In this document: positions 1 through 64,000 of the stretch, piece by piece | Layout: every line of letters begins with the position of its first letter | How positions within the stretch are numbered: position 1 is the stretch's first letter | NCBI GenBank assembly: GCA_965649765.1 | Contig: OZ287751.1 | Span: 65,782,001 to 65,846,000 of the forward strand | Source of the DNA: Bispira polyomma | Lineage: Eukaryota | Reading direction: 5' to 3' | DNA: 64,000 nt | Position numbers and translations under genes: made by a program | The notes under the pieces: model-generated | Told to the model about the DNA's origin: nothing | What the model saw: the letters and a program-made list of their open reading frames with translations, nothing else | Database searches by the model: none

Positions 1-1997
1 TAGGTGATTCAATCAAGTTTGTGATTGTTAAATCGAGTTTTACTGTATTATCACCCAGCCAGTTGCAACTTGAGTTTTGCCTGACTTGTCGCAGCACTAA
101 TTGACAATGGTGAGGTTTATACATTGCTGAAGAGCAGGAGGGCTATGTTGTGAGCAAACCCAACATGGCTCAGTGTCGTCATCTTCTTCATCAGACCAAT
201 GAGCTAGTATATCAAGGAGAATAGTAGATGGACCTGGCTTAGAAGGTGACCAAGGAACCTTGGTTTGGTAGATCTCTCACTGAAACTTCTTGTTGGTTTA
301 ATATCAACCTGTGACCGAATCACTGGACCGTCATAAATTTTGTTACTGCATCCCTCACCATCACTTTCAATTTGTTTTGTTTCATCATTGACATTAACTG
401 TCTTCTTCCTCTTATCTTTTACTGATTCCCTGTCTTTTATTATATCACAACCTATAAAATAAAGAGTTGTGGCGGCATTTTAAAGTGACCTTAATAATCA
501 CCTTGTAATATTTGTATGAACATTAAAACATCAGAAACAAAATAGGAAGTGCATAACTAATTTTTTAATTACCTGGGCTTTTAGTGATGGCCATTCCCCC
601 AGCCTCTATTGGGAACCTTCTCTTTGGTTGAGGTGTTGCAGCAATCTTTGGTCTAACATATCTGTTAGTGTGGGATCAATTTTTGGTTCTCCTGAGGTGG
701 TTACTGTCGTAGCTTGAGCTGGTTTATATGTGGAAGGATGTATGGGTTTGTCAGCATCAAATGGATACAATGTATTTGATGATTAAAAGTTAGTTATACT
801 CATTTTGTTTTGTTGTCTGCAAGATTGTATTATGTGTAAGATATAGAATATATGTGCTTGGGATTTTATGAAACTATTTATATCAGAAAAAGCAATATTT
901 ACACTGATATGATTGATTATACCTGTTTTTTTTCAAAGGAATGCTGACTGTTCAGGGGCGTCATAGCTATGGCGTAGGCTCTCCTGACTGTGGAAATTAA
1001 TGGTGGCATGTTGTATTTGTGAGTAACTCACCAGGATGATCTTTTAGATGACGATGAGCTGAGCTATTCTATGCCTTATCAAGTGGGCTGAAGCAGCCAA
1101 CATGAAGGGGTTGTAATAAATGACTGGAGTGTGGTGGTAGAATAAACAATACAATTTTTTTCACTTAGCGACCAGTGTATCAGCTCAGAACTAATGTGTG
1201 TTGTGAAGCCATCCTACAATATCAGGAGATGAGAATCATTGCTTTGAACAGCGAACTTCAGAAAATTATCTGAAATATTGTCGAATTTAACCAACCGAAT
1301 TCTGATATGGCAAAACCACATCCAGGGCAGACATTTTTGACCAAGTCATCATTTAACCTTTCTCCTTTGTGTATGAGAAAAGGGTGGAATATTGTTTTCC
1401 AATTGCATTACATACACCGACATGAACAAAGTTATCATGGTTGATCTTGGCGATGTTATTGCTTGTGATGTGTAACCTTACTGGATGCCAGTTTGGGGGT
1501 GAATGTTCGGGCGAAAATCCGGATTCATCAATGTTGTATATGAGGTGGGGTGAAGATAAAGGTTGTACATTTTGAGTGGTGGAATGTGTCCGCCAGACGT
1601 AAATGACCCATCCCCAAATTTTGGGCTAGATCAACCCGTGCAGTAACCCAATGAAATCAATTTGAAAATTTTCAGCACAGCCCTAGGTATTACAAATGGC
1701 TATAGCGAGACATTTTCACTGGTAAAAGGGTCCGCCAGACAAACCGGAATGACCCATCCCCAGATTTGGGCTAGATCAGATCATGTAGTAACCCGATAAA
1801 ATTAACTGGAAAATTGTATTATATTTTGTTGCACTAGATATCGAGGACATAAGCAAGCGCATATCACCTAAGCAAAATACTACGTAGCTTACAAAAAATG
1901 TATCAATTTTAATATGCCAATCAGTGTGTATTGCTCTTGATTGATTATACTGACAATAATTCTATTTTCTACCAATAAAAATCACCGTTTAAAATAG

Positions 1998-2690
1998 AAC
2001 AAATGGGGTTACAGACCCAAAAAAGCAGGTTGCGCAATTGGTATCAGGGATAAGGTCCAGTAACCAATTTCGGGTTTATTATTTGTTTGTACAGATTTAT
2101 AGTTATTTTACCGCAAACGGTTCTATAGACTGCAAGACTATTGGCCTGTGTTATTTAAAAAAAAAACGTTTTTCAGATCATGGCGTCTATCTTGTTTTTC
2201 AGAATGGGCCCAAATACAATCCTAACCAAGCTATTGACATGATACACCTGCAAAACAAATTGGTAATGATAGCTGCAATACTTTTCCTTTAAATGTCCGG
2301 AAACCGTTTCCAAGATGGCGGGCATCTTGTTTTTTGGAATGGACCCAAATACAATCCCAACCAAGCTATTGACATGATATACCACCACAACAAATTTGGT
2401 TATGATAGCTGCAATGCTTTTCCTTTATGTGTCTGGAAACCGTTTTCAAGAAGCGGGCAGTGGAGGCCATTTTGTTTTTTGGAATGGGCCCCCAAATACA
2501 GCCCCTTCCAAGCTATTGACATGATACACCTCCACCGCAAATTTGGTGATGATACCTCAAATAGTTTTCCTTTAAATGTCCAGAAACCAAAATGTTGACG
2601 GACAGACGAACGGACGGATGGACAAACGGATGGACAGACGGACGCCGGACACATCAATAGGCGCATTGGTTACACGCAACCTGCCCAAAA
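1998..2690 (+). mobile_element. Non-autonomous Helentron/HINE (DINE-like) element with internal tandem repeats
   Basis: Sub-terminal inverted repeat GCAGGTTGCG (2025-2034) / CGCAACCTGC (2675-2684); three ~130-bp tandem core units (ccaaatacaatcc..ccaagctattgacatgatacacc); (GGAC/GGAT)n microsatellite ~2598-2650. The ORFs called here are repeat artefacts. Confidence 0.65.
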
Positions 2691-2779
2691 TGAAATACAG
2701 ATCCTCAAATTCACGTACCCCTCGATATCACATACATTGATTATATATGATATGTTATTGTAGTTATTATCATTTTGGT

Positions 2780-5380
2780 ATCAATTTTCTGGCATATTAT
2801 GCATGATATAGATGCTCCCACATTTGTCTGTGGAAGGATTGATTTGAGAAGAAGTCCTCCGTCATAGACCTGAAAATATAACTATTTAGCAATTCAGCTT
2901 CTGTGACAGTTTCTGTCTGTAGTGACTTAAATTTACTCATCAATGCTGATTTTTCTGTCTTCACAACTGTCCCATTACAGTGCGTAAGTGAAAGTGGATA
3001 GGTCGTGATTGGGTAGGAGAGAACCTTACAAAGGTCGAGAGCAGTGTTTTCTGCAATGACTATTATACGTACAAACATATCCCGCAGACTCTCAGCATTT
3101 GTTTTTGCTTTACAGCAGGTAATTTAGGTTTTTTCTTTAAGTTTTGTGCAGCCATGCGTCTTACAGGCTGAAGGAATCTACTGCTGTTTTGATCCCATTC
3201 CTTTTGAAATTTGTCCCGTCCCTCCTGACCTCTTTTTACAGTAGTTAGTAGACAGGATTCTGTAGCCTTGGATACTACTTGACCAGTTGCAATGTTCATC
3301 AATGTATTTGGAGAATCATTTGCAGAATTCACCAATTTTGGCACTTAGTGCAGCCATCTGATTGTTGTCCATTTTTGTTCTTGAAGAGTTGTAATTTTCT
3401 CAACTTCTAGTCTAGCATAAGTCCGTAGCTCAGTGACTGCCATAGCTTGCTGGGTCATAGTAGTTTACCACCAACGCATTAGATTCTCAGAATTGCGAAA
3501 GGCAACAATACTCTTTATGTTGGATGTTGCATCTCGGTTCACTGTCTGTTCTAAAGAGAGGTCAATGGCTGATCTACTGTAAGTTTTCTTTGTGTGTGTG
3601 ATGGAAAATGCTCCCCTGTCCAATATTTCATGCAACTTTGGATCCATGATCTGATATTTCTAATTGAAGCGTTTGTACAATTTCTGTTCCATAACATTTG
3701 CAAGTAGCTCATGGATAGGAGTGCATCTGTTATAAAGTTTCCCTTTCATGAATCCCATTATTGAACCTTCAGCCAATACGTCAGCTTCAGAAAGTATGAA
3801 TTCTATTCCACTTTCATTTATAAATGTACCAACTGCTCCATAGAAAGCTAACTAAGTGTGGAAGTTACCTAACATTATCAACAATTTGTCAAACACAGGT
3901 GTTTTTATTGCTTTTATTGAATATGCTTTCAGTGCAATTTCTAAATCATAGGTGACCACTGCATAATCTTTTCTTTCGCGACATTCATGGTCTGTATGAT
4001 TGTTTCTTTGAGCACAACATTTTTGGTTGGCGATTTGGATATTGGGTCCATATAGCAAATCCGTTGAAGTAGTAAGGAGTTTTCAATGTACTGGCTCATA
4101 AATCGAGCATGTATTGGTATGTTGCCTTCTATCAGTTTTCAAAACCAATAAAAATCATTTGAAGTTTTACTTGGTAATCTGGTTGAAATGTTGGTTGACA
4201 AGCAACACTTGTAGTATCAAAATTTTCAGCAACAGCAAATTGAGCTTTCTTGATATCCTGCCTGTACTATTTGTGTTTTTCGTCAAACTCATAGCGATTT
4301 CCGTGTATCTTGTAACACATTCTGGTAAAAATGTCCAACTGTTCATTGTATTGTTTCTTTCCCATTTAGCGTTCCACATTTGCATCATTGTTATCTCAGA
4401 CACAAGTTGTTGCTAAGTTTGAATCAAGGAGAATCCCATCTGGAGCATCACATTAATCATTTTCAAGTGAATAGGCAAATTCAGGTTCTAGGCCTTTGGT
4501 TTCACTGTAGCTTATACTGTGGCCTGCCCTATTCAATATCTGTAAAGCTAGTTTTGATCCTGTAAGGGATGCAAACCCAAAACCCATGACAGTGTATTAT
4601 GGTTTCATTATACCGTGTGTGACATTATAAATTGCATCTGATGCCATTGCAGTTACCTTTCTGTCGGCTGCATCATCTGAATTGATGTAATACCAACTCT
4701 AAAGAACATGGTCAGTTGTTGATCAAGTTGTGTACTGTTGCAGGATTTGGGGGTCTTAGTTTTGGGAAGTTGCATTTTAAATGTTCTGAGATGTAGAGCA
4801 GCCGATCCTAACTTTGTATGTTTTTGCATCTTCATAAAAACGAGCCTTAGCATCTTCCTCTGAAAGACCAGAAATATAGATAAAGTTTCCCTTTCGTTGG
4901 GCTGCTATTTTGTTGTCACCTCTTCTCTAAAATGCTCCTTTACCTTTCTGATTATATGTTGAATAGTATAAGCTTTGATGTCTTCATCCTCTCCATCAAC
5001 ACTGATGTAGACCTCTTTGTACATGTCAAATAAATGACTAAGACACATCTCTGGCTCTCTATAATCTCATTCTGAATATAGGAGAGGAGTGATACAAATG
5101 CCTTCTTGTGGTAGGACTTGTGGTAGGAGTTATAGCTTCTGTAGGTCTATCTTGATCACCAGTTTCCTTCAAGAACTGTAAACGACAAGTATTCTGCCTC
5201 TTTTGCAATCAACTCCACACCACTTTGAATGAGACTTCTGATGCGTTCATTGTTTGAAGATTTCATATGCTGGCAAAAAGATTCACAACCAGCAATTGTT
5301 GCGACTTTAAATCTGGGTTCCTCTTCCCCATTTCTCTTACAACTTTTACCACTTGTTTTTCCTCTTGTTTTATTAAATTA
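2780..5380 (-). mobile_element. Degenerate large DNA-transposon transposase, Academ-like
   Basis: Collinear frameshifted fragments on the minus strand: VVTYDLEIALKAYSI..FDKLLIMLGNFH, GAFSI..TYSRSAIDLSLEQTVNRDA, LMNIATG, LSYPITTYPLSL..G..KTEKSALM. Superfamily assignment is from motif recall. Confidence 0.6.
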
Positions 5381-5739
5381 AAAATTAATTATAATGAAGC
5401 TTTTAAACTACGAAATGGCTATCAAACATTGAAATTGAGACTGGTACTTTCCATCATATTATTTTTATTTAAAAAATAAGTCGTGTCGTTAGAACTACAA
5501 TGTAATATTACGCGACCGTCAAAAATAGACAACCATTGAGACTATGTAACAGAATGATACCTAGTCGTTATCAGTGTCCACAAGTTTCGCTGTATTTCCG
5601 ATTGCTGTATGTTGGACACGTATCATGTTTTTGACGTACCATACTTACTTTGTACGTATTTAACGATAAATATATTTCTATCAAGTACAGTGACAACTCC
5701 AACTAACATTATACACAGGTGGCGCTTGCTTCGGCCTAC

Positions 5740-6270
5740 CCAAGGCCGATGGTAGGCAGAAGTCACAATTATAGAAATCAACACGCTTTTTGCACACATC
5801 TGGAATACAATCCAAGTATGAACTGTAGCCCTCTTAAGGAACACCTCACAAAATATTTACATGTCTTGAGCAATTGCACTTGTGACTGTGGCCTATCTGA
5901 TGAAAATAATACACATTTCCTTTTAGATTGTATAAACTATGCCATACCGAGACAGTTAATGTTATCTAAATTATATGATATTCCTGCTGTTACAACTGAA
6001 ACTCTATTACTTGGTAGCCTTGACTTGACATTTGAACAAAACCAGACAATATTCGAACAGTTCAAGAATTTTTAAGGGAAACAAACCGGTTTCATAGTTT
6101 TTGATTGCTACAGTGCCCACACACCTTCTCATCTTTTCATTCATCATCCTATGTTATTATTCTATTTTGTTTCTTTTGAATATATCTTCCTGCGAGAAGG
6201 CTTTATAATAATCTTTTAGATTTTGCCTGATTGTTTTGTTCCAATAAAATATTGTTTATGAAAAAAAAAA
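5740..6270 (+). mobile_element. 3' end of a non-LTR retrotransposon (CR1/L2/Jockey-like C-terminal zinc motif) with A-rich tail
   Basis: CDCG....E...HFLLDC..Y...R motif in ORF 5719-6075, then AATAAA (~6243) and poly(A) (~6262-6270). Confidence 0.65.
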
Positions 6271-9099
6271 TCCAGGTATGTGTTCCGCAGGGGCACATGC
6301 TTCTTGTTAATTGATGGATAGCCGATTACCATAAGCAAAATGTTGTAAATCAAAACCGTCATATATGGAGATAGAATCTGGTGAAAATAAATACAGCCCC
6401 TCATTGCTTATATATGATATAGATTTTCTATATGGTACATACCAATTAATATAAATTAAAAGTACACTAACAGATCTGTGTAATTCTGATTGGCTGACAC
6501 AATTGCACCACCCGATAAATATTAATAGTTGAATTGTAACTTTTAAATCTTTATTTCGACGCATACCTATATTACCAAAACAAATTGGTCAGAAATTACT
6601 AACGGTAAAAATTTTGTGAAAATATGTTGAGTGTGTGTGTTTGTGTGTCTACAAGTTTGTGGACAGACATGTAAAATATGAGTATACATACCCTATTGTG
6701 TAAATAAGGTAGATTTAATGAATAGTGACTTATAGGTGTGTGAGGTAGTGAGCTAATAGAGATACTCTATTGTATTAACACTAATACTGTAGATAAATAT
6801 AAGAGATTCTATTTACATGAATTTGACTGTCATCCACATGGATCCCAATACAACTTATGTATTATATGATGGATATACCTTTAGTTGGAATGACTCGGCC
6901 ACAGCCAAGAATAAAAAGTGCACTGTGCCATATAAGGTTGCAAACCAGTGGCCCAAAAGCTGCTTGGGAACACAGTACAAATATATATGCACAGGGCTGT
7001 GTACATACACACACACAGTGATGATGTCACCACAAGATAACTGATCTCGCTTTTAATAAAATATTGCGACAAAATTTTATTAAAATCTTTTTTGATTTTG
7101 CATCATTATTTTGTTTTAATAAATTATTTTTTATGAAAATATTGGAAAAATTAAGCAAATGCTGCAATATATAACATGACCACCTTCCGTTTAAGTAAAA
7201 TATGAGAATATATCTACTGTTAAATCAAATGAGGCTGTTCTCGCTTCCTTACAACATTTGTAACACACAAACAGCCACTAGAACAACAGGTTCATACCTT
7301 CACTGCTTCTGTACTCCTATATTTTGCAATAATATGTGAAAGACGATCTTGTATATTTCATTCACACACGCAATGGCATTAAAATTGTGCCCATTAGTGA
7401 AAGCAATTCTTGTTTTAATACTATTATTATGGCCTTAATTCTAGCTAATTGTCATGATTGTCACCTGTCTTATATAGAGTATTTTTTATAGATTTGTTAA
7501 ATAAGGTTTAATATGGTAAACCTGCTATTTCTACAAATCTTGGATTCAAATTTCAATTTTGTATTACCCTTTCTAATGGTTTGATGCTGAATTTTAATGA
7601 TTGTGAAGCTTTCGGCGGTAATAGATCTTCTACAGTAAAAAAACCCATCAAATTATTTTGCATTATATTTTCAGGATCAATTGCAGAATTATCTGTGAAC
7701 CAGCAAGAAGCTCATCCATTAGGTAAAGAAAATAAGAGTCCAAAAAGAACAATCCAGTCTACTTCTCAGAATGTGAATATCGCAAAAACATATTAGCAGT
7801 GATTTAATGTCATGTGTTGGCAAAGATGTCTGACACCATATATTTTGTAAAAATTGCAGACATACAGCTGAATGCATAATGTATGTAACTGTGCATTCAA
7901 TAGTATAAAAAAAACAAGTGTTTATATATAGTTTTGCATTGCAAAAAAACATTATGAATTTGCAACAGCTACTGTTCTCACCAACTTGCTTGAATATACT
8001 GTTATTTGGTCGTGCTTAGTCACAGCATGCACGAGATTGTTACAGTAGTTGTCCAAACATGGTTAAACTTTAAGACATCAGTGCATTAGGTACTGCCTAA
8101 GTGATTTAAGAATCTCAGCGTGGGCGACCTTCAATTGTATATATTATGCTGCTGTTAATCCTGAGTTTAGCTAAATATGAAATGTTTCAGCATTATTATT
8201 TTTAATAGAAAAAAATAATACCTTAAGATGAAAATTGTTTTAATTGGACGACAGCATTGCCTATTTTCTGCATCAAATGATGTCAACAGCATGAATAATG
8301 GCGTACAGGTAACACAGTTGAGATCTCTCAGATATATGTAATGCTGTTTAAAGTATTTAATAGTAAATGGTGTTCATTAATTAATGTATAAATACCACTG
8401 ACAATCGGTGTGTAAAATTATGTATATGTTTATTTGGTAATAAAATAGATGTTACCACTTCTTGTTTTGTTTTTTAGCGATGGAGGTGGTAGATTCCTTC
8501 AAAAACATCGTGACTTCTGTCACTCATCTAGAATTAAAATTTTGTCACCTTTTATAAAATTTATTTCTGCTTCTGTCATTTCCCAGAGAGTTCACGTTCT
8601 GTTTTATTTCTTTTCAAACTATTGCTTTGTTCTCCATCATTAGTTACTACATTTGAAAATTTTGCCCTTAATATGTGTGAATATTTTTATGAATCATATG
8701 TAATGACTCCACATATGTTTTGTATAGAAACCTGGCAAGGTTAAAGAAAGTTCAGTGTTTCAATAAATGATTAAAGACATGTAGGCAAACAAGATAACAG
8801 ATAAACTTGAAGAATTGATTTTGAACTGTTTTGACTTTACCTTATTATCAAAAAAAGGATGGAAATAGTAGGATGAGTAAGATATTTCAACAATAAACAA
8901 TGTGCCCCAACTAAAGATTGCTTCACAGGTCAATTTTCTCACAGAACTAAAAATATATTGGGTGATTACACGGGTAAACTAATAATTAATGGTGACTTTA
9001 AAAAAAGTATCTGTAATAAGTTAGACAAAAAGGGCCTAGAACACAGTTAAATCTCTATATACCAGAAAAAAACAAAGTGTCATGCTAGAGATAACTATT

Positions 9100-9860
9100 A
9101 TTGACAATTAGAGGCAAGGCATCATGACAAATTAAAATTTACCAGATGGGAAAGGTGAAAGGGTGGTGTGGTGCAATCCAGATTATATTATTGGCTAATC
9201 TCTGAAAGTATAACCTATTTAGCTATGGGCTGCAATATTAACTATAGACAATAAAAAAACATGGGATTTTGTCAAATGTAAGAAAATTAGCAAAAGTAAA
9301 ATGGATAGAAGAAAGAGAAAAAAAATAAAAGTAAAATGGATGGGAGAAGTAGAAAAGAACAAGAAGCATTTCTTGAATCTAGAAAAGAGAAATTATGATA
9401 TCAAATACATTAAAAATCTGGTTAAAAATGGGACTGAATTAACAAAACCACATAAGATCTTAAATGAAGAGGCAAACTATTACTAGACCCTATAATTGTT
9501 AGGAACAAAAGAGTTTGAAAAAGGACCAGAAAAAACACTTTGCGATAAAGGACTTGCCACAATGGACAAAACTTGAGAAATCACTCTGTGACATGAAAAA
9601 ATATTACAAGCATTTAAAGTTCTTCTGGTTAGATATTAGATTTACTATTTGGTGGTTTTATTTAAAAGAATATTTTGTAAAATAGGCGAAATTTTTGTAA
9701 AATAGGTGAAATTTTTGTATGCGGATTTTCAGTTTTTGTAATAATGGTTATTTTCAAAAATATTTACTATAAGCAAAACATAAGACAGGGTTGTACCATA
9801 TCTGCATTACTTTTTATTCTCATAGCTAAAATTATGGCAAATAGAATTTGTAATAATAAA
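9100..9860 (+). mobile_element. Highly degenerate L1/Tx1 ORF2 fragments
   Basis: KWM.E.EKNKKHFLNLEKRNY motif (9301-9486) and RQGC.ISALLF RT motif (~9783-9815). Confidence 0.65.
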
Positions 9861-10282
9861 TTGCTTTGTTTACTTTACACTGACTAGATTTTACTTTATG
9901 TTTCAAGAATAATCAAGTATCAATGTGTCAAGAATTAAAGGCAATGTTCCAACGTTTGAAGAGTGGAAGATAAAATAAAGGAAATGCAATAAAGTTACAT
10001 ATAACAACCTGTAAATCGATGGAGAACTATTTGTTGAAAACCAATTTATTCAACAAAATTCAAAACACATTTTTGAATAAATGTTCTGTTGACAATGAAA
10101 CAGAGAATAAATTGCAGGACGACATGTTAACAAGTATATTACAAACTTTCAAAGGAGAGCCTTGAAAAAACCAGGAAATCACACCCCATGTCAAGAGAGC
10201 CACAACCTGGTACAGAAAGTCCCTTTGGGGCACCTGGCCACCGGGAAGAGTTACAGTTCCCTAATGACGAAAAACATGTATC

Positions 10283-10930
10283 CAATAAGAAACCTCCCAA
10301 GGTTGGGAGTAAATATTTCAACTATAATGGGTTCAATTCGATTGTGCTGTTAGCCCTCGTTGATGCTGACTTCAGATTTATCTGGGTAGACATTGGCTGT
10401 AGTGGTTCCAGTTCTGATGCTCAAATTTTCAACCACTCAGAACTGAAAGAAAAGTTAAAAGACGGAACCATTGGGCTGCCCAGACCTGCACCACTGTTTG
10501 AGGTTGATGTCAACTACTTCCTGCTGGGGGATGACGCCTTTACCCTGAAGTTCTGGTTGATGAAACCTTATTCCAGGAGAGCATTGACTAACCATCAAAG
10601 GATATGCAACTACAGAATATCCAGGGAAGGGAGGGTCGTCGAGAATGCCTTGTGAATATTGGTCAGCAGGTTCTGGCTTCTACTGACAACCATGCCACAA
10701 CATCTTTTGGTGGCCTAAAACCTGACTTCATCCTGTGTGATATTACACAACATCCTGAAAAGCCACTACGGTAACCCATCCCTGGAGCACCCAAACCCTT
10801 AAGATGATCTGCCTGATCCTGAGGAGCATCTGGTGGGAGATCAACTGAGAAGAGAAAACCGAAATGCATCTAGAGGGGCGAAAGAGCAAAGGGATACTAC
10901 TTCATGAATGAGGGGGCAGTCCCTTGTTAA
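10283..10930 (+). pseudogene. PIF/Harbinger DDE transposase fragment (HARBI1-like, DDE_Tnp_4)
   Basis: PP..GS.YFNY.GF.SIVLLALVDA..RFIWVDIG..G..SDAQIF, LLGDDAF.L..WLMKPY, NYRISR.R.VVENA; 5' truncated with a premature stop. Confidence 0.9.
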
Positions 10931-11714
10931 AATGACTATGATGAATATGAAGTCTGACCTGAGCCTGAGCCTAACCACCTGAGCCTGATGAGAAGCCACC
11001 CCAAGCCTGAGATGTCGCAGGAGTTGGAACCAAAAAGGTCCTTTTCAGGACTACACAAATATTTCGAGAACAATTACAAAGCTTTTTCTTACAGCCTTCA
11101 CCCCCCTGGCCTAATCACATTACCCAATCACATGTCACAAAAGATACCTAAGCACCCATACATGTAATATTTTTGGCCCCACCATAGAACTATAGTAGAT
11201 TGCAAACAAACATGAAATATTTTTGACCCAAACACGTACACTGATAAAAGAAACCCCTTTATTGAAGCTGATTCGAAACCAAGGCCTTACACTCACATTA
11301 TAAATTCATACTGTGGGCCCCCATCATATATAACCTAAAGATTCCCCTAGCAGTAGATAGCTTATGGCCCATTTAGTGTTAGAGATCACTTTTTCAAACT
11401 TTGTCATTTGTGTGACCACTTGGTTGGGGACAAAACTGGGTCCAAACCCTAAAAGTGGTGTGAGGAATATCTTGGAAATTTGTTTCTGAGAAACTCTTTC
11501 TATTACACATCTGTCAAAATATGGGGTTTCAAAGAGTTTCTCATTTTTTTTTTTCTAAATTGTTTCTACATCATTTCTTTTCTCTTATTATTTAACAAAA
11601 AAATATATATATACTATGGAAATGGGGGCTCTTTCCTTCAATTTGGTAATTATTTGGGCTTTATTTGTTACGGTGAAATTTACTGTCATTTAATTTTTAC
11701 TTTTGAGTTATATT

Positions 11715-11975
11715 TTGGGATGTGAACTCTGGGCCAATGATATTTTTATTTCTGACTCTGTAAATTGTTTTTGAGGGGACGGTATAATCTGTTTGTTTGG
11801 GCTAATATTTTGGGTTTTATACTTTTGGGATTTGAACTCTGGGCCAATGATATTTTTATTTCTGTCTGTGTGAATTGCTTTTGAGGGGACGGTGTAATCT
11901 GTTTGGGCCAATATTTTGGGATTTATATTTTGGGTTTGGAACTTAGGGCCAATGATATTTTTATTTCTGTCTGTA
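11715..11975. repeat. Three ~110-bp tandem repeats inside the Harbinger spacer
   Basis: Recurring (tg)aactctgggccaatgatatttttatttctg..ttttgaggggacggt unit. Confidence 0.85.
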
Positions 11976-12029
11976 TGAGTGACTTGTTTTTGTAATATGT
12001 TTGTTTTTTGGGGGTTTTCAACAAATTAC

Positions 12030-13160
12030 TTAACATATTGTTCTTGAAAGATTTGGGTGGCCCTGAAAAGGGCAGGAGGTTCTAACGCATGGCGGTCTGA
12101 AAAGGACCGCCAGTAGATTGCTGACTGGCTACTGCGGAGGTGGTGTTTGGCTGTGTAGGTGGAGTTGGCTGTGGCTGGGAAAAGGGCAGGACGTTCGGCT
12201 GTTTGATCCAAGTTGCTGTTGCTGCTGGGTGCTCAGTTGTTGGACATTCACTGCAATCAGCTGTGATGGTTCTACTGTTCTGAGCTGCAAATCTGACACT
12301 AGTGTTGAAAGAAGTGCTAGGGGTGTCGGGGCTACTGATCTGTTCGTTTCCATAATCTTGTAATATTTCAGGGTTATAATTTCTCAGAAATTATAAAATA
12401 GAAATTTTAAAAGTATTGTGTGCCGAATCTTCAAACATAATGGAGGCATTTGACGGCGGGTTTGAGAAGTGTTTTCTGGGTGAAGGGCTAGCTAGCTTCA
12501 CCTTAGCAGGAACCCCTAAATAAAATGTCATCCATAACATAATACGATAGCAGCTTGTGACACTCCAGTACCTGTTGCGAAGCAGCCTGAGACGTGGTAG
12601 CTGTATCCAACACAAAAACTGAATGCTGTGGAGGATCCTGAGGCTGCTGCGGAATTAACTGCTGAGGTCTCTGCTGGGAAATGTAGCTTGAACCGAGGGC
12701 TCTCGACTGTGTAAAGCTGGGGACTGTCCTCACAAAGGCACTGCTACGGACCTGGCTTCTCTCATGCTGAATCTTGTTGAGGGTTGCAAATGTCTCATTT
12801 TCAAAGTTTTGAAAGTCCCCCTCATCCAGGTTCTTAGCTTCTGTTGCCAGATACTGAAAAAAAAGCAGCACGGTTCGACTGGGGCTTCTCTGATTTTTGG
12901 CTTTCTGCCACAAAGGTCGACATCATGGATCATCTTGCCGGCCTTGTTCACGAGACCTCCGTACTGGAATGATTCTGTCAATCCCTGGGACGATTCGAAC
13001 AATCCCTCTCTGTCGCTATTGCCACTAGAGGCAGGACTTGCCCTCTGGTCTTTCTTCTTTCTCTGGGCCTCTACTTCATGTGACGAAATTCCAACTTCAA
13101 ACTCTCTTTCTCCTTCTCCTTTTCCACATCCATCTTCCTCTTCATCTTCCTTCCTCTAAG
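12030..13160 (-). pseudogene. Probable second gene of the Harbinger element (Myb/MADF/BESS-type partner), spliced and degenerate
   Basis: Convergent with the transposase; acidic/basic low-complexity stretch, FFQYLATEAKNL....F..FENETF..L..I helix and Q/S-rich tail. The Myb domain itself is not seen. Confidence 0.5.
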
Positions 13161-13399
13161 CTATAAAACTTTCCCTATCTCAAGTACATACAATAATTAA
13201 AAACAATAAAAATCCACAAAAAACACAACACGTAGCACCAGCCAGCAATCTCCAAATACAAGTCCAGTACTGCCAGGATGTTTTTATACACAAACACCCT
13301 GACAAGCAAAAGTTTAACCCCATAGACCGAGGTTAGAAAATTTTCATAATTTTCATGGTGGCCATCTTGTTATTCAAAATGAGACTATAATGTGGTAAT

Positions 13400-14935
13400 G
13401 TAGCCTTGCATAATCCGTTCGGTGGATACCTTGCAATACAATGCAATAACTACATTGTTACTGTTACAGGTAAGTGCATGCTAGTATCAGGAACTAGGAA
13501 ATGTATCTTGAGTTATGTGCCACTTATGAAGTTGATCTACTTAATAGTGTAAATAACAGAAATAACTTGCTGTGGCTGGAATTAAAACCAGGGCTCTTTG
13601 GATCTTCAAGATTAATGTACATTAACAGTTGGGCTAAAGGGGAAAGCCAGGAAGCCTGAGTGTTTAATGCGCTGATATACACAGATAATACAATAAAAAA
13701 GCATCATTTTTAGATGGTGAAGAAGACTTTCATGTATCTGTACACAGACAGGGCTCTCTTTACACCAATGTCAACTACCAATAAAGAATATGCAGCTGAT
13801 GATGAGCATGTCAACTGTGATGTTGCAGCCCTGTTAAGGGATGGGGTTCCAAACTGCTGTTTTTTTTGTTATTCATTGACAAAAAACGCTTTCCTCAAGC
13901 TCTAAAGTCGCAGTTTCCACCCACACTCCTGTACATTGCAAGACAGATAGACCTATCATCGGGTAGTCTCAAGCAGCATCTACAAGAACTGACAACCAAA
14001 ATTCAGCTCTCAGATAAGGAATGTGAGGCGCTTGACAAAGCACTTTTTGCACTCTTCATGCGAGGAATGGTGGTCACATTAAGCTGGTCGCATTACTGCT
14101 AGTAACATGAAACGAGTATATACATGATCTGTTTCTCCCCAAAAGTACCCCATGTTAGATATCACATCACTTTTGACACAGATTTTTACTGTGAGCGAAA
14201 ACAATGTTGAGAGTTACGAACAACATGCCAAATAAATGCACATTCTAGTGCAAAAGAAAACTCACAGAAAATTTTATGCAGAGGATGCAGGGCTTTTTGT
14301 GTAAAAGTCTAGACAGTGTGTTGCTGCATTACCAGATTTGATTCTATCTTGCGCATGTTGTGGCAGAGGAGTCAGTGAGATCAAGTGTCCTTAGTACAAC
14401 AGAAATGATGCTCCATCCGCTGAAAACTGGCCACACCTTACACAGGTTAATGATCATTCTCAGCAATTAAGTAAGTCATCGGCTTACATGTATCAAGGAC
14501 AAATGGCTTGTACAGGTTCTAGTTACTGTAAATTCTTTGTGTACATTGCCCATGGTTATCACCTAGAAATTTGATAATAACATGTGGATGGATATGCTGG
14601 ATAAATTTGAATACGCCTGGTTTCACCATATTTTCTGCTGAGGCTCTGACAGGGACATTAATAGATCAACCTTCAGAACTAGTTGTTTATGGTGACCCCA
14701 CTTATGTCACAACAGATTATGCTAAAACACTTAAAAAGTGTTTTCCACCCAGAGTGCAAATAGGCTGGCACCTACTTTAACTACATCTGAACTGCCACCG
14801 ATATATTTTTGTCTTGTTTGTGGCTTGGATGTAGATATTACCATACAGGATATTGAATTTTACAAATGTCACAAGTGTAGTAATTATGCTCATTCTGAGT
14901 GTTTATCTAAAGATGACATATCCTCATCTGGATGA
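13400..14935 (+). pseudogene. YqaJ-like (lambda-exonuclease) plus PHD-finger gene of an ISL2EU element, degenerate
   Basis: QGQMACTGSSYCKFFVY (~14494-14545) is the YqaJ motif; the C-terminal CLVC...CHKCSNYAHSECL is a PHD-like finger; many frameshifts. Confidence 0.75.
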
Positions 14936-16214
14936 ATATGTAATATTTGTGTGTAATATCGTAAAAACAATAAAACCTCTATTTAGTGAATGTTCTTGGG
15001 ACCGGGTCAAAAATCTTCACTACACAGAGGTGTTCTATTTTTGGAGGTAGCTAAGTTTAACAGCAATAACTCCATGAAACACATTTGTACACCTTTATTT
15101 TCAAGTAACATATAGATATGCACACAATGAAGCAATAATAAGTAAGCACATTTTGTGATACCAACATGTACACAAACATTTTGTTGTTTTCAGTGATACT
15201 TTAGGACTTCTTCTTAAAGTAATCTATCAGAGTTGACCGTTTTGGACTTAACTATTCAATAGTGAAAATATACTGTATTAGTAGGCTTGGGATCAGGGGT
15301 TTACTGTTCATAGACATGTGTTTACTTTTCAGAGGCAGGCTTTACTTCCTTTGAATAAAATTATGATATGATATTCTTGTAAACCCACTTATTTTCAGTA
15401 GCAATTATAATTATATTGAACACAAACATAAGTACCTTGTATCTTACCAAAAGAAGTTGTTTATCTTGCAGAAAATAATTTTTTTCTTGTGAAGAAACAA
15501 AACATGATTCTAGATGCTACAAATATTTGCGTTTACATTTAAAGTACATTTCACAAATAAATGATTACACACATTATGTACAACTTTTATTAAAAAAAAC
15601 AACAACTACATAAATTACATGTGTGTACATCATCTTCTTGAACTAATCAATATTGTCATGTGTGATAAAAGCTTTAATATTCACTGTGTATGAAAATTTT
15701 GAGATATTTTGTTTTTAGATAAAGAGAGACACAATTTGAGGTAATCCACATTATTTTTCCTTTAAGAATTTTTTATATCTAATAAATCGAAATGATCATG
15801 TGTAACACACACTGTTATACAATAGATTTAATAATTGGCCTTTGGGAAAAATTATATGTAAGAAGCATAATAAAATAAAGGATAAATATTTTGATTTGCA
15901 GTGGTGGGATTCAAGCTTTAAACCTCTCAATCACAGCAGGTTAAACAGCAACTGATTGCAATCATTCATAAAGACACTGTAACTGAATTAAATATATACT
16001 CAACCTTTATTATATGAACATGTCGGAAGGGAAATATTTTTGTTCATATAAAAGAATATTAATATAATACAAGAGACATCTGTGCAAAAACACTAGGCAA
16101 ACATAAATTTGGGAGAGCAGAATTGGCTTCATGAAATTGAATTTATGGATAACTGAGGTTTGGATAACAAAGGTTCTACTCTAAATACAGATGTAGGAAT
16201 GAATTTAATCTCTA

Positions 16215-16670
16215 TATATTGGTTCTTGATAATTACACAATGCAGCCCAACTTGGAAAGATTTTACCAAAGAAATAGGCATTTCACCAGTAAATATTCTG
16301 TAGGTCTTCAATCGCCTTATAACTTGTTCTACAAGAATTCTGGAATTTGTTGTTTTCTTTGTTTTGGCCACAGCTTCTGTTGGCATTTGAATATCTCTTC
16401 GAAGACCTGGTGGAACATCTAATGAGATCAGTCTTGCTTCACATTCAGTTATCTCTTTATCACTGACACGCCCACCATAGGCAGGAGAAAGAAAAGTTAT
16501 TTCAGAGTTTAGTGCAACAGCAATGAGCAATTTTACCGTGTTGTGGTGTTTGTAAGATGACAAGCAGCATTTTGAAGAACAGGGTCGTTAGAAGTCTTAC
16601 TAAAAACCTCTGAGCAATCAATTATAGCTCTAACATTTGGAAGCCTGGGAAAACGACTTGGTTTAGAAGC
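16215..16670 (-). pseudogene. ISL2EU transposase, C-terminal (DDE_Tnp_4) half
   Basis: VRAIIDCSEVF, SSYKHHNTVKLLIAV..ITFLSPAYGGRVSDKEIT, RILVEQVIRRLKTYRI motifs. Confidence 0.88.
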
Positions 16671-16840
16671 TCCGTTCCCCGCCGTTGAAAACTAAGTTCG
16701 ATTATCTGACAAGTACACTGCCTTAGGATGTAACACAATAAAAAGACTTGCGGCAAAATTTATAAGTGACTGGCATGTTAATGACTACTTTGTATATGTA
16801 CAGTTTCAGCTTTTAGATTTGGACATAAGGTCAACTTAAG

Positions 16841-19682
16841 CTGTTTTCTTACAGCTTAGTGAACTGTAACTAAGCCTTATTTCTGTAAACACTGATAAAT
16901 ATTCTATACTTAAAAAAAGTTTTGCTTGAAACTCATCAAAACCATTATGTTTATCACACAGGTTGTTCTTATAGGTATTACTTCTCCTTGACGTTTTTTT
17001 ACTTGCATACATGTACACTTCTTTTTTTATATATAACTTTTGTACAGGGACAGCTTTATTGGAACTTTTTATGTTGTTCATTATAAGTGATGCTAAATAT
17101 GATTTACACATGCACCATGAATGTAAAACATGTAGTTTTTGCAGTAATTCTGGAGATCAAGAATCTGAAATAACTTTCTTTGATACTAGTTCTGTGTTGC
17201 TTTATGGAGACTCCTTGAATACTTTTAATGGTGTTCGGTGAAGAACTTGTAGTAGTATCAGCAAACTGTCAGGGTCTTCAAAACAAAAACAAACGTACAA
17301 AAGGTGATAAACCTCGAGAACTTTTGAAGAATTGGCGTCCGATCTCTTTGCTTTTGGTACTATATAAACTTGCCTCTGCAACAATTGCAAACCGTTTAAA
17401 GAAGGTACTAAATAAACTTATTTCAAAATCCCAAACTGGATTCATTGGCGGAAGGTTTATTGGGGAGAGTACAAGACTTGTTTATGATATCATGCATTAT
17501 ATTGAGAAGAACCATTTACAGGGTCTACTTATGCTTGTTGACTTCCAAAAAGCATTTGACTCAGTCTCATGGGGTTTTCTGTCAAATGTACTTGATTTCT
17601 ATAAATTTGGAAAAAGTTTCTGTAAATGGATAAATGTCTTAAACAAAAATGTAAAGGCATCAATTCTCCAATCAGGTTTCTTGTCGAAGTTTTTTGACAT
17701 GCAGAGGGGTTGTCAACAAGGAGACCCTATAGCTCCATATCTATTTCTACTATGTGCTGAGGTTTTATTTCTCATGGTTGATAATAACATAGGCATTAAA
17801 GGAATTATAATCAACGAACATAATTATAAAATCACACAGTTTGCTGATGATACTACAATATTCCTTGATGGAAGTAAGAACTCTATTGGCAACATTGTAC
17901 ACCCTAGAAATCTGTGGCCCTCTATTTGGACTCAAAGACTCAAAGTGAACACTGATAAAACCAAAATAATATGGCTGGGGAAAAAGAAACATTGCCACGA
18001 TAAGTACAATACTTTAGAGAATTTGAACTGGGGCTCCACTGATTTTAACTTGCTAGGAATACAATTTTCTGTGGACTTAGAATACCCACCATGAATTTTA
18101 GTCCAATCCTAAATAAAATTAATAAAATTTTAAACAGGTGGAAAAGAAAAAATTTGACACCACTTGGTAAAATTACTGTGCTCAAAACTTTTGTCATTAG
18201 TAGCCTAAATCATATAATTGCTTCCCTACCATCTCCTGATAAACAAATATTAACTAGTTTAAATCGCTTACTTTACTCATTTTTTGTGGGATAACAAGCC
18301 CAATAAAATAAGCCATAACCAAATTACAAATGATCACTTGCATGGAGGACTAAAAATGATAGATATAGAATCTTTCATAACATCTCAAAAACTCACCTGG
18401 ATGAAATGTTTGTTTCTATCATCAGAAGCATCTTGGGCTAAGCTTTTTTCAACCATATCAAATCCAGAAAAATTATATTTTATGGGACCTCTCTGGCCTA
18501 AAATTTTATCAAAAAGGATTTCCAACCCATTTTGGAAGGAAGTTCTTCTAGCCTGGGCTAAGTTACTTGGGCAAATTACATTTAATCAGGGTGATGCTAT
18601 ATCAAGTCCTATGTGGTATAACTCAGTAATTTCTATTGAACCTTTATTCCTACCACACTGGTATTATGCAGGAATATGTACCCCATTGGGTCTTTAAAAT
18701 CATGATGGTAGCATTATGGAGTTGGAGCAAATATGCCAATTATATAAAGTGAAAACCAATTTTCTAGAATATTTTAGAATTAAATTATGTTTAAAAAGTT
18801 TTCTGGCTAAATTTAATATGAAGAAATATCCTTGTGACAGACTGATCTTTCCTCCTTATTTGTAGTCGGCATTTTTATGAATTATTGAATCAGCAATATG
18901 ATAACTATCAATTGAGAAATAGATGGATTGATACTATAAATACTAATATTAGTAAACAAGATTGGGCCAATATTTACAAAGTATGTTTTAAAACCCTAAG
19001 AAGAAATTATTTTATTTGGTTTCAATACAGAATTATTCACGGAATTTTGGGTACAAGGGCTTATTTAAACAAAATCAATGTAAATATTAATTCCTCTTGC
19101 TACTTCTGCAATATGTATACTGAGACAATAATCCATATGTTTACTTCTTGTCCAGTGGTTAATCAATTCTTGAATGACTTAAAATCTTGGCTTCAACAAT
19201 TCTTTGGTTTGTACATAGATCTAAATCCAATGGGTATAGTGTTTGGTTTATTGGAGACGGAAGGAGATTTTCCCCCAACAATGTTGTTTTTATTGTGGCA
19301 AAAAAGTATATATTTGGATGTTCTAGAAATTTAAAACCTTTAAATATGTTTGGTTTCCAGAATTATTTCAGAACTATATATATTGACCAAGAATATATAG
19401 CTAAAACAAACTACCAGCTTGCCAAGTTTCAAGCAACTTGGTCTGTGTTTAATAGAATAATAGAGAGCTAATTTACATTTTTTAATCTCCTAATTAACTA
19501 AAACTTTTGACGTATTCACATGTAGACTTTTATGATTGCTTTGCATGTTGTAAACTCACTTTATTTCTAAACTGAATCCCTGCTCATGAGTTTTTACATA
19601 TTTTTATTCTTTTTGTTTTGAATGTACATGTATGTCTTTTGTATATATGTTATAAACAAAAAAAAAAACAATAATAAAAAAA
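16841..19682 (+). mobile_element. 5'-truncated L1/Tx1-clade LINE with poly(A) tail and 8-bp TSD
   Basis: ORF2 motifs NWRPISLL, DFQKAFDSV, QGDPIAPYLF, QFADD, C-terminal CxxC..ET..H...C; A-rich tail ~19655-19684; AACTTAAG duplicated at 16833-16840 and 19683-19690. Confidence 0.92.
17228..19471 (+). pseudogene. L1/Tx1 ORF2 (reverse transcriptase), frameshifted, with endonuclease domain deleted
   Basis: Fragments 17228-18094, 18091-18294, 18284-18697, 18885-19334 and 19187-19471 are collinear pieces of ORF2. Confidence 0.92.
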
Positions 19683-19990
19683 AACTTAAGTAAAACACCT
19701 TTGGATTTAAGGGTGCCATAAGGTCAACTCAAATTTAAGTTAAGTTTTGTATAAGGTCACCTTATATTCAGATTGTTTGCAAAAGGGGACAAAGTAAGGA
19801 GACCATAAATTATCTTAGGGGCAGCATAAGGTGACGCCAACTTAAGTTTAAGAAAAGTGTTAATTTTGAAGGTATGCGAGATAAGGAGACCATATGTTGG
19901 CCCTAAGTTGAGTTTAAGCATACTCAAAGATATGCACTAATGAAGATTGACTCTAAATGAGAACGTTATGTACTTGAGGTTAGGTTGACC

Positions 19991-20974
19991 TTATGGGTAC
20001 ATTATGTACTTTAGGTTAGGTTGACCATATACCCCAACCAGGCCCGCCTGAGCTGAATCTGTGATATACCTCCACACACAATCCGACATCCAGGTGCCAT
20101 GACGTTGAATGTCCTGAATGTTCACGTTATCAAATGCAAACGTGGCACCTGAACGTCGAAAGAAGTGGAATGTCAGATTCGCCTGGTGGCAACCCAGCAG
20201 TTGGAGGACATTCTTCAGATGACGTTTGACACGAGTGTCAGTCAGGGGCCCCCAAGAACTGCCAACCTTGAACTGAAACAGTGGGGCATTACTACCAGAG
20301 GGAGTCAAGGCTAGGACATTTCTCAAGGCTTGTACAGGACACAGGCTGGAATTAGGGATAGCTGGAAGTGTCAACAATCTAATAGAATTGTTTGTTTGCA
20401 TTGTTTTAGACCATTTAATAAGTAACATTACATAACCTGGCTTAAACAACACATCCCCCTGTGCTAAGTGTTTCAGGGGAGAATAAGCCACCACAGAGTG
20501 GGGACATAAATTTGACAATCTTAGAAAACTGAAAAAGCTGGGTAAACAAACTGGCTTGAAGATTTGTCCCATATACGTACAATCACATTTAGCAATTAAT
20601 GCTTTCAGCAAAGGAATGTCAAAAATACTTCTTAATTTTGCTTGCAGGGGTCTATTGACTGCAAGAGCCCGATTGAAATATGAAACCCTAGGATCTGCAA
20701 AGCAGTCCACATTTACATGATAAAGAATACATTTAGACTTCACAGCTGACAAGTAATTTACCATTTGAGCAGACGACACAGAGTTATAATTTAAAAACTC
20801 TAGAAAAGACAAAAGTCTGAATACATTCACCTGAGTAGGAAGCCATTCCATGAAGGCCCCAAAGGCGATGAATATCTTGAACATGTTGTCGTAAGCTCTG
20901 GTTGTGGAAGCAGCAAAGGCAGAGTGTAGCCTCTGACAAGCTCTACTTGTAAGCAGTGAATCGACAGGGTGCAT
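19991..20974 (-). CDS. Tyrosine recombinase of DIRS-type element #1 (open, 327 aa)
   Basis: Catalytic signature: R (FLRLSNL), K (KWSKT), HxxR (HFFRRSGAT), HGTW, Y (VWRY), plus CPV.AL. The last ~15 residues probably read into non-coding sequence. Confidence 0.93.
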   Translation of the reverse strand: MHPVDSLLTSRACQRLHSAFAASTTRAYDNMFKIFIAFGAFMEWLPTQVNVFRLLSFLEFLNYNSVSSAQMVNYLSAVKSKCILYHVNVDCFADPRVSYFNRALAVNRPLQAKLRSIFDIPLLKALIAKCDCTYMGQIFKPVCLPSFFSFLRLSNLCPHSVVAYSPLKHLAQGDVLFKPGYVMLLIKWSKTMQTNNSIRLLTLPAIPNSSLCPVQALRNVLALTPSGSNAPLFQFKVGSSWGPLTDTRVKRHLKNVLQLLGCHQANLTFHFFRRSGATFAFDNVNIQDIQRHGTWMSDCVWRYITDSAQAGLVGVYGQPNLKYIMYP

Positions 20975-21009
20975 GCCTAAAATATTTCAGAGACAACAAA
21001 TAATACAGC

Positions 21010-22540
21010 TTTAAATAGTCCTGTCTATACGGGATCTTGGGTATGTCCAGTTTCTAAAACACTGACAACCACTTGGTTATCACACTTAAATAGCACCTTT
21101 TTTCCATCCAGTCCCTAGACCAAAGTTGAAGGGCCACAAGGATATTTATCATTTCCACAGAAGCTATATTGTTACTAGTCATATGGCTTGGTACATTCAA
21201 CTCATAGACTTGATTTCCACAAATGCGTCCCATGCCAGTTAAGGAGGCATGTAACTCAATTTGGGTGTGTATAGGTATATGGGATTAAGAAGGTCACGCC
21301 ATTAAACTGACTTACAAATGTGGTTAACCAATTAAGGTCCTGTTTGAATTCCCGTGTTACGCTGAATTTCTCTTTACCATAATTATAACACAGTAGTTGC
21401 AACATTCTGTTTAAAAACACTCAAGCATATTATATGCACTTTGCAACATAGAGTAATGAACCCAATAGTGATTGCAGTTCCCTTTTTGTGCACTGGGTCT
21501 TAGTTCTCCAGCTAGCACACTTTTCCCTGATTTCCGTTAATTTATCATCGGGAATAGAATTTGTGAAATCTTCTGTGATTACCATGATTCCCAAACAGAT
21601 AGCCTGTGTATTGGGGCCCACTAATTTTTGCTACTAACAGTTAAACCAAGTTCAGATAATAAAACCTGGAACCATAAATGCGCCCAAATTTGCTGGGTAG
21701 ATTAACGGCTAGGAAATCGTCCATATAATTGTGTATATTATAGCCCTGTGACATCATGATAAATCTGACTGTGTCGGATAATCGTTGGAATATAGTGCTT
21801 CCGTTCTGATAGCTGAATGGAAGACACTTATCAACATAATAGTTCTTCCATTGTAGGCCTAACAAATTTATATCACCCGGGTCAATAGGGACGTGACGAA
21901 AGGCCCTACTGATGTCCACTTTAAATATCTTATAACCTTTGCTAAGTCTAATGACTTCATTTCCTATATTATCAACCGACGGGTAAGACAGAAGAAATTC
22001 TGTTTTCAAATAAGAAGTGGCAGACACCCCTGTGTTTACTGAGTGGCCACGTGGCCAACTCAAATCTACTATTACACTCATGTTGGTAGAACTTGATTTA
22101 TCACGGGTCATCATTGGTGAACAATGTGGGTCTTTAGTAGGTGGTTTAGTAAAAGGTCCTAATATGGTCCCAAATTGACACTCGTTCCGCAAATATGTAT
22201 CTACATGTTCAGGGAACTTATCCGATGAGCTATCAGTTACATTCTTGGACTAACTAATATTGTCCCGTGTTACATCCAGAGGGAACCCATATTTGACTAA
22301 GAGGGGAAGTTGCCAATCCCAGTATTGTTCAAGGTAACTTGCCCATTTATCAGCATTTAATTGCGAGGACACGGCCAGTTGTAAACCTTTGTAATTGTGC
22401 CTGCCATATGCGCGCAACTTTTAATGCAATTGAAATATGTTAAGTCTGTGACTAGTGGTACCATTGTCCCCCACTTTACAACCAAGTGTTGTAAGTGGTG
22501 TGAAACCATAATGCACCTTGTTTTGTTTTTGCCATTCATT
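21010..22540 (-). pseudogene. RT and RNase H of DIRS-type element #1, frameshifted
   Basis: SPMMTRDK, VIVDLSWP.G.SVN, FKVDISRAFRH, CLPF, NYMDDF; LQSLLGSLLYVAKC; RNase H motif EMINILVALQLW..KCDN.VV. Confidence 0.92.
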
Positions 22541-23330
22541 GTAAGTTTTTTATTTTGAGCCTTATTTCAAAGTTCTCGTTTGTTTTTCCTCTTCTTTAAT
22601 TGTAAAGCATATCTGTCATTTGACCTAGTGGTATTTATGTGTTTTTTGTTTACAACTACCTCCTGGCCGCTTTGTGCGACCCAAATTGTATTGTCCTGAT
22701 TTAACTTTGTAACTACTTGTTGGGTTCTACTACTTTTATACTCAGTGTCCCCCTCAGTATTTGCACCCCCCCCCCCTCCCCCCCATTGTTTTTTGTTTTC
22801 TGTAATCTCTGTTTGGTCAAGGGGCCAAACCTATTGTGGAGCGCGAGTCCCGAGGTAACACCTGCCAAAGTGTCTTTATTAGCACTTTCTTTTACTATTC
22901 TCGGCCTGCCCTGTTGTTTCCTTTCACAAGTGTTATGTTTATTTTGTGTCGTAGAAACAAAAGGGGAGGGCAATTGTCCAGAACGTTGACACCTAAATCT
23001 TTTTGAATGCCTTTAGATGTTGCTGCCTGATTTACACGTTTTCGTTCACGGGTTGTAAATACATCCCTTTTATTAGTACAGTTTGCATTCTTAAAACTTG
23101 TTTCGACTTTCTGAAACATTAGTACGTACACAATTACGGTGGTGTTTGCTATTTACATTTTTGACAGCCTGGCTATATGTACAGCCAGTCTGTCTGCCTC
23201 TACAATATACAATCTTTACATAAGATTTTGTCCCGATTTTGTTTGTCGAATAACTGTAACTCCTGGAAGCTAGAGTTATAAAACACCTGACTAAAAACAG
23301 ACTTGTCCACTGCAGTTAAGCAGTAGCCAC

Positions 23331-24336
23331 TTAGTTTTTTTAACTCTTTTTACTGCATGTGCTACTTTTATGTGTGCTCTCACATGCCTCACAAACGTTC
23401 TTGAAGTAAGTACTGTCCGTCTTATGGCTGGTAGGATACTTACAGGTTCCCTCTTGGAAGAACTTGCAATTAGCTGTGGTTTGTTTAGAATTTTGACTAG
23501 TTTTGTTAGCACCACGATTACTGACCAGCACTGATACTAGTTACGTGTCTTTGCACATGTGCCCTTCTAAGTCTATCAAGCTTATGTACTTCCGACTACT
23601 TGAGCTTATCCATTTCCATTTGAGTCAAAACCACAGCGTGGCTAGCTTTTGCAGCCTCCCAGGAGAAATCCTCCGAGTCCTCCATTAAGTTGGACATGTA
23701 CTCTAACATCATTTCCTTAATTTCATTACACTTTTCGTGTTGTACAATTCTAGTGAAACCACAAACCCACTGAGCGATAGAGAGGTCATCATAAGTGGGT
23801 CTTGTTCGAAAGTTACCAGTTAATACATGATTCTGTGGCAATTCGACCACCTGTTTAACAATGATATCAACACCCCCGCCCCTTTGGGATTTTAGTTTAC
23901 CTTGGCTAGGACTCTCATTTATTTTTTTGAGTTCAGCCAAACGCAACTCGACCTGACTTTGTATCGGGGTATTTGTGCATAGAAAATCTACAGTGGGTAT
24001 TACATTTTCTGGAGCCGAGGCTTCAGAATTACCATTCACAGAACTACTACTGGTACCAGTATGAGTAGAATTACTTTCCTGATTTTTGCTGTGATCTCCC
24101 GCCAACGCTGCTTCAGTAAGTTGAACACGCTGATTGATCCGTTCCATTATGGCACTCATTGTAGTAATATTTGGTTTAGTTACCCCAATATCTGTAGCAT
24201 AGAAGTCAACATTGGATTGATCAATGTGTTCAGCGTTGGCAGAAGATCCCTCACTAGCAGTTGCAAGTGTACAGGCAGCACCAACGTGCCTGGCATGTTT
24301 TCCAGAGCATTTTGAACAATTGAACACCGGAGGCAT
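23331..24336 (-). pseudogene. Gag-like ORF1 of DIRS-type element #1
   Basis: N-terminal CxxCxxxH..C motif; GKLKSQRGG; YDDLSIAQWVCGF; DFSWEAAKASHAVVL; C-terminal Cys/His fingers. Open to 23596, then disrupted. Confidence 0.85.
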
Positions 24337-24584
24337 CGTAACACACAATATTTAAAATAGTTAAAGTTTAAAATGATAAAAGCAGTAACAAATGTAAATT
24401 AAACATAAAATTTCACGGAAAATTTTCGCTTCTTGTTTCAAAGTTGTTGTTCTGTGAACATCTATTGTTTAAAAGGCAGGTGCATTTAAATGGCTGGCCT
24501 TTTATAGTAGCCGCATTCATTCAGGCGTTACAAATAGACTGGTACCCCAGAACTGAACTCGTCGGTGCTAGGACGCAGCCTTAT

Positions 24585-25345
24585 AATTATTGCTTCTTTC
24601 CTTGCTCACTTCACCTGTTTACCAAGAACTTTGGGCATAGTAGATACCAAGTATAAAATATTTGTTGACATAATGTCATAGAGATACCAAATCTCTGCTA
24701 AATCTCCATACAAAAGTCAATGTAAGTAGGAATTCTTCCTCACTTCTAAATTTTTTTTCAGGTCCAAACTTTTTAGGACTCTTGCTTGAAATTTATTACT
24801 TTGGTGGAAACTCTCTTTATTCCTCTTCACCTTCTACAGACCATTGGCGAAAGACAGTTATGTAATTGTGTAAACAAAGACTTTTTGAGCAATCCTGGTA
24901 TCTTTCTCATATATCAATACACTGTTATATAATCTGCTTTTAAGAATTTTTTTTTAGTAGGAACTTTTGGTGGTGTATTTCTGAGTTTCAATTTTTCTTT
25001 CTGCGATTACTGTCTTTGCATTTCAGCTTCTGCACAACAGCCAAAAAAAAGAAATATTATTACCCTTGCAGGCAGTGGACAACACCAAGTTCTTTTTCCC
25101 TTGGTTCCTTGATCACTTACTTGGATATGACTCACAGGTGACTCGAAAGATTCTGCTAATTTCCTTCTTTTCATATGTCTCTCTATTCTTCTTTCACATT
25201 CAATCATTTGTCTCTTTGGTGTACTAGTAATTGGGTTGAGATACAATTCTGGAACGCTGGGTGCGCTGATGTCGGCTCAGTGTCAATAAAGTGGTAAGAA
25301 CATACCACATGGTTGTATGTTGGCTGCAACCATTTATGCGGTATA
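24585..25345 (-). pseudogene. ISL2EU transposase, N-terminal half (THAP finger and HTH_Tnp_4)
   Basis: W.P....VVCSYHF....P....P THAP motif (~25250-25335); EEEFLLTL and LA.RFGIS....QIFYTW HTH motif (~24640-24745). Confidence 0.8.
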
Positions 25346-25733
25346 TATATATATATATAGTAAGAGATGACAATTTGAGAACCCCACAAAAATGCGGAGT
25401 AATTAAGGGACAATTTAATTGATGTAATTGTCTGTCTTTTTAGTTCTGTAATTTGTCACCTACTTGTCCACTTGTTTATATATGTTTGTTATAAAGGGAC
25501 AATTTAAGAAGGTTTAATTGTATACCTCTGACCCGATCGATATCCTCGATCTTGCTTAATTTAATAAGGTTCCAGACAGGTTTAATTAATTTTATATGGT
25601 TCCAAATGGCCCCAGACTAAATACTTAAATAGTTTTCATGTTAACAATATTACCATTAACTTCATAACACAAGTGTACCAAATTCCCCCTCCCGCTCCTC
25701 CATACTGTTATTTGCTGTTTACTATGAACTTAG

Positions 25734-25851
25734 ACCAAATAATCTGTCCCTATTTAGGGTTTTGCTTATGGAGGCCGTTCTGTCTCTTTTCGTGATGCCA
25801 TCATCAAAATAACTGCAAGGAATCTCCCTAAATAGAGACAGTTTATTTGGT
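25734..25851. mobile_element. Small MITE-like element with 26-bp terminal inverted repeats
   Basis: ACCAAATAATCTGTCCCTATTTAGGG ... CCCTAAATAGAGACAGTTTATTTGGT (2 mismatches). Confidence 0.7.
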
Positions 25852-26194
25852 ATACTATAAAATATGCTACGCTTATGTAGTTTATAACAGCTATAGAAAA
25901 ATCATTTTATTTCCATTAAATTCCAAAGATAGCCATATTGCTGGGGTTCATCTTGTTATAATAGAAGGCATCCAAGTTGAATAATTGTAAAAAATATAGA
26001 AATAACAGGATTGATGAATGGGCGAAAATAAAGGATACTACAAATCGCTATAAAAATATAGTATTTTATGCTAAATTAAAAGATGACACGTCATACCACT
26101 TGGTCAAAATAGACTTAAATCCTTTGAAATTAAAAAGTCTGAGTGTGTGGTGTTTTCAAGATTTGACAGACGTGCCCCTGTATGATATTATATG

Positions 26195-29100
26195 TTAGCA
26201 GGGTCCACCATACTGCAGAGCATACAACAGCCAGGGGTGGGTACAATTAACCTTAGGAGGGGGCCAAAAAGGTAATGCTGCAGGGAAAATTAAGTCAAAA
26301 AGGGGGGATGGGGATATTGATGTGGTAGTAAAAAACAAGTTTTGCTGGCCTCAAGAGGCTATACTAGGTGGCACTACCAGGCAATGTATATCCTATGATC
26401 ACCTGTCATTGACCCAGTGTGTCCAAGGTTTTAAGAAAAATATTGTAGAGGAGCACGACTCTGACAAAGAAAAAATGTTGTACATGTCTGATTTAATGGA
26501 TCTCGTGGCAAACTGCTAAAGCTGTGCAGGCAGTACTTTTATGTGATATGGAGAGGGGGCACTAAAATAGGAAGATTCCCACAGAATGGATCGCATTCGA
26601 AGGGCTTATGCCCAAAAACATATAGTACCAACCAAAAATAACTGGGGAAAAACTACTGATGCTAATCGCAAGCACTGGTATTGTAAGCCCTATAGACTGG
26701 TTCATGCAGCCAGACAAAAGATCACGAGAACGGGGGTAAAATTCATAAACATATATGTGCGTCTTCCCTGGGAAGAGGTAGGTGAGTGGTCATCCATAAA
26801 AGAATTGTATGTGTGGTAAAAAAATTTTCCATTCGAAAAACAAGTAGCCAGCTGCTCAACGTTCTTTTAAAAGGGGGGCAGCAATGTAAATAGCAGAAGT
26901 AACACGGGCCTTCCACGCAAGGCAGAACCAAAAGTGGTGGGTAATGTAGTGAAGAAAAAACAATGTGGTGTGTCATAATAATGTTGGTCAAATATGCCTT
27001 ACACGAGGTGTAGCTCAAAGGGGTGTTAAATCCAACAATCTCAGTAACATATCACCAAGTCAAAATAGGGCTCAGGTATGTGAGTTTTATAGAACTAGAT
27101 GTTCTTATAATTCAAACAAGTCACACAAACAAGTAGAAGCAGTGTTAGCATGTAAAATAATGACTGGGTCAGGTGTATGCATTCCCAGAGGGGACAAGTC
27201 AGTAAACAAATTATAACACACAACAGAAAAAAGGGGTTCTTCCAAATTGGCAAAGGCCACAATAAACAATGCATGTGTCACCGAGATGGTTGTAAAACAA
27301 ACGGAACCTCTAGTGGTTACTACAAATAGTAGTGATGTAGTAAGTAGGTGTACTGGGGGGAGTGCACAAAAGACAAAACAAGGGGAAATACAATTATCCC
27401 ATTGTGTGGGCGGGAGTGAAAGTCAAGAACAATACACGTGTCAAACTGTCTGCGAAGTAAGTGGGAAAGGGACTGAAGAGGCTGATTGCAATTTAAGTGG
27501 GACAAAGGGACATTACACAATAGCTAGTTAATTGAAACAAGCCCTTTGTTTGACATTAACAGACATGAGCATGACGACAAGTTTGTTCACTCCATTCTCT
27601 ACAACAATAGGGACTTGACGGGACATGTAGACAAGTGTTAGTGCACGAATTGTGGCAGGAGCAAACACTTTAATTATGGCTTTGTTCCTCAATCAGGGGA
27701 CCATGGTGGCCTAGTGGTTGGCAAGCATTGCGCTTTAAAATCACTGATCTCTCACCTCTTGGCGGCGTGAGTTCGAATCCCGTCGATGCCTATGTGGGAA
27801 AAGTGGTAGTTCCTTACTGTGGGCCGCTGGTTTCAGTGCAGAACCTTGATCAACTGTATTCAGTGTTTCCTCCAGCGTTTCCAACTACCCGTCCCAATAT
27901 AACCTAAACAGGTACTAGAGTGGACGTTAAATATCCAAATTCAAATTCAATCTATGACCATAGAAATGCTGACTTTGTCTTATAAAGAGACGCTTTCCTA
28001 ACAGGGTTGGGGGCAGATGGAAAAACTTGGTATATCATCTTGGACTAGACAGGGGTTACAAAAATTTGAGTATAGTGCCCTTAGAGATGATTAATATTCT
28101 GTTGACACTAAGATTATTTTATGGACAGTGGACTGGGAAAAGAGTGTTGATAAAGTGTGACAATGATGCAGTGGTAAAGGTTCTGCAATCAGGCAAGGCT
28201 AAAGACCCCTTCCTGGGGGCCTGTGCTAGAAATGTTTGGTATCTAACTGCTTTGGTAGATGTGGCAGATCTACATTACATACATGTGTTAGGAAAACTTA
28301 CTGTCTAGATGGCAAAATGCTGTTGAGAATAACAAAATTGTTAATATATGTTGAACAGCCAGTAAGGCTTCCAGTGTCGGTTGACATGTTAGAACTAGAT
28401 AACGATTTATAAGATATTAAGTTTAAAACCTAGAACTAATGATACTATACTTTGTTGTAGGTGACAATATGCTGGCCAAACTTTCTGGTCAGTCGAGTGC
28501 AAGACTGCAGAAGGCATTTCGACCAAAGACTCAGCAGCGCTAACATGTTGTTTAAAACATTTGTGTCATTTTATAGTTATGTAAAAGTTGAGTTGTCCGA
28601 TATTAACCTGGAAGTAGTGTTAGCCTTCTTGGAATGCCTGGTGGTTAGTGGAGTCCACATGATAAGTGATTATATCTCAGCCATAAAGGCAAAATGTATA
28701 ATGCATAACCTTCCTTATCAATGCTCAGACCAACCCAAGGTAAGATACTTGTAAAAGCAGTTAGGATAAATAGGCCAGTGACAGTAACTCGCAGAAATAT
28801 AATGGATGTACTGTAAAGATTAATTCATTATGTGAGCAAATACATCAAGGCAAGGTCTACAAGGCTGTGTTTTTACCAATTTTCTTTGTTTTTTAGGGTC
28901 TCAAATATTGTGACTGATTCATTACAAACTTTTGATAGTAACAGGCATTTTAGCAGGTGGGGATATTTTCTTCACTAGGTCTATTGTCAAGGTTTTAATA
29001 AAATGGACCAAAACAATGGAAGACAGAAATAAGGTGACTCACACCTTTGCCCATAAAAAGCCCTGCGTGATGTATTTCAGCTATATAACCCTCAACAACA

Positions 29101-29770
29101 TGAGCCCTTATTATAGTGCAGAACTGCTGCAGGTTGGCAAGTGCTAACGGATACCTGACGTTCAGGTGCTACATTTTCTTCTACTGCAAATGTACCAATA
29201 CAACTAATTAAATATCATGGCACCTTGACATCTGATTGCGTGTGGAGGTACATCCAGGCGGATCAAAGCTTCGGGAGCAAGTAGCTCGTTCTTTTCATTC
29301 TATATTAGCATAATGGCTATATAAATGCAGCACTACACTACTGTTGGGCTTGAGGGAAATTTTACTGTTATGTTATGCTATTACTGTTCATTAAATTTAC
29401 TTACTTGTCAATATATTCAAAATTATGCACGTGTTAATGTTACCTTAAATTGTATTATTAAATGTTAAATCAAGGAAACATTAAGGTCCCCTTAAAGTGA
29501 CGTTAAACCAACCTTAACTAGAAATATTGAGTGTGAAGTTAAGGTTACCAGAAGACATAATGTACCAATTAAAGGTTTATCAGTATACATAATGTACTAA
29601 TTCAATGTGTATAACTAACTTAACATGTATACTTCATGGATCTGTAAATGTATTGTAGTAGTAGTAGCAATAACCTAAATTTTATGTATAATAAAATAGT
29701 AAGTTCAATTCATGTGTTTTGAGTGTTCTTCCCCTAGGGTTGGTGGGGCCTGTCATATTCTTGCAACTAA
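26195..29770 (+). mobile_element. DIRS-type YR retrotransposon #2, degenerate, RT deleted
   Basis: Gag (GKIKSKRG, WPQE.ILGG, YDHLSLTQCVQGF) 26200-26847; RNase H (LEMINIL, KCDNDAVV) 27955-28410; YR (RL..AF...T, IKWTKTM, HGT.TSDCVWRY) 28461-29310. Ends are approximate. Confidence 0.88.
27696..27948 (+). mobile_element. tRNA-derived SINE
   Basis: A box TGGCCTAGTGG, B box GTTCGAATCC, (AAATTC)n tail; near-identical to 32787-33038. Confidence 0.92.
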
Positions 29771-29952
29771 AAGCGCCATTTGAAATTTATTGAGGAAAGT
29801 AATTTTGTAAGCAGGTGGGTAATAGAGCTGCTTTAAAAAAGTTTGTGATGTTATTTGAGATGTGTACTGATAGTGTTTTTGTAATGTCTATAGCTTTCAG
29901 TATGTGTTTAGAAAAAAAATATTGGCTCTCGGGTAAAAAAGGCCTTCTTTCT

Positions 29953-30190
29953 GAATTTGAATTTATTGGGTTTTATGTTGCTTTGAACAGCTTAGATCAT
30001 ATCCAGGTCATTAGCTTAGGTCATGACGTGGCCAGATTCAACAGTGGAGGAAACCAATGCAATAGCACTTTAAATCGCTGCACTATGCCTAATACCTAGC
30101 AAAGTTTGCCACACAAAAGAACAACCCCTACTAGTGAAAGACCAGTGATTTTGAAGCCAACACTTTAAATCACAAGGCCACAGCGGCTCC
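29953..30190 (-). mobile_element. Diverged tRNA-derived SINE
   Basis: Reverse complement starts GGAGCCGCTGTGGCCTTGTG..AAATCACTGG and ends in an (AAATTC)n tail, like the 27696/32787 family. Confidence 0.65.
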
Positions 30191-32786
30191 TGTTCAGAAT
30201 ATATATACCTATCTTTTTGAAAAAACATAGGCTTGTTTGCATTCCAGGTGATGGCCACATAAATACTATCCTCCATTAAACTTGAGACATCCATGACTGA
30301 CCTGACAATTGCCTTGCCATGGTCAACACATATTCCTCAACAAATCTGCAAAATTCACAGCTCACGTTTTGAAAATCAGTTTACAACATGTAAAAAGTTT
30401 TATACTCTGTGATGAGGAATTTACACAGATTCAGTTGTACACCTGAAATTAACTTTGCCTGCTAATAAATACGCACATGCAAATCATGCTGCAATGACAC
30501 TACCTTTGCATTCCAGATATTAAGGTTGAACATCACTCTAATGCTTTTGGCAATTGTCATCATGGTCGATATTGATGTTTTCCCACATCCAAGCCCATCA
30601 CACACCTGAAAATTTATATGCTATTTGTCCTTGATATGCTTTAACGTAGAACAATACTCTTTAAAAGTGACTCTGATTCACAAACCTTACATTAAAATGA
30701 ATGTGGAAGACTATCGTTTTACAAAACACTGACCCACCTCCAACATTATTCTGAAGATGCCTCTATTAAATAAAATTACATTATCACAGGGATCTGTCCA
30801 AGAAATAAAAATTTAAAGCGATCTTATCTCATTGTGAACACTTTTTTTCTACACTTGATACATTATTATTAAGCTTCCAAATGAGTATTCAAAGCATGTG
30901 TGGGTTTACTGGTGACTCAACAGGATGAAGTGGCATGTTGTAGGACTTCTAGATTGGCATGTTTACTTTACTTGATGAAACCATACTTTTAGAAAAAAAC
31001 AAATATGATATTCATCTGGCTATTTGCTAGTTTTGTATAAATTAACCAAATTAGAGTAATTCATGAGTAATTGTAAAGAGTTAATCCATTGACATTTGGA
31101 ATTAAGTTGTTTTTTTGTAATATTATTTTATGCTGCAAGATTTTCAAGAAATTAGAGAAAAGGAAATTATGTAGTAGCTCTTTTATTAAAATTAAAACAA
31201 ATTTTATCTGAATCAAGAACTTGATCTTCAAGGATATTGCAGAAACTGGTGCTGTTGATAATGTGTAAGATCTTGGAAGTTTTTAACACATAACTGGAAG
31301 TGCCCAAATTGAATGTCATTCCTTTCTTTATTCGTTCTTGTGGTTTTCTTTTTTTAACATTACTAAACAGTGGAACCATAGAAAGTGCTTTTCTTTAAAA
31401 TACACAGCCCACCTAAAATTATTTCACATTGCCAAATATATGACTTATATTTTAAATGTAAAAAAAAACAGTTTGGAAATACAGACGTAAATAAGTACCT
31501 TTGAGTTTAAAGGATTTTATAAATAAACCCTTTTAAGGAGGCTTGCGGTAAACCCTTTGGATGGTGTACTAATATATTGAATATAGGATATATATATAAA
31601 AAAACAATAATTTAGGCCAAAAAAAAGTTGTTGCGGATATTTTTATTCATCAGTTTACAACCATTTAGTTTAGAATTTTTTCCTCAAAATCCCTGCCTTC
31701 CACTGAGTATCATTCATATCTTCTCGAGTATCATGAAATACACCGTACTCAGCTAAAGTGGTAAAATAATTAGGTTAACAGTTTGTTTATGTCGTCTTTA
31801 AGATAATACATTTCTATCAAAAAGGGCACCTTTCAGGGTTTGCTGTATTCCGTCCTAAAGTGCTTGTAAAATATTGGTAATTTTATTTTTCGTCACTACA
31901 GAGAAAATCTCCATTCTGGGTCAGTAGATATCATTTGTGTATCCTTAAAAGAAGTAATTTGTCAAGAACTGACATCCTGTGTAAACACAGAAGACTGAGT
32001 AAATCCTTATCACTGTTGTCATCAAGGTTCAATACAGTAATATTAGAAAATTTTGCTATTTTCAGAGATGTTGAGATCTTGTTAATATAACGCATGAAAA
32101 TGTGAAACCTATATGAAAAATGGTATTGCACCCTTATGATGAAATGTGATATGGTGTATCTTCACATAATGTTACACATTTTTTTTTTACTTAACTCCTG
32201 CAAACTGTATATATGAGAAACTGGTACTTTTATCAGAAACATATGAAGTTCATTCACCTGAAGAAATAAATTACATTCTGAAGCTAAAGAAATTGTTGCT
32301 AATTTTACAGTCAAAATATACCCGAATAAATGCATCATTATGTCTTTTGTCATTTTACTTTGAAGGCTCCATCCATTAAAGGTTTTTATGCTTTCCAATT
32401 TGAACTTAAAATAGGAAATGAGAATGGGTATGTATTTTGACGAAACCTTGACATAAATTACAATGGTGCCTGGAAATCAATGCAAGAGGTAAACTGTCCT
32501 ATTCAGATTGACGCGTACCTTTTGTGCACTTGGTGACTTCTAGCGAATCTAATTGGTATTTGCAAATGTCAGATGTGGTTTCAATAATATATTTTTAGCA
32601 TCCCATGCTTTATAACAAAAATAATTATATTGCATAAAAATCAACTTACCTAGTCCTTACATTGCTTTAGTTTGTGGCCGCCACCTGGACCAAGGTCATA
32701 TAGTCAAAAAAGCTATCACCCTACCCTAGCCTGTGATTCAGTGGTGTACTTATGTTAAAAACCATAACTATGTCAAGTACAAAGCA

Positions 32787-33038
32787 GGGGCCGTTGTGGC
32801 CTAGTGGTTAGCAAGCATTGCGCTTCTCAATCACTGGTCTCTCACCTCTGGGCGGCGTGAGTCGAACTCCCGTCGATGCCTATGTGGGAAAGGTGGTAGT
32901 TCCTTACTGTGGGCCGCTGGTTTCAGTGCAGAACCTTGATCAACTGTATTCAGTGTTTCCTCCAGCGTTTCCAACTACCCGTCCCAATATAACCTAAACA
33001 GGTACTAGAGTGAACGTTAAATAGCCCAATTCAAATTC
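32787..33038 (+). mobile_element. tRNA-derived SINE with ~12-bp TSD
   Basis: Same family as the 27696 copy; flanked by duplicated AAGTACAAAGCA. Confidence 0.93.
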
Positions 33039-33834
33039 AAGTACAAAGCAGGTGTAAAGATGACCTCCTTTGTGTCCTTGCAATATTTTTGAACCCCGCT
33101 GTGTACACTTTGTATGAATTATTTTGTGAAGCTTTCCATTTTGGATGGAATTATGGCTGAAGAGAAGTGCTACAAAATGATGTTTTGCAGAATTTTAGTT
33201 CTTTTAGGAAGATTATGAATTTAGAAGTTTGCTTTTTTTTAACACAACAGGAGGGTCCAGTCGATCTTGTATCTTCTTATGTACCAATAGACATTTTGTT
33301 TACAATGCTATGTACCTAGCAATATAGTGGGGCGTATTCGATTGTTGTGCTCTTTCTCAGCAAAAAGTGATCTTTTTGTCATCGGAAGATTCTGGACTGA
33401 GGTCGTCTTCATATAAGTTTAATGCAGTTCTAGCACTTCATTGGAGAGCAAGTTGGAGCTAATCGCCTTAAAGCCCCGATTTTTGAAGCCATAGAATAAA
33501 AGCTCTTGGAAAGTCATATCGTGGAGGTGTAGCATTGAAATTCTTTATGTAAGAACTAAGTAAGTATTTTTATTAATGAAAATTCCAATTCTAATAAAAA
33601 ATTTAAAGTTGCTTTAGGGAATTAAAAGGTGTCAATTGTCAACCAATTAAGTCTGTGTTGTTTGATAATGCATTTTATGAGTTATGGACATGTTAAAACA
33701 CCAATAATATCTCCTTAAAAAAACTCTAAAATATATAACACTAAACCTATGCCTACATGCATCAGACTTTTTTTTATCCCAGAACTTACAATGCAGCAAC
33801 TTCCATGTGTCAGATGAGATCACATGTCCGAAGA

Positions 33835-34670
33835 ATCTTTAGATTTTTCTGGTCAGGGAGCAAAAAAAAATCTGCAAATCTGGTTACTTTTGGGGGTATT
33901 TTACGGCAGTATGTATTTTGTCTTACTCTAATGGTGATATTTCTCACAATTAGCTTCATGGATTTAAAGTGGGGTGGATGAGGTGTAACTCTATAAAAGA
34001 CTGCCAACACAAACCTAAGACTTATAAAAACTCACGATCTGTAATCTTAAAATGGAATGAAGCTTTAACTATATTCCATCAATTTCAATGAGGATTTTTT
34101 TGCCCAGGGAGCGAAAAAACATTGGAAAATCTGGTCAATTTTTGGGGGGTATTTTGGGGCAATATGTATTTTATCCTAGCTTACGCTTCCTTTCAGCATG
34201 TTTTTCTCGGCCGATTTTTTCCCTCATTACACAATACTACCAAGTGCTTCCTTTCATCATATTTCTAACAGATCAATCATCGGACATCGGGCGACGACTG
34301 TTAGACCAACATAGTTTATCGGTCAGGGTGTGAAAAAAATCAGGAGTTCTGTACGATTTTTAAATAAATATTACAAAAAAAAGTTATTTTATTTTACATA
34401 GAACATATCAGATGAAAGGAAGCGCTACATTGGCTGATGTCGAATGAGCTCGGACACCTACAAATTCGCCGACGTCAGAATTTGCTGAAAGGAAGCATGG
34501 GCTTACTCTAATTGTGATAATTCTCACAATTTGCTTTACAGATTCAAGAAAGGGTGGATGGGGGTGCAGCTCATATGGCCATAAAGGGCAGCCAACAAAA
34601 ATCTGAGACTAAATACTACATCAAGGTCCATAATCTCAAAAGGGAGTCAAGCTTAAACCCAGACTCAACT
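33835..34670. repeat. Two diverged ~260-bp tandem units, the second interrupted by a MITE (34178-34503)
   Basis: Repeated aatctgg..ttttgggggtatttt..tatgtatttt..ttactctaat..gtgat..ttctcacaatt; inverted repeat GCTTCCTTTCAGCA (34185-34198) / TGCTGAAAGGAAGC (34483-34496). Confidence 0.7.
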
Positions 34671-37600
34671 ATAAAAATGTGAAGGCTCTTTTCATTTAAT
34701 AAGGCTTTTCAATGCTGAATTTAAATATAAAGGCATAATTTAACATGATTTGGGTTACTTATGTGTACATGATTCAGGTTACCGTCCAACGATTGGTCCA
34801 GAAGATCTAGATGATGCATTTATTAAATTACTCAAAACTATTCAGGTGTGACTGATACAATACATACGTGTTCCAGCAATGTTTTTGTGTTGTGTTATGT
34901 TTCTAGTGTAAAATAGGTAGGCGTGAGATTTATGTATGTTTATATAGGAAGGAAAGTATGTCTTTGAGTATATAACATGGTAAAAATTGTGAAAAAAGTA
35001 TTTGTATTTTGCATTTGTAAAAAATTGTGCCTTATTGGTGAGAGGCATCTTCTAATGCGCAAGAACAGAATCAATTAACCAACAGAGAAGTCCAAAATAC
35101 GTAGCTAAGTTCACAAGGAAGGATGTGGGTGTAGAGTGAGGAAACTAAGGACGGGTAAGTGAGTAATTTTATAATACAGGCATAGTGTAAAAAGAACACT
35201 CTCAAGGCAAATTCTATTTATAATTGTCTGTGTCTCTTGCTACACATGCCAGGGAGATAGTAGATTGGACATTTCCTGAACTCCACACCTACATATATAC
35301 TTACTGTAATGAAAAGGTTACTTTCCCTTTTTGAGCCAATTGTACTTTGTTATCATTTTATGTTCTCCTGTAGTTTTTAGTACCTTTAACACTTACTCTG
35401 GTTTCTATTACTTGTCCATTATAGATAACTGTTCTATCTATAGCTTCAAGATTTCCTCTTGTCTCTAAAACGCTGGCTTTTTAAATAGAGTACACCACCT
35501 GTGACTGTTATAGCAGGCAGTCCAAGTAGAGGAAATAGACACAGCTAAGGTGTGGGTGCAAGGCCTCCATTCTAGATGATATTCTCCCTTTTTTTGTCAG
35601 TCTGGACGTCTGCTTCGCCTCTGGTGTAAACATGTCAATTACAAGCTTTGCTACTTATAGGAGGAAAGATGGGATTCTGTGGCATTGCGTTTTTTTTTCT
35701 TTTCAAAACATGTTTGTCTGATTATCTTTTCTGTTTTACAATAATGTAATAGGCTGACTGTTCATTAATGGTGTTACTAATATCTAGAGAAGCCCACATT
35801 GGTGAGAGTAAATCTGGAGAGTAATGTCATAAATCTGGAGTCAGTTCACAGAAAGTCAGTCTGGTGATAATATTAAATGTGGTTTTCATTCCTTAGTGTA
35901 TGGACAATACAAATGCCGCCTATGTATCTTTGTGTAATTAATACTTATTTCAAAGTATGCCAACATTACATATAATGTTGGTAATAGTCACAAATTTATA
36001 TGGAAAATAATGAACACTTGTTGGATGCTGTGTATGTGTTTTTAAAAGAAGCCTTTGTAAACGCAACCCTGCAATATAACTTAATCACCTGCGACAAATT
36101 GTTGTTTAAGCTGTGGTAAAGGCAAGAAATAAATCTCAACATGAAATGTATCCAATAAAAGAATTTTTTAATAGCTACAACTAAATGCAAGGCCTGTCTA
36201 CATACTTCGATCTATACTTTAAACACTGTAAATGCGGTGTTAAAACCAGGAGAGGAACTGTCCAAAATAACTTCCTTGAAGTTCCTGTCCAGGATCCACA
36301 GATCAAAGGTACCCTTCGACAAAAGTTTTGCATTTGATGGTCCTATCATTTGGAATTATTCATCTCATTGCATCAGCACAGCTCCTACATCACATTTCTT
36401 CAGTCGCAGATTATTTTGTTTAATGATGCATTTCGTCCATAGATGTCTCCTGCTCATTTCAGTTGATCCTCTGTTAATGATTTTTTCCATTTGATCAATT
36501 ATGATTTTTGGATACTGACTACCATTCAACCTGGCAACTTATAATTAGTTTTTTGTTACAATTATATGATACAATGAATAAACAAATGCATATGTAATTG
36601 TAATTACAATGAAGGCATAACATGTGATGATACAGTTCTCAATTTCATGATATACCTGTAAATAACTACTTCGATATAGCACTGTTATAGCATATCTGAA
36701 ATTATATAATACAATGGTTCAACAAACGCATATGTAATTACAGGTGGAGCATACAATGACATACAATGCACCAAATGCAGAAAATATCTGTCAATATTTC
36801 AAATATAGAGAATTATTTCAAAAACTTACAGTATCGCATATCAGGAGCACCTTATAATTGGATAAAATCAAAAATATGGCCAAACAGTTTGATGATAATA
36901 ATGGTAATAAAAAGGTGTTATGATCCATTTTTGGCCACTATTTTTAGTGTGTATGTTTATCTCTTGGCCATTATTTTTCCTATAGCTTCGTAATTAGCTA
37001 TAAACAACCAAAACAAAAAGGGTTATATCCAGTTTCAGCAAATACAGTTTTCTTTTGTGTTTCTTAATGTTATTGATTAAAAACTGCACTTAGAAACAGG
37101 GTATAATAAGTACTACAATCAGTAAAATGAATTAACTAAAAATGATAGCATGATAAAAAATAAGAATAAATGAAGATTATACATTCAGAAAGTCATTTTT
37201 TAAACAAAATATTTTTTAAGAAATAAATAATTTTTTATACTACTGCTAAATTAGTCAGAATAGAAATACGTGCACTACAGTAGCTTTTTATTTTATGAAG
37301 GGAAAAATATGTTATTGTCTGAAAAACAGATCTGCTATTAATAGTTTGTTTGTTTTTTTCCTGACAGATGAAACCTACTCGAAAGGAAAAGAGCTTGAAA
37401 TGTTTTGGGTGTCAATTAATCTCCCTTTTTTCTCCATTGATATTAAGAAAAACACACCATGTGCCCGCCCCGCTTGAGGTGTCGACGACTGTAAATATGC
37501 TTAGAATTTTGCCATCATTTTCCTAAATATTATTTAAATATAATGCCAACAACCTTTATGGTCTACATTTGATTCTCATCATTCTGGGTATAGAATAACT

Positions 37601-38059
37601 TTATAATTGATTATCCTTTTATTAACAACTTTGGGTAAAGTTAAAAAAAATATTATGACTAACTTTGTGGTAAATTTAGAGGGTAGCATACCTTGGTTGG
37701 GTTACTGTAATTTGCCAAAGCCAGTATAATCACCTTTAGTAAACTTGCGTCAAGAAAGGCCCTCTTTTAACTAACAACCACAAGAAAAAATAACTCCACT
37801 GAGTCAGTCTTACAACTAAGTGATTAAGTGATCTGGGGCGGAAGTGTGTGCTGTCTAGGCAGAGAGCATGTGTGATTGGGACACAACTTTAACAACCTGG
37901 AGGGTGCAGAGGGGCAGAAATAATGCCGGAAATAGGAAGATGGGGTGAGGTGTGTAGTAGGTAGGGTGTGACATGAGAAGGGTCAGGGGTGGTGGAGAAC
38001 TGTCCTGGTTAGAGGAACAACAGAGGGTCGGGCTAAGAAGAGCAAATAAAAAAAATTAG

Positions 38060-38450
38060 TTGGGATTTAAGTCACATTTAACATCTTATGTCACATTACG
38101 ATGGCGTTGGTTGGAGAGAAACCAGTGCTCTAGCACTGTACACTACTAACCTATAGCAAGTACCTCACAAACTTTCCACAATCCAAAAACAAACAGGATT
38201 TGAACCTACATTGATGAGAGGCCATTAATTATGAAGCGACCGCTTCTACCCACTGGCCTTCCACCTGTATTGTCCCAGTTCGAATCTCGCCTGTGGCTTT
38301 AAGTGGGAAAATTGAAAGTGGTCACTGGTTTACAGTGTAGAATCTTGACTACCTAACTAGTATACACTGTGTTTGCTCCAGCGCTGAAACTGCCTATCGT
38401 GATGTAACCTATACATTGTGTGAAAAGAAACATTAAACTTAAAATCGAAT
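38060..38450. mobile_element. Two diverged SINE copies in opposite orientation
   Basis: Minus copy (~38060-38260) and plus copy (~38270-38450, GTTCGAATC B box, gtgggaaa core) resemble the local SINE family. Confidence 0.55.
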
Positions 38451-41400
38451 TTACCCACAAGGTCACCACAGCCCTGGCTAGAAAGTGTAATACGCTTAGT
38501 AGTATTGTTTAGTTTAGTTCGATTTTTAAGTTGATTCAACGAGTTTTGTGTTGCATGATTGCTGGAGGGTAGTTGATCAATGCCTTCTGCGCTGCAAATA
38601 AGCGAACTTTAGCAAGTCTCCGTGAAACTTTCTCAAACAGAAGGGGCGAGATTTAAATGCACAGCAACAGAGGTGGGAGGAGAATGTGTAACTATTACAC
38701 CAGCAAGGCCCCTCTTTAGGAGTATTTAAATTTGTTTGCAGCTCAATGTCACTTTCAACAACTGAGTATTGAGGTAGTTTTTATTGCAGGAGCAAAGCAG
38801 TACATGGTATTTAGTCATGGTTTTAAACTACCAGCCGTCAAGGCTAATGCCAGCTTTACCACATGTATGCACCAGGGTCTGGAATTGTACCCTCACTGCA
38901 GAGGTGGGAGGCGAATTTGTTTATAACCCAACTTTTAAATTATATATTTTATGTCACTCCAATAGAATTTATTGCAAGTACTACAACTAGCTGCCAATTT
39001 AAACTGGCCAGGCCAATGTACCTAAAGGAGAATGAGTTTAGCATCAGGGCATATCATTGGTTGTGATTTAGCAATAAACAAAGAAATCTGAAGAAATTAC
39101 AACGCTAAAAAATATTTATAGTAATGGCAAATAAGATGTGATATATGTACAATTTTCAGAGTAAGAACTAAAGAATTGTACTGATAATATTAACAACCGT
39201 TCCCCAGTTTTACAAAGGCCTAAAATGAGTTGGTATCCTGTAAAGGGCTGAAAGGGCTGCCACACTGTTCCACAGCACACCTACCACCTACTAAGGAGTA
39301 AAGACCTACTTATAATACCCTGTTCAGACTAATCCGGATTGACTAGGATTCTGGATTGAACCAGATTGAGCTGCATTTAGGTTCAGATATAAATTAACCC
39401 AGTTGTCCCAGTTTTTATAAGGCAGCTGTATATACATGCATTGTATATAGCAGAATCAGTTAAATTATTTTGGGCTAAGATTGCTGTGATTTTTGCAATT
39501 TAAAATTTAACTGTAATTGTTCTGAAATATTTTATCTTGGGGACTGTAATGGGTCTGAAATATTTACACTTGCGAACTGTAAAACATTTAAAATAACGAA
39601 TCAACAATACCAAAAAATAAAAACACTTAGTCATTGATATAGGACAAGTCCATTGATTACTTTTAATTGTTTTTAATTTCTTCTATTTTCGCTACTCCAC
39701 GTGCTTTCCTAATGTCAATGCTAAAACTCTTGGTTATATTAACACATAAGCAACCAAATCAATATATGGCACGAATAATAAAGGCAGGTAAATGTAGCTG
39801 TTGATATACGACAAACCCTTTAATTGCTCTTAATTTCTTACATTTTCACTAGTGCATGTGTTCACCTAAGGTCACTGAAAGACTAAACTCGAGAATCAAT
39901 CTTTATATCTGCAATCATGGTAAAATTATCTTGTATCTATGGTTTGAAATGGGTTACTGTGATTCTAATCTGACGTAGCAAATTTTTGATTATCCAAATT
40001 TTGAAATATTCAAAATTGAATAATGTTTATTGGAGGAACTATTTCACTGAGTGTAAGAAGGAGAACTTAGTTGAAACTACAAGAAAAACACCACCCAATT
40101 ACTTCTAACTTATGCAATAAATAGGTTGCAGAAAAATCATCTCTACTGATTCTTTGATTCGTTCAAAGACATGATTTATTTTGAAGCTATTTTGATACAG
40201 GACCAATAAACAATAAAGAAAATCTTGTACAAAAGAGCAAAAACAACAAAAGGTGAGCCCCAGTTGTTTACAACAAATAGCTAGCCGAGATAATTTTCTT
40301 ACACAAACTCCTGCCGTTTTTATCAAAATCTTATTAACAAAGATATTATCCTTTCTCTCTTGGGGATCTATAATTCGTTCTTGGAAAGGCTATTAAATCA
40401 AGGTTTTTTTCCATTTCCATGGAAAAATAATATTGTAATTAAAAAATTGCAGGATGTTATGCCACTAAAAAGGGGTTAATTTACTCTAAACACTCAAACA
40501 ATTGATGCTCTGACAGTTTAGGCTCCCACCTGACAAAGACAAACTGGCTTAGCGACATGACATGTGTCATAGTCATCAAGGGTTATCCCCATTGTAACCT
40601 CTATACCTTTTTTTTGTTGTCTCAAGTGATCGCCCCCTGCTTGGTAGTAGCGCCAAATTTCAAAATGTTCAAATTCAGTGCCACGACAAATCTTTGAATC
40701 GAAATTGAGGAGTCAATAACTTTATTGTCTCCTCTTTCTCCCCCTTTGTCTTCCAAGTCACCTGTATATATATATATATGTCTTCATATGCCTTATATTT
40801 TCGCCAAACCAACTGATGTAGGCGACAGGAAAGCAACAGTTAACAACAAGCGGATGATGTGAAAGAGATTTGTTGTACCGTTATCCTATTCTTGTCTCAA
40901 TAGTGTCTCACTGTGATCCTTCTGTGTCTCTTCGGTGTCGTCAAACTGTCTTAATGATGACATTAGAAGAACCCATTTGTCATTCTTTTTTCCAGGCCAC
41001 TGCACACGAGCAATAAAGGCAACCGCCAACAAAATGTCGCAATACTCATGCATTTTTGTCGCCTGTGTGGGAAGCCAGCCATATGTATCTAACTTGTGTT
41101 GTTTTCTGTTAGTATAAACCTATTTTAATCCTGCCATGATTCTGGTTGCATTTCTAAGACATTGGAAAATTGGATATTTAAAACAAATATTCAAAACCCG
41201 AACTAGCACCACCAAGTCAGTGATGCCTGAGTTGTTTCAGTTGATGTTACTAAAATAAACTAAATTAATAGAATCTCCCATTGAGTAGAAAGATAGTAAC
41301 TGAAAGTGCACAATTATTATCTTGACATTCTATTAAAATTGTTTAAAAATTACAAATGAAAATATTATATTAAAACTGTTAGTAATTGCAAATGATTTTC

Positions 41401-42639
41401 ATTGTTCTAATGTAGTTTTAAGATACACAGAAGGAAAAAGGGCCCCAAACACTATATATGAACATTGCACAATACTACAAAATAACAATTGTGTTATTAA
41501 TTGTATTAAATTTTCTGATATAAAATTATTAATGACCCAGACCCTAAACGAAAGAAAATCAATCAAGAAAAAAAAATCATGGTTAAGTACAAAAAACTAC
41601 ATGTAGTATTCTGATATAACTAAATTAATTGCTCCACTCTCCTATGCAAGAAGGAAAGAAATCCAATAAATTCACCCCATACTGTGTTTTACATTGTTAC
41701 GTTTGATGACCTTTTTTTGTTTTTATTAATAGAACACAATTTAAACAATTTATGACATAATGCCATGTGTTGCAAAGTATCTATGTTTTATTGTTTAATT
41801 GTGTGGCGTGAAAAAAAACAACAGAAAAGCACCAATTCTGCCCTATTTGGGTTAAGATTAAGGTTTAGATTTTTTATACAATGAAGTGCATGTTTAATTA
41901 TTTTATCTGGTTTTCTTATCTGTTGTCAGAATATGAACTCATTGGACTGATATTATACACAGTACTTTTTTAAGGACTCCATAATAATTAATTTTTTACA
42001 ATATATTTTTAATGGCATTTGCAACACATATTTTGAATATTTTTTTGCAGTAGGCATGACGTGTACAATTTGATGTTCTTCACAGTATTGATTAAGAACT
42101 TATTAATTAATCATTATTAATATACTCAATGGCATTTGCAACAGGCATGACATGTATAATTTAATACAGAAAAAGAAACATTTGAACATTATTTTGCCTA
42201 AAGCTTAAATAAAGTACAGTGAAGACAAAAAAGATTTGCAATAGTTTTTTTGCATATAAAAGAATAAACATCTCGTCCCGAAGAAAGGTAATCGAACAAA
42301 CATAGCGGACTCATTTGAATCAACAGAAAGTGGAAAAAGGAAAAATGAGAACCAGAGTGGTCACTAATTGCCACTTGAAGTAAATAAAGAGGGGAATGTA
42401 AACTGCTCGTATTTGCTCTGCCTTTGTTTGCTCACAATTGATCACACATACCATAAAACCTTTCAAAGAATGTCCTTTTAATGTGGTCCTCAAATACAGG
42501 ATCAGTCACTGTACTGTTCAAATTTGTTTGCCTAATCTTTAAAGACAAGAATTCAGTATTAATAGGAACTCTTCCCATATTTTTAAATAAATAAAAAGTC
42601 GATATATGTATATATTTGTGGGAAAACCAATCTAAGAAA

Positions 42640-43095
42640 AAATAGGTCTGTGGCTCCTATGAGGTATCATCGACTTCACAGTTTTACACACCCAGCCGGT
42701 GTTATTCTACTTGTCAACCAATTTGTTCACTCTGGGCTTCCTAAAGAAGCATATTAGTCATGCTACCACATACAGCGCACATTAAAACGAGGCTAAACGG
42801 GCGAGTATACCTGGCCGATTTTGCTTCCGAATCCGTCATCCGATATCTGTTTCAGTCATCCGAAAAAATTAGGATATAATAAAAAAAAGATTCGACTGAA
42901 ACGTATGTCGGATGAAGGATTCGGGAGCAAAATCGGCCAGGTATATTCGCCCCTTAACACCCATTTATGGCGAGGCACCCGTTTATACACCTGGAGAGAG
43001 AGGGACAATTTTGTGCAAAGTACCTTGTCTAAGGGTACAATCACAAAGCCAGAAACGAGGGTCAAACCTGGACCCTCAGATCCAAAGTGAGACAC
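42640..43095 (-). mobile_element. Nin/Deu-domain type SINE interrupted by a MITE
   Basis: Reverse complement contains a B-box-like GGTTTGACCC and GTACCCTTAGACAAGGTACTT...CTCTCTCCAGGTGTATAAACGGGTGCC, resembling the conserved Nin core. Confidence 0.65.
42799..42953. mobile_element. Fold-back MITE with ~58-bp inverted arms
   Basis: GGCGAGTATACCTGGCCGATTTTGCTTCCGAATCC.TCATCCGA ... TCGGATGA.GGATTCGGGAGCAAAATCGGCCAGGTATATTCGCC; TTAA on the right flank (Kolobok-like). Confidence 0.8.
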
Positions 43096-43904
43096 TTTTA
43101 GCACTAGAGATTAATGTCTTAGCTACCTATTCAGGAGGAATATAGCTCAGCTGGGACCCATATTATGTAAATCAAATATACCAATATGCTGCAAAAGATA
43201 ATCCGTTAACATTTCTTATACATGAAAATAATCGAGAGATTGGACTTTTGACTGTACACATGTATATTAAACAATTTTAATCATACATACAGATACATGG
43301 TAATATACATGTTTCATCTTGAGAGAAGGTGCTTCTTTGTTAAGAATGCTGCTAAAAAAAGTTAGTATTTCTCAAGGGTGTGCTTAAAAAAACATCCCAC
43401 ATTATAAAGACATGTGGAATAGTTTGTACACTGAAACACAAAATATTTTCTGAAAAAAAAATCCTTTTTCTTTTGATAACTTTAAGGAAATGTAACTAAG
43501 GTCAACTTTTCCTTAAATTCCACAAAAACGTTAACTTTACATTTAGTAATTGTTTACTTGTATATATATGCTCACTCTAAACTCTGCATTATTATGTAAC
43601 TATACCACCTATGTAAAATGTTACAGCTTTCAGATAGCAATATCTATTATGTAATTTATACACTACAAATACACGTGCATAATACATACCCTATCCGAGA
43701 TACTCACTTCACTGCTTCTGCCTTACAATAGGTTTCAGCTTCTTAAAGTGTGTTATAGTACTAAGGTTAAACACTAACAAAGTCATGACCAGTGATCAGA
43801 TTATGTATTAACACTATTATTCAAGAATTGTCTTTCAAAAGAGACACAGGCGAACATTGTGAGAAATATTAATCTGACACCCATCCATGAAGGCCATACA
43901 TATA

Positions 43905-44250
43905 ATTTCCACCATGGCGGCACTTTCCAATATAGCTGAACCCCTTTCATGTTTGTGTAAAAATAAAATTGTCAGTAGACTTTGCTGAATGCTGGTGGCC
44001 TGCGGAATAGAAAACCTTGACCAACTACCCGGCAATGATTTCAACCACTGGTGAACTGCCTGTCCTGTCTTGCGTGTGAATCATGGCACTTTCAAATATG
44101 TGGGAAAGTTGGCAGAAGACTTTGTCGAATGTTGGTGGCTTGCAGGATATAAAACCATGACCAAATACCCTGCAATGATTTCTTCCACTAGTGAACTGCC
44201 TGTCCTGATATGACACAAGATATGTAGGGAATTGTTAAACCCAAACTAAT
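43905..44250 (+). repeat. Tandemly duplicated SINE-core-like unit (~140-170 bp)
   Basis: Two copies of agacttt..gaatg.tggtggc.tgc.g.ata.aaaacc.tgaccaa.tacc..gcaatgattt...ccact.gtgaactgcctgtcctg. Confidence 0.65.
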
Positions 44251-45672
44251 CTAAACGGAATTAGTATACAATAACTGCATGAATTGCTACAAGGTCATAA
44301 AAAAGACAGCTGCATATGTGTGTGCTCAAACTGCAATCTATAACTTAAATAAGGCGGAAAAACTGGCTAGAATGAATGTTTTCTGTGTTGGTATATAGAA
44401 CATGTGAAAAACAGTTTTCGTTAAACCATAGTTGCTACAGCTGGACAGAAAATCAAATGTAACACTAACATTATGGATTATTTGTCAAGAGAGAACAAAT
44501 GATGATCTAAGATCATAAATATATACAACAACAGCATAAAAACAGACGAAAATAAACCTAACAGAATTGTAGACAGCAAATTAAAAGGTTTGTCAGTTAT
44601 TGCTCAATTTCCAAGAGGATTGCACCCCATTTGTGACAAATGCATTTCTTAATGGAGTTATTGAGGAGAAAATATTCACTGTGGGAGATGCTTTAAGCAG
44701 AGTCAATTAGATTTTCAGGGCAAACCAGGGGAGCTTGTGAGGGTGTGGGGGAAGGGGGAAGGACGGACCAAAGAAGTGAGAGATAGAGAATGAGGGGGAG
44801 AAGGAGATTTGGGTGGAAATAGAAACTTTCTGATCCACCAGAACATGTCATTGCAATTTTCAACAGTTAGGTGGCAGGATGTACTGACAGACACTTTGTG
44901 AATTGCAACTTAAAACAGTTTAGCACAGAGCTTTCTATATAAGATTGATGTGACGTTATCTTGTACATTAATTTTATATGTGTTACTTTCATATTTTAAC
45001 TAAATGAGTAAGAAGTAACAAATTCACTGCATCAATAAATAGTTAGCTTGTGACTGGCTGTGTATTGTGTAATACATTTATGGAACAGCTGCATTTAAGG
45101 GAAAACAAAAGATCATTGTACATTGAGTAATCTGGATATATTCTCTCTTTCTGTGTTTGTGCGAAAGTGATTGTCAGAGTTGAAAAGGTATCAAGTAAAA
45201 CTATAGATATTTCTGTTTTTGTTTTGGGTTTCAGTCCATTGTCCAGAGCACTGGATTATGTGTGGGAGGTGTATTTTTCCCAAATGCATGCCTTTTAAAT
45301 ATGATGGCAAAGTGTGTCTCTGTGTAAAGGTGATAACCTTGAATTAAATGTCTTAAAATTCCTTTCGTTGGAAATGATATGACATGTTTCTAGGAAAAAA
45401 TGTACTAATTAATGTGGGGAAAAAGCGGCCAATATAACAGTTATTATGATGCAGACTGGGAGAAATATATTTGCATAATCAGAAACATATTGATAATCGG
45501 TCTTTGATCTGTGTGATAATTCTTACTTCATTTCTCAATCTGGCAGGTGATGAATGGTAACATTGCCATGGACAGTTTAAACCAGATAGAAACTATATGT
45601 GAACTAAGATAACATGTGTGTTAGTGTTAAAAATTACCCTGTTACCCAACCTGGCATGTGGTAAATGTTGAC

Positions 45673-46899
45673 ATGGACAGTTTAAACCAGATAGAGGCTA
45701 TCTTTCACCACTACATTGTTCCAGTAATATGTGGCTTTGGCATGGTGTGCAATGTACTCAATCTGGCAGTGTTGTCCAGGAAACACATGAAGGATTCTCC
45801 ATACTCCTACCTGATGGGCTTGGCAGTGGCGGATCTCTCTGTACTCACACTGTCCTTCATGCACAATGTCTTCTCCTGTCGCATTGGTAGAGGATTGTTT
45901 GCTTGGCAGGTATTTGATGCCTACGTGTACCTACCATTTGCTAATGTGTTTGCCAACGCATCTGTATGGATAACCGTGATGCTGACTACTGAGCGATGGA
46001 TCAGTGTGAAGTTTCCTCTTAAGGCCAAGGAGATCTGCACACGGTCTTTGGCCAGAAAAATAATTGTGACGACATTCATACTTTCCTTAGTTATTAATAT
46101 CCCAAGGTTTATGTGCCAGAAGGTGGAACAGAAAGGACAGGAGTACCAAACCAACTCCACCTTGTTTGAGAGAAGTGCATTTTATAAAGGGGTCACCTGG
46201 TTTTACGTCTTTACCATACATATCATTCCACTTCTACTCCTCGTCTCGCTGAATTCCTGCTTAATAGCTTTGGTCTACCAAGCTGACCGTAGACGCAATG
46301 CCCTTCAGGTGTCCCACCGACAGATGAGAGAGGAACATGCTATCATCCGTGAGCAGACAAGACTCACTATCACCTGCATCAGTATCATCGTATTGTTTTT
46401 AGTGTGTATCATACCTTCTGCTTTTTCAAACAGACCGGTGGCATATGCCCTGTTTGGGGGTGATAAGACAGTTGCTAATTTCTTAGATACCCCTTTCTAC
46501 CATGTGTTAAAAGTCATCACCAACACACTGGTGTTTTGTAATCTATCCTTGAACTTTGTGCTGTACTGTGTGTTCAATAACAAGTTCAGGCACACTTTGC
46601 GGTATCTCTGTAGGGATTGTATGCACCGCCTCATCCACAAGGGTGAGCAGAAAGAAAGACGCCGGCTTTCCAGACGTTCTAGCAGTTCATCCAGTAGCTA
46701 TGTCCGTGGCACCAATGCCCATGGTTTCAGGAGGTCCACCGGGAACTATATCCCAGGAGGGACTACATCCCAGACACTGATGTTCTGTCATGCAGAGGCT
46801 TACCCTCTCACCAGGAGTATGTACCACACAAGAAGAACTGGGTCACGGAGACACCGACTGGAACTAACCAGTGTGTCCGAGGTTTCTGATGCCATCTGA
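45673..46899 (+). CDS. Class A (rhodopsin-like) neuropeptide GPCR, FMRFamide/sex-peptide-receptor-like, coding region intronless as seen
   Basis: Seven hydrophobic segments; GxxxN in TM1, YLMGLAVADL in TM2, ERW at the DRY position, NFVLY..FN.KFR in TM7/H8; Ser/Arg-rich tail. First in-frame ATG at 45673. Confidence 0.93.
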   Translation: MDSLNQIEAIFHHYIVPVICGFGMVCNVLNLAVLSRKHMKDSPYSYLMGLAVADLSVLTLSFMHNVFSCRIGRGLFAWQVFDAYVYLPFANVFANASVWITVMLTTERWISVKFPLKAKEICTRSLARKIIVTTFILSLVINIPRFMCQKVEQKGQEYQTNSTLFERSAFYKGVTWFYVFTIHIIPLLLLVSLNSCLIALVYQADRRRNALQVSHRQMREEHAIIREQTRLTITCISIIVLFLVCIIPSAFSNRPVAYALFGGDKTVANFLDTPFYHVLKVITNTLVFCNLSLNFVLYCVFNNKFRHTLRYLCRDCMHRLIHKGEQKERRRLSRRSSSSSSSYVRGTNAHGFRRSTGNYIPGGTTSQTLMFCHAEAYPLTRSMYHTRRTGSRRHRLELTSVSEVSDAI

Positions 46900-49800
46900 A
46901 GCTGCATTAACCCTTTTTGCTACTGCGTTCATCGAGACTGAAACAATTTTTAGGTTCTAGATAACTGGGGGTAACTAAACACACACTGGACTATACACAT
47001 TGACATTGTGTATATGTTTCTAAGAACCACCCTGTTGCAAATTGACAGTACTGAGGGAAAGTGGGAAAGTAAAAGAATACATGGCGTCGACTAATAATCA
47101 ACAGGTATCTCTGAAAAAGATGACTTTGGGTATGTTTATAATAGCCAAAAAAATGGTTTGCTTTGTGGGTAAAGCCTTTGGGGGAATTTTCAGTGATTAA
47201 AGCTATTTCTTACACATTATTATGACCATTATATCTGATTTTAGTAATCCACCTAATAATCTCAGTGGTGTTAATTCAGTTGTCAAAGTGGTGAGGTGGA
47301 CATTCTAGTTTTACTTGTGTAAAATATATATTTATTTTTGTTATAAAATTACAATTTCTATGTATGGTTTCCACATGTCCAAGTTGACCCCAGTACAATG
47401 ATTCAGGAGGTCCACCGAGAATTGAGATGTGGATGAAAGATGATAACTGTGAGCTTGCAAGATAACTTTGTATATTTGACAATACCTTGAAGGATTTAAG
47501 ACAGAATTTACCTCCCTGAGCAAGTAGTACAAGACATTTTCCATCTCAGAAAAATATCATGAAGCCCCTCAAGTCGTTGGTTATTTTGAGTAAAGGAAGC
47601 TCTGTGGGGTTATTAATATTGCAGTAGACAAGTGTATTTCCGGCATGTCAAAGCAGTTAGACAGTTTCTTAGCAAGCGTCTCATTTTATGGGATTTAAAG
47701 CAGCAAGATAAATGTTATACTACTGACACATGTCTCGTCTTCAGATGTTACTACTATTTAAATAAATTCAGTTCTTGTTAATTGTTTGTTGAGCAACTTA
47801 TGTAGGTTTAATTATTATTGAGGTACACCGGATGTCATAAAATTGTGTCCAGCAGTTGGATAGTTTTTTATTAAAAATGGCAAATGGTATACCAATATTT
47901 GGAGAAGTTCTGTATAAAATAATTATTTCAAAGGGGGTGGTTGGGGTCTGGGCGCTAACTTTAGCTACTTTGGCTTGTGAAAATAGTGAATACAATAGTG
48001 AAAATGTATACCCAAGATGAGAATTTACGTTTATTTTTCATTTACAAATAGGCGACATTCAAGATAATCCAGGTGTTTTCAAAGTATTAAACACAAATGA
48101 TTAGCTTAAACTAAAATTTCAGCTGATACTTTTAACTAACCTGTCACCTTAGTTGATAAATATGCACCAATTCTACCTATTTCTTTATTACATGTAAATA
48201 AAAATATCCTCAAATGTTCGTCTCAGCAGAATTTAGAACAAAAACAAGCTCGTCAGGAAAAACCCAGCTTAGTTTTGTTCTGTCATTATACATGAAAGAA
48301 GGTATACCGACGTCATTACAGTGAATAATGCAAAGTTTCTAAATTCATGTATTGGTTTTAGGGCTATTTTAACAGAGTCAATTATTAATTTGTTTAAAGT
48401 CTCCAGTAGATTGTGTCACTGGATTTTTTTTGTTCAATTCAGTTATTCCCAGGGCATGGGATGTTTGACATTGATGGAGATTGTACAAATTTATATTGTT
48501 ACTGATAACTTTGTAAAATTTTCAGTTGTAATAATAAGGTTGAATTGTCCTTTAAAAACATTGAAGTATTTCAAAGGATACTTTGAATGATTGCATTCAC
48601 AATAAAGTTATTCAATTTTGAAATGTTGGCATGTGCTATATAACCTCCTATCATCAATAATTAGTAGATTTCAAAGACAAAATTATGCCAACAACCAAGT
48701 TCAAGCTATAGAAGATAACTGTTTGTAATAATCATTTTTTTTTTTGCAAAAAAATCATCATTTGCTAGCACAGATGAGCTCACGTTCTGGACTAGTTTAT
48801 TTCTCTGTCATTATACCACACCGGTCTCACTGATAGCAGCTAGCAAGAATGATTAAGGTATCTTATTGAGCTGCAACACATATTTCTAAAAATAGTCCTG
48901 GGGGCGTTAGTACAAAATATAATTAAATAACCAATGTCAGGACTGACATGTGGATTTTGTGCTGTCGAAGCTCACTTCCTTTACTTTTTAATAAAGCTTG
49001 GCTATTCAGGTAAACACAATAAGAAAAAAAGTTCAATTAAAACTATCAAACAACAACAAGAAAGAAGCGTTTCCTTACATGATAAATCATTTATTTAAAA
49101 AAGAACATGTTTTATGCCTTACTTCTTCACTGGGTAAAAAGCTGGCTATATCTAGTTGTAGGAGCTGCATTACTCTTAATAAAGAAATCATGTTTAGCTT
49201 GGATTCAACCTTAGCTGTCACATATATCAGGCCTCAAATGTCAGCTCTCCAGTATATCCGGCTACCGTCAAGTAAAATCTCAGTTTAAATTGAAAAATTG
49301 AATGTAGAAGAAACAACAAAACTCTATTACAATCAAGAGTTACAAGTATAGATTATATTCCAGAGATTTGCATGTAGCCTTTATTTGAGTTGGTCAGTTG
49401 TTGTTGTATTTTTAGAAAAGATGAGCAGAAACAGGTTTTGTAATAGAGTTGTTTATACAAAATAAAAAGTGTCCCTAGAGTTCAAAGTACAATGATTTTG
49501 ATTGAGTATTGCATTTGCAAATATGCTTTGCAAATATGTACATGCCATCTTGGTCAATAATATCACTGTCCCTTTGACCAAGGAGGGCTAGTTTTTTATT
49601 ATTTTCTAGCAGTAGCAGTTTTATTTTTGTTATCAAGCTTCAAAGCATGATGCCCAGATCACCGAGAGCAAAGGTCACTCTGCTTCAAGTTGTAATTTAA
49701 TGTGTTTCTAACAAAAAAGTCATATTGGAGTTCATAACCAGATTATGAAAAATGTCATTTTGGTTCAGTTTTCAATTTTGTATTTATTTATTTTTTAAGA

Positions 49801-50383
49801 ATGAAAAAGTAAAAAAAATGTTCTTTAAAATCACAAGCAATGAAGACTTGTTATGACTGAAGACATGACTAGTACTTATATTACAATGCCTTCATTCTTG
49901 GAACTCAAACGACCATGTATTTGTGTCGCTCTGTACTTGTGCTTACCAACAGTTAAATTATCTGTGGCTATTACAGTGTTGCATTCCAATAAGCCAATTT
50001 AGCATCTTGAGCCTTTGCAAAAAGCCAGGGCTTAAATGCCCCCCCCTTCCCCACGCCAAATGTCAAAATTATTGTAACATGTAAAAAGCACTGATGTAGG
50101 CAATCTGGCTATCTACAGAAAAGGGATGAAAAGCAAAAGTAGTTATTAGTTGATTTATACACTAAACATATTACTTAATAAAAAGTTATTTGTTGAAATA
50201 AGATGTTATCAAGTTTTAAGTTATATTGCCGTGTTTTTGTTTATCACGAACTGATGTGCAATCATGTTATTGTACGTAGATGCTCCAGATGCTGAATTGG
50301 GTTTATATTGAAGTAGCTAAAAAAATTAAAACTTGGTGGCAATAAAACCGCTGTAGTAATTGAGCTCTTGTTTAAAGCCACTC

Positions 50384-50679
50384 CTAAACACCGGAGACTT
50401 TGTCCACCATTTCACTATTGGCCTTTTGAACTTTGCCCTCTTTGATGGTCATTTCTGTGTCCTCTGGGTCCTGGAACTTCATCCTAGAGATGGCTATGGC
50501 AAGGACCACACTAAATATGCTGGCGACCATCTGGAACATACACGACAGGCCGTAGGTGTGGTACCGGAAACGCTCGGTGTCGTAAAACAGGCAGGCTCCC
50601 GTCACGTCACAGACCTCCTGCCATAAGACGCAGGTGGCATCAATAATAAGGCCAAACAGGATAGGGCCTGGGATAAAGC
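50384..50679 (-). CDS. SLCO: SLCO/OATP organic anion transporter, terminal coding exon
   Basis: GFIPGPILFGLIIDATCVLWQEVCDVTGACLFYD motif; AG acceptor at 50680-81; TAG stop at 50384-86. Confidence 0.93.
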
Positions 50680-50847
50680 CTGCAATACACAGAATTATTA
50701 ATCAGTGCCCATATATTACGGAAACCCAGTGAGTACAGCGTTAAATGCAAAATTTGCTTAACAAAGCAAATGCTTTACATTTGGCTTTTGTAAAATACAA
50801 TACCCACATTTAATTCTGCCTTAAAAGTAAAACAAGGTATTGGTTAA

Positions 50848-51621
50848 TGTTACAGTCATGGGAGCAAGCGCGGTAGCAATTACCGGTTGCTTTGAAGTTG
50901 TAACAGGAAAAGACAAAAAGTTTCACTTAAATTTATTTAACAAATAAAATAACAATTACAGAATTACAGAATTACAATCAACCAAGATACTCTTAATGGT
51001 TCATACAATAATACAACAATGAAACCAATCTGACCTGACCACAGTCCTGTCCACATAAATAACAATTAAACAAGTTTGTCCACTGTATTCAGCAATCTGT
51101 CTTGAAATCCGCTCGGTGTCCACACAATGCCTGTATCCTGTTATCCGTTCGGTGTCCACAAACACAAAATGTATATATCCAGAGAGTCTGCACAACTAAG
51201 CTATCCAATCCAGGATGCAAAAATATCCAATATGCAGTAAATCCAATCCCTGGTAGATCCACAACTTTTATCTAGTTCACTCCAATGAGTTCACCACAAA
51301 AACATATGTAGTAATCAGTTTATATCCACAGGAAAAGAAATAAAATGTTTCACAGTATAGCAGTTCATATAGCACACCAACTCAATAATCTCTGGTCTGT
51401 GGCCAGGCTGTCAACCCTTATATAGACAACTGCTAGAGAAGGCTCTAGAATATGTAAACAATCGCTAGAACATTCCAGAGATGAGATATACATATGAACA
51501 CAACTTTAATAACAGAAACAAAATAGAAACAGCTTCTAGAAGCTTAGGGGTTTCCCCAAATCTATAAATAGATCACTCTAGCAGAGTGCTTTAACATACC
51601 ACAATGTCCTTATATGTAACA
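50848..51621 (-). mobile_element. Solo LTR in an SLCO intron
   Basis: TGTTACA...TGTAACA termini with 5-bp TSD GTTAA on both sides; TATA-like and AATAAA signals on the minus strand; no coding sequence. Confidence 0.8.
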
Positions 51622-52683
51622 GTTAATTATTCACTATTATAATTAATGGTTAACTATGCAGTTTAGGGGAACTTAGAGCAGTAATAAAACTTAATCTTAA
51701 ACCTTATGTATTGTAATGGATACTTAAGTGTTAGATAGTTAAGAATATACAATACTTATGTTAAATTGAAAGTTCAGAAAAACTTAATTCTACCAAGGAA
51801 ATTAAGATAAGTGGATTAGCTTTTAGCTTGGCTCAGTAGTTTGAGAATACCGCCACATAAGTATAATTATTTTAACTAAACTAGATATTTTATTTGTTAT
51901 ATTGTATAATTTTGTATATTTCGAAAGTGTCTCATTTAATTTGAGCCAAAATACATAAACTGGACATGAAATGTGGTGTGGAAGAAAAAAAGGTAATTTA
52001 TGGTGGATACGAAAGGTTTTTGAACATATAAGTTTTTAGTTTGCATCTGAGTGTGTTGTCTTATATTGACAGAGAGCAGATCCAAAACGAAAATGACAGT
52101 GACCAGTAACATATAAAGCTTACTGATATATTTTGTTAATTTATCAATCTGTACAACACAATGTGTATATCTAATCCTTTTTCTCTACTTAAGACAACTT
52201 ACTTCTTACTAGAAACGTTTTAAGAGGTTAATCTTCGTGTAACTGCTTTAAAAAAACAATAGATTATTTCTTCTTCAATCATCAATCTATTTTCAGAAAC
52301 CTATACTTATGAGTTTTGCCCAACTCTTGGTTTTTTGGTAGGTGTAGATTTAAAGAAATGTCTTTAAAAGACAAATATAAGCAAAATGTATTGCATATGG
52401 ATCATTATAGAAACAAAATCCTTGCAGAATCTTTCCAGTCCTTGGCAATTCAATAGAAAATGTAAACTACTTTTAAAATGAAAAGAAAAAACATCTAATG
52501 GTCTTGTCATGAAAGATCTTGATATATAAATAGCTTAATTCTATAGAGGTACAAATTTTTTCATTCACAGTGAAAGTTTAATCGTCTCAAATATCTACCT
52601 TTTTTATCCCTATCAGTTAACTACTTATAAGCAAAAAATACTACTTTAGAACCAAGAACACTAAGTTGTGTTACAAACGAAGC

Positions 52684-54239
52684 ACAAGGATGTCTACCTT
52701 ATTCTGAGACAAACAATCAAATTACAGTATTTCTCTGAAATGTGGTAATGTACTGTTTGTTGCAGCAAAGTTTCTGAATTCTGTTTAAAAAAATGACAGA
52801 AATTCTTGGAAAAATTAAGTACAGATTGCCAAACCTGTAACCACTGCTTTAAGATGTTACCAAATACAAGAATCTTTTTTTATAAAATTTCCCAGTGTTT
52901 ACAATATTTTTATTGCACCCAAGATGATGTCCTTTAGTGTGCCTCAAGAGAAGGTTTACTACACAAAGAAGCTGTAGTTATTGGAAACAGCCAAAATCTA
53001 AAGCCATTTTGAAAGGGCAGATCCACAATTTTTTTGGGCGCTGTGTTGCCTTGGAAAAATGCAATGCTAAGTGATGATATGATGAATTTTTAACTTGCCT
53101 AATTGATACCAAGCACATTCAAAAGCGCAGTCTCATTGACAAGGTGACGAAAATCATGGTCCCTTTGTAACGAAGGACAAGGATGTCTACCTTATTCTGA
53201 GACAAACAATCAAATTACAGTATTTCTCTGAAATGTGGTAATGTACTGTTTGTTGCAGCAAAGTTTCTGAATTCTGTTTAAAAAAATGACAGAAATTCTT
53301 GGAAAAATTAAGTACAGATTGCCAAACCTGTAACCACTGCTTTAAGATGTTACCAAATACAAGAATCTTTTTTTATAAAATTTCTCAGTGTTTACAGTAT
53401 TTTTTATTGCACCCAAGATGATGGCCTTTAGTGTGCCTCAAGAGAAGGTTTGCTACACAAAGAAGCTGTAGTTATTGGAAACAGCCAAAATCTAAAGCAT
53501 TTTTAAACAGGAGAGATAACCTTAAATCCGCCATTATAACAAACCAAAAACACCCGTCTTTATCATAAACCTGCTTCTTTCTAATGTAAAGCAAACTTAA
53601 TAAAAAACATCATTTCCCCTTGAGTAATAGTTTAAAAAAGTACTCTGGTAAATTCGATGTATAAAGGACATCTCCCGGCAAGACGCACAAATAAAAATGT
53701 ACATTAATTTATAAGACTAACCAAATGTGTGTTTGGCTAATATGAGTACTGGGTATATTGTAAATATGCCTAAAAAGTAGAGCTAGTTAGTTCAGTTGTT
53801 ACTATCCCCTCTTGTAATCCAGCTTGTGAAATGAATATGTTAAATGTGTTGATCCATCACTTATAATCTGTCATAATAAGATAAATTCACCCTTTAACAT
53901 GTAAGCTTTCATCACAATCATTGGATTATTACCTTCACCGAAGAATTTATGTTTTCACCTGTGTTTGTTGGTCACCAAGATTACACAAAAAGCAAATAAA
54001 TCAATTTACATGAAATTTGAGGTAGGGTTGGGCATGAGCTAAGGATAAATCTATTAGATTTTTAAACGAATACGGGTGAAAGGGCAGATCCACAATTTTT
54101 TTGGGTGCTGTGTTGCCTTGGAAAAATGCAATGCTAAATGATGATATGATGAATTTTTAACTTGCCTAATTGATACCAAGCACATTCAAAAGCACAGTCT
54201 CATTGACAAGGTGACGAAAATCATAGTCCCTTTGTAACG
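52684..54239. repeat. Recent local duplication, A-B-A-C-B
   Basis: A 52684-53010 and 53177-53504; B 53011-53172 and 54078-54239; only a few mismatches between copies. Confidence 0.92.
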
Positions 54240-54289
54240 CAAGTTCCTGACCCTAGAGGCAACATGGATAACAAAAATTACGATGGTGG

Positions 54290-54900
54290 GTAAGCAATAT
54301 ATTGAAGAGATGAGTTTTAAGGTTGCTTCTGATACCGGACAGGGTACTCAGGGATCTTATATTGGCTGGTAAATTGTTCCATAGGGTGGTTGCTGCCTCT
54401 GCATAACATCAAATCTTCTCACTGGTTCTATTAATAAAGACTGAGATTCTGTTTTCCCCAGTAAGCCGGTGAAAAACAGCAATGACGCAAGACATGGGGC
54501 TGACTAAAATTTACAGCCTTATATGTGGTGAGATTAGTCCTGAAGATATTTTAGTACTTCTTAGAAAGCCAGTGAAGCCTTTTGAGAAGAAGAGTCGCAC
54601 TAACACAAGATCCCACATGGCACACTACTTTGCAAAAGTGATTCTGGATTGACTGTAACCTTTGAAAATGGTACTTCCCTAGTCCCAGAAGTAGATCATT
54701 GCAATGGTCCAATCGACTGCTAACATGTGTGTTGGCTATGACTACGGCAGTTTGATGAGAGGTTTTTTGATTATCTTGATTATTCGAATATGAAGACATC
54801 AGAAGTGACATTACAAATATGATCATCGAAGGGAGAAGAGAGAGTCAAATGTAACACCTAGGTTCTATTATTTATCAGTTGACATAATGTCATTGCCTAG
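54290..54900 (-). mobile_element. L2/CR1-type LINE 3' fragment
   Basis: SRLDHCNDLLLGL....QRLQSIQN....V........LLKRLHWL motif. Confidence 0.8.
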
Positions 54901-55039
54901 GAGGTTTATAGTTGTAGTTTTTTACTTGGTAGTGTTTAACTTTTGCTGCAGAATATATTTCATAACGCTTGATTTTTTAGTTTTGATTGTCAATATTATT
55001 AAATTTAAAAAATATGATTTTTTAAATTCTTAGTGAAAC

Positions 55040-55855
55040 ATTTTAATCTTCTCAGTTCACTACTTTGATCTTCTCAGTTACCACTTTGATCTTCTCAGTT
55101 ACCACTTTGATCTTCTCAGTTAACTACTTTAATCTACTCAGTTAACCACTTTGATCTTCTCAATTAACTACTTTAAGCTTCTTAGTTAACCAGTTTGAGA
55201 AGAACTTCTAAGTTCGTTACTTGATTTGTTCAGTTCATTACTCTGATCTACTCGGTTAAGCACTTTGTTTGATTTCACTTAACCAATTCGATCTTCTCAG
55301 TTCATTACTCTGATCTTTTCAGTTAACCACTTTGTTTGATCTTCTTGCTAACCACTTCGACCTTCTTAATTCAATACTTTGATTTTCTCAGTTAACCACT
55401 TTGATATTTTCAATTCATTACTTTGATCTTCTCAGTTAACTACTTTTTTATTTGACTTAACCACTTTAATCTTCTCAGTTAACCACTTTGATCTTCCCAG
55501 TTCATTACTTGATCAACTCTGTGTATTACTTTAATCTTCTAAGTTAACCACCTTGTTTGATTTTACTTAACTTGATCTTCTGAGTTAACTACTTTGATCT
55601 TTTTAATTAACTACTTTCATCTTCGTCTGAGTTGACTACTTTTATCTTCTGATTTGATCTTTTGAGGTTCTACTTTGATCGTTTTCTGAGTTAACTACTT
55701 TAATCTTCTTAGTTAACTACTTTGATCTTCTGAGTTAACTACTTTGATCCTATTAGTTAACTACTTCAATCCTCTGAGTTATCTACTTTGATCTTCTGCG
55801 TTAACTACTTTATTCTTCTTGGTTAACAACTTTGATCTTTTAGGTTAACTACTTA
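55040..55855. repeat. Minisatellite, ~21-bp unit (TTAACTACTTTGATCTTCTCAG-like)
   Basis: Several dozen contiguous degenerate copies. Confidence 0.95.
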
Positions 55856-56340
55856 TAGCACTAAACAGTATTTTTAGAACCAAGACCACTAAACTGTCTT
55901 ACAAAGGAAGATGGCAAGACAAGGGTGGTAAGGATTGTCTATAAATATGTATAGATTTCCAAGCATGATTTGGGTAATACCCCATGCCAACAAAATGGTA
56001 TTGCATGACCCTTTAGTTTTCATTGTCAATATTATTAAATTAAAAAAAATATGTTTTGATTGTCAATATTGTTAAATTAAATATTAATGAATATTGCTTT
56101 TCTGTGCATAATGTACACAGTCTTGATAACGTTATGTAGCCTACCAAGGTTGACACAAAAGTGTGATGGGCAGAAATGTTAAATTTATTATTTGTGTATA
56201 ATTTGGTGTACAATTTCTACAAGATCACCAATTCCTGCCTTTTAACAACTGGGGGAAAACAAATAAAGATAAAAAAATTAGGTGAAAAAGAACTATATTT
56301 AATTGGTCCAAAAGTGTGAAAACCCTGACTTGCTACTAAC

Positions 56341-56405
56341 CTAACAGGTTGATGGTAAATGACGTCACCCCGAGGGCAAAAGATCCATCTTCTTCTCCAA
56401 CAATT
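56341..56405 (-). CDS. SLCO: SLCO/OATP internal 65-bp exon (not in the ORF track)
   Basis: tttag|A ATT GTT GGA GAA GAA GAT GGA TCT TTT GCC CTC GGG ... CTG TTA G|gttagt encodes (R)IVGEEDGSFALGVTSFTINLL(G); phases match both neighbouring exons. Confidence 0.9.
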
Positions 56406-57665
56406 CTAAACAAATTACATGTGTTCTAACAAAGATATGTGCAATGTTAAACCAGACAAAGGGATGCAAATTGGGTTCATTATATTTGTTTCTCTTCAAA
56501 TGTGACGAAAAGACGACATTATATGTGAAGACTCTTATGTAAAATCTATTTTTTTGTGTTCCCCGCCCACTGGTGTTGTAGAAGCTAAAACGGTCTTAAT
56601 TTTTTGTAATGCCCCAGTGACCATTAAGCAAACTCACAATTGCCACAATTTGACTAACCATGCTCTATTGTAGGACGACCCATTCTTGGAGAAAAAACTA
56701 TCTTTAAACGTTGATGCTTTTTTCAAAATTTAAAAAATACCAAGATTGACACAAAACGTATTAGTAAATATAAAGGATCTTTTTACTAAAAAGCGAAGGG
56801 TATCTTTGAAATACCTAATTGTATTGAGGACAAGATAATAATTTGCTTTAAAGCTCTTGTCTTGAGGATATAGTACAGGACTAGTGGACTTTAGAACACA
56901 AACTACTCATTATGTCAAAAATTATTGGGATCCACCTATGCTCCTCTGGCAAATAGTAGCCTTAGTCGAAGTAATCCAGCTATCTATATTTAACTATCTT
57001 GATATTTTTTTTAGCAATTTTATACCCAGTACATTATCACTGTACATTGTGGAGCCCGATGCAGTAAGTCACCCTTTTTCCTGACTGTACAAGTACAACC
57101 AACCAGTACAACCAATCAGTACCAGTAACTGTCATTCTCTAACTGAAGCATAACCATTTATAAATGTGCCTGAGATGCTCTAGCCTGCCAATGGGAATAT
57201 TACTCAATGACGGAAGAGTGTCATTTTTAATTGTCATCTAAACTACTATGTATACGCCTGTACTTTGGAACAGCTGGAACCCACATTCTCGATATTCTTA
57301 AATGAGTTTGAACCCATTAGGTGATATTTGCAGTTAACAATAATCAAACCCATTGAACCCATTAGGTGACCGTCTCTGCCTTTTTCATTATCTATAATAA
57401 CAATACAAAAGTGGGTTTAAGGGTTTGAAGGTCTTCTAGAGGCCTCTGGTGTTGGTATTAATATAAACCTTGGGCTCAAGCAAATATTAATCTGACATTA
57501 TTTTCTTAAATTTGACTTTATATTTATAAACGTATATGCCAAATGTATCTTTTACTTTTACCCCTGTGATAGGCAACATTAGACCCTCCCCCCCCCTCCC
57601 CTATAAAACAACAAACACACCAAAAAACAACAACCCAACAACAATGCTTCGTATATATTTTCTAC

Positions 57666-57829
57666 CTGAACTGTACAATAGTGCCAGGTACCCTGCCTAG
57701 CGATGTAAGCAGTGACATGAGTAGCATGCCTCCAGTGAACATGTAGAACTGGGTATCACAAGGCTCCTCACAGATCCCTATTCTGGCTGTGCTGTTAGTC
57801 ACACAGAGACAATCTTCATAGGCCATGGT
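57666..57829 (-). CDS. SLCO: SLCO/OATP internal exon
   Basis: TMAYEDCLCV..STARIGICEEPC...PGTIVQFR; AG/GT boundaries, phase 0 to 2. Confidence 0.9.
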
Positions 57830-58608
57830 CTGAAAGTACAAAGTATGGAAAGAAAATCTACGGGCAGCCAATGTATGTACAAGGAATGCAATCAGGTGAG
57901 GGTTCAGTCTAGAGTTTGTATCACATTTAGTAGAGATCTATATCTAGTTTGGAACTCATTCTCGGCAAAAGTAAAGTATTTTTTTAAATAGTCGATTATT
58001 CATTATATCAATATGGTATGCCAACAGTAACGCCAGCAGTATGTACACAAAGGATATCGGCTAGGATAAGGATATGCTACTATTGCATGTGTGTTTATTT
58101 TACAGGCCAGTTAATATGACAAAATGGTGATGCAATGCAATAAAACAGCACTTCAAAATTTGTTCATTGCTATTCTATAGTTGAATGCTTCGTAAGTTTG
58201 GGTGTAACATCGCTTTCAGCAGTTCAGAATAGGGTACTTGGTCAAGATTTTCTGCTCTGCAAAGCAGTGACCTTAAGGAATACTACCCCAACTTTCCCAC
58301 TTAGGCATGCACCAGTCAGGATTTAAACCAACAACAGAGGTGGAAGGTGAGGCCCTCCATAGTGGTATGTGAATTGTCTGCATATCAACAACAGTGTCAA
58401 AAAATATCTGAGTAGCATTATTTTGAATTATTGCTATTATTAAGTGGTATGATTCACAAGTAGTAAGTCTTTTTGTGAATAGATAACTTGGTTTTATAAT
58501 ACCATAGTGTTCAATGCCATTTTGATTCATATATTCTATATTGTAGGATGATCAGACTGTAGTATGTATGTCTATGTAGTTGTACCTAAACTAACTTGGA
58601 GGACTTAC

Positions 58609-58750
58609 ACCATTAACTTCCCCCATTGAAGAACAGCCTGCATAACAAGGGGAGAAATAAGTAAATCCGTCTGAACCACAGACTGGCTGGTGGGTGTCTT
58701 TACTGGCAGTACAGGAACATTGGGAGTTACAATCTGTCTCAAGGGAGATG
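58609..58750 (-). CDS. SLCO: SLCO/OATP exon encoding the Kazal-like loop
   Basis: CNSQCSC.......PVCGSDGFTYFSPCYAGC (a different frame from the ORF-track call); AG/GT boundaries. Confidence 0.93.
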
Positions 58751-59864
58751 CTGAATTAGTGAAATAAATATAAAAAATATACATAAATATATAATTGGCT
58801 ATGTAGGTGACATAAACATGAAGTTGCATGGAGTTTAAGACAGATCCTGAATGAGTGACGTAAATGCATGTAGGAGATACAAGCTAGTTATGCCTTGTGT
58901 CCGAGGAGATTCAGTCACTAGTGTATGGAGTGTCAGTATGGTCAACAGTTTATGCAGTCTTGTACATACATCACTTGATCAGTGTCATAAAGGCTTTTGT
59001 TAAAAATAATTGACTTCTTTATTTAAAGAAAACTAATTTTAGTTATATATTTTTATTAAATTCCTATATACTGTGCTTAAGGCACATAACTGATACAACA
59101 TAATTATATTAAGAAGAAAAAGAACAAAGAACAACACAAAACACATTTACACAGTACACAGATAATTAAGTATATGATTGATTTCCTTGCATTAAAATTA
59201 GTACAGTTGGTATCTATAAAAACATTAAATTATATGTACTACCTTTCCATTATCAAAGTTATACATAATTTAATAAGTGGATTACTACTGCATGTCTGTT
59301 ATACAGAAACTTATTGAACCTTTTATACAACTGTAAATTTACATCTGCACATATCAATGGCAAATATATGCTGTGTTTTCTTATCCCTGCTGTATCAATT
59401 ATTACACTATTTAAGGATAAAATAAGTGGCAACTGTCTTTAATTAATCTCCTATAGAAACCGCAAATGAAATGAATATGTCATCTGCTCTTCATGGGCGA
59501 ACTTAACTAAGTATACTTTTTCAGAAAGTCCTCTTAAAGACCTCAAGGACTCCTTCTAAATAATGCTGTAACTATACATTCCCATTGAGGTGATATTCCA
59601 TACATTGTGGGAAACTGTGCGAGAAATGTAAAGATACAGAGCTAGTGAGTTCAAACATTAGAAGTGCCCACACCGGGCATAAGGTCAGTTGTCCGGTACA
59701 GATATAATTACATAGTTATAGAAGCTAGTTAAAAACTAAACCTCCTCAGGTACCACTGCACAATTACTTATATGTAAGAAACCCGTAATAAATGATATAA
59801 TAAGGATCAATGGACAATTCTGATTTGTCAGGATATAATTTGTGTGTTGATTTTGACATATCTT

Positions 59865-60085
59865 TTTATGTGCCAATGTCGCTTCCAACAGCTTAGGTCA
59901 GCTTAGGTCATATGATGATTGCCAGATTTGGAAGTAACTAGTGCTGAAGCACTGTAAACCACCGACCTATGGCAAGTATCTGACAAACTTTCCCACATTA
60001 AGGAACAGGATTCGAACCCACATGCACGAGAGGCCAGTGATTGTAAAGTAGATTGCACTTCTAACCACTAGGCCACTGCAGACCC
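59865..60085 (-). mobile_element. Diverged tRNA-derived SINE
   Basis: Reverse complement has a TGGCCTAGTGGTTAG A box, GGTTCGAATCC B box and a gtgggaaag core. Confidence 0.7.
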
Positions 60086-60937
60086 ATATTTAATAATGGT
60101 TAGGCAACGTTAAACAAACCAAACCATTATTATACATCCCATCATAGATGAAGTATCACCAAGTATAAGTCTACCAAACTGATGCAACATATCTCACTTA
60201 TTCCTCTTTCTGCCGCACTCACTTGAAAGTTTAACAATAGCCTATCTTTGTGAATATCCTACCGTTAAAATTATATTAACAGTGTACCAAAAGGTGACCA
60301 TTTCAAAAATACATATTTTACGAATATATATTTGTTTTTCAAAATATTTATACTAGTATATTCCCTTCAGTGTTAACTAGTACCTTGGTTTGTCCTTCAA
60401 CTGGTATGTTATGTCAAAATGAAACTCCAGCATTGTGTACATCACAGAAAAATCACAGTCCTTCCACCCTGATAATTTTGTGGGGGACGTGGGAGGGTAA
60501 TCCTTAACCCCTCTGTCTATAATTACTTGAATTAGACTCTCTGTCTAATTAAAAGAAAACTTCAGAGAGGGTAAAATTTAACAGCACTGTGGGTGTGTTT
60601 CTCTTTTTTGCACTAAAAATACCCTATTTGTCCAAGTTTTGTGTCCAAAAATGAGTCAATAAAAATATGATGAAGATATCAAAATTTTATCATGCCCTGT
60701 AAAATCATGTGAAGTATGTATTTGTATTCCTTTGTTCTTACATTGAAATTATACCCAAGTAAATGGTATTACAAGCACTAATTAACCCTTTTCGTGAATA
60801 CCAAACAGGTAACCAGCATCTGTTACTATCAATCCCCTAACAGACGATAACTATTTAGGGATTACCATTTACCAAAGTTTTACCAAGGATGTTTAGCCTG
60901 CCACTGGGGATAAGACTCAGTCAAAAAGGACTGTCAT

Positions 60938-61120
60938 TTTAAATGCTCATCAAAGGCGCGTTCACATCTCGCCCAAGGATGTGATCCCTCAAATGAGACC
61001 AGCAGCAATCAGCAGTAGTCAAACTGGAAAACTCACCTGACCAACCCTCCCAAGCAGGAGCCAAACCCGACACCTTCTGGTCATCAGAGCCACACCCTAA
61101 CCACAAGACCACGGGAGACC
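60938..61120 (-). mobile_element. tRNA-derived SINE (different family)
   Basis: Reverse complement starts GGTCTCCCGTGGTCTTGTGGTTAGG (tRNA-like head) and continues into a non-tRNA body. Confidence 0.55.
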
Positions 61121-61156
61121 GCAGACTTTGCACAATTAATGCAAGTTTTAACTCAC

Positions 61157-61352
61157 GTGGTTAAGTCATCATTCCAGTCCCCTGCAAGGTTAATCTTTGT
61201 ACAGGAAATAAACATGAGGAGAAATATGCCCACGGTAGCAATCACACAAGACATCACCCACATCTTAGCACTGGCAAGGGTTCCAAACTTTAATCTGTAC
61301 ACCAGGAAACCTCCAATAAACCCGCCAAAGACTCCAGATATACCTGGCAGAC
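61157..61352 (-). CDS. SLCO: SLCO/OATP internal exon
   Basis: GLPGISGVFGGFIGGFLVYRLK...FLLMFISC...NLAG; AG/GT boundaries, phase 1 to 2. Confidence 0.9.
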
Positions 61353-62331
61353 CTGAAATCATATATAAGCCATGAATAAGTAATTTTAAGAAAAAGTCTT
61401 TTCAGCAGAATGTCAGTTTCAAACTTACGGGACAAAGCTACAAATCTGAACTTTTTAAAACATTTCTGAAACATTTTAAAATGTGAAGACGCACAGAGTG
61501 ACTATTTATCACAGATTTATTTGGAGCATATTCATAGCATTGATTCAAGTAAATGAGATCTAGGTATTAGAATCCTAAAATCAATTCGGCATTTTATCAG
61601 TTGTCTATGCTAATCATGGCGAATTTTGGTTGCATGTTATAAGGAGAATAACAGAAGAAGCTGGAGGGTAATGCATGAAAGTAAAAAAAGTGAAGTAATA
61701 CAGAAATAAATTTATAATGATTTTAGATTCTTCCTCAACGAAAGAGGTAGCAGCATACTAATGAATTTGGATATCACAATTCAAACATGACAGGCTGATC
61801 TATTATTTGAAAGCTAACTATATATATACTTCTTCATTTTTTTTATCATTACAAGGCAGAACACAGTCATCAATTTATGCTCACTATCTATGATAAAGAA
61901 TTGATGACAGATTTTGAACAACAACAAAACAATAAATGCTGGACATATCATTTAAGTTTGCCTTAATCTCATTCCTAAGTGGATACCATTCTTGCGGTTC
62001 GATAAAAGCCAAAATAGGTCTAGTAGAATCCCAAGCAGCCACCCACCGCCCAATGTACACATCCAGACAATTTAAAACCAAACCTGTGTTGGGTTATTAA
62101 ATAATTGTTTCTTTGTAATAAATTATCTACCTTTTACTGTTCTAACATATATAACTTATATCCTTGTTGTAACAGAATCTGTTTTTTTAATATATAGATT
62201 GGAATTACTTCCAAGTGGTACCTCTAAGGGTTTATATTATCCGCAAAATTTGCCCAAAGTGAGGATGGGTTGGATCGTCGAATTTATAGTAGTTGAGACG
62301 TTTTTATGGACGAGCCTGGCAGAATGGTTAC

Positions 62332-62496
62332 CTGCTGCAATGTTGCCTCTGAAGGCTGGCTGTAGAAAGTGTATCTCCAGGTACCTGGGCGTGTTTATGT
62401 AGACTCCAGCTATGACATAGACACTGCACACCGTGGTTATCAGCAGACTCACATAGGCACCATTAGTCAACAACTTGTACATGGCTTTGGGGAATT
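62332..62496 (-). CDS. SLCO: SLCO/OATP internal exon
   Basis: EFPKAMYKLLTN..YV......G.....PRYLE.HF; AG/GT boundaries, phase 1 to 1. Confidence 0.9.
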
Positions 62497-63273
62497 CTGT
62501 AAGTAAAGAAATATGTAACAGGGTAAAGGGAATGATTTAAATGGAGGCCGTGTCTCAAATGGTAACACAGAGCCAAGTAACAAAAAACTATGGTGTCTCT
62601 TTTTCATCTGCCCTTTGGTATTCCACAAGACTTACAAGACAAGTCTTTTTTTTCTTATCCTCTCGCTTCCATTTATCGGTCACGTAAAGCGGAAATTTGT
62701 ATAAAATATAATTTAACAATTTTGTACCTTTTTGTCTCCTATTTATCTATTTTTTGTTGGAGATAAAGAAAGTTTGTTTACATTCAAAATGCCAAATGAT
62801 CAGCGCTAAAAAAAATGCTGTAACATGACCGAGTGACGGATATTGTTCTTAATCAATAATTGGAAGTAATTGATAATGGAAAGTTTGATGATACAGCACC
62901 AGCTTTAAAGAATTCCCTATGTCTAGTTATCTAGATATCCATTTTAGTTTTCTTTCTTATTCAACCAATAATTTCAATTAACCTGGGTACCTTGCTATTT
63001 CCTTACAACTCTTACTTGTCCATGGACTACGACTCTGAATAAAGGAAATGATCAAAAGTGCTTGAAGTCCCACATTATGGCGGAGATACAGTGCTAGAAA
63101 TATCAATAAAATGACATACCTGGGATAAGAAAATGAATGTGGGAATGATGTCAACTATAACCTTGTTATGTTAATGAAAAATGTTTATACAATAGAATGA
63201 TTTTTACATAATAATAAGTCACCCTGATAGATGAATAGACAAATATCTATAGACCCACAAATCACCTGTTTAC

Positions 63274-63459
63274 CTTTAGTCTGTTCCAACAATGACTGGT
63301 CTGGTTTCTTTTTGGTCTTCACTTCTATGACCTCATCACAAGCACGTTTGGGGTAAAAAAACATGGGAATGGCTGCCATAAAGATGGCCGCCGCACACAG
63401 GATATACCCTACCCACCAGGCACCAATCCATGATGGATCACTCGGACTCTTGTCTGTGG
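63274..63459 (-). CDS. SLCO: SLCO/OATP internal exon with the family signature
   Basis: DPSWIGAWWVGY matches the OATP signature D-x-RW-(I/V)-GAWW-x-G. Alternative acceptor 6 nt inside (63453). Upstream exons lie outside the window. Confidence 0.93.
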
Positions 63460-63709
63460 CTAAGTAAAAACACACAAGTAATTCAGTTTTTATATATTTG
63501 AAATTAAAACAATATCTTACCCAACTTAGTTCATGCTTGGCTTTCTGCACAGAAAGGTACATAGATTAGATATATTTCTTTCAACGACTTTCACCCCATT
63601 TTCTTCATTTAAGTGTTAAAGTTTGAACTTATCTAAAGGCTTTAAGCACTGATGAAGATTTTAAAAACAGAGCCTTTCTTGCAAGAGTTAACACCTAATA
63701 TGTCTAGCT

Positions 63710-64000
63710 AATATAGACACAAAATTACCTGATATAGCCACAGATCTACCAGATACAGACACAGAACTACCAGATATAGACACACAATTACCGGATATAC
63801 ACACAGAGAGCTACATGCTTGGAATGGGCAGTATTGATACATTTTATGCTATACAGCTTTTGATAGATTTACATTAGTTATTAATATTATGATAGAGACA
63901 CAGAACTACCTGAAATAGACATAGAATTACATGATATAGACACAAAACTACCTGATATAGACACAAAACTACATGATATAGACACACAACTATCTGATAT
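63710..64000. repeat. Minisatellite, ~22-bp unit (GATATAGACACAAAACTACCT-like)
   Basis: Degenerate tandem copies in two blocks, running off the window end. Confidence 0.88.

Follow-up and report, generated by a model that had tools for sequence, protein, structure and literature searches.

Organization of two decayed retroelement copies

The window, a 64,000-nucleotide stretch of Bispira polyomma contig OZ287751.1, contains two copies of a retrotransposon with a tyrosine recombinase (YR), element 1 on the minus strand and element 2 on the plus strand. Rhodopsin-type GPCR and OATP exons are also present in the window, in keeping with an animal genome, and an Rfam search over positions 15000–34000 gave no matches. 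In element 1, a TATA-like box found by eye (TATAAAAG, 24499–24506), which may serve as a promoter, lies 160 nt 5′ of the gag ATG. The first 145 codons of gag (23901–24336, predicted exon 1) contain the CxxCxxxH motif already pointed out in the preliminary description and two predicted helices (residues 57–82 and 123–141 of a low-confidence Gag fold, score 51.4). The C-terminal part of gag (23331–23900) comprises a conserved core and a Cys/His finger and, by comparison with relatives, is broken at 23596, ~23520 and 23340. At the end of gag, an A AAA AAC heptamer (23334–23340) is a putative slippery site for a −1 frameshift into pol: the −1 frame is open across it, and 38 of 40 full-length Gag relatives, many of them close to one another, have a C-terminal K-N or K-N-x that fits the heptamer. 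The fold downstream of the heptamer was not significant (z = −0.96). The pol region (21025–23333) has a long N-terminal region followed by RT, which gives an RVT_1 match, and by an RNase H that has lost its tail.

The YR of element 1 (20042–20976, minus strand) is unbroken relative to its relatives, on which Pfam PF00589 was matched, and R, HxxR, H/W and Y residues that we take to be the recombinase motifs are present. Likeness to relatives ends at 20042, where the last ~14–17 residues of the family, including the C-terminal helix, are replaced by an unrelated tail (19991–20041) containing a 36-nt tandem duplication. The "327-aa YR" described previously is thus a genuine stop-free frame of 327 codons, but not a whole recombinase. 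A single-sequence fold of the YR was unusable (pLDDT 36.5). With 2–3 breaks in the C-terminal part of Gag and 9 in RT–RNase H, element 1 is a dead copy, and the interest lies with its family. Selection on the predicted exons was considered, but neither it nor domestication is claimed: the would-be intron carries 11–12 breaks and the exons 0–1 (binomial p 0.002–0.017), a suggestive but post hoc asymmetry, and the exons have not kept their conserved residues better (5/83 lost in YR and 3/18 in the Gag N-terminus, versus 2/32 in the Gag C-terminus).

Element 2 spans about 26200–29315. Comparison with relatives identified a gag fragment with 5 breaks (26202–26839), an RNase H remnant ending in a stop at 28410–28412 (27989–28412) and a YR remnant with 10 breaks (28461–29315); the relatives' gag N-terminus and RT found no match in this copy.

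A Ngaro-like layout

A gag-like ORF, RT/RNase H and a tyrosine recombinase are present and a DDE integrase is absent, which fits the order DIRS (YR retrotransposons). YR relatives match PF00589 and integrase SAM-like domains, below curated cut-offs, and RNase H matches were likewise obtained on relatives. The YR lies downstream of pol in the same orientation with no long overlap, and its frame is closed upstream within 3 codons of the acceptor discussed below in element 1 and ~12 codons in element 2. There is no room for a methyltransferase between RNase H and YR, and two related database proteins, P0206 and P0207, pass from RNase H to YR without a methyltransferase match. On the traits given in passages of PMC3266345 and PMC4157794, the layout is Ngaro-like, not DIRS1-like, which corrects the label assigned initially, and Ngaro-like membership is probable. 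DIRS1-like elements share the combination of Gag, RT/RNase H and YR in one retrotransposon, but their methyltransferase domain, long pol/YR overlap and ITR/ICR repeats were not found in the window copies. A long pol/YR overlap occurs in only half of the described DIRS1-like elements. In the search for 5′ and 3′ terminal repeats (ITR/ICR), nothing in the copies matched above shuffled sequences, the ends being decayed or interrupted. The split direct repeats (A1...B1A2B2) that are a trait of Ngaro-like elements were likewise not detected in the two decayed copies, and no hydrolase ORF was noticed downstream.

Ngaro-like elements have the same set of gag, RT/RNase H and downstream YR, with no methyltransferase and little ORF overlap, in the passages covered of PMC3266345, PMC4157794 and PMC9210276, and the second of these, in the part covered, describes them as abundant in Lottia and Nematostella. 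The preliminary description had set the window copies against the overlapping ORFs typical of DIRS1. That contrast is beside the point for a Ngaro-like layout, in which non-overlapping ORFs are usual according to the passages covered of PMC3266345. PAT-like elements of the echinoderm form (Pat1) share zinc-finger motifs in Gag and a downstream YR, but encode a methyltransferase as described in the portion of PMC4157794 covered, for which there is no room here. Overall, we consider it rather likely, from gene content and order, that this animal genome carries, in both elements, decayed copies of a Ngaro-like family of tyrosine-recombinase retrotransposons.

Candidate splice sites in elements 1 and 2

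The proposed donor of element 1, CCAAG/GTAAAC (AAG/GTAAAC at 23895–23903, minus strand), has its GT at 23900–23899 in phase 1, splitting a Gly codon after the first base within the gag sequence Q-G-K-L-K-S-Q-R-G-G. The candidate acceptor, TATTTTAG/GCATG, closes a T-rich tract (20977–21008) that is AG-free for 32 nt, back to the previous AG; its own AG, at 20978–20977, is also in phase 1, and two bases separate it from the YR ATG. Both sites lie exactly where they had been placed initially, and the in-frame join of ~145 gag residues to the YR ORF is borne out by the arithmetic: predicted exon 1 (ATG at 24336 to 23901) is 436 nt, or 145 codons plus 1 nt, predicted exon 2 (20976–19991) is 986 nt, or 2 nt plus 327 codons and a stop, both are stop-free, and the phases agree across a would-be intron of 2924 nt. 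On approximate splice matrices, the donor ranks third of 230 GTs and first among the 21 phase-1 GTs in stop-free gag, although a GT at 23816 nearly equals it (7.27 vs 7.18 bits), and the acceptor ranks 30th of 282 AGs. Such ranks are modest; a single copy is not beyond chance and proves little.

Element 2 retains one of the two signals. Its acceptor (CTTTGTTGTAG/GT, 28434–28460), with an AG at 28459–28460 in phase 1, ranks fourth of 240 AGs and lies 48 nt 3′ of the RNase H stop at 28410. The homologous Gly, within A-G-K-I-K-S-K-R-G, in contrast, is encoded by GGG (26283–26285), giving GG where element 1 has GT, and the closest phase-1 GT (26272, rank 10 of 235) is 4 codons, or 12 nt, 5′ of it. 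The earlier statement that the same signal pair occurs in both elements is accordingly right for the acceptor and wrong for the donor, and element 2 was not accepted as a second, independent line of support for the donor. A variable Gly codon, named in advance as evidence against the splice, is what the sole DNA comparison shows, and that comparison involves this badly decayed copy.

A phase-1 acceptor ahead of YR is probably conserved among relatives

Relatives of the YR were informative about the acceptor. The 120 homologs listed (165 further ones were not) are 41–60% identical to the YR of element 1 among these listed matches; 73 align at an anchor Tyr, 45 begin downstream of it and 2 have another residue there. 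Many seem to stem from one assembly. Database YR proteins appear to be unspliced ORF calls, and an upstream extension would therefore translate whatever sequence precedes the exon. In the 23 homologs that reach at least 30 residues upstream of the anchor Tyr, the N-termini are rich in F, Y, L, S and V and close with [LVSTPA]-[GADE] at −28 to −25, as expected of a pyrimidine tract and YAG read in phase 1. The dipeptide [LVISPTA][GADEV] is found at −28 to −25 in all 23 (33–37% in controls), and phase 1 gives the best back-translated acceptor in 22 of them (33–35% of control windows). When the 9 clusters are each represented by their lowest-scoring homolog, Fisher's p is 1e-5 against YR-internal windows; against stop-free AT-rich DNA of the window, again with the weakest member of the 9 clusters, p is 1e-6. 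The −28 to −25 interval was set post hoc, and a wider one (−32 to −22) likewise gave phase 1 in 22/23; the test is blind to phase-0 TAG sites, which are absent from ORF-derived proteins. The junction residues vary (G, A, D or E after L, V, P, T, S or A), which points to a constraint on nucleotides rather than protein.

These results bear on the possibility that the signals are coincidental, G-K/R being a protein motif and the T-rich tract a spacer that mimics an acceptor. The modest ranks in element 1, the K/R exchange seen after the Gly in Gag relatives and the failure of the protein searches described below to recover a fused product are all compatible with coincidence; nonetheless, chance would have to produce a phase-specific, position-fixed signature in 9 clusters that exceeds stop-free AT-rich window DNA, and would leave the YR without a start codon. 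We regard it as very improbable.

The start codon was considered in the same 23 homologs. In 18, the first Met lies at least 28 codons past the junction, a stretch that ends inside the SAM-like DNA-binding segment (integrase SAM-like match in P0207); with no Met until after the first conserved helix, the YR of these proteins would need an in-frame upstream exon. The set is skewed to Met-less proteins, since a called M directly follows the junction in 49 of the 73 aligned homologs. Among 43 proteins with a called start at this point, however, L or V occupies the position in the nearest longer relative of 26 and M in that of 6, which suggests bacterial-style TTG/GTG calls. A true conserved Met past the junction was found in one subfamily, and in the window copies an ATG follows the AG by 1 codon (element 1) or 3 codons (element 2). 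By these comparisons there is no family-wide YR ATG, the exceptions being the one subfamily and the two window copies. Ribosome scanning past 69 upstream ATGs to reach the YR is implausible.

The early Met codons in both window copies and in the one subfamily are what would be expected if YR were made alone from its own ATG, behind a non-coding spliced leader or an internal promoter, with the T-rich tract as spacer or promoter DNA, and similar T-rich stretches resembling an acceptor are found ahead of certain gag ORFs (P0180, P0190). A non-coding leader nevertheless predicts no fixed phase, and what is seen is phase 1 in nearly every extended homolog, most of which lack an early Met; furthermore, in element 1 the interval from the TATA-like box to the gag ATG contains no GT above 2.8 bits. 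Stand-alone expression is thus doubtful, with odds that we place well below those of splicing in frame. In sum, comparison of YR proteins supports a conserved phase-1 acceptor ahead of YR across the family. The proposed conservation of the AG stands at the protein level among relatives, and at the DNA level in the two window copies.

Donor-like sequence at a conserved Gly of Gag

For the donor, we compared 22 Gag sequences, among them that of element 1, that share less than 60% identity. At the site [QKAP]-G-[KR], the proposed Gly column read in phase 1 is the most donor-compatible of 675 combinations of column and phase. With element 1 set aside, together with 4 rows that were frameshifted or lacked the Gly and 3 that had gaps, 14 non-redundant Gags remained; in 9 of them, the flanks of this Gly outrank those of every other Gly in the protein (p 4e-6). 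Median flank scores are 2.6 bits at the proposed site versus −5.2 to 0.2 bits at other conserved Gly columns. The T-R-G-R subfamily, the nearest to element 1, ranks only 9th of 21 and 11th of 22 at the proposed site. Conservation at the protein level could by itself explain the donor-like site, and the interchange of K and R at the residue next to the Gly hints at a constraint of this kind. At the protein level the site is the best donor candidate; at the DNA level, element 1 has GT and decayed element 2 has GGG. In the low-confidence Gag model, the last N-terminal helix (123–141) ends ahead of the site, a plausible module boundary.

Several other phase-1 GTs in the gag of element 1 score 5.8–7.2 bits, and the poor showing of the T-R-G-R subfamily and the GT displaced by 4 codons in element 2 also leave room for a real acceptor joined in frame to a different, or subfamily-specific, gag donor (such as those at 23816 and 24254 in element 1 or at 26272 in element 2). 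Set against this are the low medians of the remaining conserved Gly columns and the top position of the proposed column overall. We consider a different gag donor unlikely, yet the least unlikely of the alternatives to the proposed splice.

Searches for the fusion and for joined Pol–YR products

No fusion of the Gag N-terminus to YR was found among the 120 YR homologs in the matches listed from a search at near YR length, among 22 Gag N-terminal matches in a search of 1.84 billion representatives, among 5 long matches (469–2000 aa) from a YR profile with 8000 candidates scored, or in 25 cluster look-ups, which gave no real case. Both domains occur together in 1 of 309 proteins, an NCBI "hypothetical" coral gene model that includes RT. 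P0245 is a Gag that continues into pol. Short ENA contigs, DNA or transcript, with gag or YR are unspliced through both sites. A GTDB scan for related DNA gave 10 pattern matches, none confirmed, and a plasmid tblastn recovered no related DNA. In the ESM Atlas, YR matches eukaryotic integrase-like clusters and the Gag N-terminus gave only leads below 0.9; a PDB sequence search returned 0 matches. The idea of a Gag-tethered YR made from a spliced RNA stands on the phase-1 acceptor, the lack of a family-wide ATG and a top-ranked donor candidate, and the fusion protein itself was not found in these searches.

The long YR matches are RT–RNase H–YR read-throughs or distant RNase H–YR ORFs, two of which are tied to coral records. 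P0206 and P0207 are such read-throughs, and fungal Ngaro elements may encode YR in the same frame as RT–RNase H (PMC3783388, passages covered); YR might thus be joined to Pol at the end of RNase H, through a short intron, by frameshifting or by read-through. P0206 and P0207 are, however, single-member clusters from genomic contigs, the acceptor-like stretch is kept in P0206, and the join in P0207 falls 7 residues inside the usual junction. In addition, stops in the YR frame lie just upstream in both copies, and the sole donor-like site listed in the RNase H tail of element 2 (28362) is in phase 0. A Pol–YR polyprotein is improbable on this evidence, marginally less so than coincidence.

Proposed expression of the recombinase

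Weighing the protein comparisons, we regard spliced, in-frame expression of YR as likely, and splicing from the proposed Gag donor as the favoured reading, with a probability of roughly 0.6. The sequence itself shows the anatomy of the elements and the agreement of the phases. The alignments give statistical support for conservation of the acceptor and for the missing shared start codon; the choice of donor, the splicing event, the frameshift and the tether are reached by inference only. Most likely, one promoter would give one RNA that is read three ways. The unspliced RNA would encode full Gag, and also Gag-Pol where translation slips into the −1 frame at A AAA AAC; with the phase-1 donor at the Gag G-[KR] boundary spliced to the acceptor before YR, it would encode the Gag N-terminus fused to YR. 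The Gag finger and coiled-coil helices would then supply the YR start codon, and the Gag segment could co-assemble YR with Gag particles, providing a packaging route.

Retroviral env and foamy-virus pol are 3′ ORFs reached by splicing out an internal gag/pol intron. Their spliced mRNAs are normally without a 145-residue Gag segment, and the retroviral integration enzyme is a DDE integrase rather than a YR. The analogy to env splicing drawn in the preliminary description is apt insofar as a 3′ ORF is reached by removal of an internal intron, and loose in that env usually carries no 145 aa of Gag. Spliceosomal introns have been noted in some fungal YR elements, so an earlier mention of such splicing is possible. 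A further likeness is found in the plant Ty1/Copia element EVD, a retrotransposon with a host-spliced subgenomic GAG RNA; there, in the portion of PMC5580714 covered, the splice yields Gag alone, whereas here the Gag N-terminus is proposed to be fused to the integration enzyme. For Ngaro-like elements, spliced YR expression is not described in the passages covered of PMC3266345, PMC9210276, PMC8547959 and PMC3783388, in which the string "splic" occurs 0 times, and none is mentioned in passages of PMC7192593, PMC6681497, PMC4157794, PMC9940879, PMC2632668 (with supplement 10) and PMC12440569. No description of a spliced Gag–YR was found in the literature listings and passages covered.

In-frame splicing into YR is probably a real expression feature of a known element class, and probably an undescribed one. 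How ORF3 of YR retrotransposons is translated, and how the recombinase is delivered without a protease-processed Gag-Pol-IN polyprotein, is unexplained in the passages of the papers covered. We suggest, tentatively and at slightly less than even odds, that in a broad animal Ngaro-like lineage the spliced Gag–YR protein is the true integrase, with the Gag finger and coiled coil replacing the Gag-Pol polyprotein for loading recombinase into particles. If so, Pol would be made by a −1 frameshift and YR by splicing, both from a single RNA, and YR ORF3 as annotated in these elements would lack its N-terminus. The conserved in-frame acceptor defines a specific junction testable in existing RNA-seq. 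If that junction is real, YR is annotated incompletely in this lineage, biochemistry on the ORF3 product alone would not be examining the right protein, and splicing would offer the host a point of control.

Genomic context of elements 1 and 2

The two decayed Ngaro-like tyrosine recombinase (YR) retrotransposons lie head to head, with approximately 1.9 kb between the gag start of element 1 at 24336 on the minus strand and the beginning of element 2 near 26200 on the plus strand. The A-rich tail of a decayed LINE (RVT_1, zf-RVT; 17219–19700, plus strand) adjoins the 3′ end of element 1, and a cluster of short palindromes with 13-nt direct and inverted repeats was found at 19650–20040 on the minus strand. 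Similarity between this cluster and the 3′ region of element 2 is weak (score 49; shuffle maximum 40.5). A 254-nt repeat is present in two copies (27697–27950 and 32787–33040) that share 93% identity, and one occupies the place of the lost RT in element 2. Judged by eye, it carries tRNA-promoter-like boxes and is SINE-like; ARAGORN and Rfam gave no match. Elsewhere in the window are DDE_Tnp_4 transposase fragments (10131–10655, plus; 16129–16587, minus), a single-ORF rhodopsin-type GPCR (45631–46899, plus), oppositely oriented OATP transporter exons (50384–50701 and 63185–63565, minus), and minisatellite arrays with 22-nt (55012–55877) and 21-nt (63683–64000) units.

Gag, Pol and YR coding arrangement

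In the RT-RNase H-YR relatives P0206 and P0207, both single genomic copies, YR continues in frame from RT-RNase H; the YR junction of P0207 lies near the natural RNase H end. Among Gag relatives, the P0135/P0136 subfamily lacks the N-terminal CxxCxxxH motif and retains the Q-G-K-L site, so this finger is not universal in Gag. Acceptor-like T-rich stretches also occur upstream of some gag ORFs, as seen at the N-termini of Gag relatives P0180 and P0190, and some subfamilies may have a 5′ leader intron. The top-scoring acceptor-like site of element 1 (23287, minus; 9.6 bits) lies just past the gag stop, at phase 0 in the pol frame. A slippery heptamer is found at the gag end (23334–23340, minus). 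Gag terminates in K-N(-x) in 38 of 40 relatives, a pattern that suggests a conserved −1 Gag-Pol frameshift at the heptamer.

Follow-up and report, generated by a model that had tools for sequence, protein, structure and literature searches.

A Ngaro-type element in the window

The window, a stretch of 64,000 nucleotides, carries on its minus strand a tyrosine recombinase (YR) retrotransposon in which gag, RT/RNase H and the recombinase follow one another in this order from about 24586 to 19697 (Table 1). All three are broken, and the window copy itself is dead. The RT open reading frame of the window matches RVT_1, and relatives match RVT_1 and RVT_3; on the recombinase of the relative L218 the match to PF00589 is sub-threshold (E 0.0019, under the curated cut-off). 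No protease or integrase domain was detected in the element. A methyltransferase domain after RNase H was not found by Pfam in two unbroken pol frames, and pol ends about 35 residues past the RNase H motif. L218 has split direct repeats that are 100% identical, with A at 1553-1715 and 7117-7279 and B starting at 6442 and 7850, and the resulting A1…B1-A2-B2 arrangement, with the internal repeats after YR, is seen also in L036 and L034. The window copy keeps A1 and one B, and a second A repeat was looked for within the window and not found. The accessible text of three sources defines Ngaro elements by the order gag, RT/RH, YR, by A1…B1-A2-B2 split direct repeats and by the lack of a methyltransferase (PMC9210276, PMC4157794, PMC3266345), and the same order, split direct repeats and lack of a methyltransferase are found here. 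A DIRS1-like element does not fit, as the repeats are direct instead of inverted terminal repeats with an ICR and there is no methyltransferase domain. By these structural definitions (repeats, gene order, no methyltransferase), and not by an RT tree with named references, the element is of Ngaro type. In the family, L217-L219 and other G000 matches with identical scores make up a very young subfamily, with many 360-codon gags of equal score.

Table 1. Positions of the element's features in the window.
Feature	Position	Strand	Remark
A1 terminal repeat, 5′ end of the element	24434..24586	-	Matches A repeat of relative L036
gag, ending in CCCH- and CCHC-like zinc fingers	23331..24336	-	TAG at 23598-23596; frame change near 23525
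Predicted phase-1 splice donor G/GTAAAC in gag	23895..23901	-	GT at this codon in 23/23 copies with the motif (30 examined)
Early in-frame TAA	23340..23342	-	Last A is X of the heptamer; in 7/11 clade matches and 72/613 copies
Slippery heptamer A AAA AAC, in frame with gag	23334..23340	-	Exact in 81/93 placed junctions and 613/650 pattern matches
Family-wide gag stop, TAA in the window copy	23331..23333	-	93 copies: TGA 44, TAA 43, TAG 6
Putative stimulatory hairpin, 7-bp core and 6-nt loop	23307..23326	-	CTACTGC 23326-23320, loop TTAACT, GCAGTGG 23313-23307; 7 nt after heptamer
Start of pol, -1 frame	23200..23334	-	44 open codons, then TAG; 10-nt insertion breaks the window copy
RT / RNase H core of pol	21034..22546	-	Several breaks; tblastn against pol of an unbroken relative
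Predicted phase-1 splice acceptor (…TATTTTAG/) ahead of YR	20977..20990	-	Sequence pattern in relatives
Tyrosine recombinase (YR)	20042..21007	-	51% identity to YR of L218
B-type repeat	19697..19995	-	One B kept in the window copy

Several other features were noted in the window. On the plus strand, likely LINE sequences (RT and zf-RVT open reading frames, 17219-19334) adjoin the element's 3′ end, pieces of gag, RNase H and YR at about 26283-29254 are left from another YR retrotransposon that is more distant, and a single-exon open reading frame of 422 codons at 45631-46899 encodes a rhodopsin-family GPCR. Fragments of DDE_Tnp_4 are found at 10131-10655 and 16129-16587, and degenerate tandem arrays of 22 bp and 21 bp at 55012-55877 and 63683-64000, respectively.

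The earlier note had proposed that the recombinase is expressed as a spliced Gag-YR protein, and the splice sites fit this proposal. The gag donor is in phase 1 and has GT in every copy in which the motif was found, and a T-rich (58% T) phase-1 YAG lies exactly 19 codons before the YR motif in 13 of 14 relatives. Because donor and acceptor are conserved in phase, splicing of Gag-YR is supported at the level of sequence rather than RNA. In the window, the donor at 23901 and the acceptor at 20977 (minus strand) predict such an mRNA. A look-up of RNA data listed no holder of the window's sequence, a result that carries no information on expression.

The gag-pol junction and its conservation

Read on the minus strand from 23345, AGT and TAA lead into AAA AAC, a second TAA, GTGG and the hairpin CTACTGC-TTAACT-GCAGTGG. 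As had been claimed from the window alone, A AAA AAC lies in the gag frame, in which the two zinc fingers at gag's end are also read (…STCSKKS, stop, KN, stop), and the stem-loop follows 7 nt later. The open -1 frame, put at about 45 codons, measures 44 when counted from the C of AAC and breaks at the 10-nt insertion that separates the window copy from its relatives. Contigs of three runs (one study, possibly of the source sample) cover 23331-23448 with zero differing letters, and at position 23325, the U of a G-U pair, every counted contig has the family's C instead. A single copy proves little, because its hairpin alone is unremarkable (-11.5 kcal/mol, z -1.55, with 17 of 200 shuffles equally good): the signal of the window copy alone is within chance, and that of the whole family is far beyond it. 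A chance A-rich stretch beside a hairpin, with no role, would be consistent with a z of -1.55 in AT-rich DNA. It is refuted by the comparative data, in which synonymous positions, frame and pairing are conserved family-wide, and we regard its probability as negligible.

We searched the element's own genome (1.04 Gb), which gave 43 DNA matches and at least 150 protein matches, this being the number scored. Of 106 non-redundant loci that were looked at, 93 allowed the junction to be placed; the other 13, with truncations, insertions or upstream indels, were omitted from the junction counts, and on re-scan the motif was visible in 8 of them. AAAAAAC is exact in 81 of the 93 and a stop follows (Table 1), in a sample in which L079-L138 were mostly chosen for an unbroken gag match, so that the junction, heptamer and frame counts are biased against early stops. 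Pattern counts over the whole genome avoid that bias but require the 5′ arm of the hairpin: A AAA AAC followed by a stop and the hairpin gave 613 strict matches, with 0 for the reversed-pattern control, and freeing the three synonymous positions of the heptamer gave 650, just 37 more. The copies are related to one another, and these counts overstate their independence. Counted by cluster (n=22), the third base of the codon that leads into the heptamer is A in 20, AAA is used in 21 and AAC in 22, where the gag background is 0.21, 0.62 and 0.36, respectively (about 5% jointly). The codon before the heptamer varies in meaning (Ala, Ser, Thr, Val or Leu) and yet has A as its last base. A fixed codon is seen at just two of the 61 conserved gag columns of 16 representatives, and these two are the Lys and Asn of the heptamer. 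Judged by codon usage, therefore, the heptamer is conserved at the nucleotide level. At the protein level, the second finger is present in 88 of the 120 Gag homologues listed from other assemblies, and in 80 of these 88 K-N occurs within 16 residues after it, be the next position a stop, E or D; these homologues are known as proteins, with the K-N codons out of view. In L008 and L012, which are not sisters on the tree, AAA AGC replaces AAA AAC, and recombination is possible.

The frame of pol agrees with a -1 shift. RT could be viewed in 88 copies, and a reading that sets out from the heptamer arrives in RT's frame without meeting a stop in 26 of them for the -1 frame, in two for the 0 frame and in none for the +1 frame. 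In intact copies, then, pol does sit in the -1 frame, with no stop between heptamer and RT, as the earlier note had asked to be checked. Of the three frames, -1 stays open longest in 82 of 93 copies; it reaches 815-865 unbroken codons in four subfamilies, and has stops just upstream of the heptamer. At one locus, L176 (= L238), gag and pol share a frame owing to one additional A upstream of the junction.

Pol could instead start at its own AUG, whether ribosomes reinitiate there or a separate transcript is used, and such a start would likewise avoid the early UAA described below. A conserved ATG of pol's own had been named beforehand as a result that would speak against frameshifting, and a candidate does exist: most subfamilies have an AAA-AUG (Lys-Met), with A at -3, at a distance of 36-41 codons into pol. 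However, the stretch between the hairpin and the first common Met has no -1 stops in 13 of 13 representatives, varies in length by whole codons, and shows pN < pS in 76 of 78 pairs, which places the codons ahead of Lys-Met under selection at the protein level. Several intact pol frames lack that Met and have their first at codon 68 (L155), 116 (L164), 146 (L205) or 220 (L168). Since the earlier codons are selected and stop-free, and intact frames with their first Met at 116-220 exist, translation appears to enter upstream of Lys-Met. An AUG start would also leave the fixed codons of the heptamer unexplained, and we consider it very improbable.

The putative stimulator is a short, simple hairpin. 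Its core stem begins 7 nt past the heptamer, is extended in many copies, and doubles as His-Cys and Ala-Val codons. Across 32 chosen copies 85.8% of cells are paired, a value that none of 500 shuffles reached and that compares with 21-47% in slid controls, although relatedness of the copies can inflate this statistic. The check for covariation in the stem had a divided outcome. The outer pairs covary, with two-sided changes at pair 16-37 (CG 10, GC 5, AU 1) and at pair 24-29 (AU 22, CG 3, GC 1). The 7-bp core is nearly invariant in the 32 copies, including all five third positions of the pol frame that fall in the stem; it gives no covariation signal because it barely varies, and the covariation term of RNAalifold is about 0.

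The same hairpin offers a possible splice acceptor. In this alternative, the gag donor would be joined to a CAG that lies in the 3′ arm, the C-TRA of the stop would act as branch point, and the product would be a Gag′-Pol whose mRNA leaves out the early UAA. The donor looks real and is in phase 1, the hairpin CAG is likewise in phase 1 and invariant, and the CTRA lies about 21 nt upstream as read from the alignment. Against this, the 15 nt before the CAG contain 19% T, compared with 58% at the YR acceptor, a competing AG lies in between in 18 of 29 copies, and the CAG is buried in the stem. Splicing would moreover leave unexplained the A-run and the homologues with K-N-E or K-N-D, and we think it very improbable. 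Another apparent acceptor, TTTTTAG about 45 nt past the stop, was rejected, being in phase 2 and out of phase with the donor.

We conclude that this is the conserved gag-pol junction of a Ngaro-type family, at which ribosomes very probably slip by -1 on A AAA AAC to make Gag-Pol. Most ribosomes would stop at the gag stop and release Gag; some, paused by the hairpin, would slip back by one base through tandem slippage of tRNA-Lys and tRNA-Asn; and a third product would come from the spliced mRNA that joins the 5′ part of gag to YR. The earlier proposal that Gag-Pol is made by frameshifting thus finds agreement among the frame, the conservation of the heptamer and the ends of the stem, all of which are sequence data. 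The scheme is not universal in the wider group, because a distant relative, L240:90-3272 (25% Gag identity), carries no heptamer and reads gag and pol in the same frame, with a single TGA between them, an arrangement that suggests readthrough instead of frameshifting. A metagenome scan returned one distant locus.

Copies with a stop before the heptamer

In the window copy the codon directly before the heptamer is a TAA, whose last A is the first base of the heptamer. Such a TAA is present in 72 of 613 genome-wide copies (about 12%), the window copy included, and TGA and TAG were never found at this codon among these copies. The gag frame is open to the heptamer in most copies and is closed in the window copy and the others of the 72, where the in-frame UAA blocks the plain mechanism. 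The stop had been taken as decay of this one copy, a view that does not hold. In the window's clade TAA occurs in 7 of 11 matches, on basal branches; the youngest clade has GCA, and in another TCA and TAA interleave. In a sample chosen only by gag protein similarity, TAA runs along ladder-like successive internal branches. It is present in every copy of group B1 (7 of 7) and of group C (4 of 4), and in ladder A in 10 of 13, the remaining three having indels in the A-run. Behind the TAA the heptamer, the second stop and the hairpin are kept, and in two TAA copies gag is unbroken and so is pol, at about 830 codons.

Pol bears traces of selection in these lineages. By counts obtained through pairwise projection, the shared changes in pol are mostly synonymous when compared with singletons: 22 N/50 S vs 123/90 in ladder A (p 7e-5), 15 N/42 S vs 55/35 in B1 (p 4e-5), and 11 N/46 S vs 144/138 in five TAA copies of the window's clade (p 9e-6). 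Group C has few changes (3 N/1 S, p 0.34), and in ladder A neither the first 60 pol codons nor the linker gave a significant N/S test (p 0.47 and 0.6, respectively). The gag and pol trees agree for the TAA lineages. By these tests pol stays under purifying selection in the TAA lineages; with the TAA shared across branches and pol under selection behind it, private decay is excluded. In other assemblies, two protein clusters each have 5 of 7 full-ended members that end three residues short of S-K-N, as seen at the protein level. Editing of the UAA from A to I was rejected, as no TGA, TAG or TGG occurs at that codon.

The frameshift could be real and the early-UAA copies nevertheless be dead ends, arising from a mutation hotspot by the A-run or spreading as gag-only passengers copied by the Pol of siblings, with their own pol never translated. 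The interleaving of TCA and TAA on the trees of some clades would fit such a history, as would the exclusive use of TAA, the variable length of the A-run in several copies, and the ability of DIRS-1 RT to act in trans, which is described in the accessible part of one source (PMC7192593). The TAA is, however, held over the successive internal branches of ladder A, B1 and C, the shared pol changes are mostly synonymous in ladder A, B1 and the window's clade, gag and pol trees agree, and the CAG-TCA family seldom has TAA (about 23 vs 2 by hand count). Neither a hotspot nor trans-complementation easily accounts for selection on pol in clades that are all TAA. We see the passenger explanation as possible but doubtful.

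If pol is translated in the UAA lineages, to which the window's clade belongs, a second step would be required before ribosomes arrive at it. Readthrough of the UAA followed by the normal slip is the likeliest route, if a tentative one, and is favoured because it best explains the persistence of the heptamer and the hairpin. A -1 slip one to three codons earlier, on A/G runs, is a somewhat fainter possibility: slippage at the stop, on A AAA AAG or on G GGG, would yield a product in the same register, but the sequence around the stop in the window copy does not suit it. A codon compatible with P-site slippage precedes TAA in 51 of 72 copies, compared with 30 of 89 before TCA or TTA (hand counts). 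This excess is a hint only, because the lineages are non-independent and the window context (G AGU UAA) is unfitting. Splicing or an AUG that bypasses the stop may take the remaining weight. A broader reading, to which we give a little less than even chances, is that of stop-gated double recoding in replicating lineages, in which ribosomes would have to get past a UAA serving as the first slippery codon, by readthrough or by slipping on the A/G run ahead of it, and would only then make the -1 shift driven by the hairpin. Across more than one host genome, families would toggle repeatedly between a sense codon and UAA at this single position, as a dial of the Gag:Gag-Pol ratio.

Relation to known systems and significance

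Frameshifting by -1 is a known mechanism, and X_XXY_YYZ with a spacer and a structure is the gag-pol signal of retroviruses. The junction described here shares with the retroviral and LTR systems the heptamer A_AAA_AAC, a spacer of 5-7 nt, a stem-loop, and a pol in the -1 frame that needs no AUG. It differs in belonging to a YR retrotransposon with no detected protease or integrase domain, in having the gag stop directly after the heptamer, and in the roughly 12% of copies in which a UAA supplies the first base of the heptamer. In the text available from one survey, A_AAA_AAC is among the shiftiest heptamers, the spacer is usually 5-9 nt, pol is in the -1 frame in 28 of 51 animal LTR retroelements, and the terms DIRS, Ngaro and tyrosine recombinase do not appear (PMC5009743). 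For Ngaro elements, frameshifting was proposed at the overlap of pol and YR (Poulter and Butler 2015, as quoted in the accessible part of PMC13003380), whereas the present signal lies between gag and pol, and YR has the hallmarks of splice sites instead. "Shifty stop" or stop-hop recoding, as in potato virus M and a subset of sireviruses with a conserved UAG and a stem, likewise has a stop in or beside the recoding signal; the former case is viewed with caution and the latter is unresolved, according to the same survey text (PMC5009743). In contrast to these, the stop found here precedes an intact canonical -1 signal and alternates with sense codons within families. Our literature search found no gag-pol slippery site in YR retrotransposons, and Goodwin and Poulter 2004 and Poulter and Butler 2015, which were beyond its reach, may mention one. 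On comparative sequence grounds, we regard the frameshift signal as real and well supported; its type is known, its setting is new, and it comes with a puzzling stop-before-slip variant.

The expression of the three proteins of YR retrotransposons has barely been tested, and this family offers one scheme for it: Gag by default, Gag-Pol by -1 frameshifting and Gag-YR by splicing. The early-stop lineages pose the question of how pol is kept under selection behind a UAA. In this family, moreover, nature has provided a 35-nt recoding cassette in hundreds of variants, among which sense and stop versions of near-identical cassettes exist.
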